Below, in pieces: positions 1 through 64,000 of a stretch of DNA of 64,000 nt; the first letter of the stretch is position 1, and each line of letters starts with the position of its first letter. A program made the position numbers and the translations under genes. Source of the stretch: a virus; the IMG/VR virus record IMGVR_UViG_3300031344_000007, positions 7,083 to 71,082 of that record; one strand, written 5' to 3'. The notes under the pieces are model-generated. The model saw only the letters and a list, made by a program, of their open reading frames with translations. It made no database searches and was not told where the DNA came from.

Positions 1-170
1 TTATAAATGTATTGAAAAACATTTATAAATACAAGCGTATATGAGTTTTTATTTAGATTTTATTAATTATTTTTTTAAATTTTTTAATGATTTAGTACTG
101 AAACTTTTAACAAAAAAAGGGAGCAAATTTGCCCCCAAATAAAACGAAATTAGATACAAAAAAACAGAAA

Positions 171-980
171 TTATTTATTGTCTTTAGTAACTATTAAAGT
201 ATTGGTTGATGTTACTGAATTTCCATCTGCAGTGCTGAATAAACTCAAATTCCCACTATCTTTAACATCTTTTTTATTTTCATCATCAGTAGTAATTAAA
301 GATTTTGACAATTTTTGAAAATTACCATCTGTTGTGTTCATACTTCTATATGATACTGATGCATTATTCAATGTATTTGACATACTAACTACTCCATCAG
401 TTGTTGCCATATAAGTAAAAGTATTTCCAGCACTTACACCAAATGATTGACCAACAGAAAATGCATCTTGATTTGCAGCCAAATAAATAATATTCCAATT
501 ATCATTCTCGCATTCTTTTATAAGTTTTTTAATATCATCAAGTTTATATTCATGACTAGCATTTTCCTCACCATCAGTTACAATACAAACCAAAACTTTC
601 GAAGGTTTTTCATTGCCAAGACGTGCATGTATACTTTTAACATTATTAATTGTTTTACCTATTGCATCATAAAGAGCAGTCATTCCTCTTGGAATCCAGA
701 TTTCACTTGTGAGTTCTTCTGCTTTCTTTATATCAATATTGTCATAAAGTAAATTGTATTCATTATCAAATAATACAACAGTTATTGTTGCTTCATCTTT
801 TAATTCTTTTTGCTTTCTTAAAAAAGTATTAAATCCACCAATACTATCAGATATAATACTTGACATTGAACCACTTCGGTCAAGTATACAGATAATTTGA
901 GTTTTTTCGTTTGTAGGAACGTCAACAATTTCTTCAGTGACGGTGGTTGTAGTTGTTTTTTTAATTTTTTTGTTTGCCAT
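171..980 (-). CDS. von Willebrand factor A (vWA) domain protein
   Basis: MIDAS motif ILDRSGSM, plus RGMTALYDAIG and IVTDGEEN. Confidence 0.85.
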   Translation of the reverse strand: MANKKIKKTTTTTVTEEIVDVPTNEKTQIICILDRSGSMSSIISDSIGGFNTFLRKQKELKDEATITVVLFDNEYNLLYDNIDIKKAEELTSEIWIPRGMTALYDAIGKTINNVKSIHARLGNEKPSKVLVCIVTDGEENASHEYKLDDIKKLIKECENDNWNIIYLAANQDAFSVGQSFGVSAGNTFTYMATTDGVVSMSNTLNNASVSYRSMNTTDGNFQKLSKSLITTDDENKKDVKDSGNLSLFSTADGNSVTSTNTLIVTKDNK

Positions 981-1104
981 TTTTCATATTACTTAAGCAT
1001 AAAATTATTTTATCCCAAATATAACATCTTTTTATCAAAAATGCAAGTTATTTTTATTTAATCCAAATAAAAATAATAAGTATGGGAATATAAATACATT
1101 AAAT

Positions 1105-1137
1105 AAAAAAACCTGCTAGTTAATTCTAACAGGTTTT
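1105..1137 (-). terminator. Rho-independent terminator ending tRNA operon 1
   Basis: Minus strand AAAACCTGTTAG-AATTAA-CTAGCAGGTTTTTTT, just downstream of tRNA-Lys(CTT). Confidence 0.75.
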
Positions 1138-1145
1138 AAATTACG

Positions 1146-1218
1146 TACCTTTGATGGGACTTGAACCCACAACCCGATGATTAAGAATCACCTACTCTAC
1201 CAATTGAGCCACAAAGGT
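1146..1218 (-). tRNA. tRNA-Lys(CTT)
   Basis: Acceptor ACCTTTG/CAAAGGT, anticodon arm GGTGA-TT CTT AA-TCATC, T arm GTGGG-TTCAAGT-CCCAT. Confidence 0.93.
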
Positions 1219-1845
1219 ATTTTCATATTCTTTTTTTAATTTATGACATCTACAATAATTTCCACCCTTTGCTGCCAATCCAACAGAAATTAATGCTTGC
1301 CTCATATTAAAATTATAATCAATTAATGCCATTAATAACTCTTCATCATTTATTTTACGTTTATTATTTTGTTTGTTTCTTCCTCTCCATGTTGGGGTTA
1401 ATGAATGACAATTGGGACATAATGCTTCAAGATTTTCTCTTTTATTATTTTGATGATTACCATCAATATGTTCTAATTCTAATGTTATTTTTTCATCAAG
1501 CCATTTAGATAATTTACATTTATTACATTGTTCGTTTTGTTCTAAAATAACTTTATTTCTTTTACTATCAACCCCCAAATCATTAAAATTTGTATTAAAT
1601 AATTTATTTTTCCAATATTCTTTTCTTTTTTCATTAATTTCTTTCCATTTTTCTTTTGAAAAATTATTAAATCTATTAATTCCAGTAGGTTTTCCTTTTA
1701 ATTTGTTACTTAATTTTTCATTAATTTCTTTTCTTTTTTCTTTGGTGCTAAAACTTCTTGCACATTTTGATGAACAAAAATTACCGTTACTATATTTACT
1801 ATATTTAATAGCATCTTTACTTTGACAATTTTTACATTTTTTCAT
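1192..1845 (-). CDS. HNH homing endonuclease
   Basis: CNKC...LELEHIDGNHQNNKRENLEALCPNCHS HNH motif, N-terminal Cys clusters. Stop codon lies inside tRNA-Lys(CTT). Confidence 0.88.
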   Translation of the reverse strand: MKKCKNCQSKDAIKYSKYSNGNFCSSKCARSFSTKEKRKEINEKLSNKLKGKPTGINRFNNFSKEKWKEINEKRKEYWKNKLFNTNFNDLGVDSKRNKVILEQNEQCNKCKLSKWLDEKITLELEHIDGNHQNNKRENLEALCPNCHSLTPTWRGRNKQNNKRKINDEELLMALIDYNFNMRQALISVGLAAKGGNYCRCHKLKKEYENTFVAQLVE

Positions 1846-1892
1846 TTCGAACTATTTTAATATAAATACATAATAAATTAAAATAGTTCGAA
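1846..1892 (-). promoter_or_regulatory. Perfect 16-bp inverted repeat over the HNH translation-initiation region, with a late-promoter-like GTATTTATA at the loop
   Basis: ttcgaactattttaat (1846-1861) / attaaaatagttcgaa (1877-1892); tataaatac at 1861-1869. Confidence 0.75.
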
Positions 1893-1897
1893 TTTTG

Positions 1898-1970
1898 TCT
1901 CCCCGCTTGGAATCGAACCAAGCCCTTCGGTTTAAAAGACCGAAGCAATACACCTGTTTGCTACGAGGAG
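1898..1970 (-). tRNA. tRNA-Lys(TTT)
   Basis: Acceptor CTCCTCG/CGGGGAG, anticodon arm TCGGT-CT TTT AA-ACCGA, T loop TTCGATT. Confidence 0.92.
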
Positions 1971-1981
1971 AAATTATAAAG

Positions 1982-2066
1982 TGAGAGTGGTAGGATTCGA
2001 ACCTACTGAGTATCATAGTGCGGGATTTACAGTCCCGTGCCCATCCACCATCTGAGCAGCACTCCC
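1982..2066 (-). tRNA. tRNA-Tyr(GTA)
   Basis: Acceptor GGGAGTG/CACTCTC, anticodon arm CGGGA-CT GTA AA-TCCCG, long variable region, T arm GTAGG-TTCGAAT-CCTAC. Confidence 0.93.
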
Positions 2067-2084
2067 ATGACATATATTAAAAGC

Positions 2085-2113
2085 AAAAAACCCGAAACTT
2101 TCGAATCGGGTTT
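2085..2113 (-). terminator. Attenuator terminator of tRNA operon 1
   Basis: AAACCCGA-TTCGAAAGTT-TCGGGTTTTTT. Its 5' arm CCCGATTC is complementary to GAATCGGG in the leader ORF. Confidence 0.85.
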
Positions 2114-2137
2114 ATGTTATTTATACTTTGTAATTTA

Positions 2138-2230
2138 TTAGCATTGTATTTTGAACACAGCATTCCCGATTCTCATAAGTTGTTTCTTATAAGATTTTTT
2201 ACCGTAATAATATGTTCCAAATGTAAACAT
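2138..2230 (-). CDS. Leader peptide 1 (MFTFGTYYYGKKSYKKQLMRIGNAVFKIQC)
   Basis: 30-codon ORF read from the sequence, between a TACATTTG promoter and the terminator. Tyr/Lys codon cluster. Confidence 0.8.
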   Translation of the reverse strand: MFTFGTYYYGKKSYKKQLMRIGNAVFKIQC

Positions 2231-2266
2231 TGCTTTATTTTTTATTTTAATTATTAATTTCTTTTG

Positions 2267-2274
2267 CAAATGTA
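2267..2274 (-). promoter_or_regulatory. Bacteroidota-type -7 promoter element TACATTTG
   Basis: Matches TAnnTTTG, 36 nt upstream of leader 1. Confidence 0.65.
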
Positions 2275-2341
2275 TATCATAAATACGAATAAAACAAATA
2301 AATGTTACAAAAAATTAAATTATTTTAAATTAATGTGTGAT

Positions 2342-3610
2342 TTATGAAATTTGTATTGCTTCTCTCATTATTTTAATTTCTTGTTGTTTAATATAATTAC
2401 CTAAATTAGAAGCAAATATCCAACCCGACCTTTCAAATGGAGTTTTACCACCGTTATAAATAAAATGAATTTTAAATTTTAGTTTTTTATTATCTTCTTC
2501 ATTTTCGTCATATTTAAATTCGGTGATATTAATTGTTTTATCTTGTTGTTTATATGTAGCAATTATTCCTTTCTTATTAACAGGTGTAAATTTATATTTA
2601 GAAATATATTCTTGTAATTCTGTATATCCTTTAACAAGTCCATAATAATCACTATCAGGGTCATCAAATCCATTAATAATATCAACTAATTTATCATCAA
2701 TTGCTTGATTAAGTTCAGTTAAATCCATATTATTATATGCCGTTTCATAAATATTTTCATAATTAATATCATTTTTCGTTCCCAAATTATCTAAAAATTG
2801 GTCAAAAGTTGAAATGTTTTTAAAATTATTTTTATATATAAAAGGTAATAATTTATCAATCATAAATTCAGTTTCATCATTATTAATTTTCAATGGAAAT
2901 GTTTCTAATTGTTCTTCTGCTGCAGTTATATTGGCATTGTCAAATGCTTCACCATATTCAGATAAATAAATTTCATTAATTATATTTAATTTATGCTCAT
3001 CTAAAAAATCTGAGAGATTACCTTCTTTCTGAAATCCAGATATTGTTTCATCATCTGCTCCCATCATTTTAGCAATTTCATTTATTTTTGACATATTATT
3101 ATTAGATAATGTACGTTGCATATATAATAACTTATCAGAATCTGCATATCCATTACCATAATATCCACCAGCAGTTGAGGTAACATTTTCGTAATTATCA
3201 CCTAAATTAAGTATGTTAATAACATTATCTTTATCTACTTTAATTGTAAAATAATCATTTTGAAAATAAATTCCTCTTCCATTTTCTTTATAAAAATTAC
3301 TATTTGTAATAAAATTTTCTAATTCTTTAAAATTATCGCCATGTTCATAATTTAGAAGTATTTTTAAAAATCCGGTACTTTCTTTATTATATGCATCCAG
3401 TATTGGTGTGATATATTGTTGAACTTTAGGATTTGTAGTATAAATTTCATAAACATCACCAATACTTAATTTACTAAAATCCATAATTTTATTTTCCAAT
3501 GCATATTTACTATATTCATACGGTAAATATTTATATCTTAGCTTATGGCTTGCAGCTATTGCCCTTTTACGATAATATGTGTCAATTAGTGACTTTTGTG
3601 CTTTATCCAT
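2342..3610 (-). CDS. Hypothetical protein
   Basis: 422-aa ORF, no recognised motif. Confidence 0.6.
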   Translation of the reverse strand: MDKAQKSLIDTYYRKRAIAASHKLRYKYLPYEYSKYALENKIMDFSKLSIGDVYEIYTTNPKVQQYITPILDAYNKESTGFLKILLNYEHGDNFKELENFITNSNFYKENGRGIYFQNDYFTIKVDKDNVINILNLGDNYENVTSTAGGYYGNGYADSDKLLYMQRTLSNNNMSKINEIAKMMGADDETISGFQKEGNLSDFLDEHKLNIINEIYLSEYGEAFDNANITAAEEQLETFPLKINNDETEFMIDKLLPFIYKNNFKNISTFDQFLDNLGTKNDINYENIYETAYNNMDLTELNQAIDDKLVDIINGFDDPDSDYYGLVKGYTELQEYISKYKFTPVNKKGIIATYKQQDKTINITEFKYDENEEDNKKLKFKIHFIYNGGKTPFERSGWIFASNLGNYIKQQEIKIMREAIQIS

Positions 3611-3619
3611 AAAAAAATA

Positions 3620-4669
3620 TTAAACCTCTTCATTTATTAATACATTAAATTGTTTTTCTGGTATTGGTTGTCCAGTATCAAGATATTGATGAAGTAAATG
3701 AAATCCACCCTTATCATTTTTATATTGCCATAAATATTCAAATTGTTCATCACCAAGTAATTGTCCACGTCCAATATATTTTGATTTTTCTTCAAATGTA
3801 AGTTTTTTGAACCAATCTAAATTATGATTTTTTGTACCCAAATTTGCTGTTTCTTTTTCTTCTTCAGGTGTTTTTGGTTTATTAACAAATAATTTATTTA
3901 TTGGAACACCTTTAGTTTTTAAATATCTTAAATAAGCATTAGTATTGTTTGCATATTTTGCAATATTACCAGTACTATTACTAGCATCAGTTAATTCAAT
4001 TCCTCTATCAGTAGCATCAACAACAACAATATGTAACGGATTACTTAAATCATAATTACCATCAATAACATAATAAAATGTACTTGTTTTAGTATCTCGA
4101 TAACTTTGCCACATGGTATTTGCTGGTTGCCCAATACAAAAACCATAATGTTGTCCTGTAAGTGCACCAGTAGTATAATGAATACATTTACCAACATCAT
4201 TACCATCATAAATTTTAATATTATTACCTTCCCATATTGGTGGTTCATTAGTATCTACATTAATTTTACCTTTCCATTGTTCATGACCTTTAGACATAAA
4301 TTCTAAACCATGAATAAATTCAGCAAACTTTAAATAATTTGAAAAAGTTTTATTATTGATGATATATCTTGTATCTGATATTTGTGGTGTGGTAATTTTA
4401 TTTGTATTAAGTAATTCAGATATTGTTGTAAATAAATGTAGCATATCATTTAATCCTCTATCACCAACTTCAAGATATGCTTTAGACATGATTGGAATAA
4501 GCACTTGATTTTTTGACCTATCAATACCTCGAAATTTAATTATTAAATTATTAATGTTATTATCTGCAATTCCACCTTTTTTTAATATAGCAATTGCTTG
4601 TTGTTCTGTTTGCTTAGATTCCGTTAAATAATTTTTAACTTCTTCTCGTATGATTTCAATTATATTCAT
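3620..4669 (-). CDS. Hypothetical (probably late/virion) protein
   Basis: 349-aa ORF preceded by GTATTTATA (4704-4712); N-terminal IIREEVKNYLTE motif. Confidence 0.6.
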   Translation of the reverse strand: MNIIEIIREEVKNYLTESKQTEQQAIAILKKGGIADNNINNLIIKFRGIDRSKNQVLIPIMSKAYLEVGDRGLNDMLHLFTTISELLNTNKITTPQISDTRYIINNKTFSNYLKFAEFIHGLEFMSKGHEQWKGKINVDTNEPPIWEGNNIKIYDGNDVGKCIHYTTGALTGQHYGFCIGQPANTMWQSYRDTKTSTFYYVIDGNYDLSNPLHIVVVDATDRGIELTDASNSTGNIAKYANNTNAYLRYLKTKGVPINKLFVNKPKTPEEEKETANLGTKNHNLDWFKKLTFEEKSKYIGRGQLLGDEQFEYLWQYKNDKGGFHLLHQYLDTGQPIPEKQFNVLINEEV

Positions 4670-4712
4670 GATTATATAATTAATCTATTTAATAACATTT
4701 TTTTATAAATAC

Positions 4713-4741
4713 AAAAAAAGCGAAGAAAATTCTTCGCTTTT
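4713..4741 (-). terminator. Rho-independent terminator
   Basis: AAAAGCGAAGAA-TT-TTCTTCGCTTTTTTT downstream of the RNA ligase. Confidence 0.75.
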
Positions 4742-4766
4742 AAATACTATGACAATATAAAATGAA

Positions 4767-5861
4767 TTAATTATTTTCCAAACTATTTTCTGTATTTCGA
4801 GAAAACGGTTTCGAAAATACTGGTCGTATTTGCTTCCATATAATATTATTATAATTTTTTTTATCATATAATTGAAATAATATTGAGCGATATTCTGATT
4901 TTATTGATTCCATAGCAAATGCTTTACGGTCAGTAATTCCATTAACATGGTAAATTCTTACAAATTCTTTTAATGATTTTCTTTCGATTTCATTGAAATT
5001 CAATTGTAATTCTTTAATTGTTTTATTCAACCAACCCAAAAATTCATCAGGAACTTTATCAAGTAAAGCATCAAAATCATAATTATTCATCAAATGTTCC
5101 CAAACAGTTAGATTTGAAACATTAGTTAAAATACCATGTAATCTAACATATTCTGCAAATTTAACTTTTACTCTGAATCCATCTTTGAATTTCACAACGA
5201 ATCCTTCTCGGTTTTCTTCTTCAAGTTTTTGTAAATCTTTAAGATTTTTAATATTATTTATATTGTATTTCTTAACGATTGTAAAATACTTTGAATAAGT
5301 AGATACAATATCGTCATAGCATATTTCATCACCAGTTTTTGTATTAATTATGGTAAGTAATACAAGTTCTCTTCTATCACCATAATCAACAACAATGCGG
5401 TTTTCAGGTGCTAAGTATTCTAAAACATACGTAAAATTCTTATTTAAATTATCATAAACAGAATTATTAATTAATTTTTTTGCCTCAATTGCTTGTTCAG
5501 AAATAAATGAACCTCTACTAGCTACAATCCACTCCATACGTGGAATATAATAAAAAATTTCTATATAACTACCATCAATTTTTTCCAATATCTCAAATTC
5601 TTGTGACATATCAATTTCTGAAGGGTCATGTTCTTCATAGTTCTTGAATTTTTTTATACACCTAGCTAAAATATTACCTTCTGCATCAATAACCAATCCT
5701 CTACAAGAACTGGTATATAAATCCCAAAATTTTTTGAATTGAACTTTAGGTGAATAATTTAATATCCAAATCTCATATTCTGGATGTTTATTTGCAATTA
5801 TGAGATTGTTGTCAACATAACTTTTTAATACATTCCAATCAATTTTTTCTAATATTTCCAT
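4767..5861 (-). CDS. T4 Rnl1 (RnlA)-like RNA ligase
   Basis: CRGLVID, KFKN, motif I EKIDGS, ASRGSF, ENRIVVDY, motif IV EGFVV, RVKVK. Confidence 0.88.
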   Translation of the reverse strand: MEILEKIDWNVLKSYVDNNLIIANKHPEYEIWILNYSPKVQFKKFWDLYTSSCRGLVIDAEGNILARCIKKFKNYEEHDPSEIDMSQEFEILEKIDGSYIEIFYYIPRMEWIVASRGSFISEQAIEAKKLINNSVYDNLNKNFTYVLEYLAPENRIVVDYGDRRELVLLTIINTKTGDEICYDDIVSTYSKYFTIVKKYNINNIKNLKDLQKLEEENREGFVVKFKDGFRVKVKFAEYVRLHGILTNVSNLTVWEHLMNNYDFDALLDKVPDEFLGWLNKTIKELQLNFNEIERKSLKEFVRIYHVNGITDRKAFAMESIKSEYRSILFQLYDKKNYNNIIWKQIRPVFSKPFSRNTENSLENN

Positions 5862-5862
5862 A

Positions 5863-6732
5863 TTAATTTCCTCTTTCTTTTGGATATTGAAAGATTTTGT
5901 TTCTTTCTATAAATATTTTTCTCAATTTTTTTGTTTCAGTATTATTCATACCTAATACATATGCATATTTATGTTTAGGTTTCATTTCTCTACTTTCACA
6001 AGATAATAAATATTCTTTTGAAAGTTTTCTTATTTGTAATGCAATTTCTTCTGGCATTTTATCAAACATTACACTATCACCATTTTGCCATTCGTCATGC
6101 CAAATGATTTCATTTTCTTTTGCAAGTCTTTTATAGACTGACCTCGCTCGAAAATATCTATCAGATACCCATCTTCCAGTTTCAATTTTATATTGATTTT
6201 TTGCACCAGATTTTTTACCTAAATAATAAAAATTACATGCTTGATAAATTGTACCTAATTCTTTTGCTTCAACATCTGAATAAGCAACAAATAAACGATA
6301 TTGTGTATTTTTTACCATCCAATTAATTGTAAACATAATTAAAGAACTTCCTAAATTTTTTGGTGACCAACTGATACAAGCACCTCTACTTATTAATCTT
6401 TCAATTTTTTTTGTATCTTCTCCTAATAATTTTGAAAATACACTTGGCATATCAATAATTACTACACCAGCCAAAATTCCTTTATATCTTGCTGTAAATA
6501 TGTGTGTTGGGTATAAACTTACTCTTTGCAACCATTCATGTCTTTCAATAAATTTTTTAATTTCATCAAAACATGTTTTCTTATCTTCATTCTGAAAAAC
6601 AAAATCACCAACTTTTAATTTTTTTGCTTCATCAATAGTTATATTCGCTTGCTTTAAATCATTGGTCAAATTATTTAACCTGATATCATATTGCCAACAA
6701 TGTTGTTGATTATAATTATTAATCATTTCCAA
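5863..6732 (-). CDS. Mom-like (GNAT-fold) DNA-modification acyltransferase
   Basis: LISRGAC..PKNLGSSLI, VAYSD...GTIYQACNFYYLG, typical of the Mu Mom family. Confidence 0.7.
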   Translation of the reverse strand: MEMINNYNQQHCWQYDIRLNNLTNDLKQANITIDEAKKLKVGDFVFQNEDKKTCFDEIKKFIERHEWLQRVSLYPTHIFTARYKGILAGVVIIDMPSVFSKLLGEDTKKIERLISRGACISWSPKNLGSSLIMFTINWMVKNTQYRLFVAYSDVEAKELGTIYQACNFYYLGKKSGAKNQYKIETGRWVSDRYFRARSVYKRLAKENEIIWHDEWQNGDSVMFDKMPEEIALQIRKLSKEYLLSCESREMKPKHKYAYVLGMNNTETKKLRKIFIERNKIFQYPKERGN

Positions 6733-7024
6733 TAATTTTAATTTTTTTTGCTAAAAACCATTTACCACCTTGATGTATTGGTCTATTAAATTCTGAATAT
6801 TCTTTCATTTCAACTTTAAGCCAAATTCTATTTTTATTACTTAAATGCGGTGCTTCTGGTTTTTCAGTACAATGCCAAAATGGTCGTACTTTATATCCTT
6901 TAGTCGGATAACAATTTGCTTCTAGCCATGCATTTCTTTTTAATTGTTCCGATTTATTAATAAAAAGTGATGTTATTTCACCAGATTTTAATTCTCTAAA
7001 TAATTTATACGCAATTTTTGACAT
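6719..7024 (-). CDS. Hypothetical protein
   Basis: 101-aa ORF (AYKLFR...WHC..KPEAPHL), TATATTTG promoter upstream. Confidence 0.6.
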   Translation of the reverse strand: MSKIAYKLFRELKSGEITSLFINKSEQLKRNAWLEANCYPTKGYKVRPFWHCTEKPEAPHLSNKNRIWLKVEMKEYSEFNRPIHQGGKWFLAKKIKIIGND

Positions 7025-7103
7025 AATGTTACAAATTTATTTGTTTTTAATATATGCAAATATATAAAAAAATTAAAGAATCACAGAGTATTTATATAAA
7101 ATT

Positions 7104-7550
7104 ATGTTTATGGGTGGTTTAAATATTAATAACTTCATTAAAAAAGAGGTGCAAAATTTTCTAAATGAAGCATCAGTTGTAAAAGATAATAGATTTCATT
7201 TCAATCAAAGATTAAATAATTCTTCATTTTCTAATTATGATACATTTACTTCAGAATTTGATGCAAATATTATTGAAAGTGACATTGTTATAACATGGAT
7301 AGTTTTATTTTGGTTAAATGATATGGGAATTGAAAATTTTGTAATAGAAGTGGAAAAAGCAGAAGGAACATTTACAATTGAAATGCGTGATAAACATAGT
7401 GATGAAATAAAACAAAATACACCAAAAAATATTAATGACTTTAATTGGAAATTTGTTATTGATGATGCTGTTTTACAAAAAAGCGGTTCGTTATATATTT
7501 CAGGATTAGAATTTGATTTTAAATCACAAATTTGTAAATTAAAATTTTAA
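7104..7550 (+). CDS. Hypothetical late protein
   Basis: 148-aa ORF, GTATTTATA at 7088; N-terminal FIKKEVQNFLNE motif. Confidence 0.6.
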   Translation: MFMGGLNINNFIKKEVQNFLNEASVVKDNRFHFNQRLNNSSFSNYDTFTSEFDANIIESDIVITWIVLFWLNDMGIENFVIEVEKAEGTFTIEMRDKHSDEIKQNTPKNINDFNWKFVIDDAVLQKSGSLYISGLEFDFKSQICKLKF

Positions 7551-7569
7551 ATAAAAAAATATAATTATT

Positions 7570-7821
7570 ATGAAAAAAATTTGGGAAGAAATTAAAGCAT
7601 GGTTCATTACAAAATGGACCGCATTAAAAGCATGGTTCATTGCAAAACCATTGGCTTGGATTAAAAAAAATTGGTTTATGATTGTCAATTACATAGTAAT
7701 AGTATTGGCATACAATAATATTTATGGTAAAACTAATGCCGAATTTGCTGAAGTTTTATTAGGACTTTGGATATTTACATCTGTTGCATATGCTGGATGG
7801 AAACTGTTTATAAAAAAATAA
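7570..7821 (+). CDS. Small membrane protein (two TM segments)
   Basis: Amphipathic Trp/Lys-rich N-terminus plus two hydrophobic stretches. Confidence 0.6.
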   Translation: MKKIWEEIKAWFITKWTALKAWFIAKPLAWIKKNWFMIVNYIVIVLAYNNIYGKTNAEFAEVLLGLWIFTSVAYAGWKLFIKK

Positions 7822-7865
7822 ACATGTTGGAATTCTAAATCTGTTATTGATAATGTTTTTATTCG

Positions 7866-7936
7866 TAGCGATAATAAGAATCGAACTTATATGTCCTCCT
7901 TATGAGAGAGTTATCCTACCATTGAATGATATCGCT
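7866..7936 (-). tRNA. tRNA with CAT anticodon (Met, or lysidine-Ile)
   Basis: Acceptor AGCGATA/TATCGCT, loop CT CAT AA, T arm ATAAG-TTCGATT-CTTAT. Confidence 0.82.
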
Positions 7937-7939
7937 ATA

Positions 7940-8269
7940 TTATGTTGAGAATTTAATCTCAACATAAGTTCTTTTGTGTCCAATTCTATGTTCTTCAACA
8001 ATTTTAATTGGTTTTCGCATCCATTGTTTTTTATTTTTAGAAACCAATTTCCAGTTTGGAAATCTTGTATTAGTTCCTTTTCTTTTACCATGACAAGTTT
8101 CCATATCATCGTAAATAATTCCGCCATACCATTTTTTATCATTGTTTTCATTTTGATGATAACCACAGTATGAACAATGAATTTTTCCTGTTTGTTCAAG
8201 ATGCAATTTATATGCACGATTGAATTCACCACGATTTGTGGTTGTTTTAACTAAATTTTTACTTCCCAT
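7940..8269 (-). CDS. Basic hypothetical protein with CxxCxxH
   Basis: 109-aa ORF, IHCSYCGYH, preceded by a uORF and hairpin. Confidence 0.65.
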   Translation of the reverse strand: MGSKNLVKTTTNRGEFNRAYKLHLEQTGKIHCSYCGYHQNENNDKKWYGGIIYDDMETCHGKRKGTNTRFPNWKLVSKNKKQWMRKPIKIVEEHRIGHKRTYVEIKFST

Positions 8270-8292
8270 TTTTCTTGTTACGCTTTAGTGCG

Positions 8293-8319
8293 TTACAAGA
8301 ATTCAAAATTTTTTTTCAT
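8293..8319 (-). CDS. Putative uORF MKKNFEFL
   Basis: Its stop codon lies in the 5' arm of hairpin TTCTTGTAACGC-ACTAAA-GCGTAACAAGAA, which abuts the next ATG. Confidence 0.45.
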   Translation of the reverse strand: MKKNFEFL

Positions 8320-8490
8320 AATTTTATATTTTTGAGATTATATCTTTATGTTCTTTTAATGACCATTCAATACTTTTAAATGTTAATTCCATTATTTCAG
8401 GATTAGCTAAATCAATTTCAGATTCATCAATTTCATCTTCATAATTTTTGAATCTTATTTTACTATTTTTTCTTAATCCAAAATTCATTG

Positions 8491-8979
8491 TTATTCGCTT
8501 TTAATTATTACTGATTTAGTATATTTTTTATCATTCCATTCATCATGCCAACGATTATTAAATTGGTCAAATGTAAATAATTTAATTCCACCAATATATG
8601 GGTCATAAATAAATACTCGAAAATCATCGAAACCAAATACAATACAGTAATGTCCATGACTCCAAGTATTTTTCCAAGATTTTCTATATTCTTTTCTTGC
8701 TTGTAAAAGAACAATTACTGGTTTTTTATTGTTTATTTGATTTTTTAAATATCTTATATTTTTATGTTCTTCTAATTTGGTTTCTAAACCAAATTTTTTT
8801 AGTAAAGTAACTAATTTTTCTGGACATAATCCATCAATTGGTGAAATCTTTGATATCTTTAAAAGTGTATTATAATCAACTTTTATTTTAGAATGTTTTA
8901 AGTGTGACCATGCTACTGCAAGACTACAATCAAAATCATAATTCTGTTCACGCATGGGAATTTGTAATATCATGTACAT
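8491..8979 (-). CDS. Peptidase C39-like cysteine protease
   Basis: Q..DFDCSLA, KPVIV, HGHYCIVFGFD, IYDP. Start trimmed to MYMIL because the longer ORF runs through the tRNA. Confidence 0.8.
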   Translation of the reverse strand: MYMILQIPMREQNYDFDCSLAVAWSHLKHSKIKVDYNTLLKISKISPIDGLCPEKLVTLLKKFGLETKLEEHKNIRYLKNQINNKKPVIVLLQARKEYRKSWKNTWSHGHYCIVFGFDDFRVFIYDPYIGGIKLFTFDQFNNRWHDEWNDKKYTKSVIIKSE

Positions 8980-8997
8980 AAAATTTCCCTCTATTTG

Positions 8998-9080
8998 TTT
9001 CCTTGGTGGGAGTCGAACCCACACGCCCGAAGGCACTCGCTTTTGGGGAGAGCATGTGCTGCCAATTTCATCACAAGGAA
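8998..9080 (-). tRNA. tRNA-Leu(CAA), with C33 and an anticodon-stem mismatch
   Basis: Acceptor TTCCTTG/CAAGGAA, loop CC CAA AA, variable arm GCC-TTCG-GGC. Confidence 0.8.
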
Positions 9081-9081
9081 A

Positions 9082-9198
9082 TTATACTTTTTTCTTTATA
9101 ATTCGTCTATAGTTTATTTTTTTCCTTTCAGTTATTTTAACCGATTTTCCACATCCACAATCATCTTCTTTTTGAAGTGGTTTTCTAATATTTGTCAT
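9082..9198 (-). CDS. 38-aa basic peptide (MTNIRKPLQKEDDCGCGKSVKITERKKINYRRIIKKKV)
   Basis: Below the ORF-track cut-off; has its own GTATTTATA motif at 9207-9215. Confidence 0.5.
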   Translation of the reverse strand: MTNIRKPLQKEDDCGCGKSVKITERKKINYRRIIKKKV

Positions 9199-9357
9199 AA
9201 TTTTAATATAAATACTTGGTTTGTTTATTTGTAGCTCTGACGGGATTTAAACTCTTACGAACTTTTGGTTCAAGTTGTTGTAATAATTTTTCTGCGTTCT
9301 TTCCAATTTGCCACAGTATTATATTTTCATATGAATACTGTGGAATTGGAAATTATG

Positions 9358-9719
9358 TGGTGGAGATGCGGGGCATCGATTCCCCGGTGTTGCAATGTGA
9401 TTAATAAGTTTTCTACAAGTTTATTTGATTTTCATAAATCAGCAAAATGTTAATTGTATTTTTCCAGAACAACTACAAAACTGTCCAGAACTTATTTTAC
9501 TTCCTTTCTGATTTGGGAAGTTTTTTGCTGTTTATTTTTTCCTGTTACGCAATTGAAAGTACGGCACTCTTTACAAATACGCTGTTTCCTTTTGTCAAGG
9601 AAGTAGGAATAGACATAATGTCTTCTGCATTTATTGTTTTGAACCTTTTTAAAGTAGTCCGATTCAACTACTACTTGCTTACATCATTTTTCTACATACA
9701 GTCAAATCCATTCATCCCC
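9358..9719 (-). ncRNA. ssrA: tmRNA
   Basis: 5' GGGGATGAATGGATTTGAC, 3' CATCTCCACCA, G3:U70 pair, resume context ATAAAT-GCA, tag ORF 9628-9545. Confidence 0.93.
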
Positions 9720-9761
9720 ATTATTTTAAAGAACTTTTATTCTAATAATAAATAGTTGTTA

Positions 9762-10487
9762 TTATTTTTTATTTTTCGGTTCTTTTCTAAAACTCCATTT
9801 ATAATCAAAACCGTGTTGTTCAATTTTATATTTATCAGCCACTTCAATAATTTCTTTTTCACCTCTACCAAGAACACCACCAATAAACATACTTATTTCC
9901 TGAAATGCTTGAAAACTATCAAATACTCTATAAAACAGATAATCACTTAAAATTGGATTAATAAAAAGTTTTTCATCACGTCTATAATAATGACCAACAC
10001 TTTTTCTATTATAATCACTATCATAAATAAAAATAGGTGCTTTAAAATCTCTAAATAATTGAAGAGCATCGTAATTTTTAATATAATTATAGTGTTCTTC
10101 AAGATTTCCATACCAACCTTTATTATCAATAATTGTTTTTATTAAATCAAAATCATATGTAATTGTAGTTATAAGTGTTTCTGGATAATCTTTTTTGTTT
10201 TCATAATATAATTTCCAACCAATATATAATTTTCCACAAAATCCAATAATAAAAGAACTACAATTTTGATAATTTTTATATTGTTCATTTTTTATTGTAT
10301 GATTTCCAATATTTAAAAAAGGCGAATCTTTACTTTTTTTAAAAGAAAATCCCTTTCTTTGAAATATTGATGGGAATTTTTTTTCTTCAACCTCAATTAT
10401 TTCACGGTCATAAACAAGTGTCTTATCAATACCCATAGTACCAACAACACCATCGTAAAAATCTTTTTTCTTCGAAATTATTAACAT
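9762..10487 (-). CDS. Conserved-looking phage hypothetical protein
   Basis: 241 aa; KDFYDG, IGFCGKLY, KIEQHGFD..WSFRK. Confidence 0.65.
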   Translation of the reverse strand: MLIISKKKDFYDGVVGTMGIDKTLVYDREIIEVEEKKFPSIFQRKGFSFKKSKDSPFLNIGNHTIKNEQYKNYQNCSSFIIGFCGKLYIGWKLYYENKKDYPETLITTITYDFDLIKTIIDNKGWYGNLEEHYNYIKNYDALQLFRDFKAPIFIYDSDYNRKSVGHYYRRDEKLFINPILSDYLFYRVFDSFQAFQEISMFIGGVLGRGEKEIIEVADKYKIEQHGFDYKWSFRKEPKNKK

Positions 10488-10556
10488 AATTTTACAAATT
10501 TAGTCTATTATATAAATATATGCAAATAAAAAATAAGTTTTATTTAGATATCAAAG

Positions 10557-10639
10557 CACACCGAGAACGATTCGAACGCTCAAAACCATTACTGGTCGCA
10601 CTTTTGGAGAGTGTTTGGCTTACCAATGCCTACCGATGT
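10557..10639 (-). tRNA. tRNA-Trp(CCA) with a long variable arm
   Basis: Acceptor ACATCGG/TCGGTGT, G73, loop CT CCA AA, variable arm ACCA-GTAA-TGGT. Confidence 0.82.
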
Positions 10640-10662
10640 GTATATTACTGAAATAATTTTTG

Positions 10663-10744
10663 TAGCTCTGGTCGGATTCGAACCGACACGCCCGAAGACA
10701 TTTGCTTTTAAGACAAACACGTCTACCAATTCCATCACAGAGCC
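10663..10744 (-). tRNA. tRNA-Leu(TAA)
   Basis: Anticodon arm TTTGT-CT TAA AA-GCAAA, class II variable arm, T arm GTCGG-TTCGAAT-CCGAC. Confidence 0.92.
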
Positions 10745-10750
10745 ATATTG

Positions 10751-10821
10751 TGGATACTTCGGGACTCGAACCCAATCTTCTGAGTGCAAAACAGACGTTC
10801 TTTCCTTTGAACTAAAGACCC
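10751..10821 (-). tRNA. tRNA-Ala(TGC)
   Basis: G3:U70, A73, loop TT TGC AC; some stem mismatches. Confidence 0.8.
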
Positions 10822-10883
10822 ATATTAAATTTCTATGCTTTCCATTACTTGGAACTATGAAATTTTTAACAGTCTTTCTACCG

Positions 10884-10957
10884 TGGAATCGAAGGGCATC
10901 GAACCCTCACTCTCCTGATTGCAGGTCAGGTGCTTTAGCCAGTTAAGCTACGACCCC
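10884..10957 (-). tRNA. tRNA-Ala(TGC), with C33
   Basis: Acceptor GGGGTCG/CGATTCC with G3:U70, anticodon arm CCTGA-CC TGC AA-TCAGG. Confidence 0.88.
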
Positions 10958-10970
10958 AATTATTATTTAG

Positions 10971-11049
10971 TAGCCAAGAAGAGACTCGAACTCTCACCAA
11001 TGATTATGCGTTCTAAGCGCACAGACTTTACCATTTTGTCCACTCGGCT
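10971..11049 (-). tRNA. tRNA-Leu(TAG)
   Basis: Anticodon arm GTGCG-CT TAG AA-CGCAT, T arm GAGAG-TTCGAGT-CTCTT. Confidence 0.88.
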
Positions 11050-11054
11050 AAATG

Positions 11055-11146
11055 TACCCTAAATCCGACTCGAACGGATATTTTAGTTTTCACTAAAAAA
11101 TTGCTTCTTAGACAATCGTGTCTCACTCCAGTTGCACCATTAGGGC
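11055..11146 (-). tRNA. tRNA-Leu(AAG)
   Basis: Acceptor GCCCTAA/TTAGGGT, anticodon arm ATTGT-CT AAG AA-GCAAT, long variable arm. Confidence 0.85.
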
Positions 11147-11251
11147 ATTTAATTATCGGTTGTAGAACAAATATCGCCTTTTTAACCGATAAATATTAAA
11201 TATCGGTAATTAAGGCGATATTATGATTGTATTTGGCACTACAATCTTTTG

Positions 11252-11326
11252 TATTCCCTGTAGGCTTCGAACCTACGACATCTTGCTTGTAGGGCAAGCA
11301 CTCTGACCCATCTGAGTTAAGGGAAT
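11252..11326 (-). tRNA. tRNA-Val(TAC), with C33
   Basis: Acceptor ATTCCCT/AGGGAAT, anticodon arm CTTGC-CC TAC AA-GCAAG. Confidence 0.9.
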
Positions 11327-11426
11327 ATATTTGTTAGTAAAAGCCAGCATTAAATCAAATTTTATATGATAATGTTAGTATTTCTGTAAGTTTTGACATT
11401 ATTTTAATGAATCTTATGTAAAATAA

Positions 11427-12392
11427 TTATTTCCAAACACTATTTCTATTATTACCTTTACCAGCACATTGTCTTGAGCAATATATATTTTTTGATTTAC
11501 ATTGCTTTCCACAGACTTTACAAAAATTAGTTAACTTATTATATGGATTATCATCATATAAATGAATATAATTTTTACCATATTTTTCAATTATATATGA
11601 AAAAATATGTTTTAGTTCGTTTTTTTTCATAACAATTAATGGTTTTTTAAAAGAATTATATTTTAAAATATCTTTTTTCCTTTCATATCCTTTTATTTCA
11701 TAATAAACATTGTCGATAATAAAATCAGGATAATATTTGTGTTTTATATTATCAATGTAATATTCGAATCCATTATTATTTCTTTCAAAAATAATTTTAT
11801 GGTCTATATTATAGATAACAAATGCTAATTCATAACTACTATCACACCAATATCCTTTATACCAACCAGATTTACCTCTACCAGAACCTTTTCTATAACC
11901 ACCCTTACTAACACCTCTATATTTACAATTTTTATCATTACAATAACATTTTTTTGAACAATATATTCTATTATTTCCAGATTCTCTCACCCAAAAATCA
12001 TTTTTACAAATAGGACAAGTTTTTAATATTCTTTTATTTAAATTTTTTTGTACCCACCTTTTATTTTTATCGTGTAACAAATAATTTTTTTTATTAATAA
12101 AACCTATTTTAAGTTTTGTTTCTTCACTATGTTTTCTAGTGTTTGCACAACTTCTTGAACAAAAATATTTTTCTTTTTTTGGAATATTAACGTTATATTC
12201 ACTAATTTCAAATTCGCTTTTACATGTAAAACATTTAACTTTAAAAATTTTCCATTTGTTTAAAACAGTTATTTTTTGTTTTTCAATACTTTCTAATGTA
12301 GGAATATATTTTGTAGGGTTGTGTTTATTTCTACATTTTGAATTACAATATTTATTTTTTACTTCTTTACCACAATTTAAACATTTATTCAT
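11427..12392 (-). CDS. Free-standing PD-(D/E)XK endonuclease with Cys-rich Zn fingers and a NUMOD3-like motif
   Basis: DSSYE...YYPDF...YEIKG; repeated CxxC..(Y/F)CSxxC; HSEETKLKI. Confidence 0.78.
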   Translation of the reverse strand: MNKCLNCGKEVKNKYCNSKCRNKHNPTKYIPTLESIEKQKITVLNKWKIFKVKCFTCKSEFEISEYNVNIPKKEKYFCSRSCANTRKHSEETKLKIGFINKKNYLLHDKNKRWVQKNLNKRILKTCPICKNDFWVRESGNNRIYCSKKCYCNDKNCKYRGVSKGGYRKGSGRGKSGWYKGYWCDSSYELAFVIYNIDHKIIFERNNNGFEYYIDNIKHKYYPDFIIDNVYYEIKGYERKKDILKYNSFKKPLIVMKKNELKHIFSYIIEKYGKNYIHLYDDNPYNKLTNFCKVCGKQCKSKNIYCSRQCAGKGNNRNSVWK

Positions 12393-12467
12393 ATATAATA
12401 TTTTATATAAATACTATATACTCTTAAAAAGAATCGAAATTGTTTAATTAGAATGATTTAAATTTTG

Positions 12468-12551
12468 TACTGCATGAGGAATTCGAATCCTGCGAAGCCT
12501 TTCGGCACTTGCTTGAGAGGCAAGTCGCTTTAACCACTTGCATAATGCAGC
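12468..12551 (-). tRNA. tRNA-Glu(CTC) with a long variable arm
   Basis: Acceptor GCTGCAT/ATGCAGT, A73, anticodon arm CTTGC-CT CTC AA-GCAAG, variable arm GCC-GAAA-GGC. Confidence 0.82.
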
Positions 12552-12630
12552 AAATTAATTATTTCGTTTTTCTATTATTAATTCATTCAATTTTAAAAAC
12601 AATATAACAAATAGTTATCTTAATTATCAA

Positions 12631-12683
12631 TGCTGAGAACGTAGAATGAGAATCTTTTGTCCTAACCATTAGACGAACCGAGC
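12631..12683 (-). pseudogene. Truncated conventional tRNA-Glu(CTC) remnant
   Basis: GCTCGGT TCGTCTAATGGTTAGGAC...AGA-TT CTC AT-TCT; T arm missing. Confidence 0.6.
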
Positions 12684-12687
12684 ATTT

Positions 12688-13083
12688 CTATTTAAATTGT
12701 TTTGGAAGTAAAAAATGCTTATATTGAAAATGAATTTTAGGTTTAAGTGATGTTTCAAAAAATTCTCCTTGTTCTTTCATATCTTCATCATCTTCTTCAT
12801 ATTTCCAAACAACTAAAATATTGGTAAGGGATTTTGCAACTTTTTGTAATATATTAAAAAGTGCTTTATTTGATGATGAATTAATATATTCAAATTCACA
12901 AGTAATTGTTAAATCAACATCTGAATGGTTTTTAATAAATTCATCTAATGCTTTATCAATATTATCAAAGAACATTAAGGAATTCTCAGGAAATGATTTT
13001 CCAGTTATTGTAAGAATACCTCTTTTAATATTAAAAAAAACTGCGGGTGTGTTGTTCGTTGCATTAATATACAAATTTTCCAT
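12688..13083 (-). CDS. SiaC-family (DUF1987) phosphoprotein
   Basis: ATNNTPAV, GKSFPEN, EYINSSSNK, WKYEEDDEDMKEQGE. Start set at MENLY because the upstream extension overlaps the tRNA. Confidence 0.8.
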   Translation of the reverse strand: MENLYINATNNTPAVFFNIKRGILTITGKSFPENSLMFFDNIDKALDEFIKNHSDVDLTITCEFEYINSSSNKALFNILQKVAKSLTNILVVWKYEEDDEDMKEQGEFFETSLKPKIHFQYKHFLLPKQFK

Positions 13084-13112
13084 AATTAAAATTAGTTTTA
13101 ATTTAACATTTG

Positions 13113-13196
13113 TACAGCGTGTGGGATTCGAACCCAGCGAAACCTTTCGGTACAAGATTGAAGGTCTTGCCACTTTAACCGCTTGTATAACGCTGC
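13113..13196 (-). tRNA. tRNA-Glu(TTC) with a long variable arm and C33
   Basis: Acceptor GCAGCGT/ACGCTGT, A73, anticodon arm CAAGA-CC TTC AA-TCTTG, variable arm ACC-GAAA-GGT. Confidence 0.82.
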
Positions 13197-13200
13197 ATAA

Positions 13201-13294
13201 AATATTAATGTCGCTCTTCCTTGCTGAGTCGTACACCTAATTCAGAATTTTCATCTGAGGTCACAAGAATCGAACTTGCGTCCACATTAATATT
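13201..13294 (-). ncRNA. Circularly permuted tRNA-mimic RNA (YrlA-like order: T arm, closed acceptor, D arm)
   Basis: Terminal 11-bp stem AATATTAATGT/ACATTAATATT encloses GCAAG-TTCGATT-CTTGT, a closed acceptor-like stem and CTC-AGCAAGGAA-GAG. Confidence 0.65.
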
Positions 13295-13298
13295 TTGC

Positions 13299-13369
13299 CG
13301 AGACTGAGAGATTCGAACTCTAACCCACTGCGTGACAGGCAGTTATACTAGCCATTATACTACAGCCTC
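13299..13369 (-). tRNA. tRNA-Asp(GTC)
   Basis: Anticodon arm ACTGC-CT GTC AC-GCAGT, G73, T stem apparently 4 bp. Confidence 0.88.
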
Positions 13370-13382
13370 GAAAATTTCCAAC

Positions 13383-13395
13383 ATGTCAAAGAACA
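13383..13395 (-). promoter_or_regulatory. boxA-like antitermination site TGTTCTTTGACAT
   Basis: Resembles rrn boxA (TGCTCTTTAACA); similar GTTCTTTRA at 9724-9735 and 15263-15274. Confidence 0.55.
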
Positions 13396-13432
13396 TTATA
13401 CGAACAATATTAATTTTTGTTACATTCTTTTC

Positions 13433-13473
13433 AAAAAAAAATCTCGACCATTTTTAAGTGGTCGAGATTTTTT
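13433..13473 (-). terminator. Attenuator terminator of tRNA operon 2
   Basis: AAAAAATCTCGACCA-CTTAAAAA-TGGTCGAGATTTTTTTTT; 5' arm complementary to TGGTCGAGA in the leader. Confidence 0.88.
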
Positions 13474-13490
13474 CATTAAGAAAGGAAATA

Positions 13491-13586
13491 TTATCTTTCT
13501 CGACCAAATATAACAATATCTTCTGCATCTGCCCATAATAGGACAACTGCCATCTCTGATACTAATATGTCGAGTAATCTTTTCAT
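13491..13586 (-). CDS. Leader peptide 2 (MKRLLDILVSEMAVVLLWADAEDIVIFGRER)
   Basis: 31-codon ORF between a TATCTTTG promoter (13642-13649) and the terminator. Confidence 0.8.
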   Translation of the reverse strand: MKRLLDILVSEMAVVLLWADAEDIVIFGRER

Positions 13587-13678
13587 TATTTTTTAATTAT
13601 TAAATTTGTTTTACTAACTTCGTTTAATTCTAAATACGTTGCAAAGATATAAAATGTTACAATATATACAAACTTTTT

Positions 13679-14050
13679 TTAAAATATTTTTTTATAAGTA
13701 TCAAATAATGATTTAATATTTCGACTTCCAACCGGATTCATTGAGTGTATTAGAATTGTTTTAGGTATTTCTAATTTATTGTCAATACAATAATATATTA
13801 ACCATTTAGCACAATGATAACCAGTTTTTTCTGGATTATCATCATAATTAGCAACTCTTTCATAATCAATATAATTAAGGTCATGGTCAAAACTAATAGT
13901 TTCTGGAATACCATTTTCTTGAATCATTTTTACAAACTCATCATAATTTCTTACAATTTTCCAATCAAGAATATTATATGTTGGATTCCCTAAATAATAA
14001 AAAGAATCTACAGGTTCTCTGAAGTCATCGAGATAAAGATTATATATCAT
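13679..14050 (-). CDS. Cyclic-phosphate-processing receiver-like domain protein
   Basis: LYLDDFR, ISFDHDL, TGYHCAKWL, IHSMNPVG motifs. Confidence 0.72.
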   Translation of the reverse strand: MIYNLYLDDFREPVDSFYYLGNPTYNILDWKIVRNYDEFVKMIQENGIPETISFDHDLNYIDYERVANYDDNPEKTGYHCAKWLIYYCIDNKLEIPKTILIHSMNPVGSRNIKSLFDTYKKIF

Positions 14051-14117
14051 AATTTTTAATTATTAATTTGCAAAGATAATAAAAAAATAGATTAAATTTT
14101 ATAAAAAATATAAATAG

Positions 14118-14188
14118 TTCCCTTATTAGGATTTGAACCTAAATATTCATTTTCAGAGAATGAAATGTTACCATTACATCATAAGGAA
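14118..14188 (-). tRNA. tRNA-Gln(CTG)
   Basis: U1:A72 acceptor TTCCTTA/TAAGGGA, anticodon arm TCATT-CT CTG AA-AATGA. Confidence 0.88.
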
Positions 14189-14194
14189 ATATTG

Positions 14195-14267
14195 TTGCCA
14201 TGTACAGATTCGAACTGTAACTAATTGATTCAAAGTCAATTGTGCTAATCCATTACACAACAAGGCA
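14195..14267 (-). tRNA. tRNA-Gln(TTG)
   Basis: Anticodon arm ATTGA-CT TTG AA-TCAAT, T arm TACAG-TTCGAAT-CTGTA. Confidence 0.9.
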
Positions 14268-14273
14268 ATATTG

Positions 14274-14345
14274 GGGGTGATGAGGTATTTGAAACCTCCC
14301 CGACAGAATCACAATCTGGCATGCTACCGCTACACCAATCATCCC
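14274..14345 (-). tRNA. tRNA-His(GTG)
   Basis: Encoded G-1 and C73, loop TT GTG AT. Confidence 0.88.
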
Positions 14346-14352
14346 ATATAAA

Positions 14353-15201
14353 TTATATATTATTATAATATTCTAAAAATTTATTTATTTCATTCTTTAT
14401 ATATTGTTTACCATTTTCAGTATTAATATTTTTCCATTTTATTCTATAAACAACGTATCCATTATCATTTAATATTTTATCTCTAATTACATCATGTTCT
14501 TTTCTATAATTATGTTGTTTACCATCAATTTCTAAATCAATATTTTTATCTTCAATATAAAAATCTAAAAAATAATTACATGAATCGGTTAAGCCTAAAT
14601 TTCTTTTATTTACTGGATAATTATGTTTATAACCAATATTATTATTTTTTAGTACATTAATAAAAAACCGTTCAGGATAACTAATAATATTTCTTGCTGT
14701 CCAACCTTTATGAATACCATTTGCAATTCTTTTATTTATAAAATCTTTAGTATTATTACTTTTTAATTTTAAATGGCATTCTTTTGAACAACATTTAGAT
14801 TTACTTGGTTTTCCACTTAAACATTTTTGAGAAATAAATTCATTTTTACATATTACACATATTTTTTTAGTTTCACGATTAACTTTATTATTAATAAATC
14901 TATTGTTTAATAATGAATCACTTATTTTATTTTTTGTTTCGTTACTTAATTTTCTTTTTTTATTATTAAATGTTGCAGCACATGAACTATTACAAAATTT
15001 GTTTCTACTATTTATTTTTTTATTACAATTTAAACAATATTTTATTTTTTTATTAAAATGTGATACATTAATATCATTTTCTAATATAAATTCGTTTAAT
15101 TCTTCATATACTCTAGCATTTGAAAATCCAAAATATTTTAATAATATTTCATTTTTAGATTTAGATGTTTCAATAATCTCAATTAATTTTTTTTCACACA
15201 C
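14353..15201 (-). CDS. Free-standing DUF559/Vsr-like endonuclease with Zn-finger and NUMOD3-like motifs
   Basis: YFLDF...LEIDGKQH...HDVIRDKIL...GYVVYRIKW. Confidence 0.78.
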   Translation of the reverse strand: MCEKKLIEIIETSKSKNEILLKYFGFSNARVYEELNEFILENDINVSHFNKKIKYCLNCNKKINSRNKFCNSSCAATFNNKKRKLSNETKNKISDSLLNNRFINNKVNRETKKICVICKNEFISQKCLSGKPSKSKCCSKECHLKLKSNNTKDFINKRIANGIHKGWTARNIISYPERFFINVLKNNNIGYKHNYPVNKRNLGLTDSCNYFLDFYIEDKNIDLEIDGKQHNYRKEHDVIRDKILNDNGYVVYRIKWKNINTENGKQYIKNEINKFLEYYNNI

Positions 15202-15345
15202 AATATTTAAATTTATTATAAATACTGTGGATGTCGAAAAAATACGAGTTGAACTATAGGTATTTCAAAGAACTTTGCTAAATTTTTAGTTAACCTTTTG
15301 GTTATGCAGTGATTACTACGTGCAAGTAATTTAACATCAATCACT

Positions 15346-15430
15346 TCGGGGTGACACGGTTCGAACGTGCGAGGGATTTCTCCACCTGCTTCCAAGGCAG
15401 GACTGCTACCAACTACAGACCTACACCCCG
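15346..15430 (-). tRNA. tRNA-Pro(TGG) with a long variable arm
   Basis: Acceptor CGGGGTG/CACCCCG, A73, anticodon arm CCTGC-CT TGG AA-GCAGG, variable arm GGA-GAAA-TCC. Confidence 0.85.
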
Positions 15431-15441
15431 ATATATATAAT

Positions 15442-15470
15442 AAAAAACCCCATTCGTTTGAATGGGGTCT
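15442..15470 (-). terminator. Attenuator terminator of tRNA operon 3
   Basis: AGACCCCATTC-AAAC-GAATGGGGTTTTTT; 5' arm complementary to TGAATGGGG in the leader. Confidence 0.88.
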
Positions 15471-15499
15471 ACTAATTGCTCTCTCACTTCTTAAAAAAC

Positions 15500-15568
15500 T
15501 TAAGCATAGTTTCCCCATTCAGTCACCTGTGGATGTTGTTGGGGGTTAATATGCATTAAATTTTTCAT
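15500..15568 (-). CDS. Leader peptide 3 (MKNLMHINPQQHPQVTEWGNYA)
   Basis: 22-codon ORF between a TATATTTG promoter (15606-15613) and the terminator; PQQHPQ run. Confidence 0.85.
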   Translation of the reverse strand: MKNLMHINPQQHPQVTEWGNYA

Positions 15569-15792
15569 AACTAAAATTTTATAACTATGTTTAACAAAAT
15601 CATTGCAAATATATGCATTAAAATTATAAATACAAGCATTTTTTAAAAAAATTTTTATTAATAAGAAAAAATGTGTGAATCATGTAACATATTATCGGAA
15701 ATGTGTAACCTTTTTTAAATACCCTAAATGTATTTATTAGTGTTAGATAGCCACATTTTTCAATAAAAATTTAACACCAATAAAATAAATCA

Positions 15793-16212
15793 ATGAAAAC
15801 TACTAAACAAATTTGGACGCTTGAAGCTCTTAAGGAGCATTATGATATTGTATTGAAAAATCAATATGAACACTATAATGTATTGCTTGCTGAACGAGAT
15901 GAACGAGTAACACAAAGATATCAAGCAATGGAATTGGCAGTAAATAAAGCAGAAACTGCAACTGAAAAGCGTTTTGAAGGTGTAAACGAATTTCGTGCAC
16001 AACTTGGTGACCAGTCAAGAACACTTATGCCACGTATTGAAACAGAAGTGTTATTAAAAAATGCTAACGATAAAATTGACGCACTTACAATTAAAGTTGA
16101 AAAAAGCGAAAATATTAAAGCAGGTGGAAATACAGTAATTGCATATATTGTTGCTGGTATATCATTAATTGTAACACTTATTACATTATTGGGAAAATTT
16201 AAAATAATATAA
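15793..16212 (+). CDS. Coiled-coil protein with C-terminal TM helix
   Basis: AVNKAETATEKRFEGVNEFR, hydrophobic C-terminus. Confidence 0.65.
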   Translation: MKTTKQIWTLEALKEHYDIVLKNQYEHYNVLLAERDERVTQRYQAMELAVNKAETATEKRFEGVNEFRAQLGDQSRTLMPRIETEVLLKNANDKIDALTIKVEKSENIKAGGNTVIAYIVAGISLIVTLITLLGKFKII

Positions 16213-16234
16213 AAAAAATTGATTATAATTAAAA

Positions 16235-16387
16235 ATGAAAATTAATATAGATAATGTTAATATGCCATATGAGTCATATGAAGTACATTCACTTAAAATT
16301 CTCAATAAAATAAAAACTGATTTAGTTTTACGACTTAAATATATTAATGAACGAATTATAAATTTAATAAAGAAAGAAAATGAGTAA
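16235..16387 (+). CDS. Small hypothetical protein (50 aa)
   Basis: MKINIDNVNMPYESYEV..., fills the gap and overlaps the next start. Confidence 0.45.
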   Translation: MKINIDNVNMPYESYEVHSLKILNKIKTDLVLRLKYINERIINLIKKENE

Positions 16388-16805
16388 TAATGAAAAAAAT
16401 TATGATGATATTCTATTAATTGAGAATATGACATTAAATGAATTTGATGTGAAGTTTATTAAAAATTTATTAATACGTCAGGATGAAATAAAGGAAATGG
16501 AATTATCAAATATGTTAAAAAATAATGTAGATACTATTGTTAATGCAATTATTACCGAATTAAATAGTAGAGAAGAAAGAATATTTGATGCATTAAAGTA
16601 TCAAGAAAATAAAGTACATAATGCATTAAAAATTCAAGAAGATAAAGTACATGATGCAGTAAAAGAACAAGAAATTAAGGTTCTTGCAGCAGTAAAAAAT
16701 CAAGAAGATAAAGTATTAAGGGCTTTAAAAGAACAAGAAGATAAAGTATTAAAGGCTTTAAAAGAACAAGAAGATAAAGTATTAAAGGCAATTAATGGTC
16801 AATAA
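16380..16805 (+). CDS. Coiled-coil protein with 11-aa tandem repeats
   Basis: About six copies of QEDKVxxAxKx. Confidence 0.65.
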   Translation: MSNNEKNYDDILLIENMTLNEFDVKFIKNLLIRQDEIKEMELSNMLKNNVDTIVNAIITELNSREERIFDALKYQENKVHNALKIQEDKVHDAVKEQEIKVLAAVKNQEDKVLRALKEQEDKVLKALKEQEDKVLKAINGQ

Positions 16806-16810
16806 ATAAT

Positions 16811-18040
16811 TTGAAAATGAAAAATTCCATTAGAATACTTTTATTGGAAAATTCCAATGTTCAAGCAAAGACGATACTTCAATTATTAAGAAACGGTGAA
16901 AACAATATATCAGTATTGATTGCCGAAAACAGAAAATCTTATATTGAATTATTAAATGATAATGCTATTGATATTATCATATGTAATCATGTATTACCAG
17001 AAGGTTTCAATTCATTAGAAGCAATGAGAATTGCTAAGAATATTTATCCAAATATTCCATGTATATTACTTTCAGGGTCAATTAATGATGATTTTGCTAT
17101 CGAGTTACTTAAAGAAGGATTTGATGATTACGTTAGTAATGACCATTTATTCTTTTTACCATTTTCAATTGAAAACGTTTTTCTTAAATATTCATATAAG
17201 GCAGAAATTACTAAATTAGAATCTGAAATCAAAATATTGCAAGAATCTTATAATATAATTGATGATGAGAAAAGAAGTATGACACAAAGTATTATTTTTG
17301 CTGAAAGAATTCAAAGTTTAACATTACCCAAAATTGATTTATTACTTAATAATTTCAAAGAAGCATTTATATATTATAAACCAAAAGATATTGTAAGTGG
17401 AGATTTTTATTGGTTTTCAGCAGATGGTGATAATGTTGTTATTGTGGTTGCCGATTGTACTGGACATGGTGTATCTGGTTCATTATTAGCCATGCTTGGT
17501 TCTAATTTTTTAAATGAAATTGTTGAAAATGAAAATAATTATGATAATCCAACAGATATACTTATAAAACTTGATGCTAATCTTTGTAAAGTATTAAAAC
17601 AATCAGTAGAGAATAATTATCAAGATGGAATTGATTTAGCTTTAATTTCCATTAATAAAAAAGAAAAGAAAATACGTTTTAGTGGATGTAATGGTTCATT
17701 ATTATATATTATGAAAGGTCAAAAGAAAATCAACATATATAAAGGAAATTCATATTTAATTGGTGGTATTGATTATTATAGTATTAATAAAAAATTTGTT
17801 ACAGAAGAAATAAATTATGAAACAGGTGATGTAATTTATATGCACACAGATGGATATGTTGACCAATTTGGTGGAGATAATAATAAAAAATTTAATAAAA
17901 ATGTTTTTTATAATTTATTATGTTCATTTCAACATTTAAGTTTACAATATCAATGTCAATTAATCGAACAAAGATTATTAAAATGGAAAGGTTGTTTCCC
18001 ACAAACAGATGATATTTTAGTTGTTGGCATTAAATTATAA
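16811..18040 (+). CDS. Receiver-like domain fused to a SpoIIE/PP2C phosphatase
   Basis: KPKDIVSGDFYW, ADCTGHGVSG, DGIDLA, TDGYVDQFGG, QTDDILVVG. Confidence 0.88.
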   Translation: MKMKNSIRILLLENSNVQAKTILQLLRNGENNISVLIAENRKSYIELLNDNAIDIIICNHVLPEGFNSLEAMRIAKNIYPNIPCILLSGSINDDFAIELLKEGFDDYVSNDHLFFLPFSIENVFLKYSYKAEITKLESEIKILQESYNIIDDEKRSMTQSIIFAERIQSLTLPKIDLLLNNFKEAFIYYKPKDIVSGDFYWFSADGDNVVIVVADCTGHGVSGSLLAMLGSNFLNEIVENENNYDNPTDILIKLDANLCKVLKQSVENNYQDGIDLALISINKKEKKIRFSGCNGSLLYIMKGQKKINIYKGNSYLIGGIDYYSINKKFVTEEINYETGDVIYMHTDGYVDQFGGDNNKKFNKNVFYNLLCSFQHLSLQYQCQLIEQRLLKWKGCFPQTDDILVVGIKL

Positions 18041-18313
18041 AATTTTTTTATTTTATGATAATAACACATAAAAAAATTGCATCATAATAAATATGATGCA
18101 ATTACATTTTAAATATCATTTTATTTTAAAAAATAACCACTATCTGGCATTAAATTTTTAAAAATCATTCCTGATTCTCAGAACTAACTTAATTACTAGT
18201 TAAGCAATGATTCTCTGTATATAAATACTTATAATATAAATATAATTTAAGTATTTTTGATGATATTAATCAACTTTTAAATAAAATATTTAGTATTTAT
18301 AAAAAATGATTTT

Positions 18314-18919
18314 ATGGAGAATAAAAAAATCATAAAAATAATTAATGAAGAAATTACAAATTTTGATTTTTTAAGTAATGATGAACGTCTTAAGGGACAG
18401 GAAGACACTGATTTACTAAAAAATGAAGATATGCAAAAACAATTTATTTGTGATTCGCTTTTAAATAAAAAAGATAAAATAAAAATTGTAGAAGTTACTG
18501 ACGCTCGTATTGGTGGAAATTGGAAAGAGGATGTTGACGATGCAAATAAACTTACCATTGAATATTATTTAAAGATTCAATATACTTATGACCCACAAAA
18601 AAAACCAATTATTTTTTATTTAAATTTCGATAGTGATGATATTTCATTTAGTAAAAATGTTTCTTATGATAAGGGTAGTAATGATGTTGCACCATATGGT
18701 GAATCATGGTTTAACTCATTAAATTGGAACGATATAAATGTTATATTATCTACTGAAGATGGTGATGAAATAGAATTTATTGCATTCAAAAAAGCACCAC
18801 AAAAAATACAAATGTTGTTTATTAGGGAATATACTGCAGACTTTATTGAAAATGAAACTAATATGGATATCCGTACAAGAGAAATGAATGATAAGATTCA
18901 AAATATTCCTTATTGTTAA
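18314..18919 (+). CDS. Hypothetical late protein
   Basis: GTATTTATA at 18293; N-terminal IIKIINEEITNF. Confidence 0.6.
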   Translation: MENKKIIKIINEEITNFDFLSNDERLKGQEDTDLLKNEDMQKQFICDSLLNKKDKIKIVEVTDARIGGNWKEDVDDANKLTIEYYLKIQYTYDPQKKPIIFYLNFDSDDISFSKNVSYDKGSNDVAPYGESWFNSLNWNDINVILSTEDGDEIEFIAFKKAPQKIQMLFIREYTADFIENETNMDIRTREMNDKIQNIPYC

Positions 18920-19063
18920 TATATGATAAACGAAAGAAAAAAGATATTAAATAAAGTCAACGAATTAATTGATAGAAGAAAAAATGAGTTACTTAATGAG
19001 CTACAAAAAAACAATGTGTCGGAATTAAATAATATATATGTAGTTACAAGTAATACTATTTAA

Positions 19064-19267
19064 TTACCATTTTTTTAAGATACAATGGGCTTTTGGACTG
19101 CGAACCTTGGCTAGCATATAACAACCACATAGTTTACAAGTATTTCTTTTAGTTAATTTATCACAAACAATACAAATTTCAATTCTTCTTTTTGCCTCTG
19201 CTTCTATTTTTGGATTAGGAAATGTAAAATTTTTCCAACCTTCATATATTTCAGATAATTTACTCAT
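19064..19267 (-). CDS. Small Cys-rich Zn-binding protein
   Basis: RIEICIVC...CKLCGC...AKVR...C..KKW. Confidence 0.65.
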   Translation of the reverse strand: MSKLSEIYEGWKNFTFPNPKIEAEAKRRIEICIVCDKLTKRNTCKLCGCYMLAKVRSPKAHCILKKW

Positions 19268-19332
19268 AAAATTTTATTTTTTGTAAATTTAACAATTTTA
19301 CTATTATAATTTTAAATTTTTAATATATTTTT

Positions 19333-22300
19333 TTAATCTAAAACAATGGTATATTCATTTGTACTAATAATAAAATTTCTTATATAAACTGTACTTCCTA
19401 CTCCAGCTTGTACATAAATTGTTATATCATCACCGGGAGACCAACCTGCTATATCTTCACTATAAGTAACATAACTTGTAGTTGCAGTTCGTGGTGTTCC
19501 TACTCCACTAGCACCTTTTTCAATTAGTGCTGCTCCACCTGCTCCACTTGCATATTTAACATCAAATTTAATTCTATATGTTCCTGAATAAGCATTTATT
19601 TTAATATCTTTTAACTTGGTTGGAGTAGTAGATGTTGATGTTCTTTCAGTTAATGATTGAGCTATAATAGAATCTCCTGCTAAACTAACTATATTAGTTA
19701 CTCCATAAATAGTTGTACCTGATATAATTGGACTTTTTACACTTGTTGCTGCATAAAGATTTCCTGATGTTGTATCAATTCTAACAACATTAGTAGTACC
19801 AGCAGCATTTGTAAAAGTAAATCCTGAATAACTATCAACTCTTGGTTTAAAAGTTAAATTACCAGAATTATTATAAAGAGTATGACTATAATCACTAATA
19901 CTTGTAGATGTTCCACCCATTACCAATGAATTTGCACCTATTATTCTTGCACTACCATTAACATCAAGCATATACATAGGTGCTGTTGCAAAACCTATTG
20001 CCATACTTCCATTTTGGGCAATGCCATCCACGTAAGTATAACCCCCACCATTTCTATCAAAAGCAAATCTCAATAGTGAAGTTGGAGTAGTACCTTTAGT
20101 AGATAAGTTTTCTATTATCCAGTTCATCGTATTACTAACTGCTACTGCAGTTGTATTCCAAGCCGTACCAGATAATCTAATACGGGGAGATATCTGGTCT
20201 TGTCCTACTAAAGCAGCAGTAGTATTGGTTACAACTAATCCATCAGTTGATGTTAGTGTTAAAGCTGTTTTTGTTGATGCTACATAGCTAAATGCTCCTG
20301 TAGTCGCAGCTAATGCAGCAGTCGTTATATTTCCAGCATAAAGATATGATTGAGTTCCTAAAGTAATAACTGGTAGGGCATTCGTAGCACTTGAGCCAGC
20401 TATAGACCATGACATTAAGGTAATACCATCCGCAGTTTGAATTTGATTTGATGCTAATTTTAAATTACCATCAATTAATAAATCGCCTGTTCCTACTGTT
20501 TTATCTTTTATACTAATAGATGTTATAGTTATTGTTTGAGATGCGGGAGCTATAATAATTAGTTTACCAGTTGTTGTAGCTAATATATCACAAGTATATG
20601 TTCTTGCACTTAGTAAATAATAAAGACCAGAAACTCCTCCAAGTTGATAATTTATTGAACTACCTACGGAAACAGCACTAACTATAATGGTTACTCTATA
20701 TGTATGTCCTATTTGAATGTTTGATGTTCCTGTTGGAGTTGCAGTTAATGAATTAGTACTTGCTGTTTTTACTAAAGTACCGCCAGTTGCTTTCCAACCA
20801 CCAACACCAGCATCATACCCTAATGTCCAAAATGATGTGGTTAATGGTGGTGCTAATTCTGCACCAATGGTGGCATAAGTTTTTGCATTTTGTCCTGCAG
20901 TATTTGAACCAATATCTAACCCTATTGTAGGTGAAGCATTTCCTATTCCTATTTTTCCACTATTTAAAATTCTCATTGCTTCAGTATTACCATTATTTCC
21001 AACTTTAAAAACAATATCAGCACCTGTTGTACCACTTGCAGAAGTTGATATTATATTTAATCCTGAATTTGTTGAGGTTGAACCAATTATTGTTTGACCA
21101 CCACTAAGACCAGTAATTAAATTATTTTTAACGATTCTGCTACTTAATGTTATACCTGATGTTGCACCAGTAATTGCATTAGTTATTGCAGTATTGGTTT
21201 TACCTGTATAACTATTAATTTGTGTTTTATTATAATAATTTGCAGGTTCAGTAGTACCAGTATAATAATTAATTTGTGATGTTGTACTATATTGACTATG
21301 TGTATGTCCAGTTTGAAAGATACTTAAAGTCGTACCTGATAACCATGCAGGTTTATTAGTTAATGTAGTCCAAGATGGTGTTGCTATAATTGGAGAATAT
21401 ATTGTAACAGTATTTGTAGCTCCAGTTTTAATAATAGTTGCTCCACTTTGAATAAATGTATAATAATTGGTTTTAGTTAAACCTGAAACTCCTTGTATAC
21501 CCTGAATGCCTTGACTTCCAGTATCACCCTTATCACCTTTAATTCCCTGTATGCCTTGAATACCCTGCGCTCCAGTTGCACCACTTAAACCACGTATACC
21601 TTGTATACCCTGAGCACCTGTAGCTCCTGAAATGCCTCTTATGCCCTGTATTCCCTGTATACCTTGAGCACCAGTAGCTCCTGAAATGCCTTGAATCCCT
21701 TGACTTCCAGTATCACCTTTATCGCCTTTAATTCCCTGTATGCCTTGTATACCCTGTGCTCCAGTTGCGCCACTAATACCACGTATACCTTGAATTCCCT
21801 GTATACCCTGAGCACCTGTAGCTCCACTAATACCACGTATACCTTGGATGCCTTGAGCACCAGTAGCTCCACTTAAACCACGAATACCTTGAATACCCTG
21901 TATACCTTGAGCACCAGTTGCACCACTAATTCCTCTTATGCCTTGGATACCCTGACTTCCAGTAGCACCACTTAAACCTCTTATGCCCTGTATTCCCTGT
22001 ATACCTTGAGCACCAGTAGCTCCTGAAATGCCTTGAATGCCTTGTGCTCCTGTAGCTCCTGAAATGCCTCTTATGCCTTGTGCACCTGTAGCTCCACTAA
22101 TACCTTGTATTCCTTGTGCACCAGTGTGTCCTGAAATTCCTTGAATACCTTGTATACCCTGTGCACCAGTAGCTCCACTTAAACCTCTTATACCTTGTAT
22201 ACCTTGAATTCCCTGTATACCTTGTGCACCTGTAGCTCCACTTAAACCACGAATACCCTGTATACCTTGAATTCCCTGTGCTCCAGTTGCACCTGAAATT

Positions 22301-24156
22301 CCTCTTATACCTTGTGCTCCAGTTGCGCCACTAATACCACGTATACCTTGAATACCTTGTGCACCAGTAGCTCCTGAAATGCCTCTTATGCCTTGAATAC
22401 CTTGTATTCCTTGAGCACCTGTTGCTCCACTTAAACCTCTTATACCTTGAATACCTTGAGCACCAGTTGCTCCTGAAGGTACATAGATATTTAATGTGTA
22501 GGCATTACCTATTTTATTTTGATGTACAATTGTTGAACCTGAACCAGAAAAAGTAAATGTTGGCGTTATTCCTGAAATGCCTTGTATACCCTGAACACCA
22601 GTATGTCCACTAACCCCTTGTATGCCTTGAATTCCCTGTATACCTTGTGCACCAGTAGCACCACTTAAACCTCTTATACCTTGAATACCCTGTGCTCCCG
22701 TAGCTCCACTTAAACCACGAATACCCTGAATACCTTGACTTCCCTGTGCACCAGTTGCACCACTTAAACCACGAATACCCTGAATACCTTGTGCTCCTGT
22801 TGCACCACTAATTCCTCTTATGCCTTGGATACCTTGAGCACCAGTATGTCCACTAACCCCTTGAATGCCTTGTATACCCTGTATGCCTGTATGTCCACTA
22901 ACTCCTTGAATTCCCTGAATGCCTGTATGTCCACTAACTCCTTGAATTCCCTGAATGCCTTGGATGCCTTGAGCACCAGTAGCTCCTGAAATTCCTTGGA
23001 TACCTTGACTTCCAGTATCACCTTTATCACCCTTAATACCTTGTATACCCTGAATACCTTGTGCTCCTGTTGCACCACTAATTCCTCTTATGCCTTGAAT
23101 TCCCTGTATGCCTTGTATTCCCTGAGCACCCGTAGCACCACTAATACCACGTATACCCTGAATACCTTGTACTCCAGTATGTCCTGAAGGTGCATAGATA
23201 TTTAAAGTATAATTGTTACCTACTTTATGCTGGTTAATTATTGTACTTCCTGAACCAGAAAAGGTAAAAGTTGGGGTCACGCCTGAAATTCCTTGAATAC
23301 CTTGACTTCCAGTATCTCCTTTTACACCAGTGTGTCCCGAAACTCCTTGAATACCCTGTACACCAGTACGTCCACTAATTCCTTGAATTCCTTGTGCTCC
23401 TGTTGCACCCGAAGGCGAATAAATATAAATTTTAGTTATATCACCAATTGTTGTTGCACTAACCACAGTTGGTGTTACACCAGTAAAAATATAATTTCCC
23501 GAACCTCCTGTTGATATTCGAGTATAAATTCTATATGTATTATCCACCAATTTTACAATAGTTTCACCACTACCTAAAAATGAAGGTTTATTTGTTATTG
23601 TATTTCCAGTATAACTATGATTATGTGCTAATTCAAAATTAATTAAAGTTGTTCCAGTTAACCATGTAGGACGATTTTTTAGAGTTAACCAAGAAGTTGA
23701 TATACCAGTAATTGCATTATAAACAGCAAGTGTTGAAGTATATCCGGTTATATTTGGATTTAATAAATCGTTCTTTTTATTAGCAATGTTTTCTGCAATA
23801 TATGGTGGTCTAATTACTGGTATATTTGAATTATAATCAGTTAAGACAACCATATCTTTAGCTGCATCAATAATACCTTGTCCGGTATTAGTAACTTCAA
23901 CATATTCTAATAAGTTAGAATTGTTACTACTTAAAACAATTACTTCGTTATTTGTATTAACAATTTTTTTGTGATTATGTACTAATCCATAAGTTAATGG
24001 TATTGTTGTACCAGTATAAATATTAAATTTTGAACCATAATCAGTTAAGACAATCATATCTTTAGCTGCATCTTGTCCAGTATTTGTAACTTCAACATAT
24101 TCTAATAAGTTAGAATTGTTATCATTTATAACAATTTCTTCATTATTTGTATTCAC
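19333..24156 (-). CDS. Tail fibre-like protein with collagen (Gly-X-Y) repeats
   Basis: About 600 aa of GIQ/GAQ/GAT/GIS triplets, Thr/Gly-rich C-terminal region with EAMRI..GKIGIG motif. Confidence 0.85.
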   Translation of the reverse strand: MNTNNEEIVINDNNSNLLEYVEVTNTGQDAAKDMIVLTDYGSKFNIYTGTTIPLTYGLVHNHKKIVNTNNEVIVLSSNNSNLLEYVEVTNTGQGIIDAAKDMVVLTDYNSNIPVIRPPYIAENIANKKNDLLNPNITGYTSTLAVYNAITGISTSWLTLKNRPTWLTGTTLINFELAHNHSYTGNTITNKPSFLGSGETIVKLVDNTYRIYTRISTGGSGNYIFTGVTPTVVSATTIGDITKIYIYSPSGATGAQGIQGISGRTGVQGIQGVSGHTGVKGDTGSQGIQGISGVTPTFTFSGSGSTIINQHKVGNNYTLNIYAPSGHTGVQGIQGIRGISGATGAQGIQGIQGIQGIRGISGATGAQGIQGIQGIKGDKGDTGSQGIQGISGATGAQGIQGIQGIQGVSGHTGIQGIQGVSGHTGIQGIQGIQGVSGHTGAQGIQGIRGISGATGAQGIQGIRGLSGATGAQGSQGIQGIRGLSGATGAQGIQGIRGLSGATGAQGIQGIQGIQGVSGHTGVQGIQGISGITPTFTFSGSGSTIVHQNKIGNAYTLNIYVPSGATGAQGIQGIRGLSGATGAQGIQGIQGIRGISGATGAQGIQGIRGISGATGAQGIRGISGATGAQGIQGIQGIRGLSGATGAQGIQGIQGIQGIRGLSGATGAQGIQGIQGISGHTGAQGIQGISGATGAQGIRGISGATGAQGIQGISGATGAQGIQGIQGIRGLSGATGSQGIQGIRGISGATGAQGIQGIQGIRGLSGATGAQGIQGIRGISGATGAQGIQGIQGIRGISGATGAQGIQGIQGIKGDKGDTGSQGIQGISGATGAQGIQGIQGIRGISGATGAQGIQGIRGLSGATGAQGIQGIQGIKGDKGDTGSQGIQGIQGVSGLTKTNYYTFIQSGATIIKTGATNTVTIYSPIIATPSWTTLTNKPAWLSGTTLSIFQTGHTHSQYSTTSQINYYTGTTEPANYYNKTQINSYTGKTNTAITNAITGATSGITLSSRIVKNNLITGLSGGQTIIGSTSTNSGLNIISTSASGTTGADIVFKVGNNGNTEAMRILNSGKIGIGNASPTIGLDIGSNTAGQNAKTYATIGAELAPPLTTSFWTLGYDAGVGGWKATGGTLVKTASTNSLTATPTGTSNIQIGHTYRVTIIVSAVSVGSSINYQLGGVSGLYYLLSARTYTCDILATTTGKLIIIAPASQTITITSISIKDKTVGTGDLLIDGNLKLASNQIQTADGITLMSWSIAGSSATNALPVITLGTQSYLYAGNITTAALAATTGAFSYVASTKTALTLTSTDGLVVTNTTAALVGQDQISPRIRLSGTAWNTTAVAVSNTMNWIIENLSTKGTTPTSLLRFAFDRNGGGYTYVDGIAQNGSMAIGFATAPMYMLDVNGSARIIGANSLVMGGTSTSISDYSHTLYNNSGNLTFKPRVDSYSGFTFTNAAGTTNVVRIDTTSGNLYAATSVKSPIISGTTIYGVTNIVSLAGDSIIAQSLTERTSTSTTPTKLKDIKINAYSGTYRIKFDVKYASGAGGAALIEKGASGVGTPRTATTSYVTYSEDIAGWSPGDDITIYVQAGVGSTVYIRNFIISTNEYTIVLD
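21490..23410 (-). repeat. Collagen-like tandem repeat region
   Basis: Degenerate 9-nt units, e.g. GGTATACAA/GGTGCTCAA; boundaries approximate. Confidence 0.9.
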
Positions 24157-24157
24157 A

Positions 24158-26617
24158 TTAATAATTTTTTATTGTATTATCTAATAAATTACCATATGTA
24201 ATATCGATTACAAATATTTTATCAAAAATATTATCGATATCATTTGGGTCTGCCCATTGAAATTTAATTTCAGCAAATAATGTTTCATTTGGATGTTGTC
24301 CTGTAATTGTATTTGGAACAATAAAATCGTATGTGGTATCATTAATAAAAATTAATTGAGTCCAACCACTCGTTGCTATTTTCTTAAATTTAATTAATTC
24401 AATACTTGGGTTATTTCTACTTTTAACGATTACTTTAATATCAATCATTTGATACAAATCTTTATACGAACCATCATTATTTCTATAACGTATTGATTTT
24501 CTAATATCCGAACCAGAACTTTGTTGAGGTATGTATGGAACATCTTCATATTGTTGAATAATTCTACCACCTTTAGAAATTAAAATACCAAATCCAGTAT
24601 TATTTTTTGCTTCAACAATGGCATTATGTAATATTTCTTGTGGTTGTAATGCAATATCATATACTCTTAATTTTTGAATACTTCCAATATATGATGAATT
24701 GAAATATTTTTCAATTAATAAATTATTTTTATTTTTGTCTTGAGATATATTATCCGCAGCAATGCATTTAAAATCATTAATATATAATGTACCACCAGTA
24801 TTGAATAATCCATCTGTTTCAATTAATATTCCTATATATACAATATTTTTTCCTGAATTATCTTCTGTTTTAAATGTTGTTTTTATTGGTAACCAACTAT
24901 TTTCGCCAGTTAGTATAATGTTTGGACTTTCATTACCAAATCCAACAATAGATGCATTTTCTAAGGTAACAGGAATTCCGTTTACACCATAATACATTAT
25001 CTTATTCAACATATATTCATATTCACATTTATCTGCAAATGGGTGTAATCCAAGATTTTGAAGGCTCAATATATATTCATTAGTTAATGGATATATATAT
25101 TCGGTATTATTAATAATATTAATGTCGACATTATCACTATACATTATTATAGATATTTTACTAATATCACCACCATTAAAAAAAGAGTTATTAAATAATG
25201 ATAAATTAACAATATAATCTCTATTAGATAAAACCGAAATTGGTTGGTCATATTTTATAAAATATGTATTTCCCGTTCCACCAGTATATTGTATACGCAT
25301 CACAGTCAAAGGATATTTAACATTAGAATTACATTTATCAGCATATGTAAATGTTGTATTATCAGCACTTAATGATAATCCAGCTAAATATGTATCACCT
25401 GTTGGTGCTATGTAACAATCACTTGAAATTGGGTCTGCTTCGACAATAAAATTATTATTAATATATGTTGTACTTTGACCAGTATACATAAAATGCGTTT
25501 GATAATCATAATGCCATGAATTTTTTAAACCAAAACTACCACCACCCCAACTAATATTATATGGAACACCTAATTGTTTTTCTTTATCATTATCAAGTCC
25601 TTTAAAATAAAATTCATCAAAATCTTTAATCTTCCAAAATATTCTACCATTAATATAAAAAATAAGGTCTCCTTTTCTTCTTGGATAACATTTACTTAAT
25701 GAATCAAAATCATCAATTATTTCATATGGTTTAAATACAATACCAATAATTGTCCAACCAATTCTATTTATTATATTTGGTGATTCGTTTTGAATAATAT
25801 TACCATTAGAATCGACATATTTATATTTAATTTTCTTATTGTTAGTTATTTCAAATGAAATTATATTATTACTAATATTATTCAATTGTTGAATGCTATC
25901 AAAAATAATTGTATTGGCATATTCTGGTTGTCTAAAATTTGATAAATTTTTACTATCTTTACTATAAGCAACTAAATAATTATTTTCTGATGTTGTAACA
26001 CCACTAAATTGATATTCATAACCAGTTGATTTTCCGCCATATGATATGTTTGTTGTATTTGTAATTGTTGTTTCACCACTAAAAAATGGATTATATTTAT
26101 CCTCTGCCCTTGTTCCCATGTAATAAAATATTCCTTCTGATTGAGGAAGAATTTCGATAATTGTTTCGATTGTAATACCTTTATTATATCGAAATGGAAG
26201 TAAATTAAAATTATAATCTTCTAATTTAAAAAATCCTTGTAGATATCCTCCAGATAATGAAAAATATCTACCAACCGAACTTCCAGTTATTCCAGATATT
26301 GCATAACCTGTATAAAAAGTACCACCGCTATTATTATTAAAACCAATACGATAAAGAGCTAATTTATCATTATTTTGCGTTAATGTTAAACCACTATATA
26401 ATTTATCAATTCTTCCATTATCAAATGCTGTTAATCCAAAATCAATTAAGTTTAAATCATCAACAGTTGCATTTTTCCATTTAGTTAAACTAAATAATGT
26501 TAATCCAGTATTTAGATTCCATGAATTAAGATTAGTTAAGTCAATATGTATTGCTAAATTATCTGTTATTATGCTATTAAGACAGTTTAAATTCATATTA
26601 TATGAGAATTTAAACAT
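24158..26617 (-). CDS. Virion structural protein (possible split LamG-like fold)
   Basis: GIFYYMGTRAE, LIFYINGR, YIGSIQKLRVYDIAL. Confidence 0.55.
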   Translation of the reverse strand: MFKFSYNMNLNCLNSIITDNLAIHIDLTNLNSWNLNTGLTLFSLTKWKNATVDDLNLIDFGLTAFDNGRIDKLYSGLTLTQNNDKLALYRIGFNNNSGGTFYTGYAISGITGSSVGRYFSLSGGYLQGFFKLEDYNFNLLPFRYNKGITIETIIEILPQSEGIFYYMGTRAEDKYNPFFSGETTITNTTNISYGGKSTGYEYQFSGVTTSENNYLVAYSKDSKNLSNFRQPEYANTIIFDSIQQLNNISNNIISFEITNNKKIKYKYVDSNGNIIQNESPNIINRIGWTIIGIVFKPYEIIDDFDSLSKCYPRRKGDLIFYINGRIFWKIKDFDEFYFKGLDNDKEKQLGVPYNISWGGGSFGLKNSWHYDYQTHFMYTGQSTTYINNNFIVEADPISSDCYIAPTGDTYLAGLSLSADNTTFTYADKCNSNVKYPLTVMRIQYTGGTGNTYFIKYDQPISVLSNRDYIVNLSLFNNSFFNGGDISKISIIMYSDNVDINIINNTEYIYPLTNEYILSLQNLGLHPFADKCEYEYMLNKIMYYGVNGIPVTLENASIVGFGNESPNIILTGENSWLPIKTTFKTEDNSGKNIVYIGILIETDGLFNTGGTLYINDFKCIAADNISQDKNKNNLLIEKYFNSSYIGSIQKLRVYDIALQPQEILHNAIVEAKNNTGFGILISKGGRIIQQYEDVPYIPQQSSGSDIRKSIRYRNNDGSYKDLYQMIDIKVIVKSRNNPSIELIKFKKIATSGWTQLIFINDTTYDFIVPNTITGQHPNETLFAEIKFQWADPNDIDNIFDKIFVIDITYGNLLDNTIKNY

Positions 26618-26742
26618 AAATAGTTTTGAATTTTATTTAAAATAAATAAAATCGTTTTTTTATATTGTTTAGTTATTTATTAATTTTAATAAATAATTCT
26701 GTATTTATATGAAAATAAATTAAATCATAAAAAATCAAGAAT

Positions 26743-27258
26743 ATGAAAAAAAATAGTAAAGAAAGACTTTTTGAAGTCATGAGTAGGCTCGATAAAACAT
26801 TCAAGCCAAAATTAAATGAAGATGTTGAGATAGGTGCTGAAGTAAGTCCCGAAGAACCTGTAGCTGCATTACCATCTAGTGAAGAAACACAGGAAGAAAA
26901 AACTCCTGAAGAAAAACTTGAAGAATTAACGGCAAAAGTTGATGAACTTTATGCTATACTTCACGGTGAAGAAGAAACATCTACTGAAGAGATTCCTGCT
27001 GAAGAAACTGGTGAAAACCTTCAAGAATGGAATTTCGATAAGAAAAAGGGTGAAAAGAAAGAAGAAAAACCAAAAGACAAAACCCAATTTAATTTTGACA
27101 AGAAAGAAGATAAAGAATCTAAGGAACATGAAGATGCTGAAACTCCTGCTGAAGAAAAAAAGGAACATAAAGAAAAGAAAGAGTTGAAAGAAGTAGAAAA
27201 CAATGATGGAAAAAAAGTTCCTGTTGCTACTTGGGATAAAGCGAAAACTGGTAAATAA
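26743..27258 (+). CDS. Acidic/charged late protein (possible head-internal protein)
   Basis: GTATTTATA at 26701; N-terminal KERLFEVMSRLDKTFKPKLNE. Confidence 0.6.
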   Translation: MKKNSKERLFEVMSRLDKTFKPKLNEDVEIGAEVSPEEPVAALPSSEETQEEKTPEEKLEELTAKVDELYAILHGEEETSTEEIPAEETGENLQEWNFDKKKGEKKEEKPKDKTQFNFDKKEDKESKEHEDAETPAEEKKEHKEKKELKEVENNDGKKVPVATWDKAKTGK

Positions 27259-27284
27259 TTAGATTTTAATATATAATAATTGAA

Positions 27285-27842
27285 ATGAAAAAAGTACTTG
27301 ATACTAAATCATTGCTTTTGGAAAATATGGCAAAATTAAATCCAGATTTCCAGTTAAGAGAAGAAGATAAAAAATGGATTCAAAAGGCTGTTAATCCAGA
27401 ACATAAGGGTTATTGCTCACCGATGACAAAGCCAACGTGCACATCGAAACGTAAAGCATTGGCAAAACGTTTTAAAAAAGGTATTGAAGAATCAAAAATG
27501 ATTCTTAAAGAAGGTATCACTGATATGAACGCTCCGGAATATATTAATCAATATAAATCGAGGGTTATAAAAATAAAAGAATTTGTTGATTCATTATTAA
27601 ATCAGGGTGAATATGATATTATTGATACATTATTTAAATTATTGATTGATAGGAAAAAACAAGTTCCAGCATCAGTTAATGAAAATAATTCATTTAAATA
27701 TCAAGAAAAGGTTGAACATCTTAAAGGTAAAATCGATTATCTTTTTGATACAAATCATTATGATATTCTTGATAAAATTGATGGTATAATTTCAAAATTA
27801 TTTCCAATTAGTGATGAAGAACTTGCAGCAGAATTAGCTTAA
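27285..27842 (+). CDS. Hypothetical late protein
   Basis: 185 aa; KWIQKAV..HKGYC, RKALAKRFK. Confidence 0.6.
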   Translation: MKKVLDTKSLLLENMAKLNPDFQLREEDKKWIQKAVNPEHKGYCSPMTKPTCTSKRKALAKRFKKGIEESKMILKEGITDMNAPEYINQYKSRVIKIKEFVDSLLNQGEYDIIDTLFKLLIDRKKQVPASVNENNSFKYQEKVEHLKGKIDYLFDTNHYDILDKIDGIISKLFPISDEELAAELA

Positions 27843-27859
27843 AGTATTGATTAAATTTT

Positions 27860-28672
27860 ATGATTGAAGAAAAAAAAACACCACGTTCTTGGTCTGGCAG
27901 GTATTGGAAAAATCACAATATTTCAGATACTTTGAAAGAAGTCGTTGAGCCAGATAATGTTAATGTATCGTCAATTCAAATGCATGATACATTATCACCA
28001 TTTATTTGGGAATCTGATAAAAAAATGAAACCGGAAGTTAGAAAAATTTTATTAATGAATGCTAAGAGATTCATTGAATTTTGCGATGCTGAAAATCTTA
28101 AATTTAATGATATTATATTAACAGGAAGTCTTGCAAATTATAATTATAATGAAAATTCTGATTTAGATGTTCATATTATTCTTGATTTCAATCAAATATC
28201 GGAAAATAAAGAATTTGTGGGTGACTTTTTTAAAATGAAAAAACAATTATGGGCAGAAAATTTACCAATTCAAGTAAAGGGGCATGATGTTGAAATATAT
28301 TTTCAAGATAGTGCAGAACCACATCATTCTTCTGGTACATATTCTCTTATTAAAGATGATTGGCTTAGAAAACCAATAAAAAAAATTGTCAATATTGATA
28401 GTGCTGATGTACAATTAAAAACAGCAGATATTATGAATTCTATTGATGATTTGGAAGCACATGAAAATCAAAAAGATTTTTTAAAAAAGCATGAAATTTT
28501 AAAAGAAAAAATAAAAAAATATAGACAATCTGGACTTGAAACTGGTGGAGAATATTCAATTGAAAATCTTGTATTTAAATTATTAAGAAATACTGGTTAT
28601 CTTGAAAAAATGGTTGAATTAAAAAATGACTATTTAACACAAGAATTAAGTCTCAAGGAATTTACGAATTAA
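27860..28672 (+). CDS. Pol-beta-superfamily nucleotidyltransferase
   Basis: ILTGSLANYNYNENSDLDVH (GS..DxD), VEIY. Confidence 0.8.
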   Translation: MIEEKKTPRSWSGRYWKNHNISDTLKEVVEPDNVNVSSIQMHDTLSPFIWESDKKMKPEVRKILLMNAKRFIEFCDAENLKFNDIILTGSLANYNYNENSDLDVHIILDFNQISENKEFVGDFFKMKKQLWAENLPIQVKGHDVEIYFQDSAEPHHSSGTYSLIKDDWLRKPIKKIVNIDSADVQLKTADIMNSIDDLEAHENQKDFLKKHEILKEKIKKYRQSGLETGGEYSIENLVFKLLRNTGYLEKMVELKNDYLTQELSLKEFTN

Positions 28673-28675
28673 GTC

Positions 28676-28924
28676 ATGAAAAGATTTATTGTAACAAAAG
28701 AGCAATTAAAAGAATACGTTGAAAGAAAAAAATCTGAAAAAGTATTCTATGATATATTAGAATGTTTACACAAAAATTCAAAATATTTAAATGAAAGTAT
28801 TTCACATAAAAAAGCAAACCAAACAATTATTAATGATTATCAACGAAAAGGTTTAATTACACCATTGATATATGAAATGCTTATGAAGCATAAAATAATT
28901 GGTGAAAAACTGGAAATATTATAA
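28676..28924 (+). CDS. Hypothetical protein
   Basis: 82-aa ORF in operon context. Confidence 0.55.
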   Translation: MKRFIVTKEQLKEYVERKKSEKVFYDILECLHKNSKYLNESISHKKANQTIINDYQRKGLITPLIYEMLMKHKIIGEKLEIL

Positions 28925-29002
28925 GTTTCCAATTTTTTTGCTTTAAATTAAGTATTTATAAAAAAATATAAAGTAAATAATAAGACATTAAATAATATTC
29001 AA

Positions 29003-31444
29003 ATGAAAAAACACACATCAGAAGAAGCATATTACGAAAGATTAAGAAATTTAGCAGTTGTTAATAAAACAATTGTAAAAGAATCTCAGAGTCGTAATTT
29101 AGGTACTTTAATTGATTATAAAAGAGCTGCAGATGGCATTGCTTATGGCATTATTAAAGAAAATCATAGTTATTATATTAAGAAATCTGGTCTTAAAGAA
29201 GACCCCAATGTTGCCGATTTTGCATATATTGGTGGATTAGCAAATGTTACTGATTATCAATATAAGAAACTTTCAGAAGCCGAAAAACAAAGAAATATGT
29301 TGTTTCGTACAATTAATGAAGCGGTTTCATTAAAACCAAATAAAACTGGTAGTAAAAAAAGATTAAATGAAGATAAAGCTGGTGAAGAAATTAAGGCAAG
29401 TCAAGAAATGGCTGCTGGATTAGATGCTGCAAAAAATACAACTTCTACTTCAGAACCAACTCTCGATTTAGGTGGTGAACCCGAAAATGGTTTAGAAACC
29501 TCTGCCCCTACCGAAGAACCTATTCCTAATACAGGTGCTGAAGAACAAACACCACCTACTGATATTGCAACTGATGGAGCACCTACTGATGATGAAACTG
29601 GTGAAGCACCTGTTGGTGGCAATGAAACTGGTGAAGCACCTACTGATGATGAAACTGGTGAAGCACCTGTTGGTGGCGATGAAACAGGTGAAGAAAATCC
29701 CACTCCAGAAGATGGTACAGAAAGTAATCCAGAAGACCAAAAAAATATTACCACAAAAGAAATTGAAAAATCTCTTGGTAAATTGACGGAAAAAATAAGA
29801 AAAACAGAAATGACAGATTCTCAAGTTAAGTCATATGTTAATTCATTTCTTGCATCATTTAAAGATAAATTTCCTGATGTTGAAATCGAAGATAGAAAAA
29901 CAATGGCAGAAAAAATAACTAAAGTTGTTCCTGATGAAGATATTGAAGACTTAGGACAAAATGTTGAAAAAACTGAACCTGCTGAAGTAGAAGAAGGACA
30001 ATGTGCAGAATGCGGTAGTTTTGCTAAATTTGCAGAATCAAGAGGATATAATGCACAATCAATTCAAGAATGTGGAGAAGAAGAAATGACAAATTTGGTT
30101 AGTGGTTATGCAAATGCGCATAATGATGGACAAAATGATGGTGATTTTAAAGCAGTCGCATTATTTATTTCTCCTAAAATCCTTGGTAAATTGAAATCAG
30201 ATTATGGTCATGATGAATATAGTGAAAAATTAACTCCTTATACTAATGAATTAGGTGAGAGTGATGAAGCATCTAAAACTCAACAAATTGAAGAACTTTT
30301 TGGTGGTATTGGTGGTGCATTTAAAAAAGTTGGCGGTGATATTAAAAATAGCGCACAAGCAGTCGGTAATGCTGTTGGTAATATAGTTCAAAAAGGTGCA
30401 CAAGCTGTTGGTCAATATGCACAAGGTGTTAAACAAGCATATCATGCTGGTGAAGTACCCGGTGAAGTAAAAAAACTTGAAGGTATTGCTGCTAATTTGG
30501 GTAAACAAGTTCAATCATTAAATACAAGATTAACTAAATCTGGTCAACAACCTATTGATATTAAAAATATAATAAAAGCAATATCACAACAAATTACAGG
30601 TAAGGGTGCTGGTGTTGCTGGTTTAAATCCAGTTGCTGAAAGTCTTGATGACCCAGCAAAAATTGAAACACAACCTATTGAAGAAATAAAAGTACCTGAA
30701 CCAAAATCGGGTCAAAAACTTAGTGCAACTGCACCTATAAAACAAATAAAAGAAGAAGAAGAACCGGAAGTTGAGGATGATACTACTGAAGAAAAACCAG
30801 AAATTGAAGTTGATGATACTACTGAAGAAAAACCAGAAATTAATATAGCCCCTGCTGGAGAAACTCTAGGTGGTGGCGTTGTTAAACCTGAAGGTGCTGG
30901 TATTGAAATTAGAATAGAACCTGATAAAAGTATTGATATTTCAATGAATGAATCAGAAAGAAAACTTAGAAAATATATTCGTAATAGACTTGAAGAACAT
31001 GCTGGTACTAGAAAACCTATTTTAAGTGAAAGTAAAAAATCTTTAACATTAAAAAAACTTGATTCAATAATTGATAAACAATTCAAATTATCTGAATCTG
31101 TTGTATTAAAAAAAAAAGATAATGTAAACGAAATTTTTGGGTTTGGGATTAAAGAAAAATTTGCAAAACTTGACCCAAATGATACTGCGGGTGTCGAAGC
31201 ATTATTTGCTGCAGCATTTAGAAATATATTGATTAATCCTAGTATGGGTGCAATTGGTAGAGCATCAAAAACAACCCCAATTAATAAGAAATATGATATA
31301 TTAAAACAATATGTTGATAATGGCGGTGGTACATTAAGACTTGCTGATAGTAAAACTGTAAAATATGCACCGCAATCAGTAAAAAATGCTGCAACAAAAA
31401 ATGATTATTCTGCTTCTGGCGGAAATGTAGCAGGAACAGTATAA
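29003..31444 (+). CDS. Large acidic late protein with low-complexity repeats
   Basis: GTATTTATA at 28952; ETGEAP and DDTTEEKPEI repeats; terminator at 31468-31495. Confidence 0.65.
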   Translation: MKKHTSEEAYYERLRNLAVVNKTIVKESQSRNLGTLIDYKRAADGIAYGIIKENHSYYIKKSGLKEDPNVADFAYIGGLANVTDYQYKKLSEAEKQRNMLFRTINEAVSLKPNKTGSKKRLNEDKAGEEIKASQEMAAGLDAAKNTTSTSEPTLDLGGEPENGLETSAPTEEPIPNTGAEEQTPPTDIATDGAPTDDETGEAPVGGNETGEAPTDDETGEAPVGGDETGEENPTPEDGTESNPEDQKNITTKEIEKSLGKLTEKIRKTEMTDSQVKSYVNSFLASFKDKFPDVEIEDRKTMAEKITKVVPDEDIEDLGQNVEKTEPAEVEEGQCAECGSFAKFAESRGYNAQSIQECGEEEMTNLVSGYANAHNDGQNDGDFKAVALFISPKILGKLKSDYGHDEYSEKLTPYTNELGESDEASKTQQIEELFGGIGGAFKKVGGDIKNSAQAVGNAVGNIVQKGAQAVGQYAQGVKQAYHAGEVPGEVKKLEGIAANLGKQVQSLNTRLTKSGQQPIDIKNIIKAISQQITGKGAGVAGLNPVAESLDDPAKIETQPIEEIKVPEPKSGQKLSATAPIKQIKEEEEPEVEDDTTEEKPEIEVDDTTEEKPEINIAPAGETLGGGVVKPEGAGIEIRIEPDKSIDISMNESERKLRKYIRNRLEEHAGTRKPILSESKKSLTLKKLDSIIDKQFKLSESVVLKKKDNVNEIFGFGIKEKFAKLDPNDTAGVEALFAAAFRNILINPSMGAIGRASKTTPINKKYDILKQYVDNGGGTLRLADSKTVKYAPQSVKNAATKNDYSASGGNVAGTV

Positions 31445-31467
31445 AACATATAAATTAATTAATTATT

Positions 31468-31495
31468 AAAAACCCGAATATTTTCGGGTTTTTTT
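31468..31495 (+). terminator. Rho-independent terminator
   Basis: AAAAACCCGAA-TATT-TTCGGGTTTTTTT. Confidence 0.8.
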
Positions 31496-31547
31496 GTAAC
31501 ATTTTTATATCTTTATCGTATATATTGTTTAACTAAATTATATTATT

Positions 31548-31970
31548 ATGATAGACAGAACATTTTTAAAATATAAATTTTTTAGAACACATATCGGTGG
31601 TGGTTCAAAGAAACATGAAATTGAAATATTTGAAAAAGTTCAAGGTAGTAATGATGATAATTCTGATTGTGATTGGTTTGAATATCGAAAAATATTTATT
31701 CAATATTTTGATGATTTGCTTAACGTTATTTTTAGCTGGAAAGTATTGTTGAAAAATTTGAGTTATATATTTGCCATTCTTTCAATATTTTTACTGTTTA
31801 AAAGTTTATTAATATTTATAATCATTTTTTCAATATCATTTATATTTCAAATTCTATATTTATTTTTAAAAAATAAAATAAGAAAAAGATTGAGGGAATA
31901 TAATATGTGTTTAACAATAATATTATATACAATAAAAGAACAAACAGGTTTCGAATTCGATAAAAATTAA
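31548..31970 (+). CDS. Membrane protein
   Basis: Two hydrophobic segments. Confidence 0.55.
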   Translation: MIDRTFLKYKFFRTHIGGGSKKHEIEIFEKVQGSNDDNSDCDWFEYRKIFIQYFDDLLNVIFSWKVLLKNLSYIFAILSIFLLFKSLLIFIIIFSISFIFQILYLFLKNKIRKRLREYNMCLTIILYTIKEQTGFEFDKN

Positions 31971-32021
31971 AACCACGCCAGTGGCTTTTTTTATTGAAAG
32001 TATTTATAATAAAATTACATT

Positions 32022-32507
32022 ATGGACTACGAAGATAATAAATTAAAATTAATTTTTATTTTAAAAATTGGTTATAATGCAAAAGGAGATGGTTTATATG
32101 AATTTATATTTTCGTTAGACCCTACAAATATTGATGTAGAAGGTTGGTTATGGGATATAAGTCCAGCTTGCGATAATGCAATGCCTCCGACTGAAAATTA
32201 TTTTAATGCAATTTTTAATCTAAAAACTAGTTCATTCGATTTATTTTGTTTACATGAAGCGGTGGATAGAGAATATATGCATGGTTATCATACAATACAT
32301 GCTTTAGCATATGAAACTGAAAAACAATCAGATGAAAATGGTAATTCTGGTGATTATGAAAAAATGTTTGAAAAAAATGAGGAGGAATTTCCATTATTAG
32401 TGTTTCATTATGGTATGACATTAACTAAAATCAAAGATTTACTTAGTGCTAGAAAAATTATTTTAAAAAATAATGAATTTGTTGAGACATCTTCAATAAA
32501 ATTATAG
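32022..32507 (+). CDS. Hypothetical late protein
   Basis: GTATTTATA at 32000; YEFIFS, LVFHYG. Confidence 0.6.
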   Translation: MDYEDNKLKLIFILKIGYNAKGDGLYEFIFSLDPTNIDVEGWLWDISPACDNAMPPTENYFNAIFNLKTSSFDLFCLHEAVDREYMHGYHTIHALAYETEKQSDENGNSGDYEKMFEKNEEEFPLLVFHYGMTLTKIKDLLSARKIILKNNEFVETSSIKL

Positions 32508-32524
32508 TATTTAATGAATAATAA

Positions 32525-32710
32525 ATGTGTAGCTTAATAGAAGAAATACAATATCAATCTATGATGCTAATTCGATGGATACGAGAACAAAAATTGTATT
32601 TATTTGGTGTTAGTAGAGCATTTTATTGCCAACGAGAAATTGAAGGACAAAGTAAATGCACTCATCAATGCGACCACTGTAAAGAATATTACAAACCTTT
32701 GGAACAATAA
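32525..32710 (+). CDS. Small Cys-rich protein
   Basis: FYCQRE...KCTHQCDHCKEYY. Confidence 0.5.
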   Translation: MCSLIEEIQYQSMMLIRWIREQKLYLFGVSRAFYCQREIEGQSKCTHQCDHCKEYYKPLEQ

Positions 32711-32715
32711 AAAAA

Positions 32716-33300
32716 TTAAGTTAAAGAATGAATAATATATAAAATTGTATCTTTACTAACGCCATATTCTTTTGCTAACATATTAGCAGTATATTGTTTA
32801 GGAATATATTTTTGTTTTATCTCGTTTCTTTGTATTGGTGTTGTTTTATACTTTCCATAAAATTTATTTTTTAATTTATCACTAATTTTCTTTTTTGATT
32901 CGACAGTATGCCTATATCCAATACGATTTTTATTACCTAAATTTATAACTCTCATTTTTTGACAAAATTCTTTAGGCATTTTTTTATTCTTATTCCAAGG
33001 TATTCTACCTAAACAATTTTTAGCATTTTTACAAATATTAAAATATGTATTGGTCATATCTAAGAAATATTGTTCTCTAACCAACAATTTTTCTTTTGAA
33101 CATTCTTCAATTAATGTAAAAATTAAATCATTTATACCATATTTATTAAAATGTCGTTGTAGTTTTATTGAATGATGTTTATTTTGTTTTAAATCATATC
33201 TGTGTTTATTCCATCGTTGGAAAACATTAATCGTACTTCCAATATATATTCGTTCTGGACGTATTATTGATTGGATTTTATATATACCAATTATTTTCAT
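32716..33300 (-). CDS. GIY-YIG homing endonuclease with NUMOD3/HTH
   Basis: GIYKIQ...IYIGS...RWNKH, HTVESKKKIS, C-terminal HTH. Confidence 0.9.
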   Translation of the reverse strand: MKIIGIYKIQSIIRPERIYIGSTINVFQRWNKHRYDLKQNKHHSIKLQRHFNKYGINDLIFTLIEECSKEKLLVREQYFLDMTNTYFNICKNAKNCLGRIPWNKNKKMPKEFCQKMRVINLGNKNRIGYRHTVESKKKISDKLKNKFYGKYKTTPIQRNEIKQKYIPKQYTANMLAKEYGVSKDTILYIIHSLT

Positions 33301-33365
33301 ATGTCTATATAAATACTGTGTTTTGCGGTTTTATAATATCGAGTATTTATTATAAATATTTATAA

Positions 33366-35423
33366 ATGTCTGAAGATATTGACAAATTAAAAGATAAAGA
33401 AGAAGAACAATTCCCTGACCATATTCCAGTAGTTCCATTTGATGTTCAAAAGGAAAGAGAAAAAGAAGAACAAAGAAAATTAGCAAAAGAACTTCGAAAA
33501 AAATCTAAGAATACTGAACCTATTATTATTACAAAATCTGGTGTAATAAAAAAAGCAAGCGAATTAAATTATACTGAACAAGAAGATGAGATTATTCGTT
33601 GCGCATCAAACCCAATCTATTTTATTGAAACATATTTAACAATTTTTGACCAAACTCAAGGTAAAGCTGGTCTTATTGTTCCTTTCAAATTATTTGAATT
33701 TCAAAAAGAATTAATTCAATCATATTTGGAAAATCGTTTTGTTGTTGCAAACAAATATAGACAAGCAGGAGTTACAACCACCACGTCAGCATATATAGCA
33801 TGGTATGTTATGTTTAATCGTAATAGACAAGTTGCAATTGTTGCTGATAAACTTGAAACTGCTCGTGATGAAATAATGAGTGATGTTGTTGATTTTATTG
33901 AAAATTGTCCTGTATGGCTTAGACCAAAAACTGGAAGAAATACAGAAAAGAACTTAAAAGATACGCAAAAATTAAAGTACTACGATAATGATTCAAAATT
34001 AGGTGCTTTTGCATCAAAGAGTTTACGTGGTATGACACCAACGCTCTTGTTTTGGGATGAAACTGCATGGGCGGAAAAGGGTGATAAATTCTGGACTTCA
34101 GCACAACCAACATTACAAACTGGTGGTGCTGCTATTATGGTTAGCACTCCATCTGGGATGGATTCTGTATTTTATAAACATTTTAGTGAAGCAAGAAAAG
34201 GAAAAAATAATTTTAAAGCAATTGAATTATGGTGGTTTAATGACCCTCGTTATAATAAAGAATTGGTTTGGCTTAAAAATAAAGGTAAAACCACTGAAAT
34301 TAAATTAATTGATGAAAATTGGACTAATGAAAAAAGAATTCAATTAATGGATGATGGCTGGGAAGCATCTTCACCTTGGTTTGAAGAACAGATTCGTAAC
34401 GCAAATGGCGATATGAAACGTATTGCGCAAGAACTTATGTGCAATTTTTTGGGGTCTGGTGATAATTTTATTGCAGAAGAATATTTAAAAAGAATTGAAG
34501 AAAATGAAAAACAGCCTCCTATTCGTCAAGAATATATAGATGGTAATATGTGGATTTGGAAAGACCCTGAACCCGGAGAAGATTATATTATGGCATTAGA
34601 TGCCTCTCCGGGTCATGGGGAAGATAATTCAACACTCAATATGCTTAAAACTATAGAAATTATTGAAGAAAAAATAATAAAAAAAGGTGATAAAATAAAA
34701 AAAGTTAAAACAAAAAGACATAAAGTTGAACAAGTTGCTGAGTATTATGGCAAAGTAACACCACAAATGTTATCAGAAATAGCATATCAATATGGTAAAA
34801 GATATAATAATGCATATTGTATTGTTGATATTACTGGCGGTTATGGTGTGCAGAGTGTTGAAAAATTATTAGAATTTGGGTATGGCAATGAACATATTCA
34901 TTATGCGGAAGTAACACATAAACCAAGTAGAGATAGATTACAAGGATATATAAAAAAAGGTCAAAAAATAATGTCTGATGGTAGTATAATAAATGTTGAT
35001 TTAATTCCCGGATTTTTTATTGGTAATAATCGTGCATCAGTTATTCAGGAAATGCAAAGAGCAATACATTTGGAAGATGTTATCATTAGGTCGATTAGAT
35101 TATTAGAAGAATTAAAAACATTTGTAACTATTGCAGGAAATAGAGTTGCCGACCATAAACGTACATTTCATGATGACTCAATTATGGGATTAAGTATTGG
35201 TTTATATGTGCTCAATTTTGATATGGCTAGATATAAACAAAGTAAAGGAATGACTGAACATATGCTTAATGCTATAATTACTAATAATGATATTAATGAA
35301 ATGAAGGGAAAAATGGATATTAAGAATAGACCAATGATTTCACCTAATAGCGTATCACCATTAAATCCCTATGGGGCAAATGCATGGTTATTTAATGGTA
35401 TTAAAGATAAAAAGAAAACATAG
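33366..35423 (+). CDS. terL: Terminase large subunit (T4 gp17-like)
   Basis: Walker A KYRQAGVTT, Walker B LLFWDE, STPSG, nuclease MALDAS..EDNS and HDDSIM. Confidence 0.92.
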   Translation: MSEDIDKLKDKEEEQFPDHIPVVPFDVQKEREKEEQRKLAKELRKKSKNTEPIIITKSGVIKKASELNYTEQEDEIIRCASNPIYFIETYLTIFDQTQGKAGLIVPFKLFEFQKELIQSYLENRFVVANKYRQAGVTTTTSAYIAWYVMFNRNRQVAIVADKLETARDEIMSDVVDFIENCPVWLRPKTGRNTEKNLKDTQKLKYYDNDSKLGAFASKSLRGMTPTLLFWDETAWAEKGDKFWTSAQPTLQTGGAAIMVSTPSGMDSVFYKHFSEARKGKNNFKAIELWWFNDPRYNKELVWLKNKGKTTEIKLIDENWTNEKRIQLMDDGWEASSPWFEEQIRNANGDMKRIAQELMCNFLGSGDNFIAEEYLKRIEENEKQPPIRQEYIDGNMWIWKDPEPGEDYIMALDASPGHGEDNSTLNMLKTIEIIEEKIIKKGDKIKKVKTKRHKVEQVAEYYGKVTPQMLSEIAYQYGKRYNNAYCIVDITGGYGVQSVEKLLEFGYGNEHIHYAEVTHKPSRDRLQGYIKKGQKIMSDGSIINVDLIPGFFIGNNRASVIQEMQRAIHLEDVIIRSIRLLEELKTFVTIAGNRVADHKRTFHDDSIMGLSIGLYVLNFDMARYKQSKGMTEHMLNAIITNNDINEMKGKMDIKNRPMISPNSVSPLNPYGANAWLFNGIKDKKKT

Positions 35424-35492
35424 AATGTATTTATATTTAAATAACTTTTCAAAAAATCTTAGTATTTATAAAAAAATATAAAAATTTATAAA

Positions 35493-38400
35493 ATGGCTGA
35501 ACCAGCAAAAAATAAAGGAACTGTATATCAAGAACTCAATAAAATGATGAATCTTGATGGGTTTGGTTTTCAAGATAATCAACCTACAAGTGTAATGCAA
35601 CAAGCATCCGCACCACCATCAGAAAAATCTAAAATAATTATTAAGGGTAATAGTCCTGAAGAAATTCATAAAAAGGGTTTAGAGTTAGAACAGAAAAGAG
35701 AACTTCAAAATAAATTTTTTAGAACAACTGATAGGGGTTTTCAAAAAGCACTTCAATATGAAGCAGCAAGATTACCTGCATACATGGATTATGAAGGGAT
35801 GGAATATTATCCTATTATCAGCAGTGCGTTAGATTTATTCATGGAAGAAGCAACTACAATTGGTTTCAATGGTAAAATGTTAAATATATATTCCAATAAA
35901 GAAAGAATAAAAATGTTGTTAGAGGAATTTTTTTATGATATAGTAAATGTTAATGTTAATTTACCATTCTGGGTAAGAAATACACCAATTAAATATGATA
36001 GTATTATCCCATTATTGAGTGGTGAAGAAATCACAATAAAAGAATTATCAGAAAGATTAAAGAAAAACCCAAAGGATGAAATTTGGACTTATTCAATTCA
36101 AGATAAAACAAATAAAATAGTTGCTGGTAAAATAGTTTGGTGTGATTTAACTAGAAAAGATAGTGATATATTAAAAATTACTTTCGATGATGGTACATAT
36201 GTTGAAACAACACCAGACCATGAATATATGCTTAGAAATGGTTCATATTTAAGAGCAGATAAATTAAATGCTGGTTCTAGTTTAATGCCATTTTATACAT
36301 TAACAAGTAATGAGGCTAATTATATTTCTGGATACGAAAAAGTTTATAATCCAGCATCAAATCATCATGTATTTACCCATAGAATTGTTGCACAAGAATG
36401 TGTTATTAATTTAGATGAAGAGAATAGAATAAAAGAAGATTTTGTTACACACCATGTTGATTTTAATAAAAAGAATAATAGTCCTTCAAATTTATTAAGA
36501 ATGACAAATGCTGAACATGGTAATTATCATGCTAAACTAGGTAATGTGGGAAAAATTATATTACAAAGAGAAGATGTAAGAAAAAATAGAATGTTAGGTA
36601 TTGATAAATATTTACGTTCAGAAAAAAGAAAAAAAAGATTATCAAAAGAAATGTTAGGAATTTACCCAACTTATTTTGATAAATATAATAACAGTCCATT
36701 ACATGATGAACATAATATTATTCGTAAGAATAAAATGACAGAATTGTGGTTAGATGAAAATTATCAGAATAAAGTAAAAGATAAGATGCAATTAAAATTA
36801 AATGATAATTGTTTAAAACATATAGTTAATATTTTGGGTCGTAGTAAGACATATATTGGATGTGCTAATTTAGGAAAAGAATTAATGAAAGATGCTCAAT
36901 TCATGCTATTATTTAAATCATCTAATCCTAATATTAGAAAAAATTTAAATAAATCATTAAGTAGTACTACATTATATAAACTTATATTTAGAAAAACGCA
37001 AATGAAATATTGTGATTTTGTGTCAAGTATTAATCCTAAGATAATTAATGAAACAAATTTTAAAAGAGCAAATGCTATTTCAAATAAATCTAATATAAAA
37101 GCATCATCAATATTAAATCATAAAGTATTATCGATTGAAAAAATTGATGAAAAATGCGATGTTTATTGTATGGAAGTTGTTGGCAAAAACAATGAGCAAG
37201 ATAGACATAATTTTCCTGTTTGTAGTAAAAATGAAAACGGTGAATATACCAGAAATGGTGTCTTTCTTTCGAATTGTAAATATGGCGATAATTTCGTCCT
37301 ATTATATGGTGAACGTAAAAAAGGTATTACTCATGTGAAACAATTAGTTAATTACGAAATTGAAAGATTTGAAAGAATTCAAAATGGTAAACCATTGGTT
37401 AAATTCAAAGAAAGAATGACTGGTGACGAATTTAATGTTTTTGAAATTGCTCATTTTCGACTTTTAGGTGATGATAAATATTTACCTTATGGAAGTTCTA
37501 TTTTAAATAAAGTTCGCAGAGTTTTTAGACAACTTGTAATGGCAGAAGATGCCATGCTTACATATCGTATTATTCGTGCTGGTGAAAAGAAAGTATTTAA
37601 AATTGATGTTGGAAATATTGATGAGGATGATATTGAAGAATATATTTATAAAGTTGCTACAAAATTTAAAAAATCAGCACAAGTAAATCCAAATGATGGT
37701 CAGATTGATTATCGTTTTAATATACTTGGTAATGATGAAGATTATTTTATTCCAGTTAGAAATGCAAATACTGAAACTGGTATTGATACATTACCCGGTG
37801 CAACTAACCTAGATGCTATACAAGATATTGAGTATCTGAGAGATAACCTTTTCATCGGACTTGGGATTCCAAAACCTTTTTTATCATTTCAAGATGCTGC
37901 AGGTGCAGGTAAAAATATGGCACAATATGATATTAGATTTTCAAAAAAAATAAATCGTATTCAACAAGCCATAATTCAAGAATTGAATAAAATGGCAATG
38001 GTTCATTTATATTTATTAGGATATACTGGCGAAGATTTAAGTAGTTTTACACTTACGCTCACAAATCCAAGTACTCAACAAGAATTATTAAAGTCTGAAT
38101 TAATGCGTGATAAAGCACAAACATATACTGAATTAACACGTGCTGAAGGTGGTATTGCAGCTATGTCACATACTACTGCAAAACGTATGATTTTCAATAT
38201 GAGTGATAAAGCTATTGTTGATGATTTGAAACAACAAAAAATGGAAAAAGTTGTTATGCAAGAACTTCAAGATTCTCCAGTTACAATTAAAAAATCTGGT
38301 TTGTTTACTGATATTGATAAACGTTTTGGTTCACCAGAAGAAATGCCAATATCTGGTGCAACTGCTGGTGGTGCTCTTCCTTCTGCTGGTGGTGGAACTG

Positions 38401-38816
38401 GTGCTCCACCTGCTGGTGGTGCTCTTCCTTCTGCTGGTGGTGGAACTGGTGCTCCACCTGCTGGTGGTGCTCTTCCTTCTGCTGGTGGTATAAATGGTGG
38501 TGGAGCAACAGGTGGTGCTGAAACAATGATGGAAAATAAAAAAAATAAATTAAGTGAAGAAGATTTTAATAAACATATTGAAAAATTAGTATATGGAAGT
38601 AGTAAGGAAACTGAAATTAAAAAAGAAACTGAACATACACAAATTATTCAAGAAAATAATGAAATTAATGATTATTTGAACAACAAAGCATTGAATATGG
38701 TTAACGAAATTACTAATTTATTAGAAAATCATGAAAGTATAAATACAGAACAAAAAAATATTGAAATACAAGATACTGAAATTATGGATATTGAAAACAT
38801 TGATTTAAACGAATAA
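35493..38816 (+). CDS. Portal protein (T4 gp20-like) with intein
   Basis: DYEGME.YPIISSALD, CKYGD, EDAMLTYRIIRA.EKKVFKIDVGN, EDYFIPVR, DTLPG. Confidence 0.92.
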   Translation: MAEPAKNKGTVYQELNKMMNLDGFGFQDNQPTSVMQQASAPPSEKSKIIIKGNSPEEIHKKGLELEQKRELQNKFFRTTDRGFQKALQYEAARLPAYMDYEGMEYYPIISSALDLFMEEATTIGFNGKMLNIYSNKERIKMLLEEFFYDIVNVNVNLPFWVRNTPIKYDSIIPLLSGEEITIKELSERLKKNPKDEIWTYSIQDKTNKIVAGKIVWCDLTRKDSDILKITFDDGTYVETTPDHEYMLRNGSYLRADKLNAGSSLMPFYTLTSNEANYISGYEKVYNPASNHHVFTHRIVAQECVINLDEENRIKEDFVTHHVDFNKKNNSPSNLLRMTNAEHGNYHAKLGNVGKIILQREDVRKNRMLGIDKYLRSEKRKKRLSKEMLGIYPTYFDKYNNSPLHDEHNIIRKNKMTELWLDENYQNKVKDKMQLKLNDNCLKHIVNILGRSKTYIGCANLGKELMKDAQFMLLFKSSNPNIRKNLNKSLSSTTLYKLIFRKTQMKYCDFVSSINPKIINETNFKRANAISNKSNIKASSILNHKVLSIEKIDEKCDVYCMEVVGKNNEQDRHNFPVCSKNENGEYTRNGVFLSNCKYGDNFVLLYGERKKGITHVKQLVNYEIERFERIQNGKPLVKFKERMTGDEFNVFEIAHFRLLGDDKYLPYGSSILNKVRRVFRQLVMAEDAMLTYRIIRAGEKKVFKIDVGNIDEDDIEEYIYKVATKFKKSAQVNPNDGQIDYRFNILGNDEDYFIPVRNANTETGIDTLPGATNLDAIQDIEYLRDNLFIGLGIPKPFLSFQDAAGAGKNMAQYDIRFSKKINRIQQAIIQELNKMAMVHLYLLGYTGEDLSSFTLTLTNPSTQQELLKSELMRDKAQTYTELTRAEGGIAAMSHTTAKRMIFNMSDKAIVDDLKQQKMEKVVMQELQDSPVTIKKSGLFTDIDKRFGSPEEMPISGATAGGALPSAGGGTGAPPAGGALPSAGGGTGAPPAGGALPSAGGINGGGATGGAETMMENKKNKLSEEDFNKHIEKLVYGSSKETEIKKETEHTQIIQENNEINDYLNNKALNMVNEITNLLENHESINTEQKNIEIQDTEIMDIENIDLNE
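35985..37274 (+). mobile_element. Intein with HNH endonuclease, Pro1 (class-3-like)
   Basis: WVRNT|PIKYDSIIPLLSG...TTPDH...HHVDFNKKNN...VYCMEV...VFLSN|CKYGD. Confidence 0.85.
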
Positions 38817-38897
38817 TTTAGATATATTATTTATATATTGCATGATGATAACATTTACAATTAATTTTAGTATTTATTATAAATCGAATAATATCAT

Positions 38898-39686
38898 ATG
38901 AAAAACGCCAACATAGGAGTAGTTAATTTAATAATTTCAAACAAATTAAAAGATTCTTATTTTAATGATAAATTGATTGAAGAATCTAAAAAAATTGCTT
39001 TTGATTTTCTTGATATAATCAAAAGTTCTCCAATTTTACAATTAGAATTTAAAGTGTTTAATAATATGGAAAATAAACACATTGAAAATGATGTTGCTGC
39101 AACTCGTTATATAGATAATAATATTAAATTATTTGAAGTTTATACTATTCAAGAAATTGATGCTGCGCATGAAAAGTTGACTACTTTGTATGAAGAAGTT
39201 CCCGCATTTTACGGTCAAACAGAACAAGATAAACTTAAATTATATGAAGCAATAGATAATTTAATTAGAGAATCTCTCCAAGATTATGATAATATTAATG
39301 TTGATAATTTACATGAATCATTTACTTTAGTTTTAAATCATATAAAAACACAAAGGAAATCATTAATTGAAAATGTTGAAGTAAAACCTATTGATGAAAA
39401 TGTTATTGAAATTGCAGTAAATAAATTTAATGAAAAATATGAATCATTGGATGAAAATGATAGAAATTTACTTACAACTCTTATTAAATCAAATGATATA
39501 AGCAAAAAAATACTTCTTGAAACTTATAAAACTGAAACTCTTACTATTTTAGAAAGCATATATAAAGATAATGCTAAAGATAGTGTTGTAAATGCTATTC
39601 AAAAAATAAAAGAAATGATTTATAAACAAGAAAATGTTGATGATAATATTATCAGCTTGCATGAACTAAAAAAAGAATTACTTTAA
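38898..39686 (+). CDS. Hypothetical head-region protein
   Basis: 262 aa, directly after the portal gene. Confidence 0.6.
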   Translation: MKNANIGVVNLIISNKLKDSYFNDKLIEESKKIAFDFLDIIKSSPILQLEFKVFNNMENKHIENDVAATRYIDNNIKLFEVYTIQEIDAAHEKLTTLYEEVPAFYGQTEQDKLKLYEAIDNLIRESLQDYDNINVDNLHESFTLVLNHIKTQRKSLIENVEVKPIDENVIEIAVNKFNEKYESLDENDRNLLTTLIKSNDISKKILLETYKTETLTILESIYKDNAKDSVVNAIQKIKEMIYKQENVDDNIISLHELKKELL

Positions 39687-40507
39687 GTTCTAAGATGTGT
39701 TTCATCTACTTGAGCTTGATAAGAATCAAAAGGTAATTTCATTCCCAATTCATCATAACCAAAATTATTATATAAGAATTTAAATATACTTAATACATAA
39801 TTAACTCCTTCTAATTCAGAACCGGGTTTATGTTTCGATGCATTTTGTATTGATGTACTGTAAGAAGGGGTACAAGGGAGGTGTTCACCTCTACTATAAC
39901 CAAATAATGTGCTACTTGCAGTACCTTTAGTGAAATTATCTGAAATATATTTCATATAAACAAATTGTGCCTTAATCATTATTTTAGGATTATCACAAAT
40001 ATTTTGATGTAAAAATGGTCTATTTTTTGGTCCATCTTGCCAATTTATATAACTACTTGGCAAATTAGGATTACTTAAAAAACCAATAGTAAGTGCATCT
40101 TTTTCTAATTGAGAAAAGAAATTCTTATTAACTTTAAATATTTGGTCATAAACTGTTGGCATAATAAATTGACTAATTCCTCCTGCAGTACTTACAACTT
40201 TTTCATTTTCAGCAACATAATTCCACACCTTATATGCAGATTCTTGATATGCTTGTGCTGCAATAATGTTTGGGTCTATTTTATATAAACCGCCAAATTC
40301 ATTAAGCCAATTAATTAATGCTTCACCTAATTGTTGATTTGTTTTAATATTTCCATTAATATTTGGATTTGATGTCCAAGATTTATTTATTTTTGGGTCG
40401 CTATCAGGTAAAGGTCCATTATTTCCAACCAATAATGAGTTACCTGTTCCATTACATGCATTACGAATAAATGTTTTACCTTTTTCAGTTAATGATGTTT
40501 TTGCCAT
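39683..40507 (-). CDS. Lytic transglycosylase (SLT-like)
   Basis: IIAAQAYQES and AGGISQF motifs. Confidence 0.7.
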   Translation of the reverse strand: MAKTSLTEKGKTFIRNACNGTGNSLLVGNNGPLPDSDPKINKSWTSNPNINGNIKTNQQLGEALINWLNEFGGLYKIDPNIIAAQAYQESAYKVWNYVAENEKVVSTAGGISQFIMPTVYDQIFKVNKNFFSQLEKDALTIGFLSNPNLPSSYINWQDGPKNRPFLHQNICDNPKIMIKAQFVYMKYISDNFTKGTASSTLFGYSRGEHLPCTPSYSTSIQNASKHKPGSELEGVNYVLSIFKFLYNNFGYDELGMKLPFDSYQAQVDETHLRT

Positions 40508-40508
40508 A

Positions 40509-43500
40509 TTATGATATTTTAAGTGTATACATTGAATTATATTTTGTTTGTGGAATATCTGTTAAAAGTGCTCCTTGTACAATTTGACCTGCAGATAAAT
40601 TACTAATATCTTCATCAATACCTACAAATGCTACTGGATTTAGTACACGAGGTACTGGATATTTTAATATTTTAACTCCAGAAAATTCTGTCATCATTTT
40701 ATTTGGAGTAATTGTATGTTCAACACTTAATATGATATATGCGCCATTAAATAATGGAACATTTTCAATTTGAAAATATTGTGTAGGTTGAATTGTTGCA
40801 TTACCCATTGAAGTAATGGTTGCTTTATATGACCTATTTTCATATAAATTATATAGATTTTGACCTTTTGGTGTTGGTGCTTCTACTTTATTATCTCCGG
40901 CAAGTCTTGCAAGAATATTAATTGATTCGTTTGTGTCCGTATATTCTTTACTATCAATTTTTATATTAGTAAACATCGATTGATTTTGTTCACCAAATCT
41001 AACTCTAAATGCACGTACTTGTTGCCAAGGAAATGTTGGATTTTTTATTTCTTGGTCTTGTTTTGTATTATTGTTGTTATCTTTATTATTAATTGAATTA
41101 AAATCTGGAACACCCGGATGAAGTAAATCAATAACACCATCATTTACAAATCCATTAGTTTCTGGACTTGATGTTGATGGATAACAAGATGAACCACCAA
41201 TATACATACACACAAATGCACTTGAAGTTTTTAAAGTGGGAATACTTGTGGTTATTCTAAATGAATCCTCCCAACCTTTATTATCAGCAAATGACATGAA
41301 ATTTTGAAGTGGAAAAAATTCAAAACCATTGGCGGATAATAATTGTGATAATACACTAAAAACAGAAACATTATTGTCTTCAAATAATTGTGGAAGTAAT
41401 TCAGCATTAATCATTGTATCACCAATAGGATTCATTGCTCTATCAACAAATGCAAATGAATCAATTAAATCTTTTCCCGCATCATTATATGGATATCCAG
41501 TAGTTGTTTCAGTAGGACTTGTTAACCATTTATCATTTATATTTTTAAACGAATAATATGTTTGTGTTATAATATCAATATCTCCCTTTATTTTATCTTG
41601 TTTATCCTTTTCTTCTTTTGTTTTATCATTTATTGTAAGAATTTCGCTATTTAATTTTTTGAAAAAAATACTAAAAAATTTATCATTTATTTTTTTTGTA
41701 TTAGGCTTGTTATTTTTTGTTTTAAGTGAAATATAACCAGCATTATAAGTAGTATCCATTTTAAAAGTAATTTGACTAAATATAACAATATTTTTTCTGG
41801 TAATTAATGGTGTAATTATATTATCGCAATATTGTCCATGTGCTAAAGCTGGCAAATTTTCTGAATTTGGGTTTAATAATACATCATATGCGGTTTTTAA
41901 GTCTCTGTATATAAAATGTGTAACACCATTATGAGCTTCATTATATAATTTTATAACTGATGATGATAATGATGAGTATCCTTGAGGATTAGAATAAAAT
42001 AAATTAAATTCATTTTTAAAAATTGCTTTATCTTTTGCTGATAAATATAATTTAACATCGTGTAAATCTGCAGCAATATAAATTCCATGTTCTTGAATAG
42101 TTTTACCACTACCAACAGTAAAAAAATTATTAATAGTATTAACCCAAGGAGGATATGTATCACCACCTTCAATTGCATCAATTAATGCTCCAATATATAT
42201 TGGTAAATAAGCTGGAACTTCAATTACAGCAGTATTGCCAAAAATTATTTCATTTAATCCAATTGTTAAATTAAATGGTCCAAGAGTATATCCAAAATTT
42301 GATACAAACATTAGTGCGCTTAAACGTGATTGAGTATTTATTATATCATTAAATATTTCAACATCATGTTGTGATAAAATATTAGTCCAGACATTAAAAA
42401 TACTTTCATTATAATTAAGATTTGATGCTGGAAAATTTGATGTTCCATTGGGAGCAAGAGCAATATTACCATTAGCTAACATATTATTATACTGTGTTAT
42501 TATACTACCAAATGAAGTTGCATTACTAAATTTAGCCAAATATCTTGTACCAAAATATATGCCATTGTATATATATTTTGTCTCACCAACATCCTCAATG
42601 TACATTATATTTTCTTGAGTAAATTCAGAATAAAATTGTGGCGGACTGCCATAAAAAATTCTTTCAAAAAAAGAACCCTCTAAATTTGAAATAAAATTAT
42701 CAATAAGATTGCTTGAATTTTCTGTATCAGTTTTATTTTCTCTTTTTTGTATACCTGATGTATATAAATTAACTCCAACAAATCCAGCATTATTTTTATT
42801 TGTATATGCCAATCCATTCATATCATCAGTTGGTGTTATTGGAAAAGCTACGATACTATTATCAGTAAAATTATATAATTTAACACCATTTTCATTTGGC
42901 ATTGTAGCTAAATAATTATAAAAATTTGTAAGGTTTTGTGAAAAATTATTTATGTTGGTTTTTATTAAATCATTTAATTTTGAATTTGGAATTGCTGCAA
43001 GAGATTCGGCTAGATTTACTGCTTCAGAATTAGCATATAAATCAATATATGCATTAGATGCTGTAGTATTTTCAGAAAATTGATATGGAATTGTACCTTG
43101 AGATAAAATATAATACCTTCTTAATAATATTTGAAAAATTTGTGCCAAATTATCAGAAGAAGAAGTAACTATTCCAAAATATGGACTTGTTGGAGATGCA
43201 CCACCAAGTATTGAATCAGATGGAGATACTGGAATCCATTTATATGTTCCATCATCATTTTGTTCAGTTCTCATATTAAGTTCTGCATCAGCATTTTTTT
43301 GCGTTTGAAAACTATCAATAAATTCTTGAACTAATGTTAATTCAGGAAAATTAGCACCACGTTTTTGTAATTCAATTGGTGCAATTCTTTCTTGTGTTGT
43401 ACTAGTTGTTCGAACAATCAATGGAAATGAATAAATATGTTTTCCACTCACATCTGTATTATTATCAGCAATAATATTTTTATCTGGAATATTATTGTGT

Positions 43501-45014
43501 GCTATTTCTGCTAAATTTGAAGTTTTTCTAAGTGTATCAAAAAAAGTATCAACATCGTGTAAAATTATTTTGAATATATTATAAACAGTTGGCAACATTC
43601 CCAAATCTCTTATAATAATATCATTAACCGTATTGTTAATATCTAATGCAAGACTAGTTTTTTGTTTATTTAAATTATTTTTTGTATTATATAAGTTAGT
43701 ATAATAATCAGTAATATCAAGTGTAACATATCTTGTTGATGTGTTTATTTTTGATTCAATATTATATTTATTATAATTATTAATATTGGCATCAGAAATT
43801 TTTATATTTTTTATTGATGATGGTATTATAAGTTTATTGCGATATGAATTTAAAGTATCTTTTAATTTATTAATACGTCCCATATCACCAAGATTTGATG
43901 GTGAAATATTAGTTGCAGCAACATATCCAATATATAATCTCATATTTGAATTAGTTACAATTCCAGATGATGATTGTTTTTTTAACATGTCATCAAATTG
44001 ACTTAAAGAATCAATTTTTTGATAATCAGAATTTTGATTAGGTTGCGTTGCAGGAATTTGTTTTATGTTAGGTGTTATGGATTCTACATATTGTACAATT
44101 AAATATATGGTATTACTATTACTTTTTAATTCTTCATTTTTATTAAATTCATCTAACATTATTATAGCATTATCGATTTCTGCTAATTTTTTAAGTACCA
44201 CATCATAATCTTGACTTACTGGTTGTGTTTTAAATTGTTTATCAATATCTGAATATAAATTTTTTAATTTAAGTATTAATTCAAATGTGGTTGTTGGTGG
44301 AGTCTTTGCTTCAGGATTCATTGATATGTTATTTGTAATTAATGGTACATTTACAATATATCTAAATAATATATCACTTAGTGGTGCAAATGTCATTGCA
44401 ACAAAATCAGCATTAATTACAAAATTACCATTTTCTGCTTGAAATTCTGTCGTATATTTAACAAGATGTAATTTATAAGTTAATGCTTTACCATAGTATC
44501 CTTTAACTGTTAATGTGAACATTGGTGGTGGAAAATCAAATAATACTCGATATGGCGAATTTTTGGTATTGAAAAACGATAATCCTCTTATATCTACGAA
44601 TTGAATTGTAACTTGTGGAACATATGATGAGTTAACAGTTATTTTAATACTTGTAATACCAAAACTTTCAAGAACATCTTTATTACCCATACTACCATCA
44701 TAATAATTTGTGGTAAAATTTAAATAATCAGGATTATTGGATGTATTATCTTGATTCATTCCCATCATATTAATTTTTACCCCATTATCACTTTCTATTG
44801 TTACGTTATTACTATTAAAATTAATAACAGACCTTCCTTTACTTACTGCAGTTAATTCTGCAAAAATAAACATATCTTGATATTGAGGAATACCGTTAAC
44901 GAACGAAACACCATCAATAAGATTAGTATTTATATTTATATCATTAGGTTCTACAAGAATTACATTACCATTGGTTTCTGAATGAGTATCTTTTATTGTA
45001 GGGTCATTTGCCAT
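40509..45014 (-). CDS. Large baseplate/tail-hub-like structural protein
   Basis: 1501 aa; PQVTIQFVDIRG, FTLTVKGYYG; C-terminal MGNATIQPTQYF..GAYIILSVEHTI. Confidence 0.6.
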   Translation of the reverse strand: MANDPTIKDTHSETNGNVILVEPNDININTNLIDGVSFVNGIPQYQDMFIFAELTAVSKGRSVINFNSNNVTIESDNGVKINMMGMNQDNTSNNPDYLNFTTNYYDGSMGNKDVLESFGITSIKITVNSSYVPQVTIQFVDIRGLSFFNTKNSPYRVLFDFPPPMFTLTVKGYYGKALTYKLHLVKYTTEFQAENGNFVINADFVAMTFAPLSDILFRYIVNVPLITNNISMNPEAKTPPTTTFELILKLKNLYSDIDKQFKTQPVSQDYDVVLKKLAEIDNAIIMLDEFNKNEELKSNSNTIYLIVQYVESITPNIKQIPATQPNQNSDYQKIDSLSQFDDMLKKQSSSGIVTNSNMRLYIGYVAATNISPSNLGDMGRINKLKDTLNSYRNKLIIPSSIKNIKISDANINNYNKYNIESKINTSTRYVTLDITDYYTNLYNTKNNLNKQKTSLALDINNTVNDIIIRDLGMLPTVYNIFKIILHDVDTFFDTLRKTSNLAEIAHNNIPDKNIIADNNTDVSGKHIYSFPLIVRTTSTTQERIAPIELQKRGANFPELTLVQEFIDSFQTQKNADAELNMRTEQNDDGTYKWIPVSPSDSILGGASPTSPYFGIVTSSSDNLAQIFQILLRRYYILSQGTIPYQFSENTTASNAYIDLYANSEAVNLAESLAAIPNSKLNDLIKTNINNFSQNLTNFYNYLATMPNENGVKLYNFTDNSIVAFPITPTDDMNGLAYTNKNNAGFVGVNLYTSGIQKRENKTDTENSSNLIDNFISNLEGSFFERIFYGSPPQFYSEFTQENIMYIEDVGETKYIYNGIYFGTRYLAKFSNATSFGSIITQYNNMLANGNIALAPNGTSNFPASNLNYNESIFNVWTNILSQHDVEIFNDIINTQSRLSALMFVSNFGYTLGPFNLTIGLNEIIFGNTAVIEVPAYLPIYIGALIDAIEGGDTYPPWVNTINNFFTVGSGKTIQEHGIYIAADLHDVKLYLSAKDKAIFKNEFNLFYSNPQGYSSLSSSVIKLYNEAHNGVTHFIYRDLKTAYDVLLNPNSENLPALAHGQYCDNIITPLITRKNIVIFSQITFKMDTTYNAGYISLKTKNNKPNTKKINDKFFSIFFKKLNSEILTINDKTKEEKDKQDKIKGDIDIITQTYYSFKNINDKWLTSPTETTTGYPYNDAGKDLIDSFAFVDRAMNPIGDTMINAELLPQLFEDNNVSVFSVLSQLLSANGFEFFPLQNFMSFADNKGWEDSFRITTSIPTLKTSSAFVCMYIGGSSCYPSTSSPETNGFVNDGVIDLLHPGVPDFNSINNKDNNNNTKQDQEIKNPTFPWQQVRAFRVRFGEQNQSMFTNIKIDSKEYTDTNESINILARLAGDNKVEAPTPKGQNLYNLYENRSYKATITSMGNATIQPTQYFQIENVPLFNGAYIILSVEHTITPNKMMTEFSGVKILKYPVPRVLNPVAFVGIDEDISNLSAGQIVQGALLTDIPQTKYNSMYTLKIS

Positions 45015-45106
45015 CTATTAATTTTTTATATAAATACGGAATAACAAAAAATATAAAATTAATAATAACAATCATGTTATTTATACTATTTATTAAAAAC
45101 AAAAAT

Positions 45107-45532
45107 ATGTTAACTCAATCAATATTATTACGGACAATACAAAATGTTTATCCAATATGGGGGGATACTTTTTTTTATTTATTTATTATTTCAGGAATAT
45201 TATTTTTTCCCATAACATTAGTTATAATGAGGGTGTTAAAGAAAAAAAATATGGAAATAAAATTGATACAACAACAACACGTTGCAAAGATTGATATAAT
45301 TAGAAAAGAACATTCAGATACATTGGAAAAAATTAGAGTTGAAATGCTTAAACGTGAAGAAGAAAGAAATCGTCAATGGATAGAATCAGAAAAAGAAACA
45401 CTACATGTATTAAATGGTGTTTCCATATTATTAGATTTAAGTGAAAAAATTGGTAGAGTTGAATCAGATAAAATTTTGAAAAAACTTAATGAAATTCAAA
45501 CACAAGTAATAAAAATAACAACACCAGAATAA
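45107..45532 (+). CDS. Membrane-anchored coiled-coil protein
   Basis: N-terminal TM helix; start adjusted to MLTQS. Confidence 0.55.
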   Translation: MLTQSILLRTIQNVYPIWGDTFFYLFIISGILFFPITLVIMRVLKKKNMEIKLIQQQHVAKIDIIRKEHSDTLEKIRVEMLKREEERNRQWIESEKETLHVLNGVSILLDLSEKIGRVESDKILKKLNEIQTQVIKITTPE

Positions 45533-45706
45533 TCTTTATGTCAAAAAAATTAAATAAACTTAAAGAAATTAAATTACAGGTTAATGATGTATTAATGGAA
45601 TTGGAAACTCAAATATTTATTGAAAATATTAATGATTTCAAGAAAAATATAATTAAAGAAAAAACTTAAAATAGTATTTGAAACTATTTATATAAAAATA
45701 TTTAAC

Positions 45707-47611
45707 ATGAGTAAGATATTACGAGCAGGTGAAATAGGATTCGGGATTTTGGTGGAAAATGATGCAGGATTTATTAATTCAAATATTAATAAAGATATTC
45801 TCAATGAAAATTTTGAACTTAAACCTAATGAACCAGTTATGGTTAATTGTATATTACAAAAATGGGGCGTTAAAAATAAAAATGGTCGTATCTATCCTAA
45901 AGATGTTTTAGTACCACAAGTTAAATTATATCAAGAATTGGTTGATACTAATAGTGCAGTATCAGAAAGTGACCATCCTGATTGTGTTCAAGCATCTAAT
46001 TCTCAAATACTTACAAAGAATGGTTGGAAGTGGTTTAAAGATATTAGCGATGAAGAAGAAATTTTGACATTAAATGTTGAAACAAATCAAATTGAAATTC
46101 AAAAGATTGATAAAAAAATATATATGCCATATGAAGGTAAAATGTATAAATTTCTTAGTAATTCAATTGATTTAACTGTCACCGCTAATCATAGATTTTT
46201 ATTGGAGAATTCTAAAGGTAATAGAGAATATTATTATGCCAAAGATATTTATGATAATAAAAATAATATTTTATCATCGGGTAAGTATAAAATACTAAAA
46301 ATTGCTGATTGGAACGGACAATATTTAGAATATTTTACCATAAATGGAGTAAATAGAAATACATTAAGTTTTAATTTAAAACACGATTTAATTGAAAAAT
46401 ATATAAAATCTATTAATATTAAATCAGAAGATTGGTTTGCATTTATGGGAATATATCTAGCTGAAGGTCATTGTTCTGGAACAAAATCAAATCAATATAA
46501 ATTAAAAGGATATGATGTCGTTATAACACAAAAAAATGAAGAAAAAAAGAAATTAATTGTTGATTTATTAAATAAAATGCCTTTTGAATATTGGATATCT
46601 GAACATGAAGATGGAAAATGTCAATATCATATTGCAGATGCTAGATTATATGATTATTTATATGTTTTAGGTGATTCACATAATAAATATATACCAATTG
46701 AATTAAAACAAGCATCTTCCGATTTATTAAAAATATTATTTAAATGGTTTGAATTGGGTGATGGGAGATTAGTAAAAAACAAAATTACTAATAAAATACG
46801 AAAAGAATCGGTTTTTTCAATATCAAAAAATTTAATTGAAGATTTACATGAAGTTTTAATTAAAATTGGTGGTAGTGGTAATATTACTACATATCAACCA
46901 AAAAATAGGGAAATTATTGACCATAAAATATTAAAAAAAGAGATTGTTCTTTCAGATGGAACTATTGAATATGTTAATGAAACCACTGATAATAAAAGAC
47001 TAATTAAATCCGAAAATAGTCATTTACAATATAATTTAAATATTTCAAGAACAAAACATATTTATTTAGATAAAAGATGTATTGAAATCTCTGAAATAGA
47101 TTTTAATGATAATATTGCTTGTATAAGAGTAAAAAATGGTAATTTTTTAATTAAAGTAAATGGTAAATCTCATTGGACGGGTAATTCGTCAATTATTTCA
47201 CTTCAAAATATTTCACATATGATTACTAAAATGTGGTGGGGTACTGGTGAGCAAGAAAATGTTTTATATGGTAAATTAAAAATAATTGTTAGTCCGGGAT
47301 ATATTAGATATGGTGTTGTTTCAGTAATTGGAGATAAAATTGTTTTGTATTTACAAAACAAAATTAAATTAGGAATTTCAAGTCGTGGTGTTGGAACACT
47401 AAAAGAAATAAATGGTGAAAATTTTGTTCAAGGAGATTTTGAATTAATTGGTTTTGATTTAGTTTCAACTCCAAGTACTCCGGGTGCATATTTGTTTCCA
47501 GAAAAACATGGTGATAAAAGTTTTGGTGAGAATTATGTAAATAAAAATGGTATTCTTATTAAAGAAGATGAAAATAAAATAATAAAAGCAATTAATAATT
47601 TCTTATTATAA
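45707..47611 (+). CDS. Prohead protease (T4 gp21-like) with intein
   Basis: NKNGRIYP, ESDHP, LGISSRGVG, FDLVSTPSTPGAY. Confidence 0.92.
   Translation: MSKILRAGEIGFGILVENDAGFINSNINKDILNENFELKPNEPVMVNCILQKWGVKNKNGRIYPKDVLVPQVKLYQELVDTNSAVSESDHPDCVQASNSQILTKNGWKWFKDISDEEEILTLNVETNQIEIQKIDKKIYMPYEGKMYKFLSNSIDLTVTANHRFLLENSKGNREYYYAKDIYDNKNNILSSGKYKILKIADWNGQYLEYFTINGVNRNTLSFNLKHDLIEKYIKSINIKSEDWFAFMGIYLAEGHCSGTKSNQYKLKGYDVVITQKNEEKKKLIVDLLNKMPFEYWISEHEDGKCQYHIADARLYDYLYVLGDSHNKYIPIELKQASSDLLKILFKWFELGDGRLVKNKITNKIRKESVFSISKNLIEDLHEVLIKIGGSGNITTYQPKNREIIDHKILKKEIVLSDGTIEYVNETTDNKRLIKSENSHLQYNLNISRTKHIYLDKRCIEISEIDFNDNIACIRVKNGNFLIKVNGKSHWTGNSSIISLQNISHMITKMWWGTGEQENVLYGKLKIIVSPGYIRYGVVSVIGDKIVLYLQNKIKLGISSRGVGTLKEINGENFVQGDFELIGFDLVSTPSTPGAYLFPEKHGDKSFGENYVNKNGILIKEDENKIIKAINNFLL
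45983..47185 (+). mobile_element. Intein with LAGLIDADG-type endonuclease
   Basis: DHPD|CVQAS...VTANHRF...FMGIYLAEG...FELGDG...HWTGN|SSII. Confidence 0.88.
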
Positions 47612-47709
47612 AAAAGATATATAAATAAGAATTTTAGCTTATAAATACACTTTTTCATAAAAAGAGTGTATTTATATAAAAATTATGATATTAGTTATAC
47701 ATTAATAAT

Positions 47710-49350
47710 ATGAAAGACGATAAAAAATCATCGATAATCAAAGAAGCATTAACTGATTATAATACAATTAAGGAATCTGCTGAAGCTAATGCCAAGCAAA
47801 AATTAGCTGAAGAATTTCCTGAAAAGTTTAATAACTTATTAAAAGAAGAATTACAAAATAAAAATAAAAAAACAAAAGAGTCATATAAAAAAGTTGACGA
47901 AACTAAAGAACCTATAGTTGTAGGTAAAATTGAATCAAACAAAGAATCTGATATGAAAAAAGATGTAAAAGAGACCAAAAAGGTTGAAGAAACTGCTGGA
48001 AAAGATGGTGTATTCACAATACCAGCAAAAAAAGTGGCAAAAGTTGAAGAAACTGCTGGAAAAGATGGTGTATTCACAGAAAAACCAAAAAAAATTGAAA
48101 AGGTAGAGGAAGATGTAAAAATCACTGATACTGTTGGTAAGGGTGACCCATTTAAAGAAAAAGCTAAAGTTACTAAAAAAGTTGAAGAAACTACTAGTAA
48201 AAATAAACCACTTCAAACTGAAGAATTTAACATAACAGAACTTGATGTTGATGGTGTTGGTTCTGCTTTAGAAGGTGCAGAAAATGAAGATGAAGTTATT
48301 ACAATGGATGAAATCGAACAAGAGATTTCAACAATGCAAGGACTTGGTGAAGAACTGAAAGGTATTAAACCAGAATCACCTTCATATATGGAAAAAGACA
48401 ATAACGGAAATGCATTTAATCAATTAGTTAGTATGAGAAATCAAATCGATGAAATGATTAAATCAATGGATGGTAATAATATGGAAGAAATGCATGCTGG
48501 TGGTGCAACTGATGGTGCTCAAACTTATGGTACTGACAGTCAAATATCAACACAACACGCACAAGGTCCTACCGATAAACTTATTGACGAAAAAAACATA
48601 GAAGAAATGCATCAAGGCAATTTTCCTATTGACAAAATGCATGCTGGTGATTATGATAATAAACTTATTGATGAAGAACCGATTACTAATAAAGATGTTG
48701 AAGCTGTATTAGGTGGTGGTGTTTCAGAAAGTGAAATCGAAGAAAGTAAAACACAAACGCTTGCAAATATGAAAAAAGTAACGGCAGCTATTCCCGGTAA
48801 AGGATATAGAGATACTGCTGCAGCAAATAAAATGCGTAGTGGTCTTCAAACCGAATCTGAGAAAAAACTTGGTGGTTTAATTGATGAAAATAAGAAATTA
48901 ACAAAACAATTAAATGAAACTAAGAAATATAAACAATCAGTAACAACATTAGTAGAACAATACAAATCTGCATTGGGAAAATACCGTAATCAATTGAAAG
49001 AAATGGCAACATTCAATACCAATTTGGCTCATGTAAATAACCTTTTAGTAAATGAAAGTTTGGCATTAACACAAGATGATAAAATTAAAATTATCAATGA
49101 ATTTAAAAAAATTGATACAATCGCTGAATCATTGAAAAAGTATAAAACAATCCTTACAGAAATGAAAGGTAGTCGTAAAACTTTAACTGAAAGCATTGAA
49201 AACAAAGTATCTGCTTCGATACAACCGTCTTCAAAGCAAAAACTTGATGAAGTAGTTGAAAAAACAGCATACGAAAATAATGAACATATTAATAGAATGA
49301 GACAATTAATTGAGTATGCAGAAAAAACAAGAAGCAAAAAAATAATTTAA
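47710..49350 (+). CDS. Prohead core/scaffold protein
   Basis: Acidic coiled-coil protein located between the protease and the MCP. Confidence 0.7.
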   Translation: MKDDKKSSIIKEALTDYNTIKESAEANAKQKLAEEFPEKFNNLLKEELQNKNKKTKESYKKVDETKEPIVVGKIESNKESDMKKDVKETKKVEETAGKDGVFTIPAKKVAKVEETAGKDGVFTEKPKKIEKVEEDVKITDTVGKGDPFKEKAKVTKKVEETTSKNKPLQTEEFNITELDVDGVGSALEGAENEDEVITMDEIEQEISTMQGLGEELKGIKPESPSYMEKDNNGNAFNQLVSMRNQIDEMIKSMDGNNMEEMHAGGATDGAQTYGTDSQISTQHAQGPTDKLIDEKNIEEMHQGNFPIDKMHAGDYDNKLIDEEPITNKDVEAVLGGGVSESEIEESKTQTLANMKKVTAAIPGKGYRDTAAANKMRSGLQTESEKKLGGLIDENKKLTKQLNETKKYKQSVTTLVEQYKSALGKYRNQLKEMATFNTNLAHVNNLLVNESLALTQDDKIKIINEFKKIDTIAESLKKYKTILTEMKGSRKTLTESIENKVSASIQPSSKQKLDEVVEKTAYENNEHINRMRQLIEYAEKTRSKKII

Positions 49351-49378
49351 TTAAAAATAAATATTTAAATAAAAAAAA

Positions 49379-51067
49379 ATGGGATATTTAATGGAATCTG
49401 CGGAAGTTGGAAACATTGGTTTAAAACAACTCCGTGAACAAAGAGAAATAACTACTAACAGATGGGAAAAAATCGGTTTGTTAGAAGGTTTGGAAGGTAA
49501 TGTAAAAGAAAATTGTGCTCAATTATTCGAAAATCAATTGTCACATATGATTAATGAATCAAGTGATTCTTCTTCAAGTGGTCAATTTGAAACAGTTGCA
49601 TTCCCTGTAATTAGAAGAGTATTTGCTAAATTGTTAGCAAATGATATCGTGTCTGTACAAGCACTTAACTTACCTATTGGTAAATTGTACTTTATTAACC
49701 CTAAAACAAGTGTTAGAGTAAATAGTTCTACTACAACAACTACTCCGGGTAATTTGCACACATCACCAGATGGTGCTTATGGTAATGCTGCTGAAAAGGC
49801 TGCTACAAGTTTAACACAATTTGAAACACGTTCATTATATGATGCATTCTATGCAACTTCATATAATGATGAAGGTACTTCATTATTTGACCGTTCAAAA
49901 GGTACTATGTCAGTAATTTCTGGAACAACTGCACTTTCATTACCTTTCACAATTGGTACTGACAAATTTGCAACCATAACACTTAGCGGTTTTTCAACTA
50001 CTAATGATGGTAAATTAATTGGTCCTGCTGGTGTTCAAATTGATAGTGAATCTTTCCTTGCTGGTTTGCATATCACATCAACTAAAACTTTTACCGCACC
50101 TGCTCCTTATGCAAGTGAAACTATAGTAGCTGGTAATCCTATTCCTTTCAATGTAAAGGTTCAGAAATATGGACAAGGTATTGTTAACAAATTAGGACAA
50201 ATTGTTTTCAATGTTGACCTTCAATATCCGGGTGCAAATGGTTATCAACCATTATCTGGCACAACTGGTGCAACAGTGTTCTATGCAACATATAGAACAT
50301 ATAGTGACCTTGAAGAAGATTCAAGAATGGCTGAAGTAACTTTCGTACTTGACCAAGTAACAGTATCTGTAGAAACACGTAAAATGCGTGCTATGTGGAC
50401 ACCTGAATTGGCACAAGACGTTAGTGCATTCCACAATATTGATGCTGAAGCTGAATTAACAGCTTTATTGTCAGAACAAATGGCTGCTGAAATTGACCGT
50501 GAAATTCTTCGTGACTTACGTAGAGGTGCTGCTTGGACTGCTCGTTGGGATTACAATGGACTTCGTAAAGGAACTAACACTTATTATGGTGTACAGAAAG
50601 ACTGGAATCAAACTTTGGTAACAAAGATTAACCAGATTTCTGCTCAAATTCATAAATCAACATTGCGTGGTGGTGCATCATGGGTAGTTGTATCTCCTGA
50701 AGTATCTGCAGTATTTGATGACCTTGAATATTTTCACGTAAGTAATGCTGCTCCTGAACAGGATAAGTATAATATGGGTATTGAAAAAATTGGTACTCTT
50801 AGTGGAAGATATTTAGTATATCGTGACCCTTATTCACCAGCTAATACAGTATTAATTGGTCATAAAGGAACAAGTATCTTGGAAACAGGATACATATATG
50901 CTCCATACGTTCCAATGCAGTTAACACCTGTGATGTATAATCCGTTTGACTTCACACCCATACGTGGTATCATGACACGTTATGCTAAGAAAATGGTATT
51001 AAATAGATATTACGGTAGAATCTACTGTGATGGTTTACAGACTTTTGGAATTGGTGACTTACAATAA
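49379..51067 (+). CDS. Major capsid protein (T4 gp23-like)
   Basis: GLLEGL, WTPELAQD..AFHNIDAEAEL, EIDREIL, GYIYAPYVP, GIMTRYA. Confidence 0.95.
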   Translation: MGYLMESAEVGNIGLKQLREQREITTNRWEKIGLLEGLEGNVKENCAQLFENQLSHMINESSDSSSSGQFETVAFPVIRRVFAKLLANDIVSVQALNLPIGKLYFINPKTSVRVNSSTTTTTPGNLHTSPDGAYGNAAEKAATSLTQFETRSLYDAFYATSYNDEGTSLFDRSKGTMSVISGTTALSLPFTIGTDKFATITLSGFSTTNDGKLIGPAGVQIDSESFLAGLHITSTKTFTAPAPYASETIVAGNPIPFNVKVQKYGQGIVNKLGQIVFNVDLQYPGANGYQPLSGTTGATVFYATYRTYSDLEEDSRMAEVTFVLDQVTVSVETRKMRAMWTPELAQDVSAFHNIDAEAELTALLSEQMAAEIDREILRDLRRGAAWTARWDYNGLRKGTNTYYGVQKDWNQTLVTKINQISAQIHKSTLRGGASWVVVSPEVSAVFDDLEYFHVSNAAPEQDKYNMGIEKIGTLSGRYLVYRDPYSPANTVLIGHKGTSILETGYIYAPYVPMQLTPVMYNPFDFTPIRGIMTRYAKKMVLNRYYGRIYCDGLQTFGIGDLQ

Positions 51068-51091
51068 GTCAATCGATTAATAATATTTCTT

Positions 51092-51126
51092 AAAAAGAAC
51101 CCATATAAAATATGGGTTCTTTTTTT
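51092..51126 (+). terminator. Rho-independent terminator after the MCP gene
   Basis: AAAAAGAACCCATAT-AAA-ATATGGGTTCTTTTTTT. Confidence 0.85.
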
Positions 51127-51263
51127 ATATAAAATATTCGTATATTGTCTAAAAAAGAATTTAATTATTATTATTTCACCCCAATTTAAAGATTTTTATT
51201 CGATGAATTGTATTTATGATATAAATTATATATCTTTGTATCATAAATAATTTATATAAAAAT

Positions 51264-52907
51264 ATGGAAAAATACAATATTCCTATTGAGATTAGAACTA
51301 CAATATATAATAAATATAAATTAGGAGTTCGAATGAAAAAAATTGGTGAGGAATATGGATATTCGTTTACCGTGGTTCAAAAAGTAATTAATTCATTTAA
51401 TTATGAAAATCAAATTAAAAGTAATTATCCTCAGAAAGAAGGATATTATATAGTTGCTATTTGTAATCAAACATTGAAAGAAATAAAGGATTATAGAAAT
51501 GAATCGGGTGCTATTGCTGAACATGTCTTTAAATTATATCCAGAGGAAGCAAAAAACAGTAAATTTATTCGCAAATCAAAAGAATATGAAACTGGAAAAT
51601 TTTGGTATGATAAATATTTTACTTTTGATTATAGGAAATTTAAAGAAGTTAAAAATTGTCATTATTGTGAATGGACAACTGAAGATATAGAAAATTTATC
51701 TGGTGCATATAAAAAACATTTAATGATAAACCATAATTTATCTCCAGAAAGACACATAGAACAAGTACCTGCAGACCAATTTTATTTTAAAAAAAAATTA
51801 CCTCTAAAAGATGGGGTTGTTTGTGCGATTTGTGGTAAAAAATTACGTATATTAAATCATAAACATTTAATGCGTAAACATAATATTTCATTATGGGAAT
51901 ATAAAATACAATATGGTACTGATAATATGGTTTCACCATCAACTAAAATCAAACTAAGCGATTCATGGAGTATAAATTTAAAAAATCAGGGATTTAAAAA
52001 ATCTTCGAGTTATGAAACTGATATACTATCAATTTTAAATAAAAAATCATTAGTTTCTGGTGATAGAACTGTATTAAATGGTCTTGAAATAGATATTTAT
52101 GATACTGAATTAAAAATTGGTTTTGAAATTAATGGCATTTATTATCATTCAGAAAACAAAGGAAGAAAAGATAAATATTATCATCTAAATAAACAAGAAC
52201 TTGCAAATAAAAGTGGGGTTGAATTAATACATATTTTTGAAGATGAAATATATTATAAAAAAGAAATTGTTATTAATAAAATGAAACATGCATTAGGTAT
52301 TAATGATAATGAAAAATTATATGCAAAAAATTGTGAAGTAAAAGTAATTGATTCGATAATTGCAAATACATTTTATAATGATAATCATATTCAAGGTTAT
52401 TCTCCATCATTAATTGATTTAGGTCTTTATTCTGAAGATATTTTAGTTGGGGCAATGTCATTTGACAATAAACGATATATGAATAAAGAATTAATTCATA
52501 ATTCAAATATTTATGAATTAACTAGATTCACCACATCAATTAAATATATTGTAGTTGGTGGTGGTGGTAAATTATTGAATTATTTTATTACCAAATATAA
52601 ACCAATAAGAATTATTACTTTTGCTGATAGGCGATGGACAATCAATAGTAACGATAACTTTTACACTAAATTGAGATTTAAATTAGTTAAAACATTAAAA
52701 CCTGATTATATGTATGTTAATGGAAAAATTGATAGATATAGAAGATTACATAAATTTGGTTTTGGTAAAAACAGTATTAAGAAAAGATTTCCTGAAATAT
52801 ATGATGAATCTAAAACAGAGTGGGAAATGATGCAAGAATTAGGTTATGATAGAATTTGGGATTGTGGAAAATTTAAATATGAATTAATGTTAAATATTAA
52901 AGTTTAA
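51264..52907 (+). CDS. Hef-like homing endonuclease
   Basis: LEIDIY..FEINGIYYHS, LIHIFEDE, ELTRF, ITFADRRW, RIWDCG. Confidence 0.75.
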   Translation: MEKYNIPIEIRTTIYNKYKLGVRMKKIGEEYGYSFTVVQKVINSFNYENQIKSNYPQKEGYYIVAICNQTLKEIKDYRNESGAIAEHVFKLYPEEAKNSKFIRKSKEYETGKFWYDKYFTFDYRKFKEVKNCHYCEWTTEDIENLSGAYKKHLMINHNLSPERHIEQVPADQFYFKKKLPLKDGVVCAICGKKLRILNHKHLMRKHNISLWEYKIQYGTDNMVSPSTKIKLSDSWSINLKNQGFKKSSSYETDILSILNKKSLVSGDRTVLNGLEIDIYDTELKIGFEINGIYYHSENKGRKDKYYHLNKQELANKSGVELIHIFEDEIYYKKEIVINKMKHALGINDNEKLYAKNCEVKVIDSIIANTFYNDNHIQGYSPSLIDLGLYSEDILVGAMSFDNKRYMNKELIHNSNIYELTRFTTSIKYIVVGGGGKLLNYFITKYKPIRIITFADRRWTINSNDNFYTKLRFKLVKTLKPDYMYVNGKIDRYRRLHKFGFGKNSIKKRFPEIYDESKTEWEMMQELGYDRIWDCGKFKYELMLNIKV

Positions 52908-52948
52908 TTTTTTCATTATATAAGTATTTATGTAAAAATATTATATAT

Positions 52949-53404
52949 ATGAAATTAAAATCGGTATTAATATTAGTTTTAGTGTTTATTTTAAGTTTAG
53001 TATTAAAATCACAGACATATAGTGAAAAAAAGATATTTATTAAATATAGTGATTGGGATTTTAAATTAAGTTATGCAAGTCAAATAAGTATTTCATCGTA
53101 TGTTACAAAACAAGAAATTTTAACACATAAGGATTTTAAACAAAAAGAAAAATCACTATCGGTATTATCAAAATATAGATATGAATTAATTTTAATCAGT
53201 AAATCAACAATAGATACTAAATTAGTAAATACATGGATTTTTAATACACGTGTATTTATTAATGATATTGATATAAATAAAAATCGATTTCCAAATGGAT
53301 TTACTGTACTTATAAAAAATAAACCTACTTTAATATATTGGTATGAAACAGATGCCGATTCGATTAATATTAAAATTACTTGGGAAAATTGTAAAAATTT
53401 TTAA
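52949..53404 (+). CDS. Secreted/periplasmic hypothetical protein
   Basis: Signal-peptide-like N-terminus ending ..LKSQ. Confidence 0.55.
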   Translation: MKLKSVLILVLVFILSLVLKSQTYSEKKIFIKYSDWDFKLSYASQISISSYVTKQEILTHKDFKQKEKSLSVLSKYRYELILISKSTIDTKLVNTWIFNTRVFINDIDINKNRFPNGFTVLIKNKPTLIYWYETDADSINIKITWENCKNF

Positions 53405-53411
53405 TATTAAT

Positions 53412-53864
53412 ATGAGCACAATTTCGCAATGGCATAAAAAAGGAAATAATCATAAAATGTTAAAAAAAACTAATAACAATTCAACAACTGATAGTTCTAC
53501 ACCAAAAATTGTTCAAATTGGTGCAAATACTGAAATCCTTTTTACTATAAAAAGTTTTTTTGGTTTAATTGGTGCTATTTTAATGATTTTTTATGGTTTT
53601 TATCAACTTGTTATAGTACCAAAAGAAAATTCTATGGAAAAACATTATCAGGAAATGTTTGATGCGCAAAGAGGACAAAACACAATTTTTTATCAAGACC
53701 TTGGAAATATTAATTCTTCACTTGGCTCATTAAATTCAACAACGAGTTCATTGGTTGAAATGATAAATCAAATAAAAACGAATAATCAATCACCATCCAA
53801 AATTGGTGGTTCTATTGGTAGTACAAATTATAATAAATCAACCAATAGTATTGCAATAAAATAA
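53412..53864 (+). CDS. Membrane protein
   Basis: One TM helix; start adjusted to MSTISQW. Confidence 0.55.
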   Translation: MSTISQWHKKGNNHKMLKKTNNNSTTDSSTPKIVQIGANTEILFTIKSFFGLIGAILMIFYGFYQLVIVPKENSMEKHYQEMFDAQRGQNTIFYQDLGNINSSLGSLNSTTSSLVEMINQIKTNNQSPSKIGGSIGSTNYNKSTNSIAIK

Positions 53865-53867
53865 TCA

Positions 53868-54152
53868 TTAATCTTCTTTAATTTCAATTACTTTAATTAA
53901 TGTAAAACCTTCTGCAATTTCTACATATGCATCAATTCTTTTTTTCATTGTTTCATACGTTCTAAGCAAAGTATTTTGAATAGTTTCTACATTAGTTTTC
54001 ATTGGACATTTATCTTCAGACCAAATTTTCCATTCGAGATTATGTGGATTTGGTTTATATTCACCATAAAAAAATAATGATTCTTCTTTAGGATTAAATT
54101 CAACTTTAATCCTTTGATTTTCTTTTCCTTCAATTTTTACTTTCCATTCCAT
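53868..54152 (-). CDS. Hypothetical protein
   Basis: 94-aa ORF. Confidence 0.6.
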   Translation of the reverse strand: MEWKVKIEGKENQRIKVEFNPKEESLFFYGEYKPNPHNLEWKIWSEDKCPMKTNVETIQNTLLRTYETMKKRIDAYVEIAEGFTLIKVIEIKED

Positions 54153-54176
54153 GTTTTTAAGTTTTTAAAATGAATC

Positions 54177-54248
54177 TTTAAAATATTATCATATTTATTA
54201 TTCATAATCAAATAGTTATATGCATTATCGTATATATAATAGTTAGGC
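54177..54248 (+). repeat. attI-like anchor, copy 1
   Basis: 43-bp repeat (one mismatch to 58451-58493), with GTTAGGC starting 23 nt after its end. Confidence 0.6.
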
Positions 54249-54260
54249 ACAATAAAAAAG

Positions 54261-54491
54261 CTACTCATTTTTCTTTGCCTTGTTTAATATATTATCAAAT
54301 ATTTCCTTCCATTTAGCTTTATCCTCTTTCGATTGTTTTGGAGCTTTTTTGCACTTATGCTTTGAATACTCCCATCTTTCAAAATCATCACCATATACAG
54401 GAGCTTGCCAAGGCATCCGTATTTTCATTATTGGTTTAGCAATTATTTTACCACACCAAGGGCATTTCGGAGTTTCTCTATATACTGCCAT
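54261..54491 (-). CDS. Cassette ORF, small Zn-ribbon protein (MAVYRETPKCPWCG)
   Basis: Bounded by GTTAGGC...GCCTAAC. Confidence 0.6.
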   Translation of the reverse strand: MAVYRETPKCPWCGKIIAKPIMKIRMPWQAPVYGDDFERWEYSKHKCKKAPKQSKEDKAKWKEIFDNILNKAKKNE

Positions 54492-54508
54492 TATTAATAG
54501 TTTACTGT

Positions 54509-54638
54509 GCCTAACACATGCTATAAAAAATAGCGGTTTTAGTGGTTTGCACAAGGTTTATACTTCTATTTAATTTCATTGCATTTTGATAATTTATATC
54601 TTCGATTTCCGCTACTTTTCATAGCATCAACGTTAGCC
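54509..54638 (+). mobile_element. attC-like site 1
   Basis: GCCTAAC-ACATG-CTATAAAAAATAGCGG...CCGCTACTTTTCATAG-CATCAAC-GTTAGCC, 130 bp. Confidence 0.75.
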
Positions 54639-54644
54639 GTCAGT

Positions 54645-54905
54645 TTAAAGTCGGCACGATGAACAACCTTCGTACAGTTGTTCAAATCCCATTTCTTTTA
54701 ATTTTTCTTCGAATATTTTAGTACATTTATTACACATGCAAATCTCTTCCCCATTTACACCTAATGTAACTTCGCCGTTTCCAACACTTTCTCTATTGAA
54801 TACTTTTTTATATTCAAGAAAACACATAGCAGGGTCATTGTAAGATGGTTCATTAAATTCACTTCCGCAGCAATTGCATTTAAAAACTTTTCTATAATTA
54901 CTCAT
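54645..54905 (-). CDS. Cassette ORF, Cys-rich protein
   Basis: Bounded by GTTAGCC...GGCTAAC. Confidence 0.6.
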   Translation of the reverse strand: MSNYRKVFKCNCCGSEFNEPSYNDPAMCFLEYKKVFNRESVGNGEVTLGVNGEEICMCNKCTKIFEEKLKEMGFEQLYEGCSSCRL

Positions 54906-54946
54906 AATTATTTGTTTTAAAATTAGTTACTAAATAAAAACCGAAC

Positions 54947-55077
54947 GGCTAACACAACCTATAACCAATAAAGGTTTTAGTGGGTAATTGCAACGTTGTG
55001 GCTCGCATCAGTTTCGGTATATTTTGACAGGCACGAAGCCCGTAATCCTTTACTGGTCATAGCTTCGACCGTTATGT
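54947..55077 (+). mobile_element. attC-like site 2
   Basis: GGCTAAC-ACAAC-CTATAACCAATAAAGG...CCTTTACTGGTCATAG-CTTCGACC-GTTATGT, 131 bp. Confidence 0.75.
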
Positions 55078-55081
55078 GGCA

Positions 55082-55279
55082 TTAAACCCGAATGCTCACA
55101 ATTATATCACCCTTATTTAGTTGCATAATTGTTTTTGCAGCATTTGACAATCCATTATCATTGGTATTTTCAACCCACACTTCATAATCTTCACCATATT
55201 CATCTACTTCTGGCAAGTCTTTAACCAATTCTTTCAACTCTTTAATTGTAATTCCTGTTTTATTTACTAATGCTTTCAT
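55082..55279 (-). CDS. Cassette ORF, hypothetical (MKALVNKTGITIKELKE)
   Basis: Bounded by GTTATGT...ACATAAC. Confidence 0.6.
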   Translation of the reverse strand: MKALVNKTGITIKELKELVKDLPEVDEYGEDYEVWVENTNDNGLSNAAKTIMQLNKGDIIVSIRV

Positions 55280-55361
55280 AATAATTAACGCCACATAACA
55301 ACGTGTATAAAACATTGCCTTTTGTGGTCTTTTTTAAGTTTATACCAAATATTTAAGTAAG

Positions 55362-57932
55362 TTATTCTTCGTCTGTCCAATTTCTATCAAAAATTAATTC
55401 TAATTTGGCTCTTGTAATTGCAACATAATATAGGTTCATTTCTTGAATATATTGCCAAGGTTTCACATTTTGCATTGGTAATAAATCAGGTCTAATAATA
55501 AATACTCGATTTGCTTCTAATCCTTTAATTTTATGTACAGTACTTAGCACTATGCCTTGAATTTCATCAGTAAAAATAGTTTTAATTTTATATTTTAAAT
55601 CCATAACACTATCAGAAAGTCTGGCTAAAAACAATAATGTCATTACTTTATCTTCAAGTGCAGTATATCCGCTATGTTCATTGGGGTTTAGAATACCCTC
55701 TGATTTTAAATCATGTCTAAATGTTACTAATTCTGCTTCCCAGAATTTAATTAATTTATCGATATTATTAATTTTACCAATTAATTCAATAAGATGTACG
55801 CCAATATCAGAACCTTTAATAATTGCTTTTCTATGTTGTGTAAGAAATTCGAAAAATAGTTTTACTAATGGCATTGTAGTTCTACATAGTACAAAATCAC
55901 CACTCTGTGCTTCACTTAATACGCCACCATCTCTTACCATACCATCAGGAGCATCATCTAATGCTTTAATATCTGGAACAATTTCTTGTGCTTTTTTTAT
56001 TACATTTTTTGAACATCTAAACGATGTTGTTAATGGCAATACTTTTGTATTTGGAAATTTTTCAAACCATTCAAAAGATTTATCATCTGCTGCATTGAAA
56101 CCATAGACTCCTTGAAAAAAATCTCCGAAAGAGAATAATCTGCCAGTATATTTTTTGCTGATTTTATCTCTTTTTATTATTTTTTCAATAATTCGAATTT
56201 GACAACGATTTAAATCTTGACAATTATGCGCAATTATTCCATAATTTTCTGCATTTGTTATTCTTAGATGTTCAGTTTTAATTTTACTTATTGAAGTAAC
56301 AATAAAATTATGATTGTCTTCAACATTCATATCATAAACTTTTTCGGATTTATAAAAACTAAATTCTTTTGTTACAACCATGCAACCAATATTATTATCT
56401 TTTTCTAATTTCCAATTATTTTTATTAAAAAACCCTCTATCTTCTGGACATAGTTTATATTCCATACTTTTATGAATATATGAAGATAATAATTTTGATA
56501 TTTTTTTTGTGTTTTCTTTATTAAATGAAAGCCAATAATAATTTCTTTTTGTTGTTGAACTTTTACCGATTTTAACTGATGATATAATATTCCAATTTTC
56601 ATATATTTTATTGGATAATAATTGTGATAATTCAAAACTTTTAGCTGTTGAATATAATCTTGATTCTAAATAATTTTTTGAAATATTACCATCATCCATC
56701 CATGAAATCGCTAATGATTGTAATGATATATTATTAATTATTTCATTATCATTCATATTAAAATAAAAACTCTTTGTTGTAAAAGTGTGTGCAATTTTTT
56801 TCGAATAACCATTATTTTTTATTGATTTTAATTTTCCATTAAAAAAATTTGATTTCCATTGAATGTATTCTTTTTGATTATTACCATGTATTATTCTTAA
56901 TCTAAAAATATTATTTGAAATTTTTGTTATGCATCCATCACCTAATTTAGAACCAATAATTATATTTTTTTGTGTATTATTTAATATTTGATGATATGGT
57001 TGTTTATTATAATTAGATAAAATAATATCATTAATTTTTAATTCATCTAATCTCTTCCAACCATCTAATGTTAGAAATCTATGATTTATTGTTGATTTTA
57101 GCTTTCTTTTTCCATTTAAAATAACACAATAAACATCTTTAATTCCATTACACCAAATCTTATTAACTTTTTTTTCTTCAAATAATTTAGTACTTTCATT
57201 ATATGTCGTAACTATTGGTAATTCACCAGTTTTTTCATATTTTTCACATAATGTTTTTATTTTAAATTTACCTTTTGTTGTTGAAATATATGTTTGAGCA
57301 GGTAAACATTCATCAACAAATACATAATCTTGAGGAAACATCCAAATACTATTATCAATTGCTGGTAAATATATCATGTCAGTATAATCGAAACTATGTC
57401 TATCTGTTGTCATTTCATCTAAAACCTTAAGAACTCTTTTAATATCTTTAGGTTTGGTTAAAGGAATATCATATTTTTCACTAATATATGGAATAAATTC
57501 AGGTTTTATTGTCAATGTTAATCTACATAAGTTTGCAAGTTTCTTTATATTATTTAAATATAATCCTATTTTTTCTTCATCATTAAATTCTTCATGTAAA
57601 TCCCAACTTTTTGACTTTTTTAATATAATTTTATCAGCCTTAAATTCATCAAATTGTATTTTATCACCATATTTTCTTTTAATTGCTGCAGTACCAAGTC
57701 CATAAGTGGTATAACAACGAATGTATTCAGGTAATTTTGTTTTAAGTTCTTCTTGAATGTGCTTATTAAATGCTAAAAACATTATTGATTTATCTTTAGA
57801 TAATAATTTAGCACATTCAATTGCAGTATATGTTTTACCAGTACCTGCGAGTGCTTTAATTAACAAATTTTCTGGTCTTTTTTTAGTAAAAAGAAATATT
57901 CTTTCTTGTTCAGGTGTTGGTTTATGATTCAT
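55362..57932 (-). CDS. UvrD/Rep-like SF1 helicase with intein
   Basis: ALAGTGKT, LAFNK, VDE|CQD, GDFFQGVYGF, SFRC, STVHKIKGLE, YVAITRAK. Confidence 0.9.
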   Translation of the reverse strand: MNHKPTPEQERIFLFTKKRPENLLIKALAGTGKTYTAIECAKLLSKDKSIMFLAFNKHIQEELKTKLPEYIRCYTTYGLGTAAIKRKYGDKIQFDEFKADKIILKKSKSWDLHEEFNDEEKIGLYLNNIKKLANLCRLTLTIKPEFIPYISEKYDIPLTKPKDIKRVLKVLDEMTTDRHSFDYTDMIYLPAIDNSIWMFPQDYVFVDECLPAQTYISTTKGKFKIKTLCEKYEKTGELPIVTTYNESTKLFEEKKVNKIWCNGIKDVYCVILNGKRKLKSTINHRFLTLDGWKRLDELKINDIILSNYNKQPYHQILNNTQKNIIIGSKLGDGCITKISNNIFRLRIIHGNNQKEYIQWKSNFFNGKLKSIKNNGYSKKIAHTFTTKSFYFNMNDNEIINNISLQSLAISWMDDGNISKNYLESRLYSTAKSFELSQLLSNKIYENWNIISSVKIGKSSTTKRNYYWLSFNKENTKKISKLLSSYIHKSMEYKLCPEDRGFFNKNNWKLEKDNNIGCMVVTKEFSFYKSEKVYDMNVEDNHNFIVTSISKIKTEHLRITNAENYGIIAHNCQDLNRCQIRIIEKIIKRDKISKKYTGRLFSFGDFFQGVYGFNAADDKSFEWFEKFPNTKVLPLTTSFRCSKNVIKKAQEIVPDIKALDDAPDGMVRDGGVLSEAQSGDFVLCRTTMPLVKLFFEFLTQHRKAIIKGSDIGVHLIELIGKINNIDKLIKFWEAELVTFRHDLKSEGILNPNEHSGYTALEDKVMTLLFLARLSDSVMDLKYKIKTIFTDEIQGIVLSTVHKIKGLEANRVFIIRPDLLPMQNVKPWQYIQEMNLYYVAITRAKLELIFDRNWTDEE
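56223..57308 (-). mobile_element. Intein with LAGLIDADG-type endonuclease, inserted in Walker B
   Basis: VDE|CLPAQT...STINHRF...GSKLGDG...WMDDG...VYDMNV...IIAHN|CQD. Confidence 0.9.
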
Positions 57933-58395
57933 TATCTATTTCTTTCCAATTTTCATTTGTTGTTCCATCTTGTAGTTCATATATTACATTATCTTCAAGT
58001 ACAAGGACTCTTAATCCTTCCTGTCTTGTATATATTTTGTCATTATAATGAATATATTTTTCGTTTAATTCATTTCTTAATTTAATGGTTTCAACCATTA
58101 AATGATATCTTTTCTTTAAAATAAATTCAAAATCACCAAGACTTTTCATATTATTCCATAATATTTCAGCCATTTCATCACCAACTTGTCCAAGTAAATT
58201 AATACTTGTTTCAATTACTTTAGCTGCTTCTTTATCAAATTCTGCACTTCTACGACCATATACCTCTTGAAGTATATATCGTGCTAATTCAATGGCAAAG
58301 AACTTATCTTCGGGTTTATGTTCGTAATCTTGTGGTAAATCAATACAAGGTCTTCCTTGTTCATTTAATTTGACATCATATTCAATTTTATACAT
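57922..58395 (-). CDS. Hypothetical protein
   Basis: 157-aa ORF overlapping the helicase start. Confidence 0.6.
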   Translation of the reverse strand: MYKIEYDVKLNEQGRPCIDLPQDYEHKPEDKFFAIELARYILQEVYGRRSAEFDKEAAKVIETSINLLGQVGDEMAEILWNNMKSLGDFEFILKKRYHLMVETIKLRNELNEKYIHYNDKIYTRQEGLRVLVLEDNVIYELQDGTTNENWKEIDNES

Positions 58396-58450
58396 TAGTT
58401 TTATGTATTTTAATATTTCTATAAAACATTTTTAGCTTTTTAAAACAAAT

Positions 58451-58522
58451 TTTAAAATATTATCATATTTATTATTCACAATCAAATAGTTATGTATATG
58501 ATTTTATATATTATAGTTAGCA
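58451..58522 (+). repeat. attI-like anchor, copy 2
   Basis: Same 43-bp repeat, with GTTAGCA again starting 23 nt after its end. Confidence 0.6.
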
Positions 58523-58726
58523 ACAATGCGTGTAGCCAATTACATATTTTTCGTTTAATTCTTCAATATAATCATCAACACTTTTAGGTTTCTTCCCTGT
58601 TCCATCATATTTATCCCATTTATTATTCCATGCTCTTACATCTTCCAATAAGTTACGTAATGCACTGTGGCTAACACCAAATATAGGTAATTTGCCATTC
58701 TCTTTTTTAACATTTTCTGTACTCAT
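58517..58726 (-). CDS. Cassette ORF starting inside attC-like site 3
   Basis: MSTENVKKENGKLPIFGVSHSA...; stop TAA inside the GTTAG core. Confidence 0.6.
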   Translation of the reverse strand: MSTENVKKENGKLPIFGVSHSALRNLLEDVRAWNNKWDKYDGTGKKPKSVDDYIEELNEKYVIGYTHCC

Positions 58727-58797
58727 AATTCAGTTATTTTTAATTAAGTTATTACTATTTTTTATGGGCAAACTACCCATATTTGTAAACGTTATAA
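58669..58797 (+). mobile_element. attC-like site 3
   Basis: GGCTAAC-ACCAA-ATATAGGTAATTTGCC...GGCAAACTACCCATATTTG-TAAAC-GTTATAA, 129 bp. Confidence 0.75.
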
Positions 58798-58841
58798 GCA
58801 AGGCGAAGACGCTCAGAATGAACGTCCTGCCAAACTTTAAA

Positions 58842-59099
58842 TTAGCATTCTCCAATACATTCACCTATTGGTGCATCGCATTCTGTTACGTTAAAATGTG
58901 ATTTAAGAACAGTTAAAGCAGCTTGAAAATTGTTTTCGGTTGTATCTTCAACATCTTTGTATTCAGAAGAACTATCTGCATACATAATTGTCCATCCGTT
59001 TTTACCAACTTCAACCCTAATTTTCAATCCTAAATCATCTTTAAATGTTTTGGAAACTTCGATTTCACTTGACGGCATCATGCCCATAAATCTTTTCAT
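58842..59099 (-). CDS. Hypothetical (cassette-derived) protein
   Basis: 85-aa ORF next to attC-like site 3. Confidence 0.6.
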   Translation of the reverse strand: MKRFMGMMPSSEIEVSKTFKDDLGLKIRVEVGKNGWTIMYADSSSEYKDVEDTTENNFQAALTVLKSHFNVTECDAPIGECIGEC

Positions 59100-59151
59100 G
59101 CTTTTTAATTTAATTTGTTAATATATAATTGTTTAATAATTTCAATTTATA

Positions 59152-59454
59152 TTATAAAGCATTACGAATACGTTGAATATTCAAATCATCTAAAATGAAA
59201 TGTTCCATTTCATCATCAATAATTCCTAAATTTCCAAAGAAACAATATTGAAGTACTGACTTTAATTCACTCCGTCTAATTGAATAGTTTTTTGCGTAAT
59301 CAATATACATTTCATTCTTTGTATCACGATAAAGTTTTTCATATTTTATAATATCTACAGTATGTTCACCAATTCGTTTTAAAATATTGTTTCTAACGTC
59401 AGATACACCCAATTTGGGGTTTTGTGTTTCAATTTTATTTTTATCTGTTTTCAT
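59152..59454 (-). CDS. Cassette-derived ORF (MKTDKNKIETQNPKLGVSDVRNN)
   Basis: Shares its start block with 59475-59684; TTCTAAC at 59391. Confidence 0.6.
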   Translation of the reverse strand: MKTDKNKIETQNPKLGVSDVRNNILKRIGEHTVDIIKYEKLYRDTKNEMYIDYAKNYSIRRSELKSVLQYCFFGNLGIIDDEMEHFILDDLNIQRIRNAL

Positions 59455-59474
59455 AATTTCAATTTATATTATAG

Positions 59475-59684
59475 TTAACGAGAATATAGTTGACATTCAT
59501 ACTCGTCTTTTAACATTTGTATTAATCTTGTTTTTGTTATTTTTATGCTAGTATTTTCTTGATGTTTTATAACAACATATATCATATTAATTTGTTTTTC
59601 AGTAAATGGAAATATATTTTCGCTAACAATAGGTATATTTAATTTGGGTTTCCGTGTTTCAATTTTATTTTTATCTGTTTTCAT
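59475..59684 (-). CDS. Cassette-derived ORF (MKTDKNKIETRKPKLNIPIVSEN)
   Basis: Bounded by GTTAACG (59474)...CGCTAAC (59621). Confidence 0.6.
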   Translation of the reverse strand: MKTDKNKIETRKPKLNIPIVSENIFPFTEKQINMIYVVIKHQENTSIKITKTRLIQMLKDEYECQLYSR

Positions 59685-59695
59685 AAATTTATTTT

Positions 59696-59890
59696 TTATT
59701 TATGTGTACTTCTCCAGTGTTCCCTGTCATTCAAATATCCTTCATATAATTGTTCACTTGAAATTTGATGACCCAATTCCCAATAATCTTGTTTCTTTTC
59801 AAGTGATTTAAAAGTTCTAATCCATTCTAATAATTCAATTGCTTCTATTCGCAAAGAATCGCAATTATCTGATATATCTAATTTATTCAT
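59696..59890 (-). CDS. Hypothetical protein
   Basis: 64-aa ORF. Confidence 0.5.
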   Translation of the reverse strand: MNKLDISDNCDSLRIEAIELLEWIRTFKSLEKKQDYWELGHQISSEQLYEGYLNDREHWRSTHK

Positions 59891-60479
59891 GTTTCAAAAA
59901 TAATTGAGCAAAATTAGTTATTATCTTTCCATCAAAATCAACATCTACCATATAAACAGTACCACTTGCAAATGAATGTAAATCCCTCCAACATCTTATA
60001 ACCCTACCAACCTTATTATAATCATCTAAATTGATTTTTTCATAAAACGAATCTTTGTGTGTATTAATTATTTCATAATTTGCTGGTATATCATCAGCAA
60101 ACACAACTAAATCACCTTCTTCAAAAAAATAATTCCATTCTCTTTGCTGAAATTTAGTTGGAAATTGTTTCATGTAATCATTAAATTCTTTCAAATCAGT
60201 AACTTTAGGTTGTGTGAATTTTCCTTCAACAATTGGAAAATGAAATTCTGATGTGGTATTTTTTTCATCCAAATATCTACCAGTAAATTTATATTCATTA
60301 CCTAAATCATTAAAATTTATAGGTAAACAATGATAATCTTTTGAATCATCTTCAATCAACATCACATATAATACCAAATCACCAACTTTCTTTTCTTTTC
60401 CATTGGCATAATGTTTTGATTTTAATTTATCAACATCTTCTTGTGTTAATTTAACACATAATTTTCTCAATTTTTCCAT
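59883..60479 (-). CDS. Hypothetical protein
   Basis: 198-aa ORF; TATATTTG promoter upstream. Confidence 0.6.
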   Translation of the reverse strand: MEKLRKLCVKLTQEDVDKLKSKHYANGKEKKVGDLVLYVMLIEDDSKDYHCLPINFNDLGNEYKFTGRYLDEKNTTSEFHFPIVEGKFTQPKVTDLKEFNDYMKQFPTKFQQREWNYFFEEGDLVVFADDIPANYEIINTHKDSFYEKINLDDYNKVGRVIRCWRDLHSFASGTVYMVDVDFDGKIITNFAQLFLKHE

Positions 60480-60590
60480 AATTTTTATTTGTTAATTGTT
60501 TCTAATTTATTTTTACAAATATATAACAATCTTTTGAGATTAAAATGTTTTTTTAAAAAAAGTTTTTAGTATTTATATCAAAATACTATT

Positions 60591-61709
60591 ATGGCATTAA
60601 TTACAACAGTAGATAAAAATAAATTATATCTTAGAGTTAAACATACATTAGGGTATCCATTACGACCATTTGAAATTAAAGATGAAATGCTAGATTCATA
60701 TCTTGAAATGGTTGTTGAAGACTATTCTGCATTAGTTAATACTTGGTTAATAGAACAGCAATGGATTGGATTAGAAGGTCTTAGTAAAGAAAATAGTGAT
60801 TTTCTTAGTGCTTTTACTACTAAACCAAATACTTATATGGAAAGTTTTACATATGCTTATTCAAAACAAGTTGGTTTAGGAACTAATGCTCCAGCAGCTA
60901 CTGGTTGGGAACTTAAAAGAGATTTTATTATTACTAGTGGACATACACAACATTATATTATCCCTAAAAATCGAGAAATAAATCAGGTTTTATGGGAAAC
61001 ACCACCTGAAATTGATGGCGGTTTGGTTGACCCATTTGCATTAAATGCATGGAGTGCTGGTATGATGGGAATGTCGTATTTAGGTAGACCTGCATTATAC
61101 GTTCAACCTACGTTTTCAACACTTTTATCTGCACAAGACCGTAGAATGAAACAAAGAGTATTACAATCAATATTAACATATCGTTTTACTGGTTTAGCAA
61201 CAGGTGAAAAAATGTTACATTTATATCCAATACCGGATAGTCGTTATGAAATTGGTTCTGTATGGGGAAAACATCATTCTGGTCGAAAAGTGTATTATTG
61301 GTATTATGATACAAATAAAGAAGGTAGAGATAAATGTTTGGAAGAAAATAATGATATTATTAAACTTCCATCAGATGCACCAACAAAAGTATTACAATGG
61401 AGTAATATGAATGATATCGCACAACAACAAATAAGAAATTTATTGATAGCTCAAGTAAAAATAGTTATTGGTGGAATTCGTGGATTTTATACTGGTGCTT
61501 TAGGAGTTACAGAAAAAGAACTTACAATGGATTATCGTCATTTATTAGATGAAGGTATTAAGTTAAAAGAAGATACAGAAAAACTTATTTTAGACCAATT
61601 AGAATATTTAAGTCAAGAAAATATGACTAAAATTCGTGCAGATATTGCTGAAAACGTTAACAATGCTATGAAATTCCAACCTCCAAAATTTCCAATTATC
61701 TCGATATAA
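60591..61709 (+). CDS. Neck protein (T4 gp13-like)
   Basis: LYLRVKHTLGYP..EI, K...G.IRG, LTMDY..LLDEG; late motif at 60569. Confidence 0.65.
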   Translation: MALITTVDKNKLYLRVKHTLGYPLRPFEIKDEMLDSYLEMVVEDYSALVNTWLIEQQWIGLEGLSKENSDFLSAFTTKPNTYMESFTYAYSKQVGLGTNAPAATGWELKRDFIITSGHTQHYIIPKNREINQVLWETPPEIDGGLVDPFALNAWSAGMMGMSYLGRPALYVQPTFSTLLSAQDRRMKQRVLQSILTYRFTGLATGEKMLHLYPIPDSRYEIGSVWGKHHSGRKVYYWYYDTNKEGRDKCLEENNDIIKLPSDAPTKVLQWSNMNDIAQQQIRNLLIAQVKIVIGGIRGFYTGALGVTEKELTMDYRHLLDEGIKLKEDTEKLILDQLEYLSQENMTKIRADIAENVNNAMKFQPPKFPIISI

Positions 61710-61714
61710 ACAAG

Positions 61715-62863
61715 TTATGTTGAAGAAATTATAGAATTAATTTGATTAGAGATTAGTTTTATATTTTCTTCAATATTTTTTAAAAATTCTTTTTCATTTA
61801 TTCTTATAATATGACAATTATGCATTTCCTTAAGATAATTTTCTTTAATTAAATCACGTTCTTTTTGTCGTTTAGCATTATGATGTTTTTCATCCCATTC
61901 AATACATATATTATATTTCGCAATAAAACCATCAACCCAATATCTTATAAATTTCTTTTCACCACCATTTAATGCATGTTGAATTTCTATCCCTAATTTT
62001 TCTGATAATAAATCTAAATATATTATTGAATTAGGATTATATTTTGGGGCATGTTTTAACCATAATTCGCCATATCTCTCAATCATGGTTGCTGCAATTT
62101 TTTCGGAAACCCTTTTATTTTGTGTAGCATATTCAACACCATATTTTTTCAAATAATAAATTTTCATTTTATTTTTATATTCTTCAGTTTTTGTGTGATG
62201 GTCAACACCATATTTAATTAAACAAGTTTTTTTTGATTTTTTTTTAAATTCATTTGTTGATAAAAACCATTCAGTATTATACTTTTCCAAATTTCTTTTT
62301 TTTGTTTCATTTTTTGATTTTTCTGTTTTATTATATGAATCCATACCATATCTTCTAATATTAGTTTGAATTCTTTTATTATGAAATTCTTTTGTTTTTG
62401 AAAAATGGTCAACACCATATTTTTTTAAATTAGTTTGTTTTGTTTTATTTTTGCATTCATCCGTTTGATTATACCATTTTCCATTTTTATATAATTTATT
62501 TTTTATTTTTTTCTTAATTTCGTTTGATTTTGATGGATTATCTACACCAAATGTATTTAAACAAGTTTGTTTTATTTTATCTTTATGTTGTTCTGATTTA
62601 TTTAAACAATTAATTGAACAATATTTGTGATATCCAATATTATATTTTTTTAAATGTAATATTTTGTTACAAGATATACATTTAGGGTTTTCAAATAAAT
62701 TATTAATGTAATTATATAATAATTCATGCCAACTATTTGAATTAGAGAATTCAATAATTTTATTGTATAGGTCAGGAAAATTATTTTTTATGTGTATTTC
62801 TCTTGTTTTATATCCAGATTTATTATTGGTTTCTAAATATACTTTTAATTCTTCACTTTCCAT
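61715..62863 (-). CDS. Putative homing endonuclease with KYGV repeats and a PD-(D/E)XK-like C-terminus
   Basis: Repeated T.L.KYGVD; YWVDG...IEWDEKHH...RD. Confidence 0.72.
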   Translation of the reverse strand: MESEELKVYLETNNKSGYKTREIHIKNNFPDLYNKIIEFSNSNSWHELLYNYINNLFENPKCISCNKILHLKKYNIGYHKYCSINCLNKSEQHKDKIKQTCLNTFGVDNPSKSNEIKKKIKNKLYKNGKWYNQTDECKNKTKQTNLKKYGVDHFSKTKEFHNKRIQTNIRRYGMDSYNKTEKSKNETKKRNLEKYNTEWFLSTNEFKKKSKKTCLIKYGVDHHTKTEEYKNKMKIYYLKKYGVEYATQNKRVSEKIAATMIERYGELWLKHAPKYNPNSIIYLDLLSEKLGIEIQHALNGGEKKFIRYWVDGFIAKYNICIEWDEKHHNAKRQKERDLIKENYLKEMHNCHIIRINEKEFLKNIEENIKLISNQINSIISST

Positions 62864-63005
62864 TTTTCATATCATTTTCAAGCAAAATTCTTATTCTTTT
62901 GGATAGACAATATCCATTATCTTTTATAAATCTTAAGTATTGTTCTTTTAAACCAATACTTAATCTAATATTAAGAACATCATTTTTATCTTTATCGTAT
63001 CTCAT
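62853..63005 (-). CDS. Ribbon-helix-helix-like small DNA-binding protein
   Basis: MRYDKDKNDVLNIRLSIGLKEQY...LSKRIRILL; late motif at 63033. Confidence 0.55.
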   Translation of the reverse strand: MRYDKDKNDVLNIRLSIGLKEQYLRFIKDNGYCLSKRIRILLENDMKNGK

Positions 63006-63090
63006 AACTTTGTATTTTAAATTAATTACAAATATAAATACTTTAAAGTTAATAAACAACAGTATTTATATAAAATAATTATGTTTATTA

Positions 63091-63654
63091 ATGAAAAAGA
63101 AAAAACAAATAGTTGACCTTGAATCTCAGCGATATGGATTATTTGTAACTCAAGGTTCAATTGATTTAGATATTATGTATGGTAGACAATTTTTAGAAAC
63201 TGATAATGCGCAAGAAGTTATTTTGCATAGAATTAACTTAATAGAAACCAAAACACATAATTTATATGGTCAAACCAAAGCAAATGATAAAAAGTTTATG
63301 TCACCAGTTAGATTAAAAGTTATGGTTACTATCGAAGAAGGTAAACAGGAAAATTATGGTAATAATCCAAGTGGTATTGCTCGTGATAATACTGGTAATA
63401 TTAGTTTTGGTGTATATCTTAAAGAACTTGAAGAAAAACAAGTAGAAATCAATAGAGGTGATATTATTGAATATAATATGAGTGGTGAAAAGAATAGATA
63501 TTATGAAGTTGAAAGTGCAAATAATGTTACAGATGAAACAAAAAAAACAATTGGAGGATTTTTTCCATATTGGAAAAGAGTAACTGGTGTTCCGGTAATT
63601 TCTGATACAATCAAATTTTTTGAGGGTGGTGAAAAAGGTACTTCTATTGTTTAA
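63091..63654 (+). CDS. Head-closure/neck protein (gp14-like)
   Basis: HNLYG..KA..KKF..PV, EINRGDII, YYEV. Confidence 0.55.
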   Translation: MKKKKQIVDLESQRYGLFVTQGSIDLDIMYGRQFLETDNAQEVILHRINLIETKTHNLYGQTKANDKKFMSPVRLKVMVTIEEGKQENYGNNPSGIARDNTGNISFGVYLKELEEKQVEINRGDIIEYNMSGEKNRYYEVESANNVTDETKKTIGGFFPYWKRVTGVPVISDTIKFFEGGEKGTSIV

Positions 63655-63706
63655 GATAAATGAAACAAAAGGAAATTAATTACGTATTTATATAAAAATT
63701 AATATA

Positions 63707-64000
63707 ATGGCAAATAATAAACAAAGACTTTTTGAAGTCATGCATAAAGTTAATCCAGATTTTAAACCTAAATTAAATGAGGAACTTTTAACAGTATCTA
63801 ATAGTGAATCAGTAAATGAAGATTTCACAAATTCATATGATGAAATAATAAATAGTTTTCCGGGTCATGCAAGACAAACAAATTCAATTGATTCTTCACA
63901 ATATAAATGGTTTGTTAATGTTTTAAATTTTATTAGTAGTAATAATAATGATATAAACCAAAAAGCAGAATTAATTAAATTTTTTCAAAATAATTTTTTA
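63707..64000 (+). CDS. Partial late protein (MANNKQRLFEVMHKVNPDFKPKLNEE...)
   Basis: Open to the window end; GTATTTATA at 63684; N-terminus paralogous to 26743. Confidence 0.65.
   Translation, partial: MANNKQRLFEVMHKVNPDFKPKLNEELLTVSNSESVNEDFTNSYDEIINSFPGHARQTNSIDSSQYKWFVNVLNFISSNNNDINQKAELIKFFQNNFL

What the first reader, a model, noticed from the sequence alone, without database searches (positions are those of the whole stretch)
13433..13586. Attenuator 2: multi-amino-acid sensor for the large tRNA operon
19 of codons 4-25 are L, D, V, E, M, A or W, the amino acids of the downstream tRNAs (Asp, Glu x2, Val, Leu x4, Ala x2, Trp, CAT). The match extends to isoacceptors: TTA, CTA, CTC, GAA, GAG, GCA, GTA, TGG. 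Protector CTCGAC-ATAT-TAGTATC/GATATTG-ATAT-GTCGAG; antiterminator TGGTCGAGA/TCTCGACCA. These are common amino acids, so the enrichment is less decisive than in leaders 1 and 3, although such GC-richer codons are atypical for this genome.
Basis: partly seen in the sequence, partly recalled or inferred. Interest (0 to 1): 0.85.

Follow-up and report, generated by a model that had tools for sequence, protein, structure and literature searches.

The report
Codon-matched attenuator controlling phage tRNA genes
A large phage of Bacteroidota-type bacteria places a short test reading frame and a stop-or-go RNA switch in front of each block of its tRNA genes, written in the codons those tRNAs read, so it probably makes more tRNA only when decoding runs short.

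Summary
On the minus strand, window 13586-13491 is a 31-codon ORF followed by a strong intrinsic terminator (13472-13433). A Bacteroidota-type promoter (13672-13642) lies upstream, and tRNA-Asp and at least ten further tRNAs lie downstream. 20 of 30 codons encode the amino acids of those tRNAs (expected 32%, P=1e-4).

Three sibling units in the same 71-kb viral contig match their own tRNA sets (Pro/His/Gln; Tyr/Lys; Thr/Cys/Ile/Ser/Phe/Gly/Met/Asn/Arg), and all 12 cross-comparisons fail. Together the four sets cover all 20 amino acids.

Seventeen distinct homologues of this leader from public viral and metagenome contigs keep the same architecture. In their sensor block the sequence varies but the composition holds (308/345 residues in the set). 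Both the terminator and the antiterminator show compensatory base changes.

A ribosome-stall model puts the cognate codons where stalling frees the antiterminator. An rrn-type boxA follows the terminator.

Best reading (0.8): a trp/his-type leader-peptide attenuator rewired to tRNA operons, giving feedback control of phage tRNA supply. None of my six full-text searches on this found such a system in print. Nothing is shown experimentally, and the distal extent of the operon is unresolved.

The parts
13642..13672 (-). Bacteroidota-type promoter, TTTG-N19-TATCTTTG (-33/-7). The inferred transcription start is near 13637.
   Evidence: Strict motif match. The 46-nt block around it is identical upstream of the sibling leader D. 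Consensus and spacing to +1 come from passages of PMC6847099. The motif count in the window is not above chance (4 found, 7.1 expected), so the position and the duplication carry the argument.
13491..13586 (-). Leader ORF of 31 codons plus stop. The sensor block is codons 4-23 (LLDILVSEMAVVLLWADAED). The tail, codons 24-31, encodes segment 2.
   Evidence: There is an A at -3 and no SD, as is usual in Bacteroidota (passages). In-ORF indels among the 17 variants are 6, 3 and 3 nt.
13569..13574 (-). Segment 1 (CTCGAC), the 5' side of the protector helix 1:2.
   Evidence: Present in the minimum-energy folds and in the RNAalifold consensus. 90.8% of cells are paired in 17 variants, but there is no covariation.
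13498..13506 (-). Segment 2 (TGGTCGAGA), which can pair with segment 1 or with segment 3 (antiterminator).
   Evidence: The window's G-to-A change here is matched by C-to-T in segment 3 and G-to-A in segment 4.
13476..13487 (-). Conserved spacer element TTCCTTTCTTAA ((A)CCTCCTTTCT in relatives), which resembles the 3' end of 16S rRNA. Its role is unknown.
   Evidence: Alignment A3. The Pedobacter 16S 3' end reads ...ACCTCCTTTCT.
13433..13472 (-). Intrinsic terminator: 5' arm with segment 3 (TCTCGACCA, 13467-13459), loop, 3' arm with segment 4 (13450-13442), and a run of 9 T.
   Evidence: -18.1 kcal/mol. In 17 variants 94.1% of cells are paired, and 5 pairs changed on both sides (0/500 shuffles reach this).
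13376..13396 (-). boxA-like element ATGTTCTTTGACATGTTGGAA (rrn-type processive antitermination site).
   Evidence: The same element follows the terminator of leader D. 15 of 17 B-type variants have the TTCTTTGACA core. In 8 of 8 bacterial loci checked, the motif lies in the 16S-23S spacer upstream of 23S. boxA core residues G2, C5 and U6 are kept (passages of PMC3177189).
10556..13370 (-). Proximal tRNA operon: Asp, Glu(ttc), SiaC-family ORF, Glu(ctc), endonuclease-like ORF, Val, Leu(aag), Leu(tag), Ala x2, Leu(taa), Trp.
   Evidence: No terminator-like hairpin or promoter-like motif lies on this strand inside the stretch.
7865..10525 (-). Distal genes that may or may not belong to the same transcript: promoter-like site 10525-10495, ORF, tmRNA 9719-9358, Leu(caa), peptidase C39-like ORF, tRNA(CAT).
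15445..15635 (-). Sibling attenuator A: promoter-like site 15635-15606, ORF 15568-15500 (MKNLMHINPQQHPQVTEWGNYA), terminator 15470-15445. tRNA-Pro, His and Gln x2 follow.
   Evidence: 24 variants are known in other contigs.
2088..2297 (-). Sibling attenuator C: promoter 2297-2267, ORF 2230-2138 (MFTFGTYYYGKKSYKKQ...), terminator 2113-2088. tRNA-Tyr, Lys(ttt) and Lys(ctt) follow.
   Evidence: 12 variants are known in other contigs.

Best explanation
This is a ribosome-mediated (leader-peptide) transcription attenuator of the trp/his/ilv type, placed in front of a phage tRNA operon instead of biosynthetic genes.

Proposed course of events. Transcription starts at a Bacteroidota-type promoter near 13637. 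A ribosome translates the 31-codon leader. Codons 4-23 are almost entirely codons for Leu, Asp, Val, Glu, Met, Ala and Trp, the amino acids of the tRNAs encoded downstream.

If these codons are decoded quickly, the ribosome runs on to the end of the ORF and covers segment 2 (13506-13498). Segment 3 then pairs with segment 4, and RNA polymerase terminates at the T-run (13441-13433). If any of the cognate charged tRNAs is scarce, the ribosome stalls inside the sensor block and segment 2 stays free. Segment 2 pairs with segment 3 (the antiterminator), the terminator cannot form, and polymerase reads on.

Polymerase next transcribes a boxA-like element (13396-13376). This probably recruits the host Nus factors, so that transcription proceeds through the structured, multi-kilobase array of tRNA, ORF and tmRNA genes.

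The net effect is negative feedback: the phage makes these tRNAs when decoding of their codons is limiting and stops when supply is restored. Three sibling units do the same for the other tRNA blocks.

What is shown from sequence: the anatomy, the codon/tRNA match, the conservation and the covariation. What is inferred: translation of the leader, stalling, read-through, Nus recruitment and the physiological trigger.
For: (1) Anatomy. Promoter, 51-nt A/T-rich 5' UTR, ORF, terminator, boxA-like element and tRNA-Asp stand in that order.

(2) Specific match. The leader-by-tRNA-set matrix has diagonal values of 7/21, 20/30, 9/29 and 37/41, with P = 9e-4, 1.1e-4, 0.018 and 6.6e-9 (Fisher combined 1.3e-13). 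All 12 off-diagonal P values are >= 0.37. The four sets cover all 20 amino acids. The set for leader D is taken from relatives that carry a leader identical to ours.

(3) Relatives. There are 17 distinct B-type variants, 7 of them fetched with patterns of other leader types and so unbiased for this one. All 17 have tRNA-Asp as the first gene, followed by Glu, Val, Leu, Ala and Trp where the sequence reaches that far. In the sensor block 308/345 residues are in the set (81-95% per variant), against 46/122 in the tail. The block after Trp is reshuffled (ADAED, VDDAE, VADED, AAEED, AVDED, AVVED, AADED): composition is kept, sequence is not.

(4) Reading frame. Indels inside the ORF are 6, 3 and 3 nt.

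(5) Structure. Terminator: 94.1% of cells paired, 5 pairs changed on both sides (0/500 shuffles reach this). Antiterminator: 5 pairs changed on both sides (1/500); one pair shows four pair types, AU, CG, UA and GC; covariation score 0.127 against 0.041 (0/500). In the window itself, segments 2, 3 and 4 changed together. RNAalifold on its own predicts helix 1:2 and the terminator.

(6) Stall model. On the transcript cut before the 3' arm, the terminator's 5' arm is paired with segment 2 (P about 1.0) when the A-site is at codons 1-23. The value falls to 0.78, then about 0.45, then 0.25 from codon 24 to the stop. Codon 23 is the last codon of the cognate block. The same coincidence holds in leader A (codon 14) and leader C (codon 16).

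(7) Strand-wide signals. Of 5 terminator-like hairpins on this strand in window 600-16500, 3 are the attenuators. Of 6 promoter-like sites, 3 lie just upstream of leaders.

(8) Other leader types. 24 A-type and 12 C-type variants occur in other viral contigs. They are followed by Pro/His/Gln tRNAs (22 of the 24 have tRNAs in the fetched stretch) and by Tyr/Lys tRNAs (11 of 12).
Against: There is no experimental evidence.

The one RNA library that holds related sequence is available only as contigs. It cannot show RNA ends or read-through.

The protector helix 1:2 has no compensatory change.

At equilibrium the full-length transcript always folds into the terminator, whatever the ribosome position. 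On the truncated transcript without a ribosome, the model already forms the antiterminator. The switch therefore has to be kinetic, as in the classic cases, and folding energies alone cannot prove it.

The cognate set of leader B is large (32% of ordinary protein), so the window's own enrichment is moderate. Variants are related by descent, so cells and shuffles are not independent.

GTT and GTC (3 of 4 Val codons in the window) are not read by tRNA-Val(UAC) under strict wobble.

The L012-type relative has Ala codons in its leader, but ARAGORN found no tRNA-Ala in its operon.

A sigma-70-like hexamer pair (13423-13395) lies between terminator and boxA in the window. It is not conserved in relatives and is not the Bacteroidota promoter type.
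Confidence: 0.8

Rival explanations
1. The ORF is an ordinary small-protein gene with its own terminator, and the tRNAs are transcribed from a separate promoter. The composition match would then be a coincidence, or would reflect a hydrophobic-acidic micropeptide.
For: The peptide motif LLWADAED is well conserved in 10 of 17 variants. A sigma-70-like site lies between terminator and tRNA in the window.
Against: Four unrelated leaders each match their own tRNA set and no other. In B-type variants the residues after Trp are permuted within the set {A,V,D,E}, which fits selection on composition rather than on a peptide. In L035 and L068 the terminator abuts boxA and the tRNA follows within 30 nt, so there is no room for a promoter. 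The segment-2/segment-3 pairing covaries, which a plain terminator does not need.
Confidence: 0.04
2. An RNA-only or protein-dependent attenuator (riboswitch, T-box-like tRNA sensor or RNA-binding protein) uses the same terminator/antiterminator pair, and the ORF is not translated.
For: The alternative helices exist whether or not the ORF is translated. T-box elements are known to sense tRNA directly (general knowledge).
Against: A permissive Rfam scan of window 1-17000 found no T-box or other known leader family at E <= 1. The in-frame codon composition, the 3-nt periodic indels, the stop codon placed directly after segment 2 in 13 of 17 variants and the coincidence between the sensor block and the stall-permissive stretch have no reason to exist without translation.
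Confidence: 0.07
3. The unit is a constitutive partial terminator (a dampener or insulator between transcription units) combined with boxA. It sets a fixed low level of tRNA transcription and does not sense decoding.
For: No terminator-like hairpin follows operon A, so upstream transcription may run into this region. Equilibrium folding always favours the terminator.
Against: This does not explain the codon match, its specificity per operon, or the covarying antiterminator.
Confidence: 0.06

Closest known systems
Leader-peptide attenuators of amino-acid biosynthetic operons (trpL, hisL, pheL, leuL; multivalent thrL and ilvL/ivbL). Textbook knowledge; pheL as described in the abstract of PMC3082878.
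   Same: A short promoter-proximal ORF is enriched in regulatory codons. Three overlapping helices are present (1:2, 2:3, 3:4), the last being an intrinsic terminator. Stalling at hungry codons favours 2:3. Several amino acids are sensed in one leader, as in thrL and ilvL.
   Different: The regulated genes are tRNAs, not enzymes, so the product feeds back directly on the sensor. Seven amino acids are sensed in one leader, and nine in sibling D. The system is encoded by a phage and comes as four parallel units that cover all 20 amino acids. A boxA follows the terminator. No Rfam leader family matches.
pheST (phenylalanyl-tRNA synthetase) attenuation through the pheM leader, and derepression of the his operon in hisR (tRNA-His) mutants. 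Both are recalled and were not checked in a call.
   Same: A component of the translation apparatus is controlled by leader-peptide attenuation (pheM). The hisR case shows that such leaders respond to tRNA abundance and not only to amino-acid supply.
   Different: In those cases the targets are a synthetase or biosynthetic enzymes. No tRNA gene is known to me to be controlled this way.
T-box riboswitches
   Same: They couple the state of a specific tRNA pool to read-through of a terminator upstream of translation-related genes.
   Different: T-boxes bind uncharged tRNA directly through a specifier codon and a T-box bulge, need no translation, and are mostly found in Firmicutes. No T-box match was found here.
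rrn-type boxA / Nus-factor processive antitermination (passages of PMC3177189; abstracts listed)
   Same: UGUUCUUUG keeps G2, C5 and U6 of boxA and sits early in a long transcript of structured RNA. The same 18-20 nt occur in the 16S-23S spacer of Bacteroidota rrn operons (8 of 8 loci checked).
   Different: Here it sits in a phage tRNA operon directly after a regulated terminator. Binding of NusB/NusE was not tested.

Membership tests
Ribosome-mediated (leader-peptide) transcription attenuator | Short ORF with a start codon close behind a promoter and ahead of the regulated genes | tested here: met
   ORF 13586-13491 lies 51 nt behind the inferred start of transcription. Promoter at 13672-13642.
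Ribosome-mediated (leader-peptide) transcription attenuator | Regulatory codons enriched in the leader and cognate to what the operon supplies | tested here: met
   20/30 against 0.321 expected (P=1.1e-4). Specific in a 4x4 matrix. 308/345 in-set cells in the sensor block of 17 variants.
Ribosome-mediated (leader-peptide) transcription attenuator | Intrinsic terminator between the leader and the regulated genes | tested here: met
   14-bp stem, -18.1 kcal/mol, 9 T. Covariation in 17 variants.
Ribosome-mediated (leader-peptide) transcription attenuator | Antiterminator helix that uses the terminator's 5' arm and a segment inside or next to the ORF | tested here: met
   A 9-bp exact complement in the window. 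5 pairs changed on both sides (1/500 shuffles) and 4 pair types at one position.
Ribosome-mediated (leader-peptide) transcription attenuator | Anti-antiterminator (1:2) helix that sequesters segment 2 when the leader is not being translated at the sensor | tested here: inconclusive
   Predicted in single-sequence folds and by RNAalifold. 90.8% of cells paired, but no compensatory change.
Ribosome-mediated (leader-peptide) transcription attenuator | Geometry: a ribosome at the end of the ORF masks segment 2, and one stalled at the regulatory codons does not | tested here: met
   Constraint folding. The stop codon follows segment 2 directly in 13 of 17 variants and lies within 6 nt of it in the window.
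Ribosome-mediated (leader-peptide) transcription attenuator | The leader is translated, and read-through rises when cognate charged tRNA is limiting | not testable with these tools
   Only contigs of one RNA library were available.
Known Rfam leader families (Trp, His, Thr, Leu, Phe leaders and others) | Match to the family's covariance model | tested here: not met
   No leader family at E <= 1 in window 1-17000. It works like these families but is not a member of any curated one.
T-box riboswitch | Match to the T-box covariance model (specifier loop, T-box sequence) | tested here: not met
   No match in the permissive Rfam scan.
rrn-type boxA antitermination site | boxA core with G2, C5 and U6, lying single-stranded early in the transcript | tested here: met
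   UGUUCUUUG at 13395-13387, compared with passages of PMC3177189. 15 of 17 variants keep TTCTTTGACA.
rrn-type boxA antitermination site | The same element is used in rRNA operons of the presumed host group | tested here: met
   The genome scan hits are mostly Bacteroidota. In 8 of 8 loci checked, out of the 120 loci returned, the motif lies between the spacer tRNAs or 16S and the 23S gene.
rrn-type boxA antitermination site | NusB/NusE binding and terminator-resistant elongation | not testable with these tools
   None.

The most novel reading that the evidence does not exclude
The four leaders together form a complete read-out of the infected cell's decoding capacity, covering all 20 amino acids in four channels. 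Through it a jumbo phage switches on exactly the block of its own tRNAs whose codons are stalling ribosomes. Such stalling could arise when host tRNAs are cut by anticodon-nuclease defence systems, or decay after host shut-off, or do not fit the phage's AT-rich codon usage. Polymerases that escape are then locked into an rrn-like Nus-modified state by a copied host boxA. This would be the first attenuation-controlled tRNA genes and a defence-responsive tRNA replenishment circuit.
Probability: 0.3. Interest if true: 0.95.

Novelty: new variant of a known kind. Interest (0 to 1): 0.88.

Why it matters
Why phages carry tRNAs, and how they control them, is a long-standing question. The proposals in print include codon compensation and escape from tRNA-targeting defences (abstracts of PMC10264068 and PMC11464382, listed).

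A codon-matched attenuator would mean that the phage measures decoding shortfall directly and answers with the matching tRNAs. That makes the question testable with simple reporters.

It would also extend a textbook mechanism to a new class of targets, stable RNA genes, with the product acting on its own sensor. It would show leader-peptide attenuation and rrn-type boxA use in Bacteroidota phages. The leaders are compact sensors, each specific to a small set of amino acids, and could serve as reporters of tRNA availability.

The family is not a one-off. I found 17 B-type, 24 A-type and 12 C-type variants in viral contigs of up to 364 kb.

Tried and rejected
- A BLAST of window 13000-16000 against the phage collection found no close relative. 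Only the endonuclease-like ORF matched Lak and other huge phages at about 70% identity.
- A permissive Rfam scan found tRNAs and a tmRNA but no leader, T-box or riboswitch.
- Equilibrium folding of the full transcript with a ribosome footprint at every codon always gave the terminator (P 0.91-0.96). This says nothing about a kinetic switch, so I replaced it with folding of the transcript cut before the 3' arm.
- Sequencing runs: 24 runs hold parts of window 7800-15700, and one is on record as RNA with a share of 0.17. I laid four runs, all kept as contigs. The pieces come partly from relatives, and no starts or ends can be read. There is no verdict on transcription, termination or read-through.
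- The strict promoter pattern is not more frequent than chance in the window (4 found, 7.1 expected). Only its positions are used as evidence.
- A degenerate pattern for leader D found no new D-type variant. Of 36 loci, 31 were long or other ORFs and 4 were unrelated short ORFs. One further D-type variant (L253) came from the generic terminator/ORF/tRNA pipeline.
- The tRNA(CAT) of the operon could not be identified as Met or as Ile2. It has no initiator-type G-C run in the anticodon stem, and I could go no further.
- The A-type leader pattern was not found in 3 named Bacteroidota genomes, nor in 401 sampled genomes of the phylum. This means not found in those searched, not absent.
- Of the 57 metagenome loci fetched with the B pattern, 8 carry a B-type leader. 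The rest are long ORFs or unrelated short ORFs, many in GC-rich DNA.
- Six of the eight literature searches looked for leader-peptide attenuation of tRNA operons. None returned such a paper; I read listings and abstracts only, plus passages of PMC3082878. Searches (boxA; Bacteroidetes promoter consensus) were background searches. Subscription journals are not covered, and supplements were closed and not consulted.
- The protector helix gained no covariation support.
Full report
WHAT THE WINDOW IS. The window is bases 7083-71082 of a 71,082-base IMG/VR virus contig. CheckV estimates it at 22% complete, which implies a phage of roughly 300 kb. Its GC content is about 26%. All 19 tRNA genes of the window lie on the minus strand between 1145 and 15431, and three more lie in the first 600 bases of the contig. 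No close relative exists in the phage collection. The promoter type and the boxA element described below point to a host in the Bacteroidota.

THE OBSERVATION. On the minus strand, 13586-13491 encodes MKRLLDILVSEMAVVLLWADAEDIVIFGRER. It is followed by AAAAATCTCGACCA-CTTAAAAA-TGGTCGAGATTTTT plus further T's (13472-13433), a 14-bp terminator of -18.1 kcal/mol. The nonamer TGGTCGAGA also occurs inside the ORF at 13506-13498, so it can pair with the terminator's 5' arm. CTCGAC (13574-13569) can in turn pair with it.

Upstream lies TTTG-N19-TATCTTTG (13672-13642). This is the Bacteroidetes -33/-7 consensus, with the final G at -5 (passages of PMC6847099), and it puts the start of transcription near 13637. 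The start codon has an A at -3 and no Shine-Dalgarno sequence, as that paper describes for the phylum. tRNA-Asp starts 63 nt after the T-run.

IS THE CODON BIAS MORE THAN CHANCE? The background is the contig's 40 ORFs of at least 150 codons (18,084 codons). Against it the cognate amino-acid set D, E, V, L, A, W, M has frequency 0.321, while the leader has 20/30 (P=1.1e-4). With strict wobble at the codon level it is 17/30 against 0.275 (P=7e-4). Among the 330 ATG-started ORFs of 20-45 codons in the contig, 3 reach this fraction, the leader included.

THE SIBLING UNITS MAKE THE CASE. The same layout of promoter-like site, short ORF, terminator and tRNAs occurs three more times.
- Unit A: ORF 15568-15500, MKNLMHINPQQHPQVTEWGNYA, followed by Pro, His and Gln x2.
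- Unit C: ORF 2230-2138, MFTFGTYYYGKKSYKKQLMRIGNAVFKIQC, followed by Tyr and Lys x2.
- Unit D: outside the window, contig 789-661, MMKTLTTNIFSSISTTTSRIGRTIFCSNFIGRNSNVSGILFS, followed by Cys, Ile and Ser; the contig then ends.

Three related contigs carry a D leader identical to ours. There it is followed by Thr x2, Cys, Ile, Ser x2, Phe, Gly, Met, Asn, Thr and Arg. With these sets the leader-by-set matrix has diagonal values 7/21, 20/30, 9/29 and 37/41 (P = 9e-4, 1.1e-4, 0.018 and 6.6e-9; Fisher combined 1.3e-13). All twelve off-diagonal comparisons have P >= 0.37. The four sets are disjoint apart from Met and together cover all 20 amino acids.

Units B and D share an identical 46-nt promoter block and an identical 21-nt element after the terminator, while the ORFs and terminators between these differ. 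This looks like a duplicated cassette whose sensor was rewritten.

RELATIVES. Exact and degenerate pattern scans of IMG/VR and of metagenome contigs (8 of 57 loci are true hits) gave 10 distinct B-type leaders. Seven more turned up in loci fetched with the patterns of other leader types, so those seven are not biased by my B pattern.

All 17 have the same order of parts, and all 17 have tRNA-Asp as the first gene. Glu, Val, Leu, Ala and Trp follow where the locus reaches that far. From codon 4 to five codons past Trp, 308 of 345 residues belong to the set (81-95% per variant). The tail that encodes segment 2 has 46 of 122, which is background level. The residues vary within the set: positions 9-15 differ between variants, and the block after Trp reads ADAED, VDDAE, VADED, AAEED, AVDED, AVVED or AADED. 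That is the behaviour expected of a codon sensor rather than a functional peptide. Indels inside the ORF are 6, 3 and 3 nt, whereas the untranslated spacer has gaps of many lengths.

For the other types I found 24 distinct A-type leaders (...PQPQQHPQ..EWG...), followed by Pro/His/Gln tRNAs in the 22 that have downstream sequence. I also found 12 C-type leaders (..GTYYYGKKSYKK..), followed by Tyr/Lys tRNAs in 11. The conserved blocks themselves were required by the search patterns; the association with the tRNAs was not. One A-type variant (L224) has a CGC codon placed next to the Pro/Gln/His block, and it is the one operon that begins with tRNA-Arg(acg). This is a single suggestive case. The A-type pattern was not found in 401 sampled Bacteroidota genomes.

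STRUCTURE. On the 17-sequence alignment the three helices fare as follows.
- Terminator: 94.1% of cells are paired, 5 pairs changed on both sides (0 of 500 shuffles reach this), and the covariation score is 0.194 against 0.096.
- Antiterminator (segment 2 with segment 3): an invariant 6-bp core flanked by covarying pairs. One pair has AU, CG, UA and GC. Five pairs changed on both sides (1 of 500 shuffles), and the score is 0.127 against 0.041 (0 of 500). Sliding the partner by 1-3 columns destroys pairing for both helices.
- Protector 1:2: 90.8% of cells are paired, but no compensatory change is seen. RNAalifold predicts it independently, together with the terminator.

In the window the core itself changed in all three strands together: GTCGGG became GTCGAG in segments 2 and 4, and CCCGAC became CTCGAC in segment 3. 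Shuffle counts are not probabilities, because the sequences are related.

STALL GEOMETRY. Equilibrium folding of the complete transcript always yields the terminator. This is expected for a kinetic switch and is not informative. I therefore folded the transcript cut just before the terminator's 3' arm emerges, with a 28-nt footprint around each A-site codon.

The G/C bases of the terminator's 5' arm are paired upstream, essentially with segment 2, at P about 1.0 for A-site codons 1-23. The value is 0.78 at codon 24, about 0.45 for codons 25-31, and 0.25 at the stop. Codon 23 is the last codon of the cognate block. The same coincidence holds in leader A (cognate codons end at 14, and P falls from 0.7 to 0.2 at codon 15) and in leader C (cognate codons end at 16, and P falls from 1.0 to 0.6 and then 0.1). 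In 13 of 17 B-type variants the stop codon follows the segment-2 core directly, and in the window it lies within 6 nt. A terminating ribosome therefore masks segment 2.

THE ELEMENT AFTER THE TERMINATOR. ATGTTCTTTGACATGTTGGAA (13396-13376) follows the terminators of units B and D. The TTCTTTGACA core is present in 15 of 17 B-type variants, and the other two have a TTCATTGA variant. A scan of one genome per prokaryote species hit mostly Bacteroidota, such as Pedobacter, Mucilaginibacter and Chitinophagaceae. In the 8 loci I checked with Rfam, the motif lies in all 8 within an rRNA operon, in the 16S-23S spacer 150-210 nt before the 23S gene.

Its first nine bases, UGUUCUUUG, keep G2, C5 and U6, which passages of PMC3177189 name as the key boxA contacts of NusB/NusE. 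I therefore read it as a copied host boxA that makes escaped polymerases processive through the tRNA/ORF/tmRNA array. This is an inference from position and likeness.

EXTENT OF THE OPERON. On the minus strand between 600 and 16500 only five terminator-like hairpins exist. Three are the attenuators; the other two lie at 4741-4716 and 1137-1108. None lies between 13433 and 7865. A promoter-like site at 10525-10495, just past tRNA-Trp, could drive the distal ORF, the tmRNA (9719-9358), Leu(caa) and tRNA(CAT) on its own. Co-transcription from Asp to Trp is therefore likely, and beyond that it is open.

WHAT IT IS LIKE AND WHAT IS NEW. In mechanism it is a trp/his/ilv-type attenuator, and it meets every sequence-testable criterion except covariation in helix 1:2. 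It matches no curated Rfam leader family or T-box. What is new is the target and the logic. The unit controls tRNA genes, so the product relieves the very stall that induces it. Four parallel units cover the whole code, the system is phage-encoded, and it is coupled to an rrn-type boxA. Six full-text searches found no description of leader-peptide attenuation of tRNA genes. The library lacks most subscription journals, and supplements were closed.

LIMITS. Nothing here is experimental. The one RNA library available gave only contigs. The host is unknown. Variants are related by descent. The identity of tRNA(CAT) is unresolved, as are the roles of the invariant ATA codon and of the 16S-3'-end-like spacer element.

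Noticed in passing
window 13476-13487 (minus strand); L012, L047, L229, L232, L017 at the matching place: Between the leader stop codon and the terminator, most B-type variants carry (A)CCTCCTTTCT(TA). This is identical to the last 11 bases of a Pedobacter 16S rRNA (...ACCTCCTTTCT), so it is an anti-Shine-Dalgarno look-alike; the window's copy is imperfect (TTCCTTTCTT). Several variants also have a purine-rich AAAGGAG-like stretch just before boxA that could pair with it across the terminator. Its function is unknown.
   Followed up: partly
window 9358-9719 (minus strand); also L014 and L047: A phage-encoded tmRNA (Rfam 68.4 bits, E=4e-25) sits inside the tRNA region, downstream of tRNA-Trp. 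ARAGORN finds one at the same relative place in two relatives.
   Followed up: partly
window 13679-14050 (minus strand): The gene between operon A and leader B matches Pfam cREC_REC, the 'cyclic-phosphate processing receiver domain' (E=3e-23). From recall, this family is linked to RNA-repair systems, so a possible tie to tRNA damage and repair sits next to the tRNA operons.
   Followed up: no
window 12688-13098, 8491-8979, 14353-15201, 11427-12392, 1222-1845 (all minus strand): Several ORFs are interspersed among the tRNAs. One is a SiaC-family regulatory phosphoprotein (E=1e-28) between the two tRNA-Glu genes. One is a peptidase C39-like protein that overlaps tRNA-Leu(caa). One is a DUF559/NUMOD3 endonuclease-like protein, and two further Cys-rich ORFs look like homing endonucleases. 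The DUF559 ORF is the part that matches Lak and other huge phages.
   Followed up: partly
window 10556-10639, 11054-11146, 12467-12551, 13112-13196, 15345-15431: Several tRNAs are unusually long for their type: Trp 84 nt, Leu(aag) 93 nt, both Glu 85 nt and Pro 87 nt. The Rfam tRNA model did not report the Trp and Leu(aag) genes. They may carry insertions or introns, or be miscalled.
   Followed up: no
codon 7 of the leader (window 13568-13566) and tRNA(CAT) at 7865-7936: All 18 Ile codons in the sensor blocks of the 17 B-type variants are ATA. Most of them are one invariant position, which also lies in helix 1:2. If the operon's CAT tRNA is a lysidine-type tRNA-Ile2, this codon would be cognate too. 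The tRNA could not be classified.
   Followed up: partly
L224 (IMG/VR contig), leader near 2317-2342: This is the only A-type leader with a CGC Arg codon placed next to the Pro/Gln/His block, and it is the only operon that starts with tRNA-Arg(acg). It may be an example of a leader tracking a gained tRNA.
   Followed up: partly
contig 815-883 against window 13629-13697; contig 577-597 against window 13376-13396: The promoter block of leader B (46 nt identical) and the boxA element are duplicated at leader D, while the ORF and terminator between them differ. In relatives the D operon has two tRNA-Thr genes between the terminator and boxA; these are missing in this contig.
   Followed up: yes
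window 20001-24000: A 4-kb stretch has GC 0.38, against 0.24-0.31 elsewhere in the window.
   Followed up: no
window 14117-14050: No terminator-like hairpin follows the last tRNA of operon A. Transcripts that escape attenuator A may therefore run through the cREC_REC gene into leader B.
   Followed up: no

What the first reader, a model, noticed from the sequence alone, without database searches (positions are those of the whole stretch)
15442..15568. Attenuator 3: PQQHPQ sensor for the Pro-His-Gln-Gln operon
Six consecutive codons CCC CAA CAA CAT CCA CAG plus an earlier CAT match Pro(TGG), His(GTG), Gln(TTG) and Gln(CTG), the only four tRNAs downstream. CCCCA in the control codons pairs with TGGGG, and TGAATGGGG pairs with the terminator arm CCCCATTCA. 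This is the cleanest of the three cases.
Basis: partly seen in the sequence, partly recalled or inferred. Interest (0 to 1): 0.9.

Follow-up and report, generated by a model that had tools for sequence, protein, structure and literature searches.

The report
Leader-peptide attenuator gating phage tRNA genes
A giant phage puts a tiny test gene, spelled in proline, glutamine and histidine codons, and a switchable transcription stop in front of its Pro, His and Gln tRNA genes, so it probably makes them only when ribosomes run short of them.

Summary
A Bacteroidetes-type TAnnTTTG motif precedes a 22-codon ORF (15568..15500) with the codon run P-Q-Q-H-P-Q. An intrinsic terminator (15470..15445) follows, then 10 nt later tRNA-Pro, and further on His, Gln and Gln.

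An 8-9 nt copy of the terminator's 3' arm lies inside the ORF and can act as an antiterminator.

Pattern scans of public viral and metagenome contigs gave 54 distinct versions of this leader.
- All keep the reading frame despite lengths of 22-25 codons.
- P, Q and H stay fixed while third codon positions vary.
- 52 of 54 stand in front of Pro/His/Gln tRNA arrays.
- The only two leaders with CGN arginine codons are the only two whose array also holds tRNA-Arg(NCG).

The same phages carry three sister leaders (Y/K, D/E/V/L/A/W/M, T/C/N/I/S/F/G/R). Each matches its own tRNA block, and together they cover all 20 amino acids.

My reading is a trp/his-style ribosome-mediated attenuator, here controlling tRNA genes. 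There is no bench or transcript evidence. Nine full-text searches found no published account. Earlier AI notes of this scan describe the same thing on other phage DNA.

The parts
15603..15613 (-). Promoter-like motif TATATTTGCAA (TAnnTTTG, the Bacteroidetes -7 type; the consensus is recalled, not tested)
   Evidence: 5 matches to TANNTTTGCAA in the window against 3.9 expected, so it is not enriched as a count. Three of the five lie about 35-45 nt upstream of the three leader ORFs. TAnnTTTG occurs upstream of 53 of 54 leader-3 versions; the one without has only 21 nt of flank.
15500..15568 (-). Leader ORF, 22 codons plus TAA
   Evidence: The frame is kept in 54 of 54 relatives at lengths of 22-25 codons. 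No Pfam or PHROG family matches it.
15527..15544 (-). Control codons CCC CAA CAA CAT CCA CAG (P Q Q H P Q). An extra His codon lies at 15551-15553.
   Evidence: In 33 leaders of 24 codons, codons 9-15 are invariant P Q P Q Q H P apart from one Q-to-R at codon 10, and codons 9, 11, 12, 13 and 16 vary synonymously.
15556..15566 (-). 5' strand of the start:stop helix (GAAAAATTTAA, includes the G of ATG)
   Evidence: helix 1: 11 pairs, 95.4% of cells paired, 3 pairs with changes on both sides; at least 9 consecutive pairs in 46 of 54 versions, with several compensated variants.
15493..15503 (-). 3' strand of the start:stop helix (covers the TAA stop and the T run after it)
15528..15533 (-). 5' strand of the protector (1:2) hairpin, inside the control codons CAT CCA CAG
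   Evidence: RNAalifold consensus. helix 2: 5 pairs, 95.7% paired, 1 pair with changes on both sides in 2 sequences.
15513..15521 (-). Segment 2, the antiterminator TGAATGGGG (codons T-E-W-G). It copies the terminator's 3' arm and also supplies the 3' strand of the protector (15512-15517).
   Evidence: Read directly from the sequence. GAATGGGG pairs with CCCCATTC over 8 pairs in 14 of 14 sequences. All 8 pairs are invariant, so covariation cannot be tested.
15445..15470 (-). Intrinsic terminator hairpin (5' arm 15470-15460, loop 15459-15456, 3' arm 15455-15445), with the T run extending to 15442
   Evidence: helix 3: 10 pairs, 100% paired in 14 sequences, 2 pairs with changes on both sides.
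15345..15431 (-). tRNA-Pro(UGG), 87 nt with a long variable arm. It starts 10 nt after the T run, leaving no room for a promoter of its own.
   Evidence: ARAGORN; Rfam tRNA, 40.2 bits
14353..15201 (-). Inserted homing-endonuclease-like ORF (DUF559, NUMOD3) between tRNA-Pro and tRNA-His. It is not part of the ancestral operon.
   Evidence: It is absent in L002, where Pro and His lie 110 nt apart. A contig joins 14366 to 15257, skipping 890 nt.
14117..14344 (-). tRNA-His(GUG) 14344-14273, tRNA-Gln(UUG) 14267-14194, tRNA-Gln(CUG) 14188-14117

Best explanation
This is a ribosome-mediated (leader-peptide) transcription attenuator that gates the phage's Pro-His-Gln tRNA operon.

Inferred mechanism. 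Host RNA polymerase starts at the TAnnTTTG promoter and transcribes a 22-codon leader. If the ribosome reads the P-Q-Q-H-P-Q codons quickly, it runs on towards the stop codon and covers the antiterminator segment (GAAUGGGG). The terminator hairpin then forms and transcription stops 10 nt before tRNA-Pro. If Pro-, Gln- or His-tRNA is scarce, the ribosome stalls on the control codons. That melts the protector pairing and leaves GAAUGGGG free to pair with CCCCAUUC, the terminator's 5' arm. The polymerase then reads through into the tRNA genes. The result would be negative feedback: the phage makes these tRNAs only when decoding of their codons is slow.

A helix that joins the start-codon region to the stop-codon region probably limits ribosome loading to the moment of transcription.

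What is shown by sequence comparison: the anatomy, the translation-type conservation, the linkage to the tRNA arrays, and the tracking of array content by leader codons. What is inferred: termination at this site, stalling, the direction of the switch, and the role of the start:stop helix.
For: (1) Anatomy is as described. The terminator ends 10 nt before tRNA-Pro, so the tRNA can only be reached by read-through.

(2) Pattern scans of viral, metagenome and genome contigs gave 54 distinct leader sequences. Of 73 strict-pattern matches in L083-L153, 69 carry the in-frame ORF; the other 4 come from 2 unrelated palindromic loci.

(3) Translation signature. The start motif is in frame with the antiterminator in 54 of 54 versions at lengths of 22, 23, 24 and 25 codons (9, 11, 33 and 1 versions). 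In 33 leaders of 24 codons, P/H/Q fill 279 of 297 positions in codons 8-16, with synonymous variation such as CCG 24, CCA 5, CCC 3, CCT 1 at codon 11 and CAA 21, CAG 12 at codon 12. The conserved non-control residues (MKNL, EWG, YA-stop) coincide with the RNA helices.

(4) Linkage. In 50 of 54 versions the array begins with tRNA-Pro and continues with Pro/His/Gln only. In 2 it begins with Arg, then Pro-His-Gln. In 2 a gene is inserted and no tRNA was found in the flank held.

(5) Natural experiments. CGN codons occur only in L104/L042 (CGT twice; array Arg-UCG, Arg-ACG, Pro, His, Gln, Gln) and in L102 (CGA twice; array Arg-ACG, Pro, His, Gln). That is 2 of 2 against 0 of 52, Fisher p = 7e-4. 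The other 11 leaders with Arg use AGA or AGG, outside the control core.

(6) Four leader classes occur in the same genomes, and each is enriched only for the amino acids of its own tRNA block. In G000 the figures are c3 7/21 (background 0.081, p = 9e-4), c2 20/30 (p = 1e-4), c1 9/29 (p = 0.02) and c4 36/41 (p = 2e-8), with off-diagonal cells not enriched. In 17 of 18 class-1 leader rows the array that follows is Tyr/Lys (one has a Leu-UAA at its end); the 18th has only 18 nt of flank.

(7) RNA structure. The combined structure of start:stop helix, protector and terminator is 97.2% paired, with 6 pairs changed on both sides against 1.5 +/- 1.0 in shuffles (0 of 500 as high). The class-2 antiterminator helix is 95.2% paired, with 3 pairs (6 cells) compensated and 0 of 500 shuffles reaching the covariation score.

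(8) Constrained folding at the decision point. With an assumed footprint from P-site -15 to +14, the antiterminator forms (6-8 of its 8 pairs, all 8 in 12 of the 14) in 14 of 14 leaders when the A site sits on any control codon but the last one or two. It forms in none once the ribosome is past the control run.
Against: - There is no experimental or transcript evidence. The one RNA run found has no contig over the leader.
- In class 3 the antiterminator and its partner are invariant, so that helix has no covariation support of its own. One half of it was also fixed by my search pattern.
- Without a ribosome, the minimum-energy fold at the decision point already shows the antiterminator in 4 of 14 leaders (L002, L042, L045, L055). 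The default-off state is therefore not uniform in the model.
- L106 keeps a His codon, but no tRNA-His was found within the 7 kb of flank held downstream.
- 52 of the 152 Pro codons are CCC, which is not a Watson-Crick match to anticodon UGG.
- The sequences are related, so the counts are not independent events. The Arg association rests on two lineages.
- The count of terminator-like sites in 7000-17000 (4) is not above shuffles (2.7 +/- 1.5).
Confidence: 0.78

Rival explanations
1. The leader is translated and switches the terminator, but it reports general translation capacity (ribosome availability, or coupling of translation to transcription) rather than the supply of Pro/His/Gln-tRNA specifically.
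For: In the folding model a stall at any codon before the end of the control run gives the antiterminator. The start:stop helix suggests a link to the timing of ribosome loading. In Anabaena a tRNA array is induced by general translational stress, although through a repressor (abstract of PMC10272220; passages of PMC8421152).
Against: It does not explain why four leaders in one genome are each written in the amino acids of their own tRNA block, with no off-diagonal enrichment. It also does not explain why CGN codons appear only where tRNA-Arg(NCG) joined the array.
Confidence: 0.1
2. The ORF encodes a conserved micro-protein with a function of its own, followed by an ordinary, partly leaky terminator. 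The tRNAs are made by constitutive read-through, and the codon match is a by-product.
For: The peptide is conserved in 54 versions. Small phage proteins are common. No termination or regulation data exist.
Against: The conserved residues outside the P/Q/H run coincide with RNA helices (MKNL and YA-stop with the start:stop helix, EWG with the antiterminator). The P/Q/H segment changes in order and number (for example PQQHPQ, PQPQQHPQ, PQHQPQ, PHPQQP) while its composition is kept, which is not how a folded or binding peptide usually evolves. An 8-9 nt copy of each terminator's 3' arm lies inside each of the leader ORFs of different sequence, and in class 2 it co-varies with the terminator.
Confidence: 0.07
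3. It is an untranslated structured RNA, either a small RNA with its own terminator or an RNA-only switch such as a T-box-like tRNA sensor. The ORF is then incidental.
For: The region folds strongly (z = -4.44). The start codon lies inside a helix.
Against: No Rfam family reaches its threshold on the leader; the best non-tRNA hit has E = 0.71 and lies far below its gathering score. The frame is kept across indels in 54 of 54 versions, and third-position variation leaves the amino acids fixed, which an untranslated RNA would not show.
Confidence: 0.03

Closest known systems
Leader-peptide attenuators of enterobacterial amino-acid operons (trpL, hisL, pheL, leuL; the multivalent thrL and ilvL). 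The mechanism as stated in the introduction of PMC3082878 (passage read) and in the abstract of PMC1183508 (search listing only).
   Same: A short promoter-proximal ORF with a run of regulatory codons, a protector (1:2), antiterminator (2:3) and terminator (3:4) set of alternative pairings, and a ribosome stall that selects read-through. Several amino acids are sensed at once, as in thrL and ilvL (that detail is recalled).
   Different: The regulated product is a set of tRNA genes, not biosynthetic enzymes, so the leader senses the molecule the operon makes. The element is in a phage, with a Bacteroidetes-type promoter and no Shine-Dalgarno sequence. An extra start:stop helix is present. No Rfam leader family matches.
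pheM leader of the pheST operon (phenylalanyl-tRNA synthetase), controlled by attenuation
   Same: A gene of the translation apparatus is controlled by a leader peptide that senses the supply of charged tRNA.
   Different: Its target is a synthetase, it senses one amino acid, and it is a bacterial chromosomal gene.
T-box riboswitches
   Same: A terminator/antiterminator switch in a leader that responds to tRNA status and controls translation-related genes.
   Different: A T-box binds uncharged tRNA directly and is not translated. Here no T-box model matches and the conservation is codon-wise.
The long tRNA array (trn operon) of Anabaena PCC 7120, induced under translational stress (PMC8421152, passages read; PMC10272220, abstract read)
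   Same: An accessory tRNA array that is kept silent and is switched on when translation is impaired.
   Different: It is controlled at the promoter by the repressor TrcR acting on direct repeats. The words 'leader peptide', 'attenuat' and 'terminator' occur 0 times in PMC8421152. It responds to general stress, not to particular codons.

Membership tests
Ribosome-mediated (leader-peptide) transcription attenuator | A short ORF with a start codon lies just downstream of a promoter and upstream of the regulated genes | tested here: met
   ORF 15568..15500. The TAnnTTTG motif lies 34 nt upstream and is present in 53 of 54 relatives.
Ribosome-mediated (leader-peptide) transcription attenuator | A run of regulatory codons cognate to what the operon supplies | tested here: met
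   PQQHPQ against Pro, His, Gln, Gln. P/H/Q fill 279 of 297 positions in codons 8-16 of 33 leaders. The 4x4 matrix is enriched on the diagonal only. CGN codons occur only with tRNA-Arg(NCG).
Ribosome-mediated (leader-peptide) transcription attenuator | An intrinsic terminator between the leader ORF and the regulated genes | tested here: met
   The helix is 100% paired in 14 sequences, with 2 compensated pairs. Function as a terminator was not tested.
Ribosome-mediated (leader-peptide) transcription attenuator | An antiterminator pairing that is mutually exclusive with the terminator | tested here: met
   9 bp in the window and 8 bp in 14 of 14 sequences. It is invariant, so this class offers no covariation. 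The sister class 2 has 3 compensated pairs.
Ribosome-mediated (leader-peptide) transcription attenuator | A protector or pause hairpin (1:2) that involves the control codons | tested here: met
   UCC.AC with GU.GGA, 95.7% paired, 1 pair compensated. The pausing role was not tested.
Ribosome-mediated (leader-peptide) transcription attenuator | The leader is translated | tested here: inconclusive
   Indirect evidence only: the frame is kept in 54 of 54 versions, and synonymous variation occurs with fixed amino acids. No ribosome profiling or peptide data exist.
Ribosome-mediated (leader-peptide) transcription attenuator | Read-through rises when the cognate charged tRNA is limiting | not testable with these tools
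   This needs coupled transcription-translation assays or in-vivo reporters.
Described Rfam leader families (His_leader, Trp_leader, Thr_leader, Leu_leader and others) and the T-box | A match to the covariance model at the gathering score | tested here: not met
   nothing on the leader reaches a gathering score.

The most novel reading that the evidence does not exclude
The four leaders together form a complete decoding-capacity gauge that covers all 20 amino acids. Each tRNA block of these 330-360-kb phages would be transcribed only when ribosomes slow on its own codons. The phage could then rebuild exactly the part of the tRNA pool that is depleted during infection, for example by host anticodon nucleases or by the phage's own shut-off of the host. 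This would be a self-tuning counter-defence circuit and the first case of tRNA genes controlled by leader-peptide attenuation.
Probability: 0.35. Interest if true: 0.95.

Novelty: new variant of a known kind. Interest (0 to 1): 0.88.

Why it matters
Leader-peptide attenuation is a textbook mechanism, but it is known for amino-acid biosynthesis genes and a synthetase operon. I found no account of it for tRNA genes.

Here the sensed molecule and the product are the same. That closes a direct feedback loop on decoding capacity, codon family by codon family.

It would explain how large phages with 50-60 tRNA genes avoid making them needlessly. It would also tie phage tRNA arrays to tRNA depletion during infection.

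The leaders could serve as compact, portable, codon-specific sensors of tRNA supply.

The element is widespread. I found 54 distinct versions of this one leader in sludge, sediment, peat and lake metagenomes. It also comes with natural experiments, such as the Arg codons that track the Arg tRNAs, which make the idea directly testable.

Tried and rejected
- blastn of 15200-16300 against the phage collection found no match.
- RNA evidence. One metatranscriptome run (X1) and two runs of unknown kind hold parts of 13000-16500. When laid, the RNA run has no contig over the leader, and its contig begins inside tRNA-Pro. Nothing can be said about termination from this. Run X3 holds a relative's leader with a 6-nt in-frame insertion.
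- From memory I expected E. coli tRNA-Phe genes to carry an attenuator-like leader. blastn with a phage tRNA-Phe against E. coli genomes found nothing. The pheV upstream region of MG1655 shows no short ORF with a Phe run and no terminator before the tRNA, so I dropped that lead. pheU was not examined.
- Pfam and PHROGs have no family for the 22-aa peptide or for the neighbouring 139-aa ORF.
- Rfam at E <= 10 over 15330-15720 gives only weak chance-level hits besides the tRNA.
- The genome-contig scan gave only the 362,763-bp phage contig filed inside a MAG, plus one unrelated palindrome. No bacterial chromosome copy was found with that exact pattern.
- Literature: full-text searches gave no paper on leader-peptide control of tRNA genes. 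Papers in subscription journals are not in the library.
- I considered and rejected chance, a micro-protein gene, and an untranslated RNA (see the rival explanations).

Full report
CONTEXT. The window is bases 7083-71082 of a 71,082-bp IMG/VR virus record that CheckV rates 22% complete. It has 27% G+C. All 19 tRNA genes in the window lie on the minus strand, and a tmRNA lies among them. Relatives with complete genomes measure 362,763 and 327,244 bp and carry 55-59 tRNA matches. This is therefore the tRNA island of a jumbo phage.

OBSERVATION. Everything below is read on the minus strand.
- TATATTTGCAA lies at 15613..15603.
- A 34-nt A/T-rich leader follows.
- The 22-codon ORF 15568..15500 (MKNLMHINPQQHPQVTEWGNYA) has codons 9-14 = CCC CAA CAA CAT CCA CAG and a further CAT at codon 6.
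- After a 29-nt spacer comes an intrinsic-terminator-like hairpin at 15470..15445 (11 pairs, 5 G-C, loop of 4) with a T run.
- Ten nucleotides later, tRNA-Pro(UGG) begins.
- The tRNAs that follow, before the next promoter and leader, are His(GUG), Gln(UUG) and Gln(CUG).
- TGAATGGGG (15521..15513) repeats the terminator's 3' arm, so it complements CCCCATTCA (15467..15459).

The 169-nt stretch folds at -42.7 kcal/mol against -26.2 +/- 3.7 for shuffles (z = -4.44, 0 of 200 shuffles as good). Among 526 ATG ORFs of 15-60 codons in the contig, one has a run of six residues from P/H/Q, matching the leader's PQQHPQ.

RELATIVES. The neighbouring 139-aa ORF brought in a close relative (L002-L006, 92% identity) and a more distant one (L007, 69%). 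Both have Pro-His-Gln arrays and the same leader, but with two extra in-frame codons. I then ran three scans for a pattern taken from the 3' end of the leader:
- viral contigs, 33 stretches;
- metagenome contigs, with the terminator arm added to the pattern, 69 stretches;
- genome contigs, 2 stretches.

Together these gave 54 distinct leader ORF sequences. Of 73 strict-pattern matches in L083-L153, 69 carry the in-frame ORF. The other four belong to two unrelated palindromic loci.

IS IT TRANSLATED? The conserved start motif is in frame with the antiterminator in 54 of 54 versions, although lengths are 22, 23, 24 or 25 codons (9, 11, 33 and 1 versions). In the 33 leaders of 24 codons, codons 9-15 read P Q P Q Q H P without exception, apart from one Q-to-R. 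Third positions vary freely where no helix constrains them:
- codon 9: CCC 29, CCG 2, CCA 1, CCT 1;
- codon 11: CCG 24, CCA 5, CCC 3, CCT 1;
- codon 12: CAA 21, CAG 12;
- codon 16: CAG 21, CAA 8.

CAT CCA, which forms the protector strand, is invariant. Across the 54 versions the order and number of P, Q and H change, while each leader keeps 6-11 of them. The other conserved residues are explained by RNA: MKNL and YA-stop form a helix, and EWG is the antiterminator. This is the pattern expected of regulatory codons. It is not the pattern of a structured peptide or of an untranslated RNA.

LINKAGE TO THE tRNAs. In 50 of 54 versions the array after the terminator starts with tRNA-Pro and holds only Pro, His and Gln genes. 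In two it starts with Arg and continues Pro-His-Gln. In two (L121, L142) another gene is inserted and no tRNA lies in the flank held.

The two arrays with Arg are the only two leaders with CGN codons. L104/L042 has CGT twice, before Arg(UCG), Arg(ACG), Pro, His, Gln, Gln. L102 has CGA twice, replacing two CAA codons, before Arg(ACG), Pro, His, Gln. All other arginines in the family are AGA or AGG, outside the control core. The table is 2/0/0/52, Fisher p = 7e-4, not corrected for relatedness. The two leaders differ strongly from each other, so they look like separate events.

One exception goes the other way. L106 keeps a His codon, but no tRNA-His was found within the 7 kb of flank held downstream.

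SISTER LEADERS. A terminator and ORF scan of eight tRNA islands found the same layout four times per genome. The layout is a TAnnTTTG motif, a short ORF, a copy of the terminator's 3' arm inside or at the end of the ORF, a terminator, and then tRNAs.
- Class 3: P/H/Q.
- Class 2: leaders rich in D, E, V, L, A, W and M, before Asp, Glu, Val, Leu, Ala, Trp and Met tRNAs.
- Class 1: ..YYYGKKSYKK.., before Tyr and Lys tRNAs.
- Class 4: rich in T, C, N, I, S, F, G and R, before Thr, Cys, Asn, Ile, Ser, Phe, Gly and Arg tRNAs. In this genome it lies in the 7 kb before the window.

The four sets partition the 20 amino acids. In the 4x4 tables for G000, G003 and G004 only the diagonal is enriched over the phage's own protein composition. 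For G000 the diagonal reads 7/21 (p = 9e-4), 20/30 (p = 1e-4), 9/29 (p = 0.02) and 36/41 (p = 2e-8).

A scan for the class-1 motif gave 30 stretches and 18 leader rows. Seventeen are followed by Tyr/Lys arrays (one with a Leu-UAA at the end), and one has only 18 nt of flank. Five stretches had no in-frame ATG, and one was an 83-aa ORF.

RNA STRUCTURE. On 14 class-3 leaders (alignment A1) RNAalifold finds the terminator and a protector hairpin. The protector pairs UCC.AC, within CAT CCA CAG, with GU.GGA of the antiterminator. I added a helix between the start region (GAAAAATTTAA) and the stop region (TTAA.TTTTT.).

The combined structure is 97.2% paired. It has 6 pairs changed on both sides against 1.5 +/- 1.0 in shuffles (0 of 500 as high), and it falls to 63-65% paired when slid by one column. 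In the 54 versions the start:stop helix has at least 9 consecutive pairs in 46, with compensated variants.

The antiterminator GAATGGGG:CCCCATTC is present in 14 of 14 but is invariant, and half of it was fixed by my pattern. It therefore has no covariation of its own. The class-2 antiterminator does co-vary with its terminator arm. It has 9 pairs, 95.2% paired, 3 pairs (6 cells) compensated, three pair types at one position, and 0 of 500 shuffles reaching the covariation score.

MODEL CHECK. I folded each of the 14 leaders up to the base before the terminator's 3' arm, with the bases under a ribosome held unpaired. The footprint, P-site -15 to +14, is an assumption. With the A site on any control codon except the last one or two, the antiterminator forms in all 14 (6-8 of its 8 pairs, all 8 in 12 of the 14). 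Once the A site is beyond the control run, and up to the stop codon, it forms in none. Without a ribosome, segment 2 is held elsewhere in 10 of 14, but the antiterminator is already the best fold in 4 of 14.

The geometry therefore fits stall = read-through and smooth translation = termination. The model also predicts read-through for stalls at the earlier K, N, L, I and V codons.

WHAT IT IS NOT. No Rfam family, including the described leader families and the T-box, reaches its threshold on the leader. No Pfam or PHROG family fits the peptide.

COMPARISON WITH WHAT IS KNOWN. The logic is that of trpL, hisL and pheL (mechanism as described in PMC3082878, passage read) and of multivalent leaders such as thrL and ilvL (recalled). 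The differences are these:
- the regulated genes are tRNAs;
- the element sits in a phage, with Bacteroidetes-type promoter motifs;
- there is a start:stop helix;
- a set of four leaders spans all amino acids.

The nearest functional analogue in print that I could find is the Anabaena trn array. It is induced by translational stress, but through the repressor TrcR acting on promoter repeats. The 2021 paper does not mention attenuation.

Nine full-text searches found no paper on leader-peptide control of tRNA genes. Supplements and subscription journals could not be searched.

Earlier AI notes of this scan report the same phenomenon on other phage genomes. I treat them as agreement, not as evidence.

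VERDICT. I place about 0.78 on a codon-specific, ribosome-mediated attenuator that gates the Pro-His-Gln tRNA operon. The open points are all functional: real termination, real stalling, and the direction and dynamic range of the switch.

Noticed in passing
window 15345-15431 (-); also 13112-13196, 12467-12551, 10556-10639: tRNA-Pro(UGG) is 87 nt long with a long variable arm. The two tRNA-Glu genes (85 nt) and tRNA-Trp (84 nt) are also over-long. The whole-window Rfam scan missed several of them at the gathering score, although tRNA-Pro scores 40.2 bits in a local scan. Long-arm Pro tRNAs of 95-97 nt recur at the head of the array in relatives.
   Followed up: no
window 14353-15201 (-): A 282-aa ORF with DUF559 (E = 5e-10) and weak NUMOD3 and HNH-family hits sits between tRNA-Pro and tRNA-His. 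It is absent from the close relative L002 and from a contig that joins 14366 to 15257. It looks like a homing-endonuclease insertion inside the operon. Similar insertions follow the leader in L121 and L142.
   Followed up: partly
window 12965-12973, 13386-13394, 15265-15273 (all -): GTTCTTTGA occurs three times in the window, against 0.8 expected, and only inside the tRNA island. It recurs a few to about 35 nt upstream of tRNAs in relatives (sequences printed). It may be an internal promoter or a processing signal. If it is a promoter, it would bypass the attenuators for some tRNAs.
   Followed up: partly
window about 13470-13480 (-) and alignment A2 columns about 137-146: An invariant TCCTTTCTT lies between the stop codon of the class-2 leader and its terminator in 7 of 7 phages. 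It resembles the pyrimidine-rich 3' end of 16S rRNA (recalled). Its role is unknown.
   Followed up: no
alignment A1 columns about 160-172; window 15471-15490 is the divergent counterpart: A spacer motif TTAGGTTARACA lies between the class-3 leader's stop codon and its terminator. Most relatives keep it, but the window does not. Its function is unknown; it may be a pause site.
   Followed up: no
G000 contig about 661-789 (-), 6.3 kb before the window start: A fourth leader of 42 codons, with 36 of 41 residues from T/C/N/I/S/F/G/R, has its own antiterminator copy and terminator and stands in front of Cys, Ile and Ser tRNAs.
   Followed up: yes
G003 (L072) and G004 (L073) tRNA islands: ARAGORN calls a tRNA with anticodon CUA ('Pyl(cta)'), an amber-suppressor-like tRNA, at the far end of the class-4 array in both complete genomes. 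This hints at possible TAG recoding in this phage group.
   Followed up: no
L152 (genome contigs): The complete 362,763-bp phage contig (the same length as the contig behind L052 and G003) is filed in the genome collection as a scaffold of a 'Candidatus Paceibacterota' MAG. This is probably a binning artefact. The promoter motifs point to a Bacteroidota-type host instead.
   Followed up: no
window 13679-14050 (-) and 9358-9719 (-): A cyclic-phosphate-processing receiver-domain protein (cREC_REC, E = 3e-23) and a tmRNA (68.4 bits) lie inside the tRNA island. Both are RNA-repair or translation-rescue functions placed next to the attenuated operons.
   Followed up: no
L106: In one relative the array after the P/Q/H leader holds only Pro and Gln tRNAs, with no tRNA-His in the 7 kb of flank held, yet the leader keeps its His codon.
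   Followed up: partly

Follow-up and report, generated by a model that had tools for sequence, protein, structure and literature searches.

The cassette region of the window, i.e., the whole 64-kb (64,000-nucleotide) stretch of phage DNA analysed, is likely to be comprised of three short, recombinase-less arrays of mobile cassettes that belong to an integron-like system of Bacteroidota and their phages. The reading is carried by the structure of the sites and its covariation, a chain of complementary flanks, a hairpin family shared by bacteria and phages, the association with a recombinase, and variable content in relatives. The earlier note had proposed that the phage gains accessory genes through an integron integrase. 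The cassette reading was supported, but a strict IntI enzyme was not. The arrays are integron-like, not strict integrons, because the linked recombinase is without the IntI-specific insertion.

Probable cassette arrays in the window

A cassette would run on the minus (coding) strand from AA|C through a 5-nt spacer and a 17-bp stem, which has two G·T wobbles, around a variable loop of ~70 nt. The stem would be followed by a 3-nt spacer, GTT with a cassette-specific extension of ~9 nt (R'), a small ORF, and a second extension (R''), complementary to the first, up to the next AAC.

The five complementary start/end pairs claimed in the earlier note were all found at the places it gave, three perfect and two imperfect. 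On the plus strand, GTTAGGCACA (54242-54251) and TGTGCCTAAC (54506-54515) are complementary at 10/10 positions, GTTAGCCGT (54632-54640) and ACGGCTAAC (54945-54953) at 9/9, and GTTATGTGGC (55071-55080) and GCCACATAAC (55290-55299) at 10/10. The imperfect pairs are GTTAGCAACA (58516-58525) with TGTGGCTAAC (58666-58675), at 9/10, and GTTAACGAGAATATA (59474-59488) with TATATTTTCGCTAAC (59613-59627), at 13/15. The inverse core of both falls within an annotated ORF, and this overlap with coding sequence and the imperfect pairing count against the cassette reading. The three palindromes from TAAC to GTTA were also present, i.e., 54512-54635 (124 nt), 54950-55074 (125 nt), and 58672-58794 (123 nt), but not at the claimed length of 129-131 bp. 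The 5-nt spacer described after the first core was seen on the minus strand only; those on the plus strand measure 3 nt and 5-6 nt. All five matches of GTTAGSC in the window fall inside the cassette region. Array A has two full sites and one half-site, and array B has one full site, all on the minus strand. If they are counted as attC-type, at least two such sites share an orientation here and none has an integrase close by.

One end of array A is marked by repeat D1 copy 1 (54155..54253, minus strand), which is 83% identical to copy 2 and also contains the upstream region of ORF 53868-54152. The junction motif of this array end, TAAC|TATTATATATA (54233-54245), lies in the repeat, and the 9 nt preceding it match R' of hairpin el1 at 8/9 positions. 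Across eight aligned junctions the motif TAACTAYWATAT was invariant, and at four of the eight, from other viral loci, a recombinase gene follows directly downstream. Judged from sequence, D1 copy 1 may be an attI-like boundary with a promoter region. The junction motif alone showed no enrichment on the model strand, i.e., 9 vs 5 occurrences in 612 kb, which counts against the cassette reading.

Cassette A1 (54243..54632, minus strand) is comprised of hairpin el1 (54512-54635, both cores counted), its R' extension, an ORF of 76 aa (54261-54491, minus strand), and the R'' extension ATTGTGCC. The ORF had no match in Pfam or PHROG. Cassette A2 (54633..55071, minus strand) carries hairpin el2 (54950-55074), an ORF of 86 aa (54645-54905), and a flank run of 6. 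The predicted folds of the circular-junction forms were -23.8 kcal/mol for A1 and -24.4 kcal/mol for A2, vs -19.0 and -18.0 in array context. Cassette A3 (55072..55350, minus strand) has an ORF of 66 aa (55082-55282), GCCACATAAC as R'' (55290-55299), and a single hairpin arm, so that the third hairpin of array A is a half-site only (55290-55340). The A3 block 55275-55350 is kept in other phages, with 76-89 nt at 92-95% identity in LR756500.1 and L008.

Between arrays A and B lies a UvrD-like helicase gene with an intein and a LAGLIDADG domain (55362..57932, minus strand), a conserved backbone gene outside the cassettes. Repeat D1 copy 2 (58429..58527, minus strand) is upstream of ORF 57922-58395 and has the junction motif TAAC|TATAATATATA at 58507-58519. 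Cassette B1 (58517..58791, minus strand) contains hairpin el4 (58672-58794) and an ORF of 69 aa (58517-58726), whose start lies within the hairpin loop; translation continues through the 3' arm (…G-V-S…) and terminates at the TAA in the R'' core. Truncated cassette B2 (58792..59135, minus strand) begins with GTTATAAGCA and has an ORF of 85 aa (58842-59099); no matching R'' or hairpin was found within the window. The stretch 59465..59700 (minus strand) has a third junction motif (59465-59477), repeat D2 at 79% identity, and a degenerate unit with the fifth complementary pair (59474-59488/59613-59627), ORF 59475-59684, and a half-hairpin of the 3' arm only.

Conserved hairpin family

A covariance model, R1, was built from the window hairpins. 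The seeds were picked by a pattern fixing TATG/AGT/ATT/TATA and GTGTTAG, so invariance at those columns is partly imposed. E-values of the three window hairpins were 6e-21 to 2.7e-13, with scores of 125.9 (el1), 88.8 (el2), and 85.9 bits (el4). R1 found 157 copies in 64 viral sources (E≤1e-5) and 295 copies in 80 loci of Bacteroidota (E≤1e-4), on a single strand per locus in both. Arrays of 120-170 kb were present in two complete Flavobacteriaceae chromosomes. In a 93-kb viral genome, all 35 R1 matches were at 69-92 kb and none in the first 60 kb. A search of Rfam gave no match to the hairpin.

The site combines AAC/GTT cores with an asymmetric spacer (5/3 nt), a stem of 17 bp, and a variable loop of ~70 nt; its R helix measures 12 bp and has a fixed distal A-T/T·G. 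In a set of 59 sequences, compensatory changes were found at 10 of the 21 consensus pairs. The share of paired cells was 94.3% in 147 distinct bacterial copies vs 81.8% in shuffles, 14 pairs varied on both sides, and the observed values were reached by 0/500 shuffles. Two or three G·T wobbles are fixed per stem, being G·T in 144/147 and 146/147 bacterial copies. Extrahelical, i.e., bulged, bases were not evident in the stem, and the wobbles occupy those places, a departure from canonical integrons that counts against the cassette reading. The strand with the wobbles is the well-folding one, more stable than its complement in 126/150 viral and 144/150 bacterial copies.

Complementary flanks around the ORFs

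That a cassette start matches its own inverse core, as the earlier note stated, turned out to be a general rule of these arrays. Between neighbouring sites, the 3' flank of one was complementary to the 5' flank of the next in 55% of the viral pairs (n = 80) and 74% of the bacterial pairs (n = 42), vs 2.3% of 4926 random viral pairs and 3.2% of random bacterial pairs. The two flanks of one and the same site were complementary in only 3.5%. Such complementarity bracketing the ORF would be expected if circles were inserted site-specifically, and it is the footprint of integron cassettes.

Hairpins of the el1 type (92-94% identical) with the same R'/R'' bracket five unrelated ORFs. In viral hairpin pairs of ≥85% similarity, the 3' flank was kept in 25/89 and the 5' flank in 2/89, an excess compatible with crossover at the 5' AAC. 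Neither flank was kept at ≥10/12 in 62/89 of these pairs, which counts against the cassette reading.

Variation among relatives

Array content differed between close relatives when it was compared as the earlier note had suggested. In the closest relative (L073), 4.6 kb of unrelated DNA replaces array A, and homology ends again at 58521, the junction in D1 copy 2. Three others (L074-L076) have 41-877 nt in place of 2.1-2.6 kb of the window. The UvrD-like helicase is kept in L073-L076 with both flanks variable. R1 matches in three complete relatives numbered 15, 0, and 1.

Contigs of another sample (run X4) were aligned to the region. One has a different hairpin-like sequence left of 55070 and the same A3 cassette start, with the switch within 2 nt of G|TT. 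At 59135, a contig departs from the window and continues into sequence with GCTTATAAC, i.e., the missing R'' of B2. A contig is also without 59424-59653. This 230-nt deletion, with 33 shared letters, was the one clear population variant; it is consistent with homologous deletion between D2 repeats and not core sites, and so counts against the cassette reading. No recombination event was seen among the assembled contigs aligned to the region.

Orientation of ORFs and a possible RNA role

Of 74 spacers in viral loci, 68 have their ORF on the folding (bottom-type) strand and downstream of its site. In bacterial arrays, the folding strand is antisense to the ORFs in 43/45 spacers, which is the canonical integron orientation. 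The order of ORF followed by its attC along the top strand of the array was thus found in bacterial arrays but not in phage cassettes.

Another explanation is that the hairpins are RNA-level regulatory modules of early or accessory phage genes, i.e., a promoter/leader stem-loop, an RNase III-type processing site, or a long-range 5'-3' helix enclosing the ORF, shuffled by ordinary homologous recombination between similar hairpins only, like the promoter-stem-loop cassettes of T4-type phages. The well-folding viral strand is the mRNA strand and has the hairpin shortly before the ORF, G·U pairing would be allowed at the conserved mismatches, and many copies have a start codon in the loop and a coding 3' arm. 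The hairpins are also conserved far above the ORFs, and the sole deletion variant seen is homologous. However, an mRNA structure cannot explain the fold in bacteria because the folding strand there is antisense to the ORFs, and with G·T kept in nearly every copy, an mRNA role is not family-wide. The tie of the arrays to a tyrosine recombinase and the circularly permuted layout, with complementarity around the ORF (55-74%) and seldom between the flanks of one site (3.5%), also stand against it. As the full explanation it is considered improbable. An additional RNA role in phages may coexist with the cassette role. Being upstream of the ORF on the sense strand, the phage site may also carry expression signals.

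Recombinase association

The earlier statement that the window has no integrase held for the whole 71-kb contig, where no PF00589 tyrosine recombinase was found. PF00589 was also absent from the three complete relatives of the phage (325-372 kb), so the likeliest source of the enzyme is probably the host or another phage. No tyrosine recombinase was found in three near-complete hairpin-bearing viral genomes either, and its absence from these and from the complete relatives counts against the cassette reading.

In the two complete Flavobacteriaceae chromosomes, the best integron-integrase-like match was 1 kb and 7 kb from the 170- and 120-kb arrays. This array-linked enzyme is a Xer-like tyrosine recombinase and its gene is directed towards the array. 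Of 61 sampled Flavobacteriaceae genomes, 53 had hairpins, 52 had the recombinase, and at least 18 had both ≤11 kb apart. A homologue directly follows the hairpins in 6/63 viral loci, 36-70% identical to the phage copy. The search for a recombinase with the IntI patch, recommended earlier, gave a different enzyme. With the TIGR02249 profile, whose cut-off is 265, the linked recombinase gave 145 and 122+85 bits; it skips profile positions 180-239, i.e., is without the IntI-specific insertion, and misses all NCBIfam cut-offs. Its best structural matches were XerA.

The linked enzyme also bears on the possibility that the hairpins are selfish REP-/MITE-like repeats moved by a single-strand HUH transposase (IS200/IS605 TnpA or RAYT-type), with the ORFs as bystanders. 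The strand specificity of the hairpins and their short conserved core fit this, as do the Y1_Tnp and TnpB genes of G003, the viral genome with the most hairpins. This explanation is nevertheless very unlikely. Y1_Tnp (PF01797) was found in only 2/5 hairpin-bearing viral genomes, not adjacent to the arrays, and was absent from the phage contig and a complete 362-kb genome. The array neighbour is a tyrosine recombinase, not TnpA, and the ends of a MITE would be contiguous, whereas here the complementary ends bracket the ORF and not the hairpin.

Chance palindromes and inverted repeats in AT-rich DNA, with which a naive window-wide count agrees (GTTA plus 5 nt, followed 100-450 nt later by the reverse complement, 3 vs mean 1.78, not above random expectation and reached by 48/200 random sequences), were rejected as next to impossible by the covariation of hundreds of homologous phage and bacterial copies, the R1 matches of the three window hairpins, and the flank chain. 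The significance of the window pairs comes from the hairpin family, i.e., stem covariation and flank chain, not from this count.

Comparison with known systems

Sedentary chromosomal integrons, e.g., that of Vibrio cholerae with uniform attC repeats of ~120 nt, are among the closest known systems. They share same-strand arrays of small ORFs with imperfect palindromes and AAC...GTT cores in between, first cassette bases complementary to the inverse core of the own site, near-identical sites with unrelated ORFs, one better-folding strand, and a tyrosine recombinase of the Xer/IntI branch at one array end. In contrast to them, the recombinase here is without the IntI insertion and closest to XerA-type enzymes, conserved G·T wobbles stand in place of extrahelical bases, the 12-bp R helix has its fixed distal A-T/T·G, in bacteria the recombinase gene faces the array, and the hosts are Bacteroidota.

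PeSL cassettes of T4-type phages are short units of promoter and hairpin, swapped by homologous recombination. They are alike in that conserved stem-loop modules flank small accessory ORFs in hyperplastic regions whose content varies between relatives. The sites here differ in being 125 nt with AAC/GTT cores and cassette-specific complementary flanks, and they are also found in bacterial chromosomes, linked to a tyrosine recombinase. The pdif sites of Acinetobacter plasmids are 28-bp double-stranded XerC/XerD sites of alternating orientation. Both systems have discrete gene modules bounded by sites for a Xer-type recombinase acting in trans, but here the sites are folded 125-nt hairpins in one orientation.

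Passages of one preprint give Bacteroidota as an example of clades previously found without integrons; one review has Bacteroidota among the phyla with integrons. Passages of PMC9892861 (2023) describe 17 CALINs in 10,705 phage genomes, with few standard-model attC sites each. As described there, those CALINs also group attC-type sites and small ORFs without a recombinase, their phages are virulent or uncharacterised, and a DNA methyltransferase is among their cargo, as in viral genome G003 here. On the same description they differ from the present arrays, which have one conserved site family, up to 35 sites per genome, and reversed ORFs. R1 found no copy in two phages of that study, Polaribacter phage P12002L and MW202573.

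Proposed mechanism and significance

In the mechanism proposed for the cassettes, the single-stranded minus strand of an excised circle would fold so that an asymmetric internal loop separates the R helix of 12 bp from the long stem, as in the bottom strand of attC. The Xer-like tyrosine recombinase that adjoins such arrays in Flavobacteriaceae and some phages would presumably cleave AA|C. The partner for strand exchange would be another folded site or the array-end junction TAAC|TAYWATAT. Since the phage lineage encodes no such recombinase, it would depend on that of its host or a co-infecting phage.

A more specific reading is put forward tentatively. The arrays may be the phage side of a gene-capture system that Bacteroidota possess and that has not been described before; it would work like an integron, but in it a Xer-type recombinase without the IntI insertion acts on folded sites of ~125 nt, and G·T wobbles, not extrahelical bases, mark the strand. 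The phage pool would hold reversed cassettes, with the site before the ORF and probably driving its expression, and the recombinase would be carried by some phages and borrowed by others, including this huge phage.

If this is true, integron-type gene capture extends beyond IntI-bearing bacteria, and a parallel system is near-universal in Flavobacteriaceae (hairpins in 53/61 sampled genomes, arrays of 120-170 kb). It would be a second natural structure-specific recombination system to set beside attC/IntI. With the single covariance model, thousands of unannotated accessory genes of phages and bacteria can be harvested, which may include candidates for defence or counter-defence. The reversed, possibly self-expressed cassettes would be a capture system re-tooled for the virus. 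Phages would swap small accessory genes through host-type sites, which offers a concrete mechanism behind hyperplastic regions in large phages, and also a direct channel of gene exchange between host and phage cassette pools.

The phage fragment and its genes

The window covers 64 kb of an IMG/VR viral contig with a length of 71 kb and an estimated completeness of 22%; the window has a GC content of approximately 25%. Its relatives are viral genomes of 325-372 kb, so the contig is considered a fragment of a huge phage. In the window, genes of the large terminase, portal, head protease, major head protein, and a collagen-like tail fibre were identified. One block on the minus strand (1145-15431) holds 19 genes for tRNAs together with one for tmRNA (9358-9719).

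The tail fibre gene (19333-24156, minus strand, 1607 aa) is part of a stretch with 37-39% GC against approximately 25% elsewhere, and the 15-mer TATACGTGGTATTAG was found in four copies at 21773-23155. The portal protein gene (35493-38816, plus strand) carries an HNH endonuclease-like insertion at residues ~280-430. An ORF of 547 aa adjoining the arrays (51264-52907, plus strand) matched homing or HNH endonuclease PHROGs over its full length. In the array region itself, every gene is on the minus strand. The UvrD-like helicase gene located there (55362-57932, minus strand) contains an intein with a LAGLIDADG endonuclease at residues ~223-547, and its orthologue in the closest relative, L073, is shorter by ~630 nt where the window copy has the intein.

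Hairpins and complementary cores in the window

An earlier note described five mutually complementary core pairs around small ORFs and three palindromes of 129-131 bp running from TAAC to GTTA. All five pairs were found at their positions, three of them perfect (10, 9, and 10 nt) and two imperfect (9/10 and 13/15). The three palindromes were also present on sequence inspection (54512-54635, 54950-55074, and 58672-58794, folding strand minus), but with a length of 123-125 nt. Read on the minus strand, each hairpin starts with TAAC, a G plus 4-nt spacer, and a stem of 17-18 bp with two G·T pairs at constant positions. A variable middle of ~70 nt then leads to the returning arm, and GTTA closes the hairpin after a spacer of 3 nt. 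For the first hairpin, el1, the folding energy was -19.0 kcal/mol (z = -3.4) on the minus and -12.1 kcal/mol on the plus strand. The ORF of cassette B1 runs through the 3' arm of the hairpin, and its stop is the TAA of the next core.

No Rfam family was found for the hairpins, either at gathering thresholds in the whole window or at E<=5 in 54400-55400. The cassette ORFs had no Pfam or PHROGs match except for one weak PHROG of unknown function. When the array region was searched with blastn against GenBank phages, the sole match was a block of 76 nt in an unannotated record of 462 kb. This block of 76-89 nt (55275-55350) consists of R'', i.e., the cassette-specific extension at the AAC core, a single arm of a hairpin, and the region upstream of the ORF at 55082-55282. 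With an identity of 92-95%, it precedes unrelated genes in LR756500.1, an uncultured phage of 462 kb, and in the viral locus L008.

GTTA plus 5 nt with a downstream reverse complement occurred 3 times in the whole window against a mean of 1.78, and 48 of 200 random sequences reached 3. Because this naive count is not above chance in an AT-rich window, the window by itself is insufficient for a cassette claim, and the argument rests on the family-wide tests.

The hairpin family in viruses

A search pattern derived from the three hairpins matched 63 IMG/VR stretches. The alignment of 59 non-identical copies showed 21 consensus pairs, 10 of them with compensatory changes, and a covariance model, R1, was built from the aligned viral copies. 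R1 gave 206 matches in viral sources at E<=1 and 157 matches in 64 sources at E<=1e-5. Nearly all were on the same strand within a locus, with an array spacing of 130 to ~1000 nt. In G003, a viral genome of 93 kb, 35 copies were found, all at 69-92 kb and none in the first 60 kb.

This most hairpin-rich viral genome also has IS200/IS605 TnpA and TnpB genes, inteins, two sigma-70-like genes, and PARP, Macro, NADAR, and Tpt1 genes, and its longest table-11 ORF has just 581 aa (coordinates of these side observations, 34883-35245, 62197-62376, and 64753-65115).

Cassette footprint and varied cargo

The flanks of 142 of the 150 best viral copies were compared, eight being left out for odd cores or a locus-end position, and a complementary run of at least 5 beyond GTT was counted as a match. 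The 3' flank of a site was complementary to the 5' flank of the next site in 55% of 80 pairs, versus 2.3% of 4926 random viral flank pairs. The two flanks of one site matched in 3.5% (n=142), and those of a site and the next but one in 2.1% (n=47). The commonest form is GTTA-N6-G-TT against AA-T-N6-TAAC, i.e., a helix of 12-14 bp with one further fixed G·T. In the 93-kb viral genome, visual inspection suffices to trace the chain of flanks. There the core varies at its fourth base in a covarying manner (GTTG with CAAC), so the invariant core is GTT/AAC alone.

The complementary ends enclose the ORF, not the hairpin. This is the circular permutation that insertion of a circle with one complete site, opened at the core, would be expected to leave. 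When the cassette end was joined in silico before its own hairpin, the fold changed from -19.0 to -23.8 kcal/mol in cassette A1 and from -18.0 to -24.4 kcal/mol in A2, and the R helix was continuous in both.

Hairpin el1 has copies of 92-94% identity in four other viral loci, whose surroundings are otherwise unlike. The five el1-type loci have the hairpin and GTTAGGCACAGT in common, followed by different ORFs with lengths of 76, 60, 92, 71, and at least 39 aa. ATTGTGC(C/A)TAAC comes after each ORF, and the sequence 5' of the hairpin is different in all five. Of 89 pairs of hairpins at least 85% alike in different loci, 25 kept the 3' flank (at least 10/12) and 2 kept the 5' flank, and in most pairs both flanks differ. 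Integron bottom strands are cut on the 5' AAC side. The flank asymmetry fits a crossover on this side, at the 5' AAC, when the folding strand is considered. An all-against-all megablast of the viral loci returned duplicate records and one uninformative pair, with no clean presence/absence case.

Bacterial arrays

The pattern search of bacterial genomes gave at least 120 stretches; among the matches listed, nearly all were from Bacteroidota, mainly Flavobacteriaceae. R1, applied to 80 of these loci (L098-L177), detected 295 copies. Adjacent flanks were complementary in 74% of 42 pairs versus 3.2% of random pairs. The two stem G·T pairs were present in 144/147 and 146/147 distinct bacterial copies, a count that is only partly independent because the search pattern, covering one copy per locus, fixed those letters.

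In a sample of 61 Flavobacteriaceae genomes, hairpins were found in 53 and a recombinase homologue in 52. In at least 18 genomes, hairpin and recombinase were placed on one contig no more than 11 kb apart, as counted among the 150 hairpin matches listed of 288. The copy numbers per genome are lower bounds, with 53-150 candidates scored in each. Lacinutrix neustonica has a main array at ~836-1005 kb, with a recombinase-like match 1 kb from the first hairpin, and a second array of 27 kb. Patiriisocius sp. has a main array at ~1692-1812 kb, with a recombinase-like match of 376 aa 7 kb from the first hairpin. In both genomes, this array-adjoining match ranks first against the integron-integrase model.

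The L. neustonica recombinase gene (G006:C1:834265-835378) has two in-frame stops (TGA, TAA), so the 170-kb array beside it, the largest seen, may be frozen. A short recombinase homologue of 283-284 aa was found 3' of sense-strand hairpins at G007:C1:2446615-2468750 (Patiriisocius) and G008:C13:1971-66367; these phage-type layouts in bacterial chromosomes may indicate prophages.

DNA or RNA fold

The strand with the G·T pairs folded better as DNA in 126/150 viral and 144/150 bacterial copies. This folding strand is the sense strand in viral loci (68/74 spacers) and antisense to the ORFs in bacteria (43/45 spacers). mRNA structure therefore cannot be the common cause of the fold, whereas a single-stranded DNA structure of the kind seen in integrons can be. 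Given the reversed orientation, plain borrowing from the host does not account for the phage cassettes. In these the site is upstream of the ORF, with the start codon inside the loop in many copies, cassette B1 of the window among them. An additional role of the sites in expression is likely in phages.

Recombinase and array-end junction

IS200/IS605 TnpA was rejected as the mobilising enzyme on account of its inconsistent linkage to the hairpins. The array-linked recombinase ranked first with XerA and second with integron integrase in NCBIfam, both under the cut-off. Its alignment to the integron model skips the IntI-specific insertion positions, and the enzyme has an additional N-terminal part of ~110 residues. 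Among solved structures, archaeal XerA was the nearest, and Vibrio IntI4 matched in two pieces. By these comparisons, the enzyme is Xer-like. A phage version of 276 aa, 44% identical, was found directly 3' of the array of viral genome G002, and in 6 of 63 viral loci a homologue adjoins the hairpins directly at the 3' side, encoded on the hairpin strand.

That the window has no integrase, as the earlier note stated, extends to the whole 71-kb contig, where no tyrosine recombinase was found. It was also absent from three complete relatives and from three near-complete hairpin-bearing viral genomes. The recombinase acting on the window arrays would therefore have to be supplied by the host or a co-infecting phage. 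From the site family alone, we infer that the phage host is a member of Bacteroidota.

TAAC|TAYWATAT comes after the last R'' both in the recombinase-bearing viral loci and at all three ends of arrays in the window; it is invariant across eight aligned junctions and may be read as an attI-like junction. The repeat D1 of the window, which carries this motif, resembles the upstream region of the recombinase gene in locus L059. The motif by itself was not enriched (9 versus 5 occurrences in 612 kb), and five of the nine occurrences come after a matching R''. Only its position after the terminal R'' and before recombinase genes speaks for the motif, and this is suggestive.

Turnover among relatives, and population data

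The array content of relatives was not invariant, as four of them differ from the window at the array loci. The closest, L073, has 80-85% nucleotide identity and is homologous up to 54152, where 4.6 kb of unrelated DNA takes the place of array A. Homology resumes through the helicase, without the intein, and is lost at 58521, i.e., the array B junction. In three further relatives, only 41-877 nt take the place of 2.1-2.6 kb of the window. R1 gave one weak match in 21 related loci, and 15, 0, and 1 matches at scattered positions in three complete relatives.

The population data were assembled contigs of four runs, and such data cannot show starts, circles, or rare excision products. Uncovered stretches in sequencing runs X6, X7, and X22, and a metatranscriptome contig with a 47-nt piece on hairpin el2, were set aside as evidence. 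Two neighbouring ORFs at 59381-59700 have their first ~22 codons in common (direct repeat D2, 79%) and diverge at GTTAG. In a contig from a different sample, the 230 nt between the two D2 repeats are missing; this is homologous deletion between direct repeats and does not speak for the cores. In another contig, a hairpin-like sequence unlike that of the window reaches to within 2 nt of the G|TT that opens cassette A3, and a third carries, beyond 59135, the R'' that is absent from the truncated cassette B2. These two variants, each a single contig, weakly point to breakpoints at cassette borders.

Comparison with known systems

The defining parts of an integron are IntI, attI, Pc, and attC. The window arrays are alike in footprint and architecture, whereas the linked recombinase has no IntI hallmark and the cassettes of the phages have the reverse orientation. 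Qi et al. (2023) report 17 integrase-less attC clusters among 10,705 phage genomes, and five phage attC-type sites that were recombined by IntI1 (PMC9892861). R1 found no copy in Polaribacter phage P12002L and MW202573, both from that set, so for these two the published phage CALINs were rejected as the same site family. Cury et al. (2016) do not count as IntI a recombinase that lies close to attC sites but has no IntI domain (PMC4889954). Bacteroidota are listed in a review among the phyla with integrons (PMC8618304), and are named in a 2024 preprint as an example among clades previously without any integrons found (10.1101/2024.07.02.601686). Literature on this site family, or on Flavobacteriaceae arrays with a Xer-like recombinase, was not found in a search of incomplete coverage, and an earlier description is possible.

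The cassette interpretation proposed for the window is supported by the flank chain, the bacterial arrays, and the adjoining recombinase, and is widened by them to a site family found across Bacteroidota. Site-specific cassette recombination is quite probably the mechanism, as judged from the sequences compared. The window is filed as integron-like, recombinase-less cassette arrays of this Bacteroidota-wide family in a huge phage.
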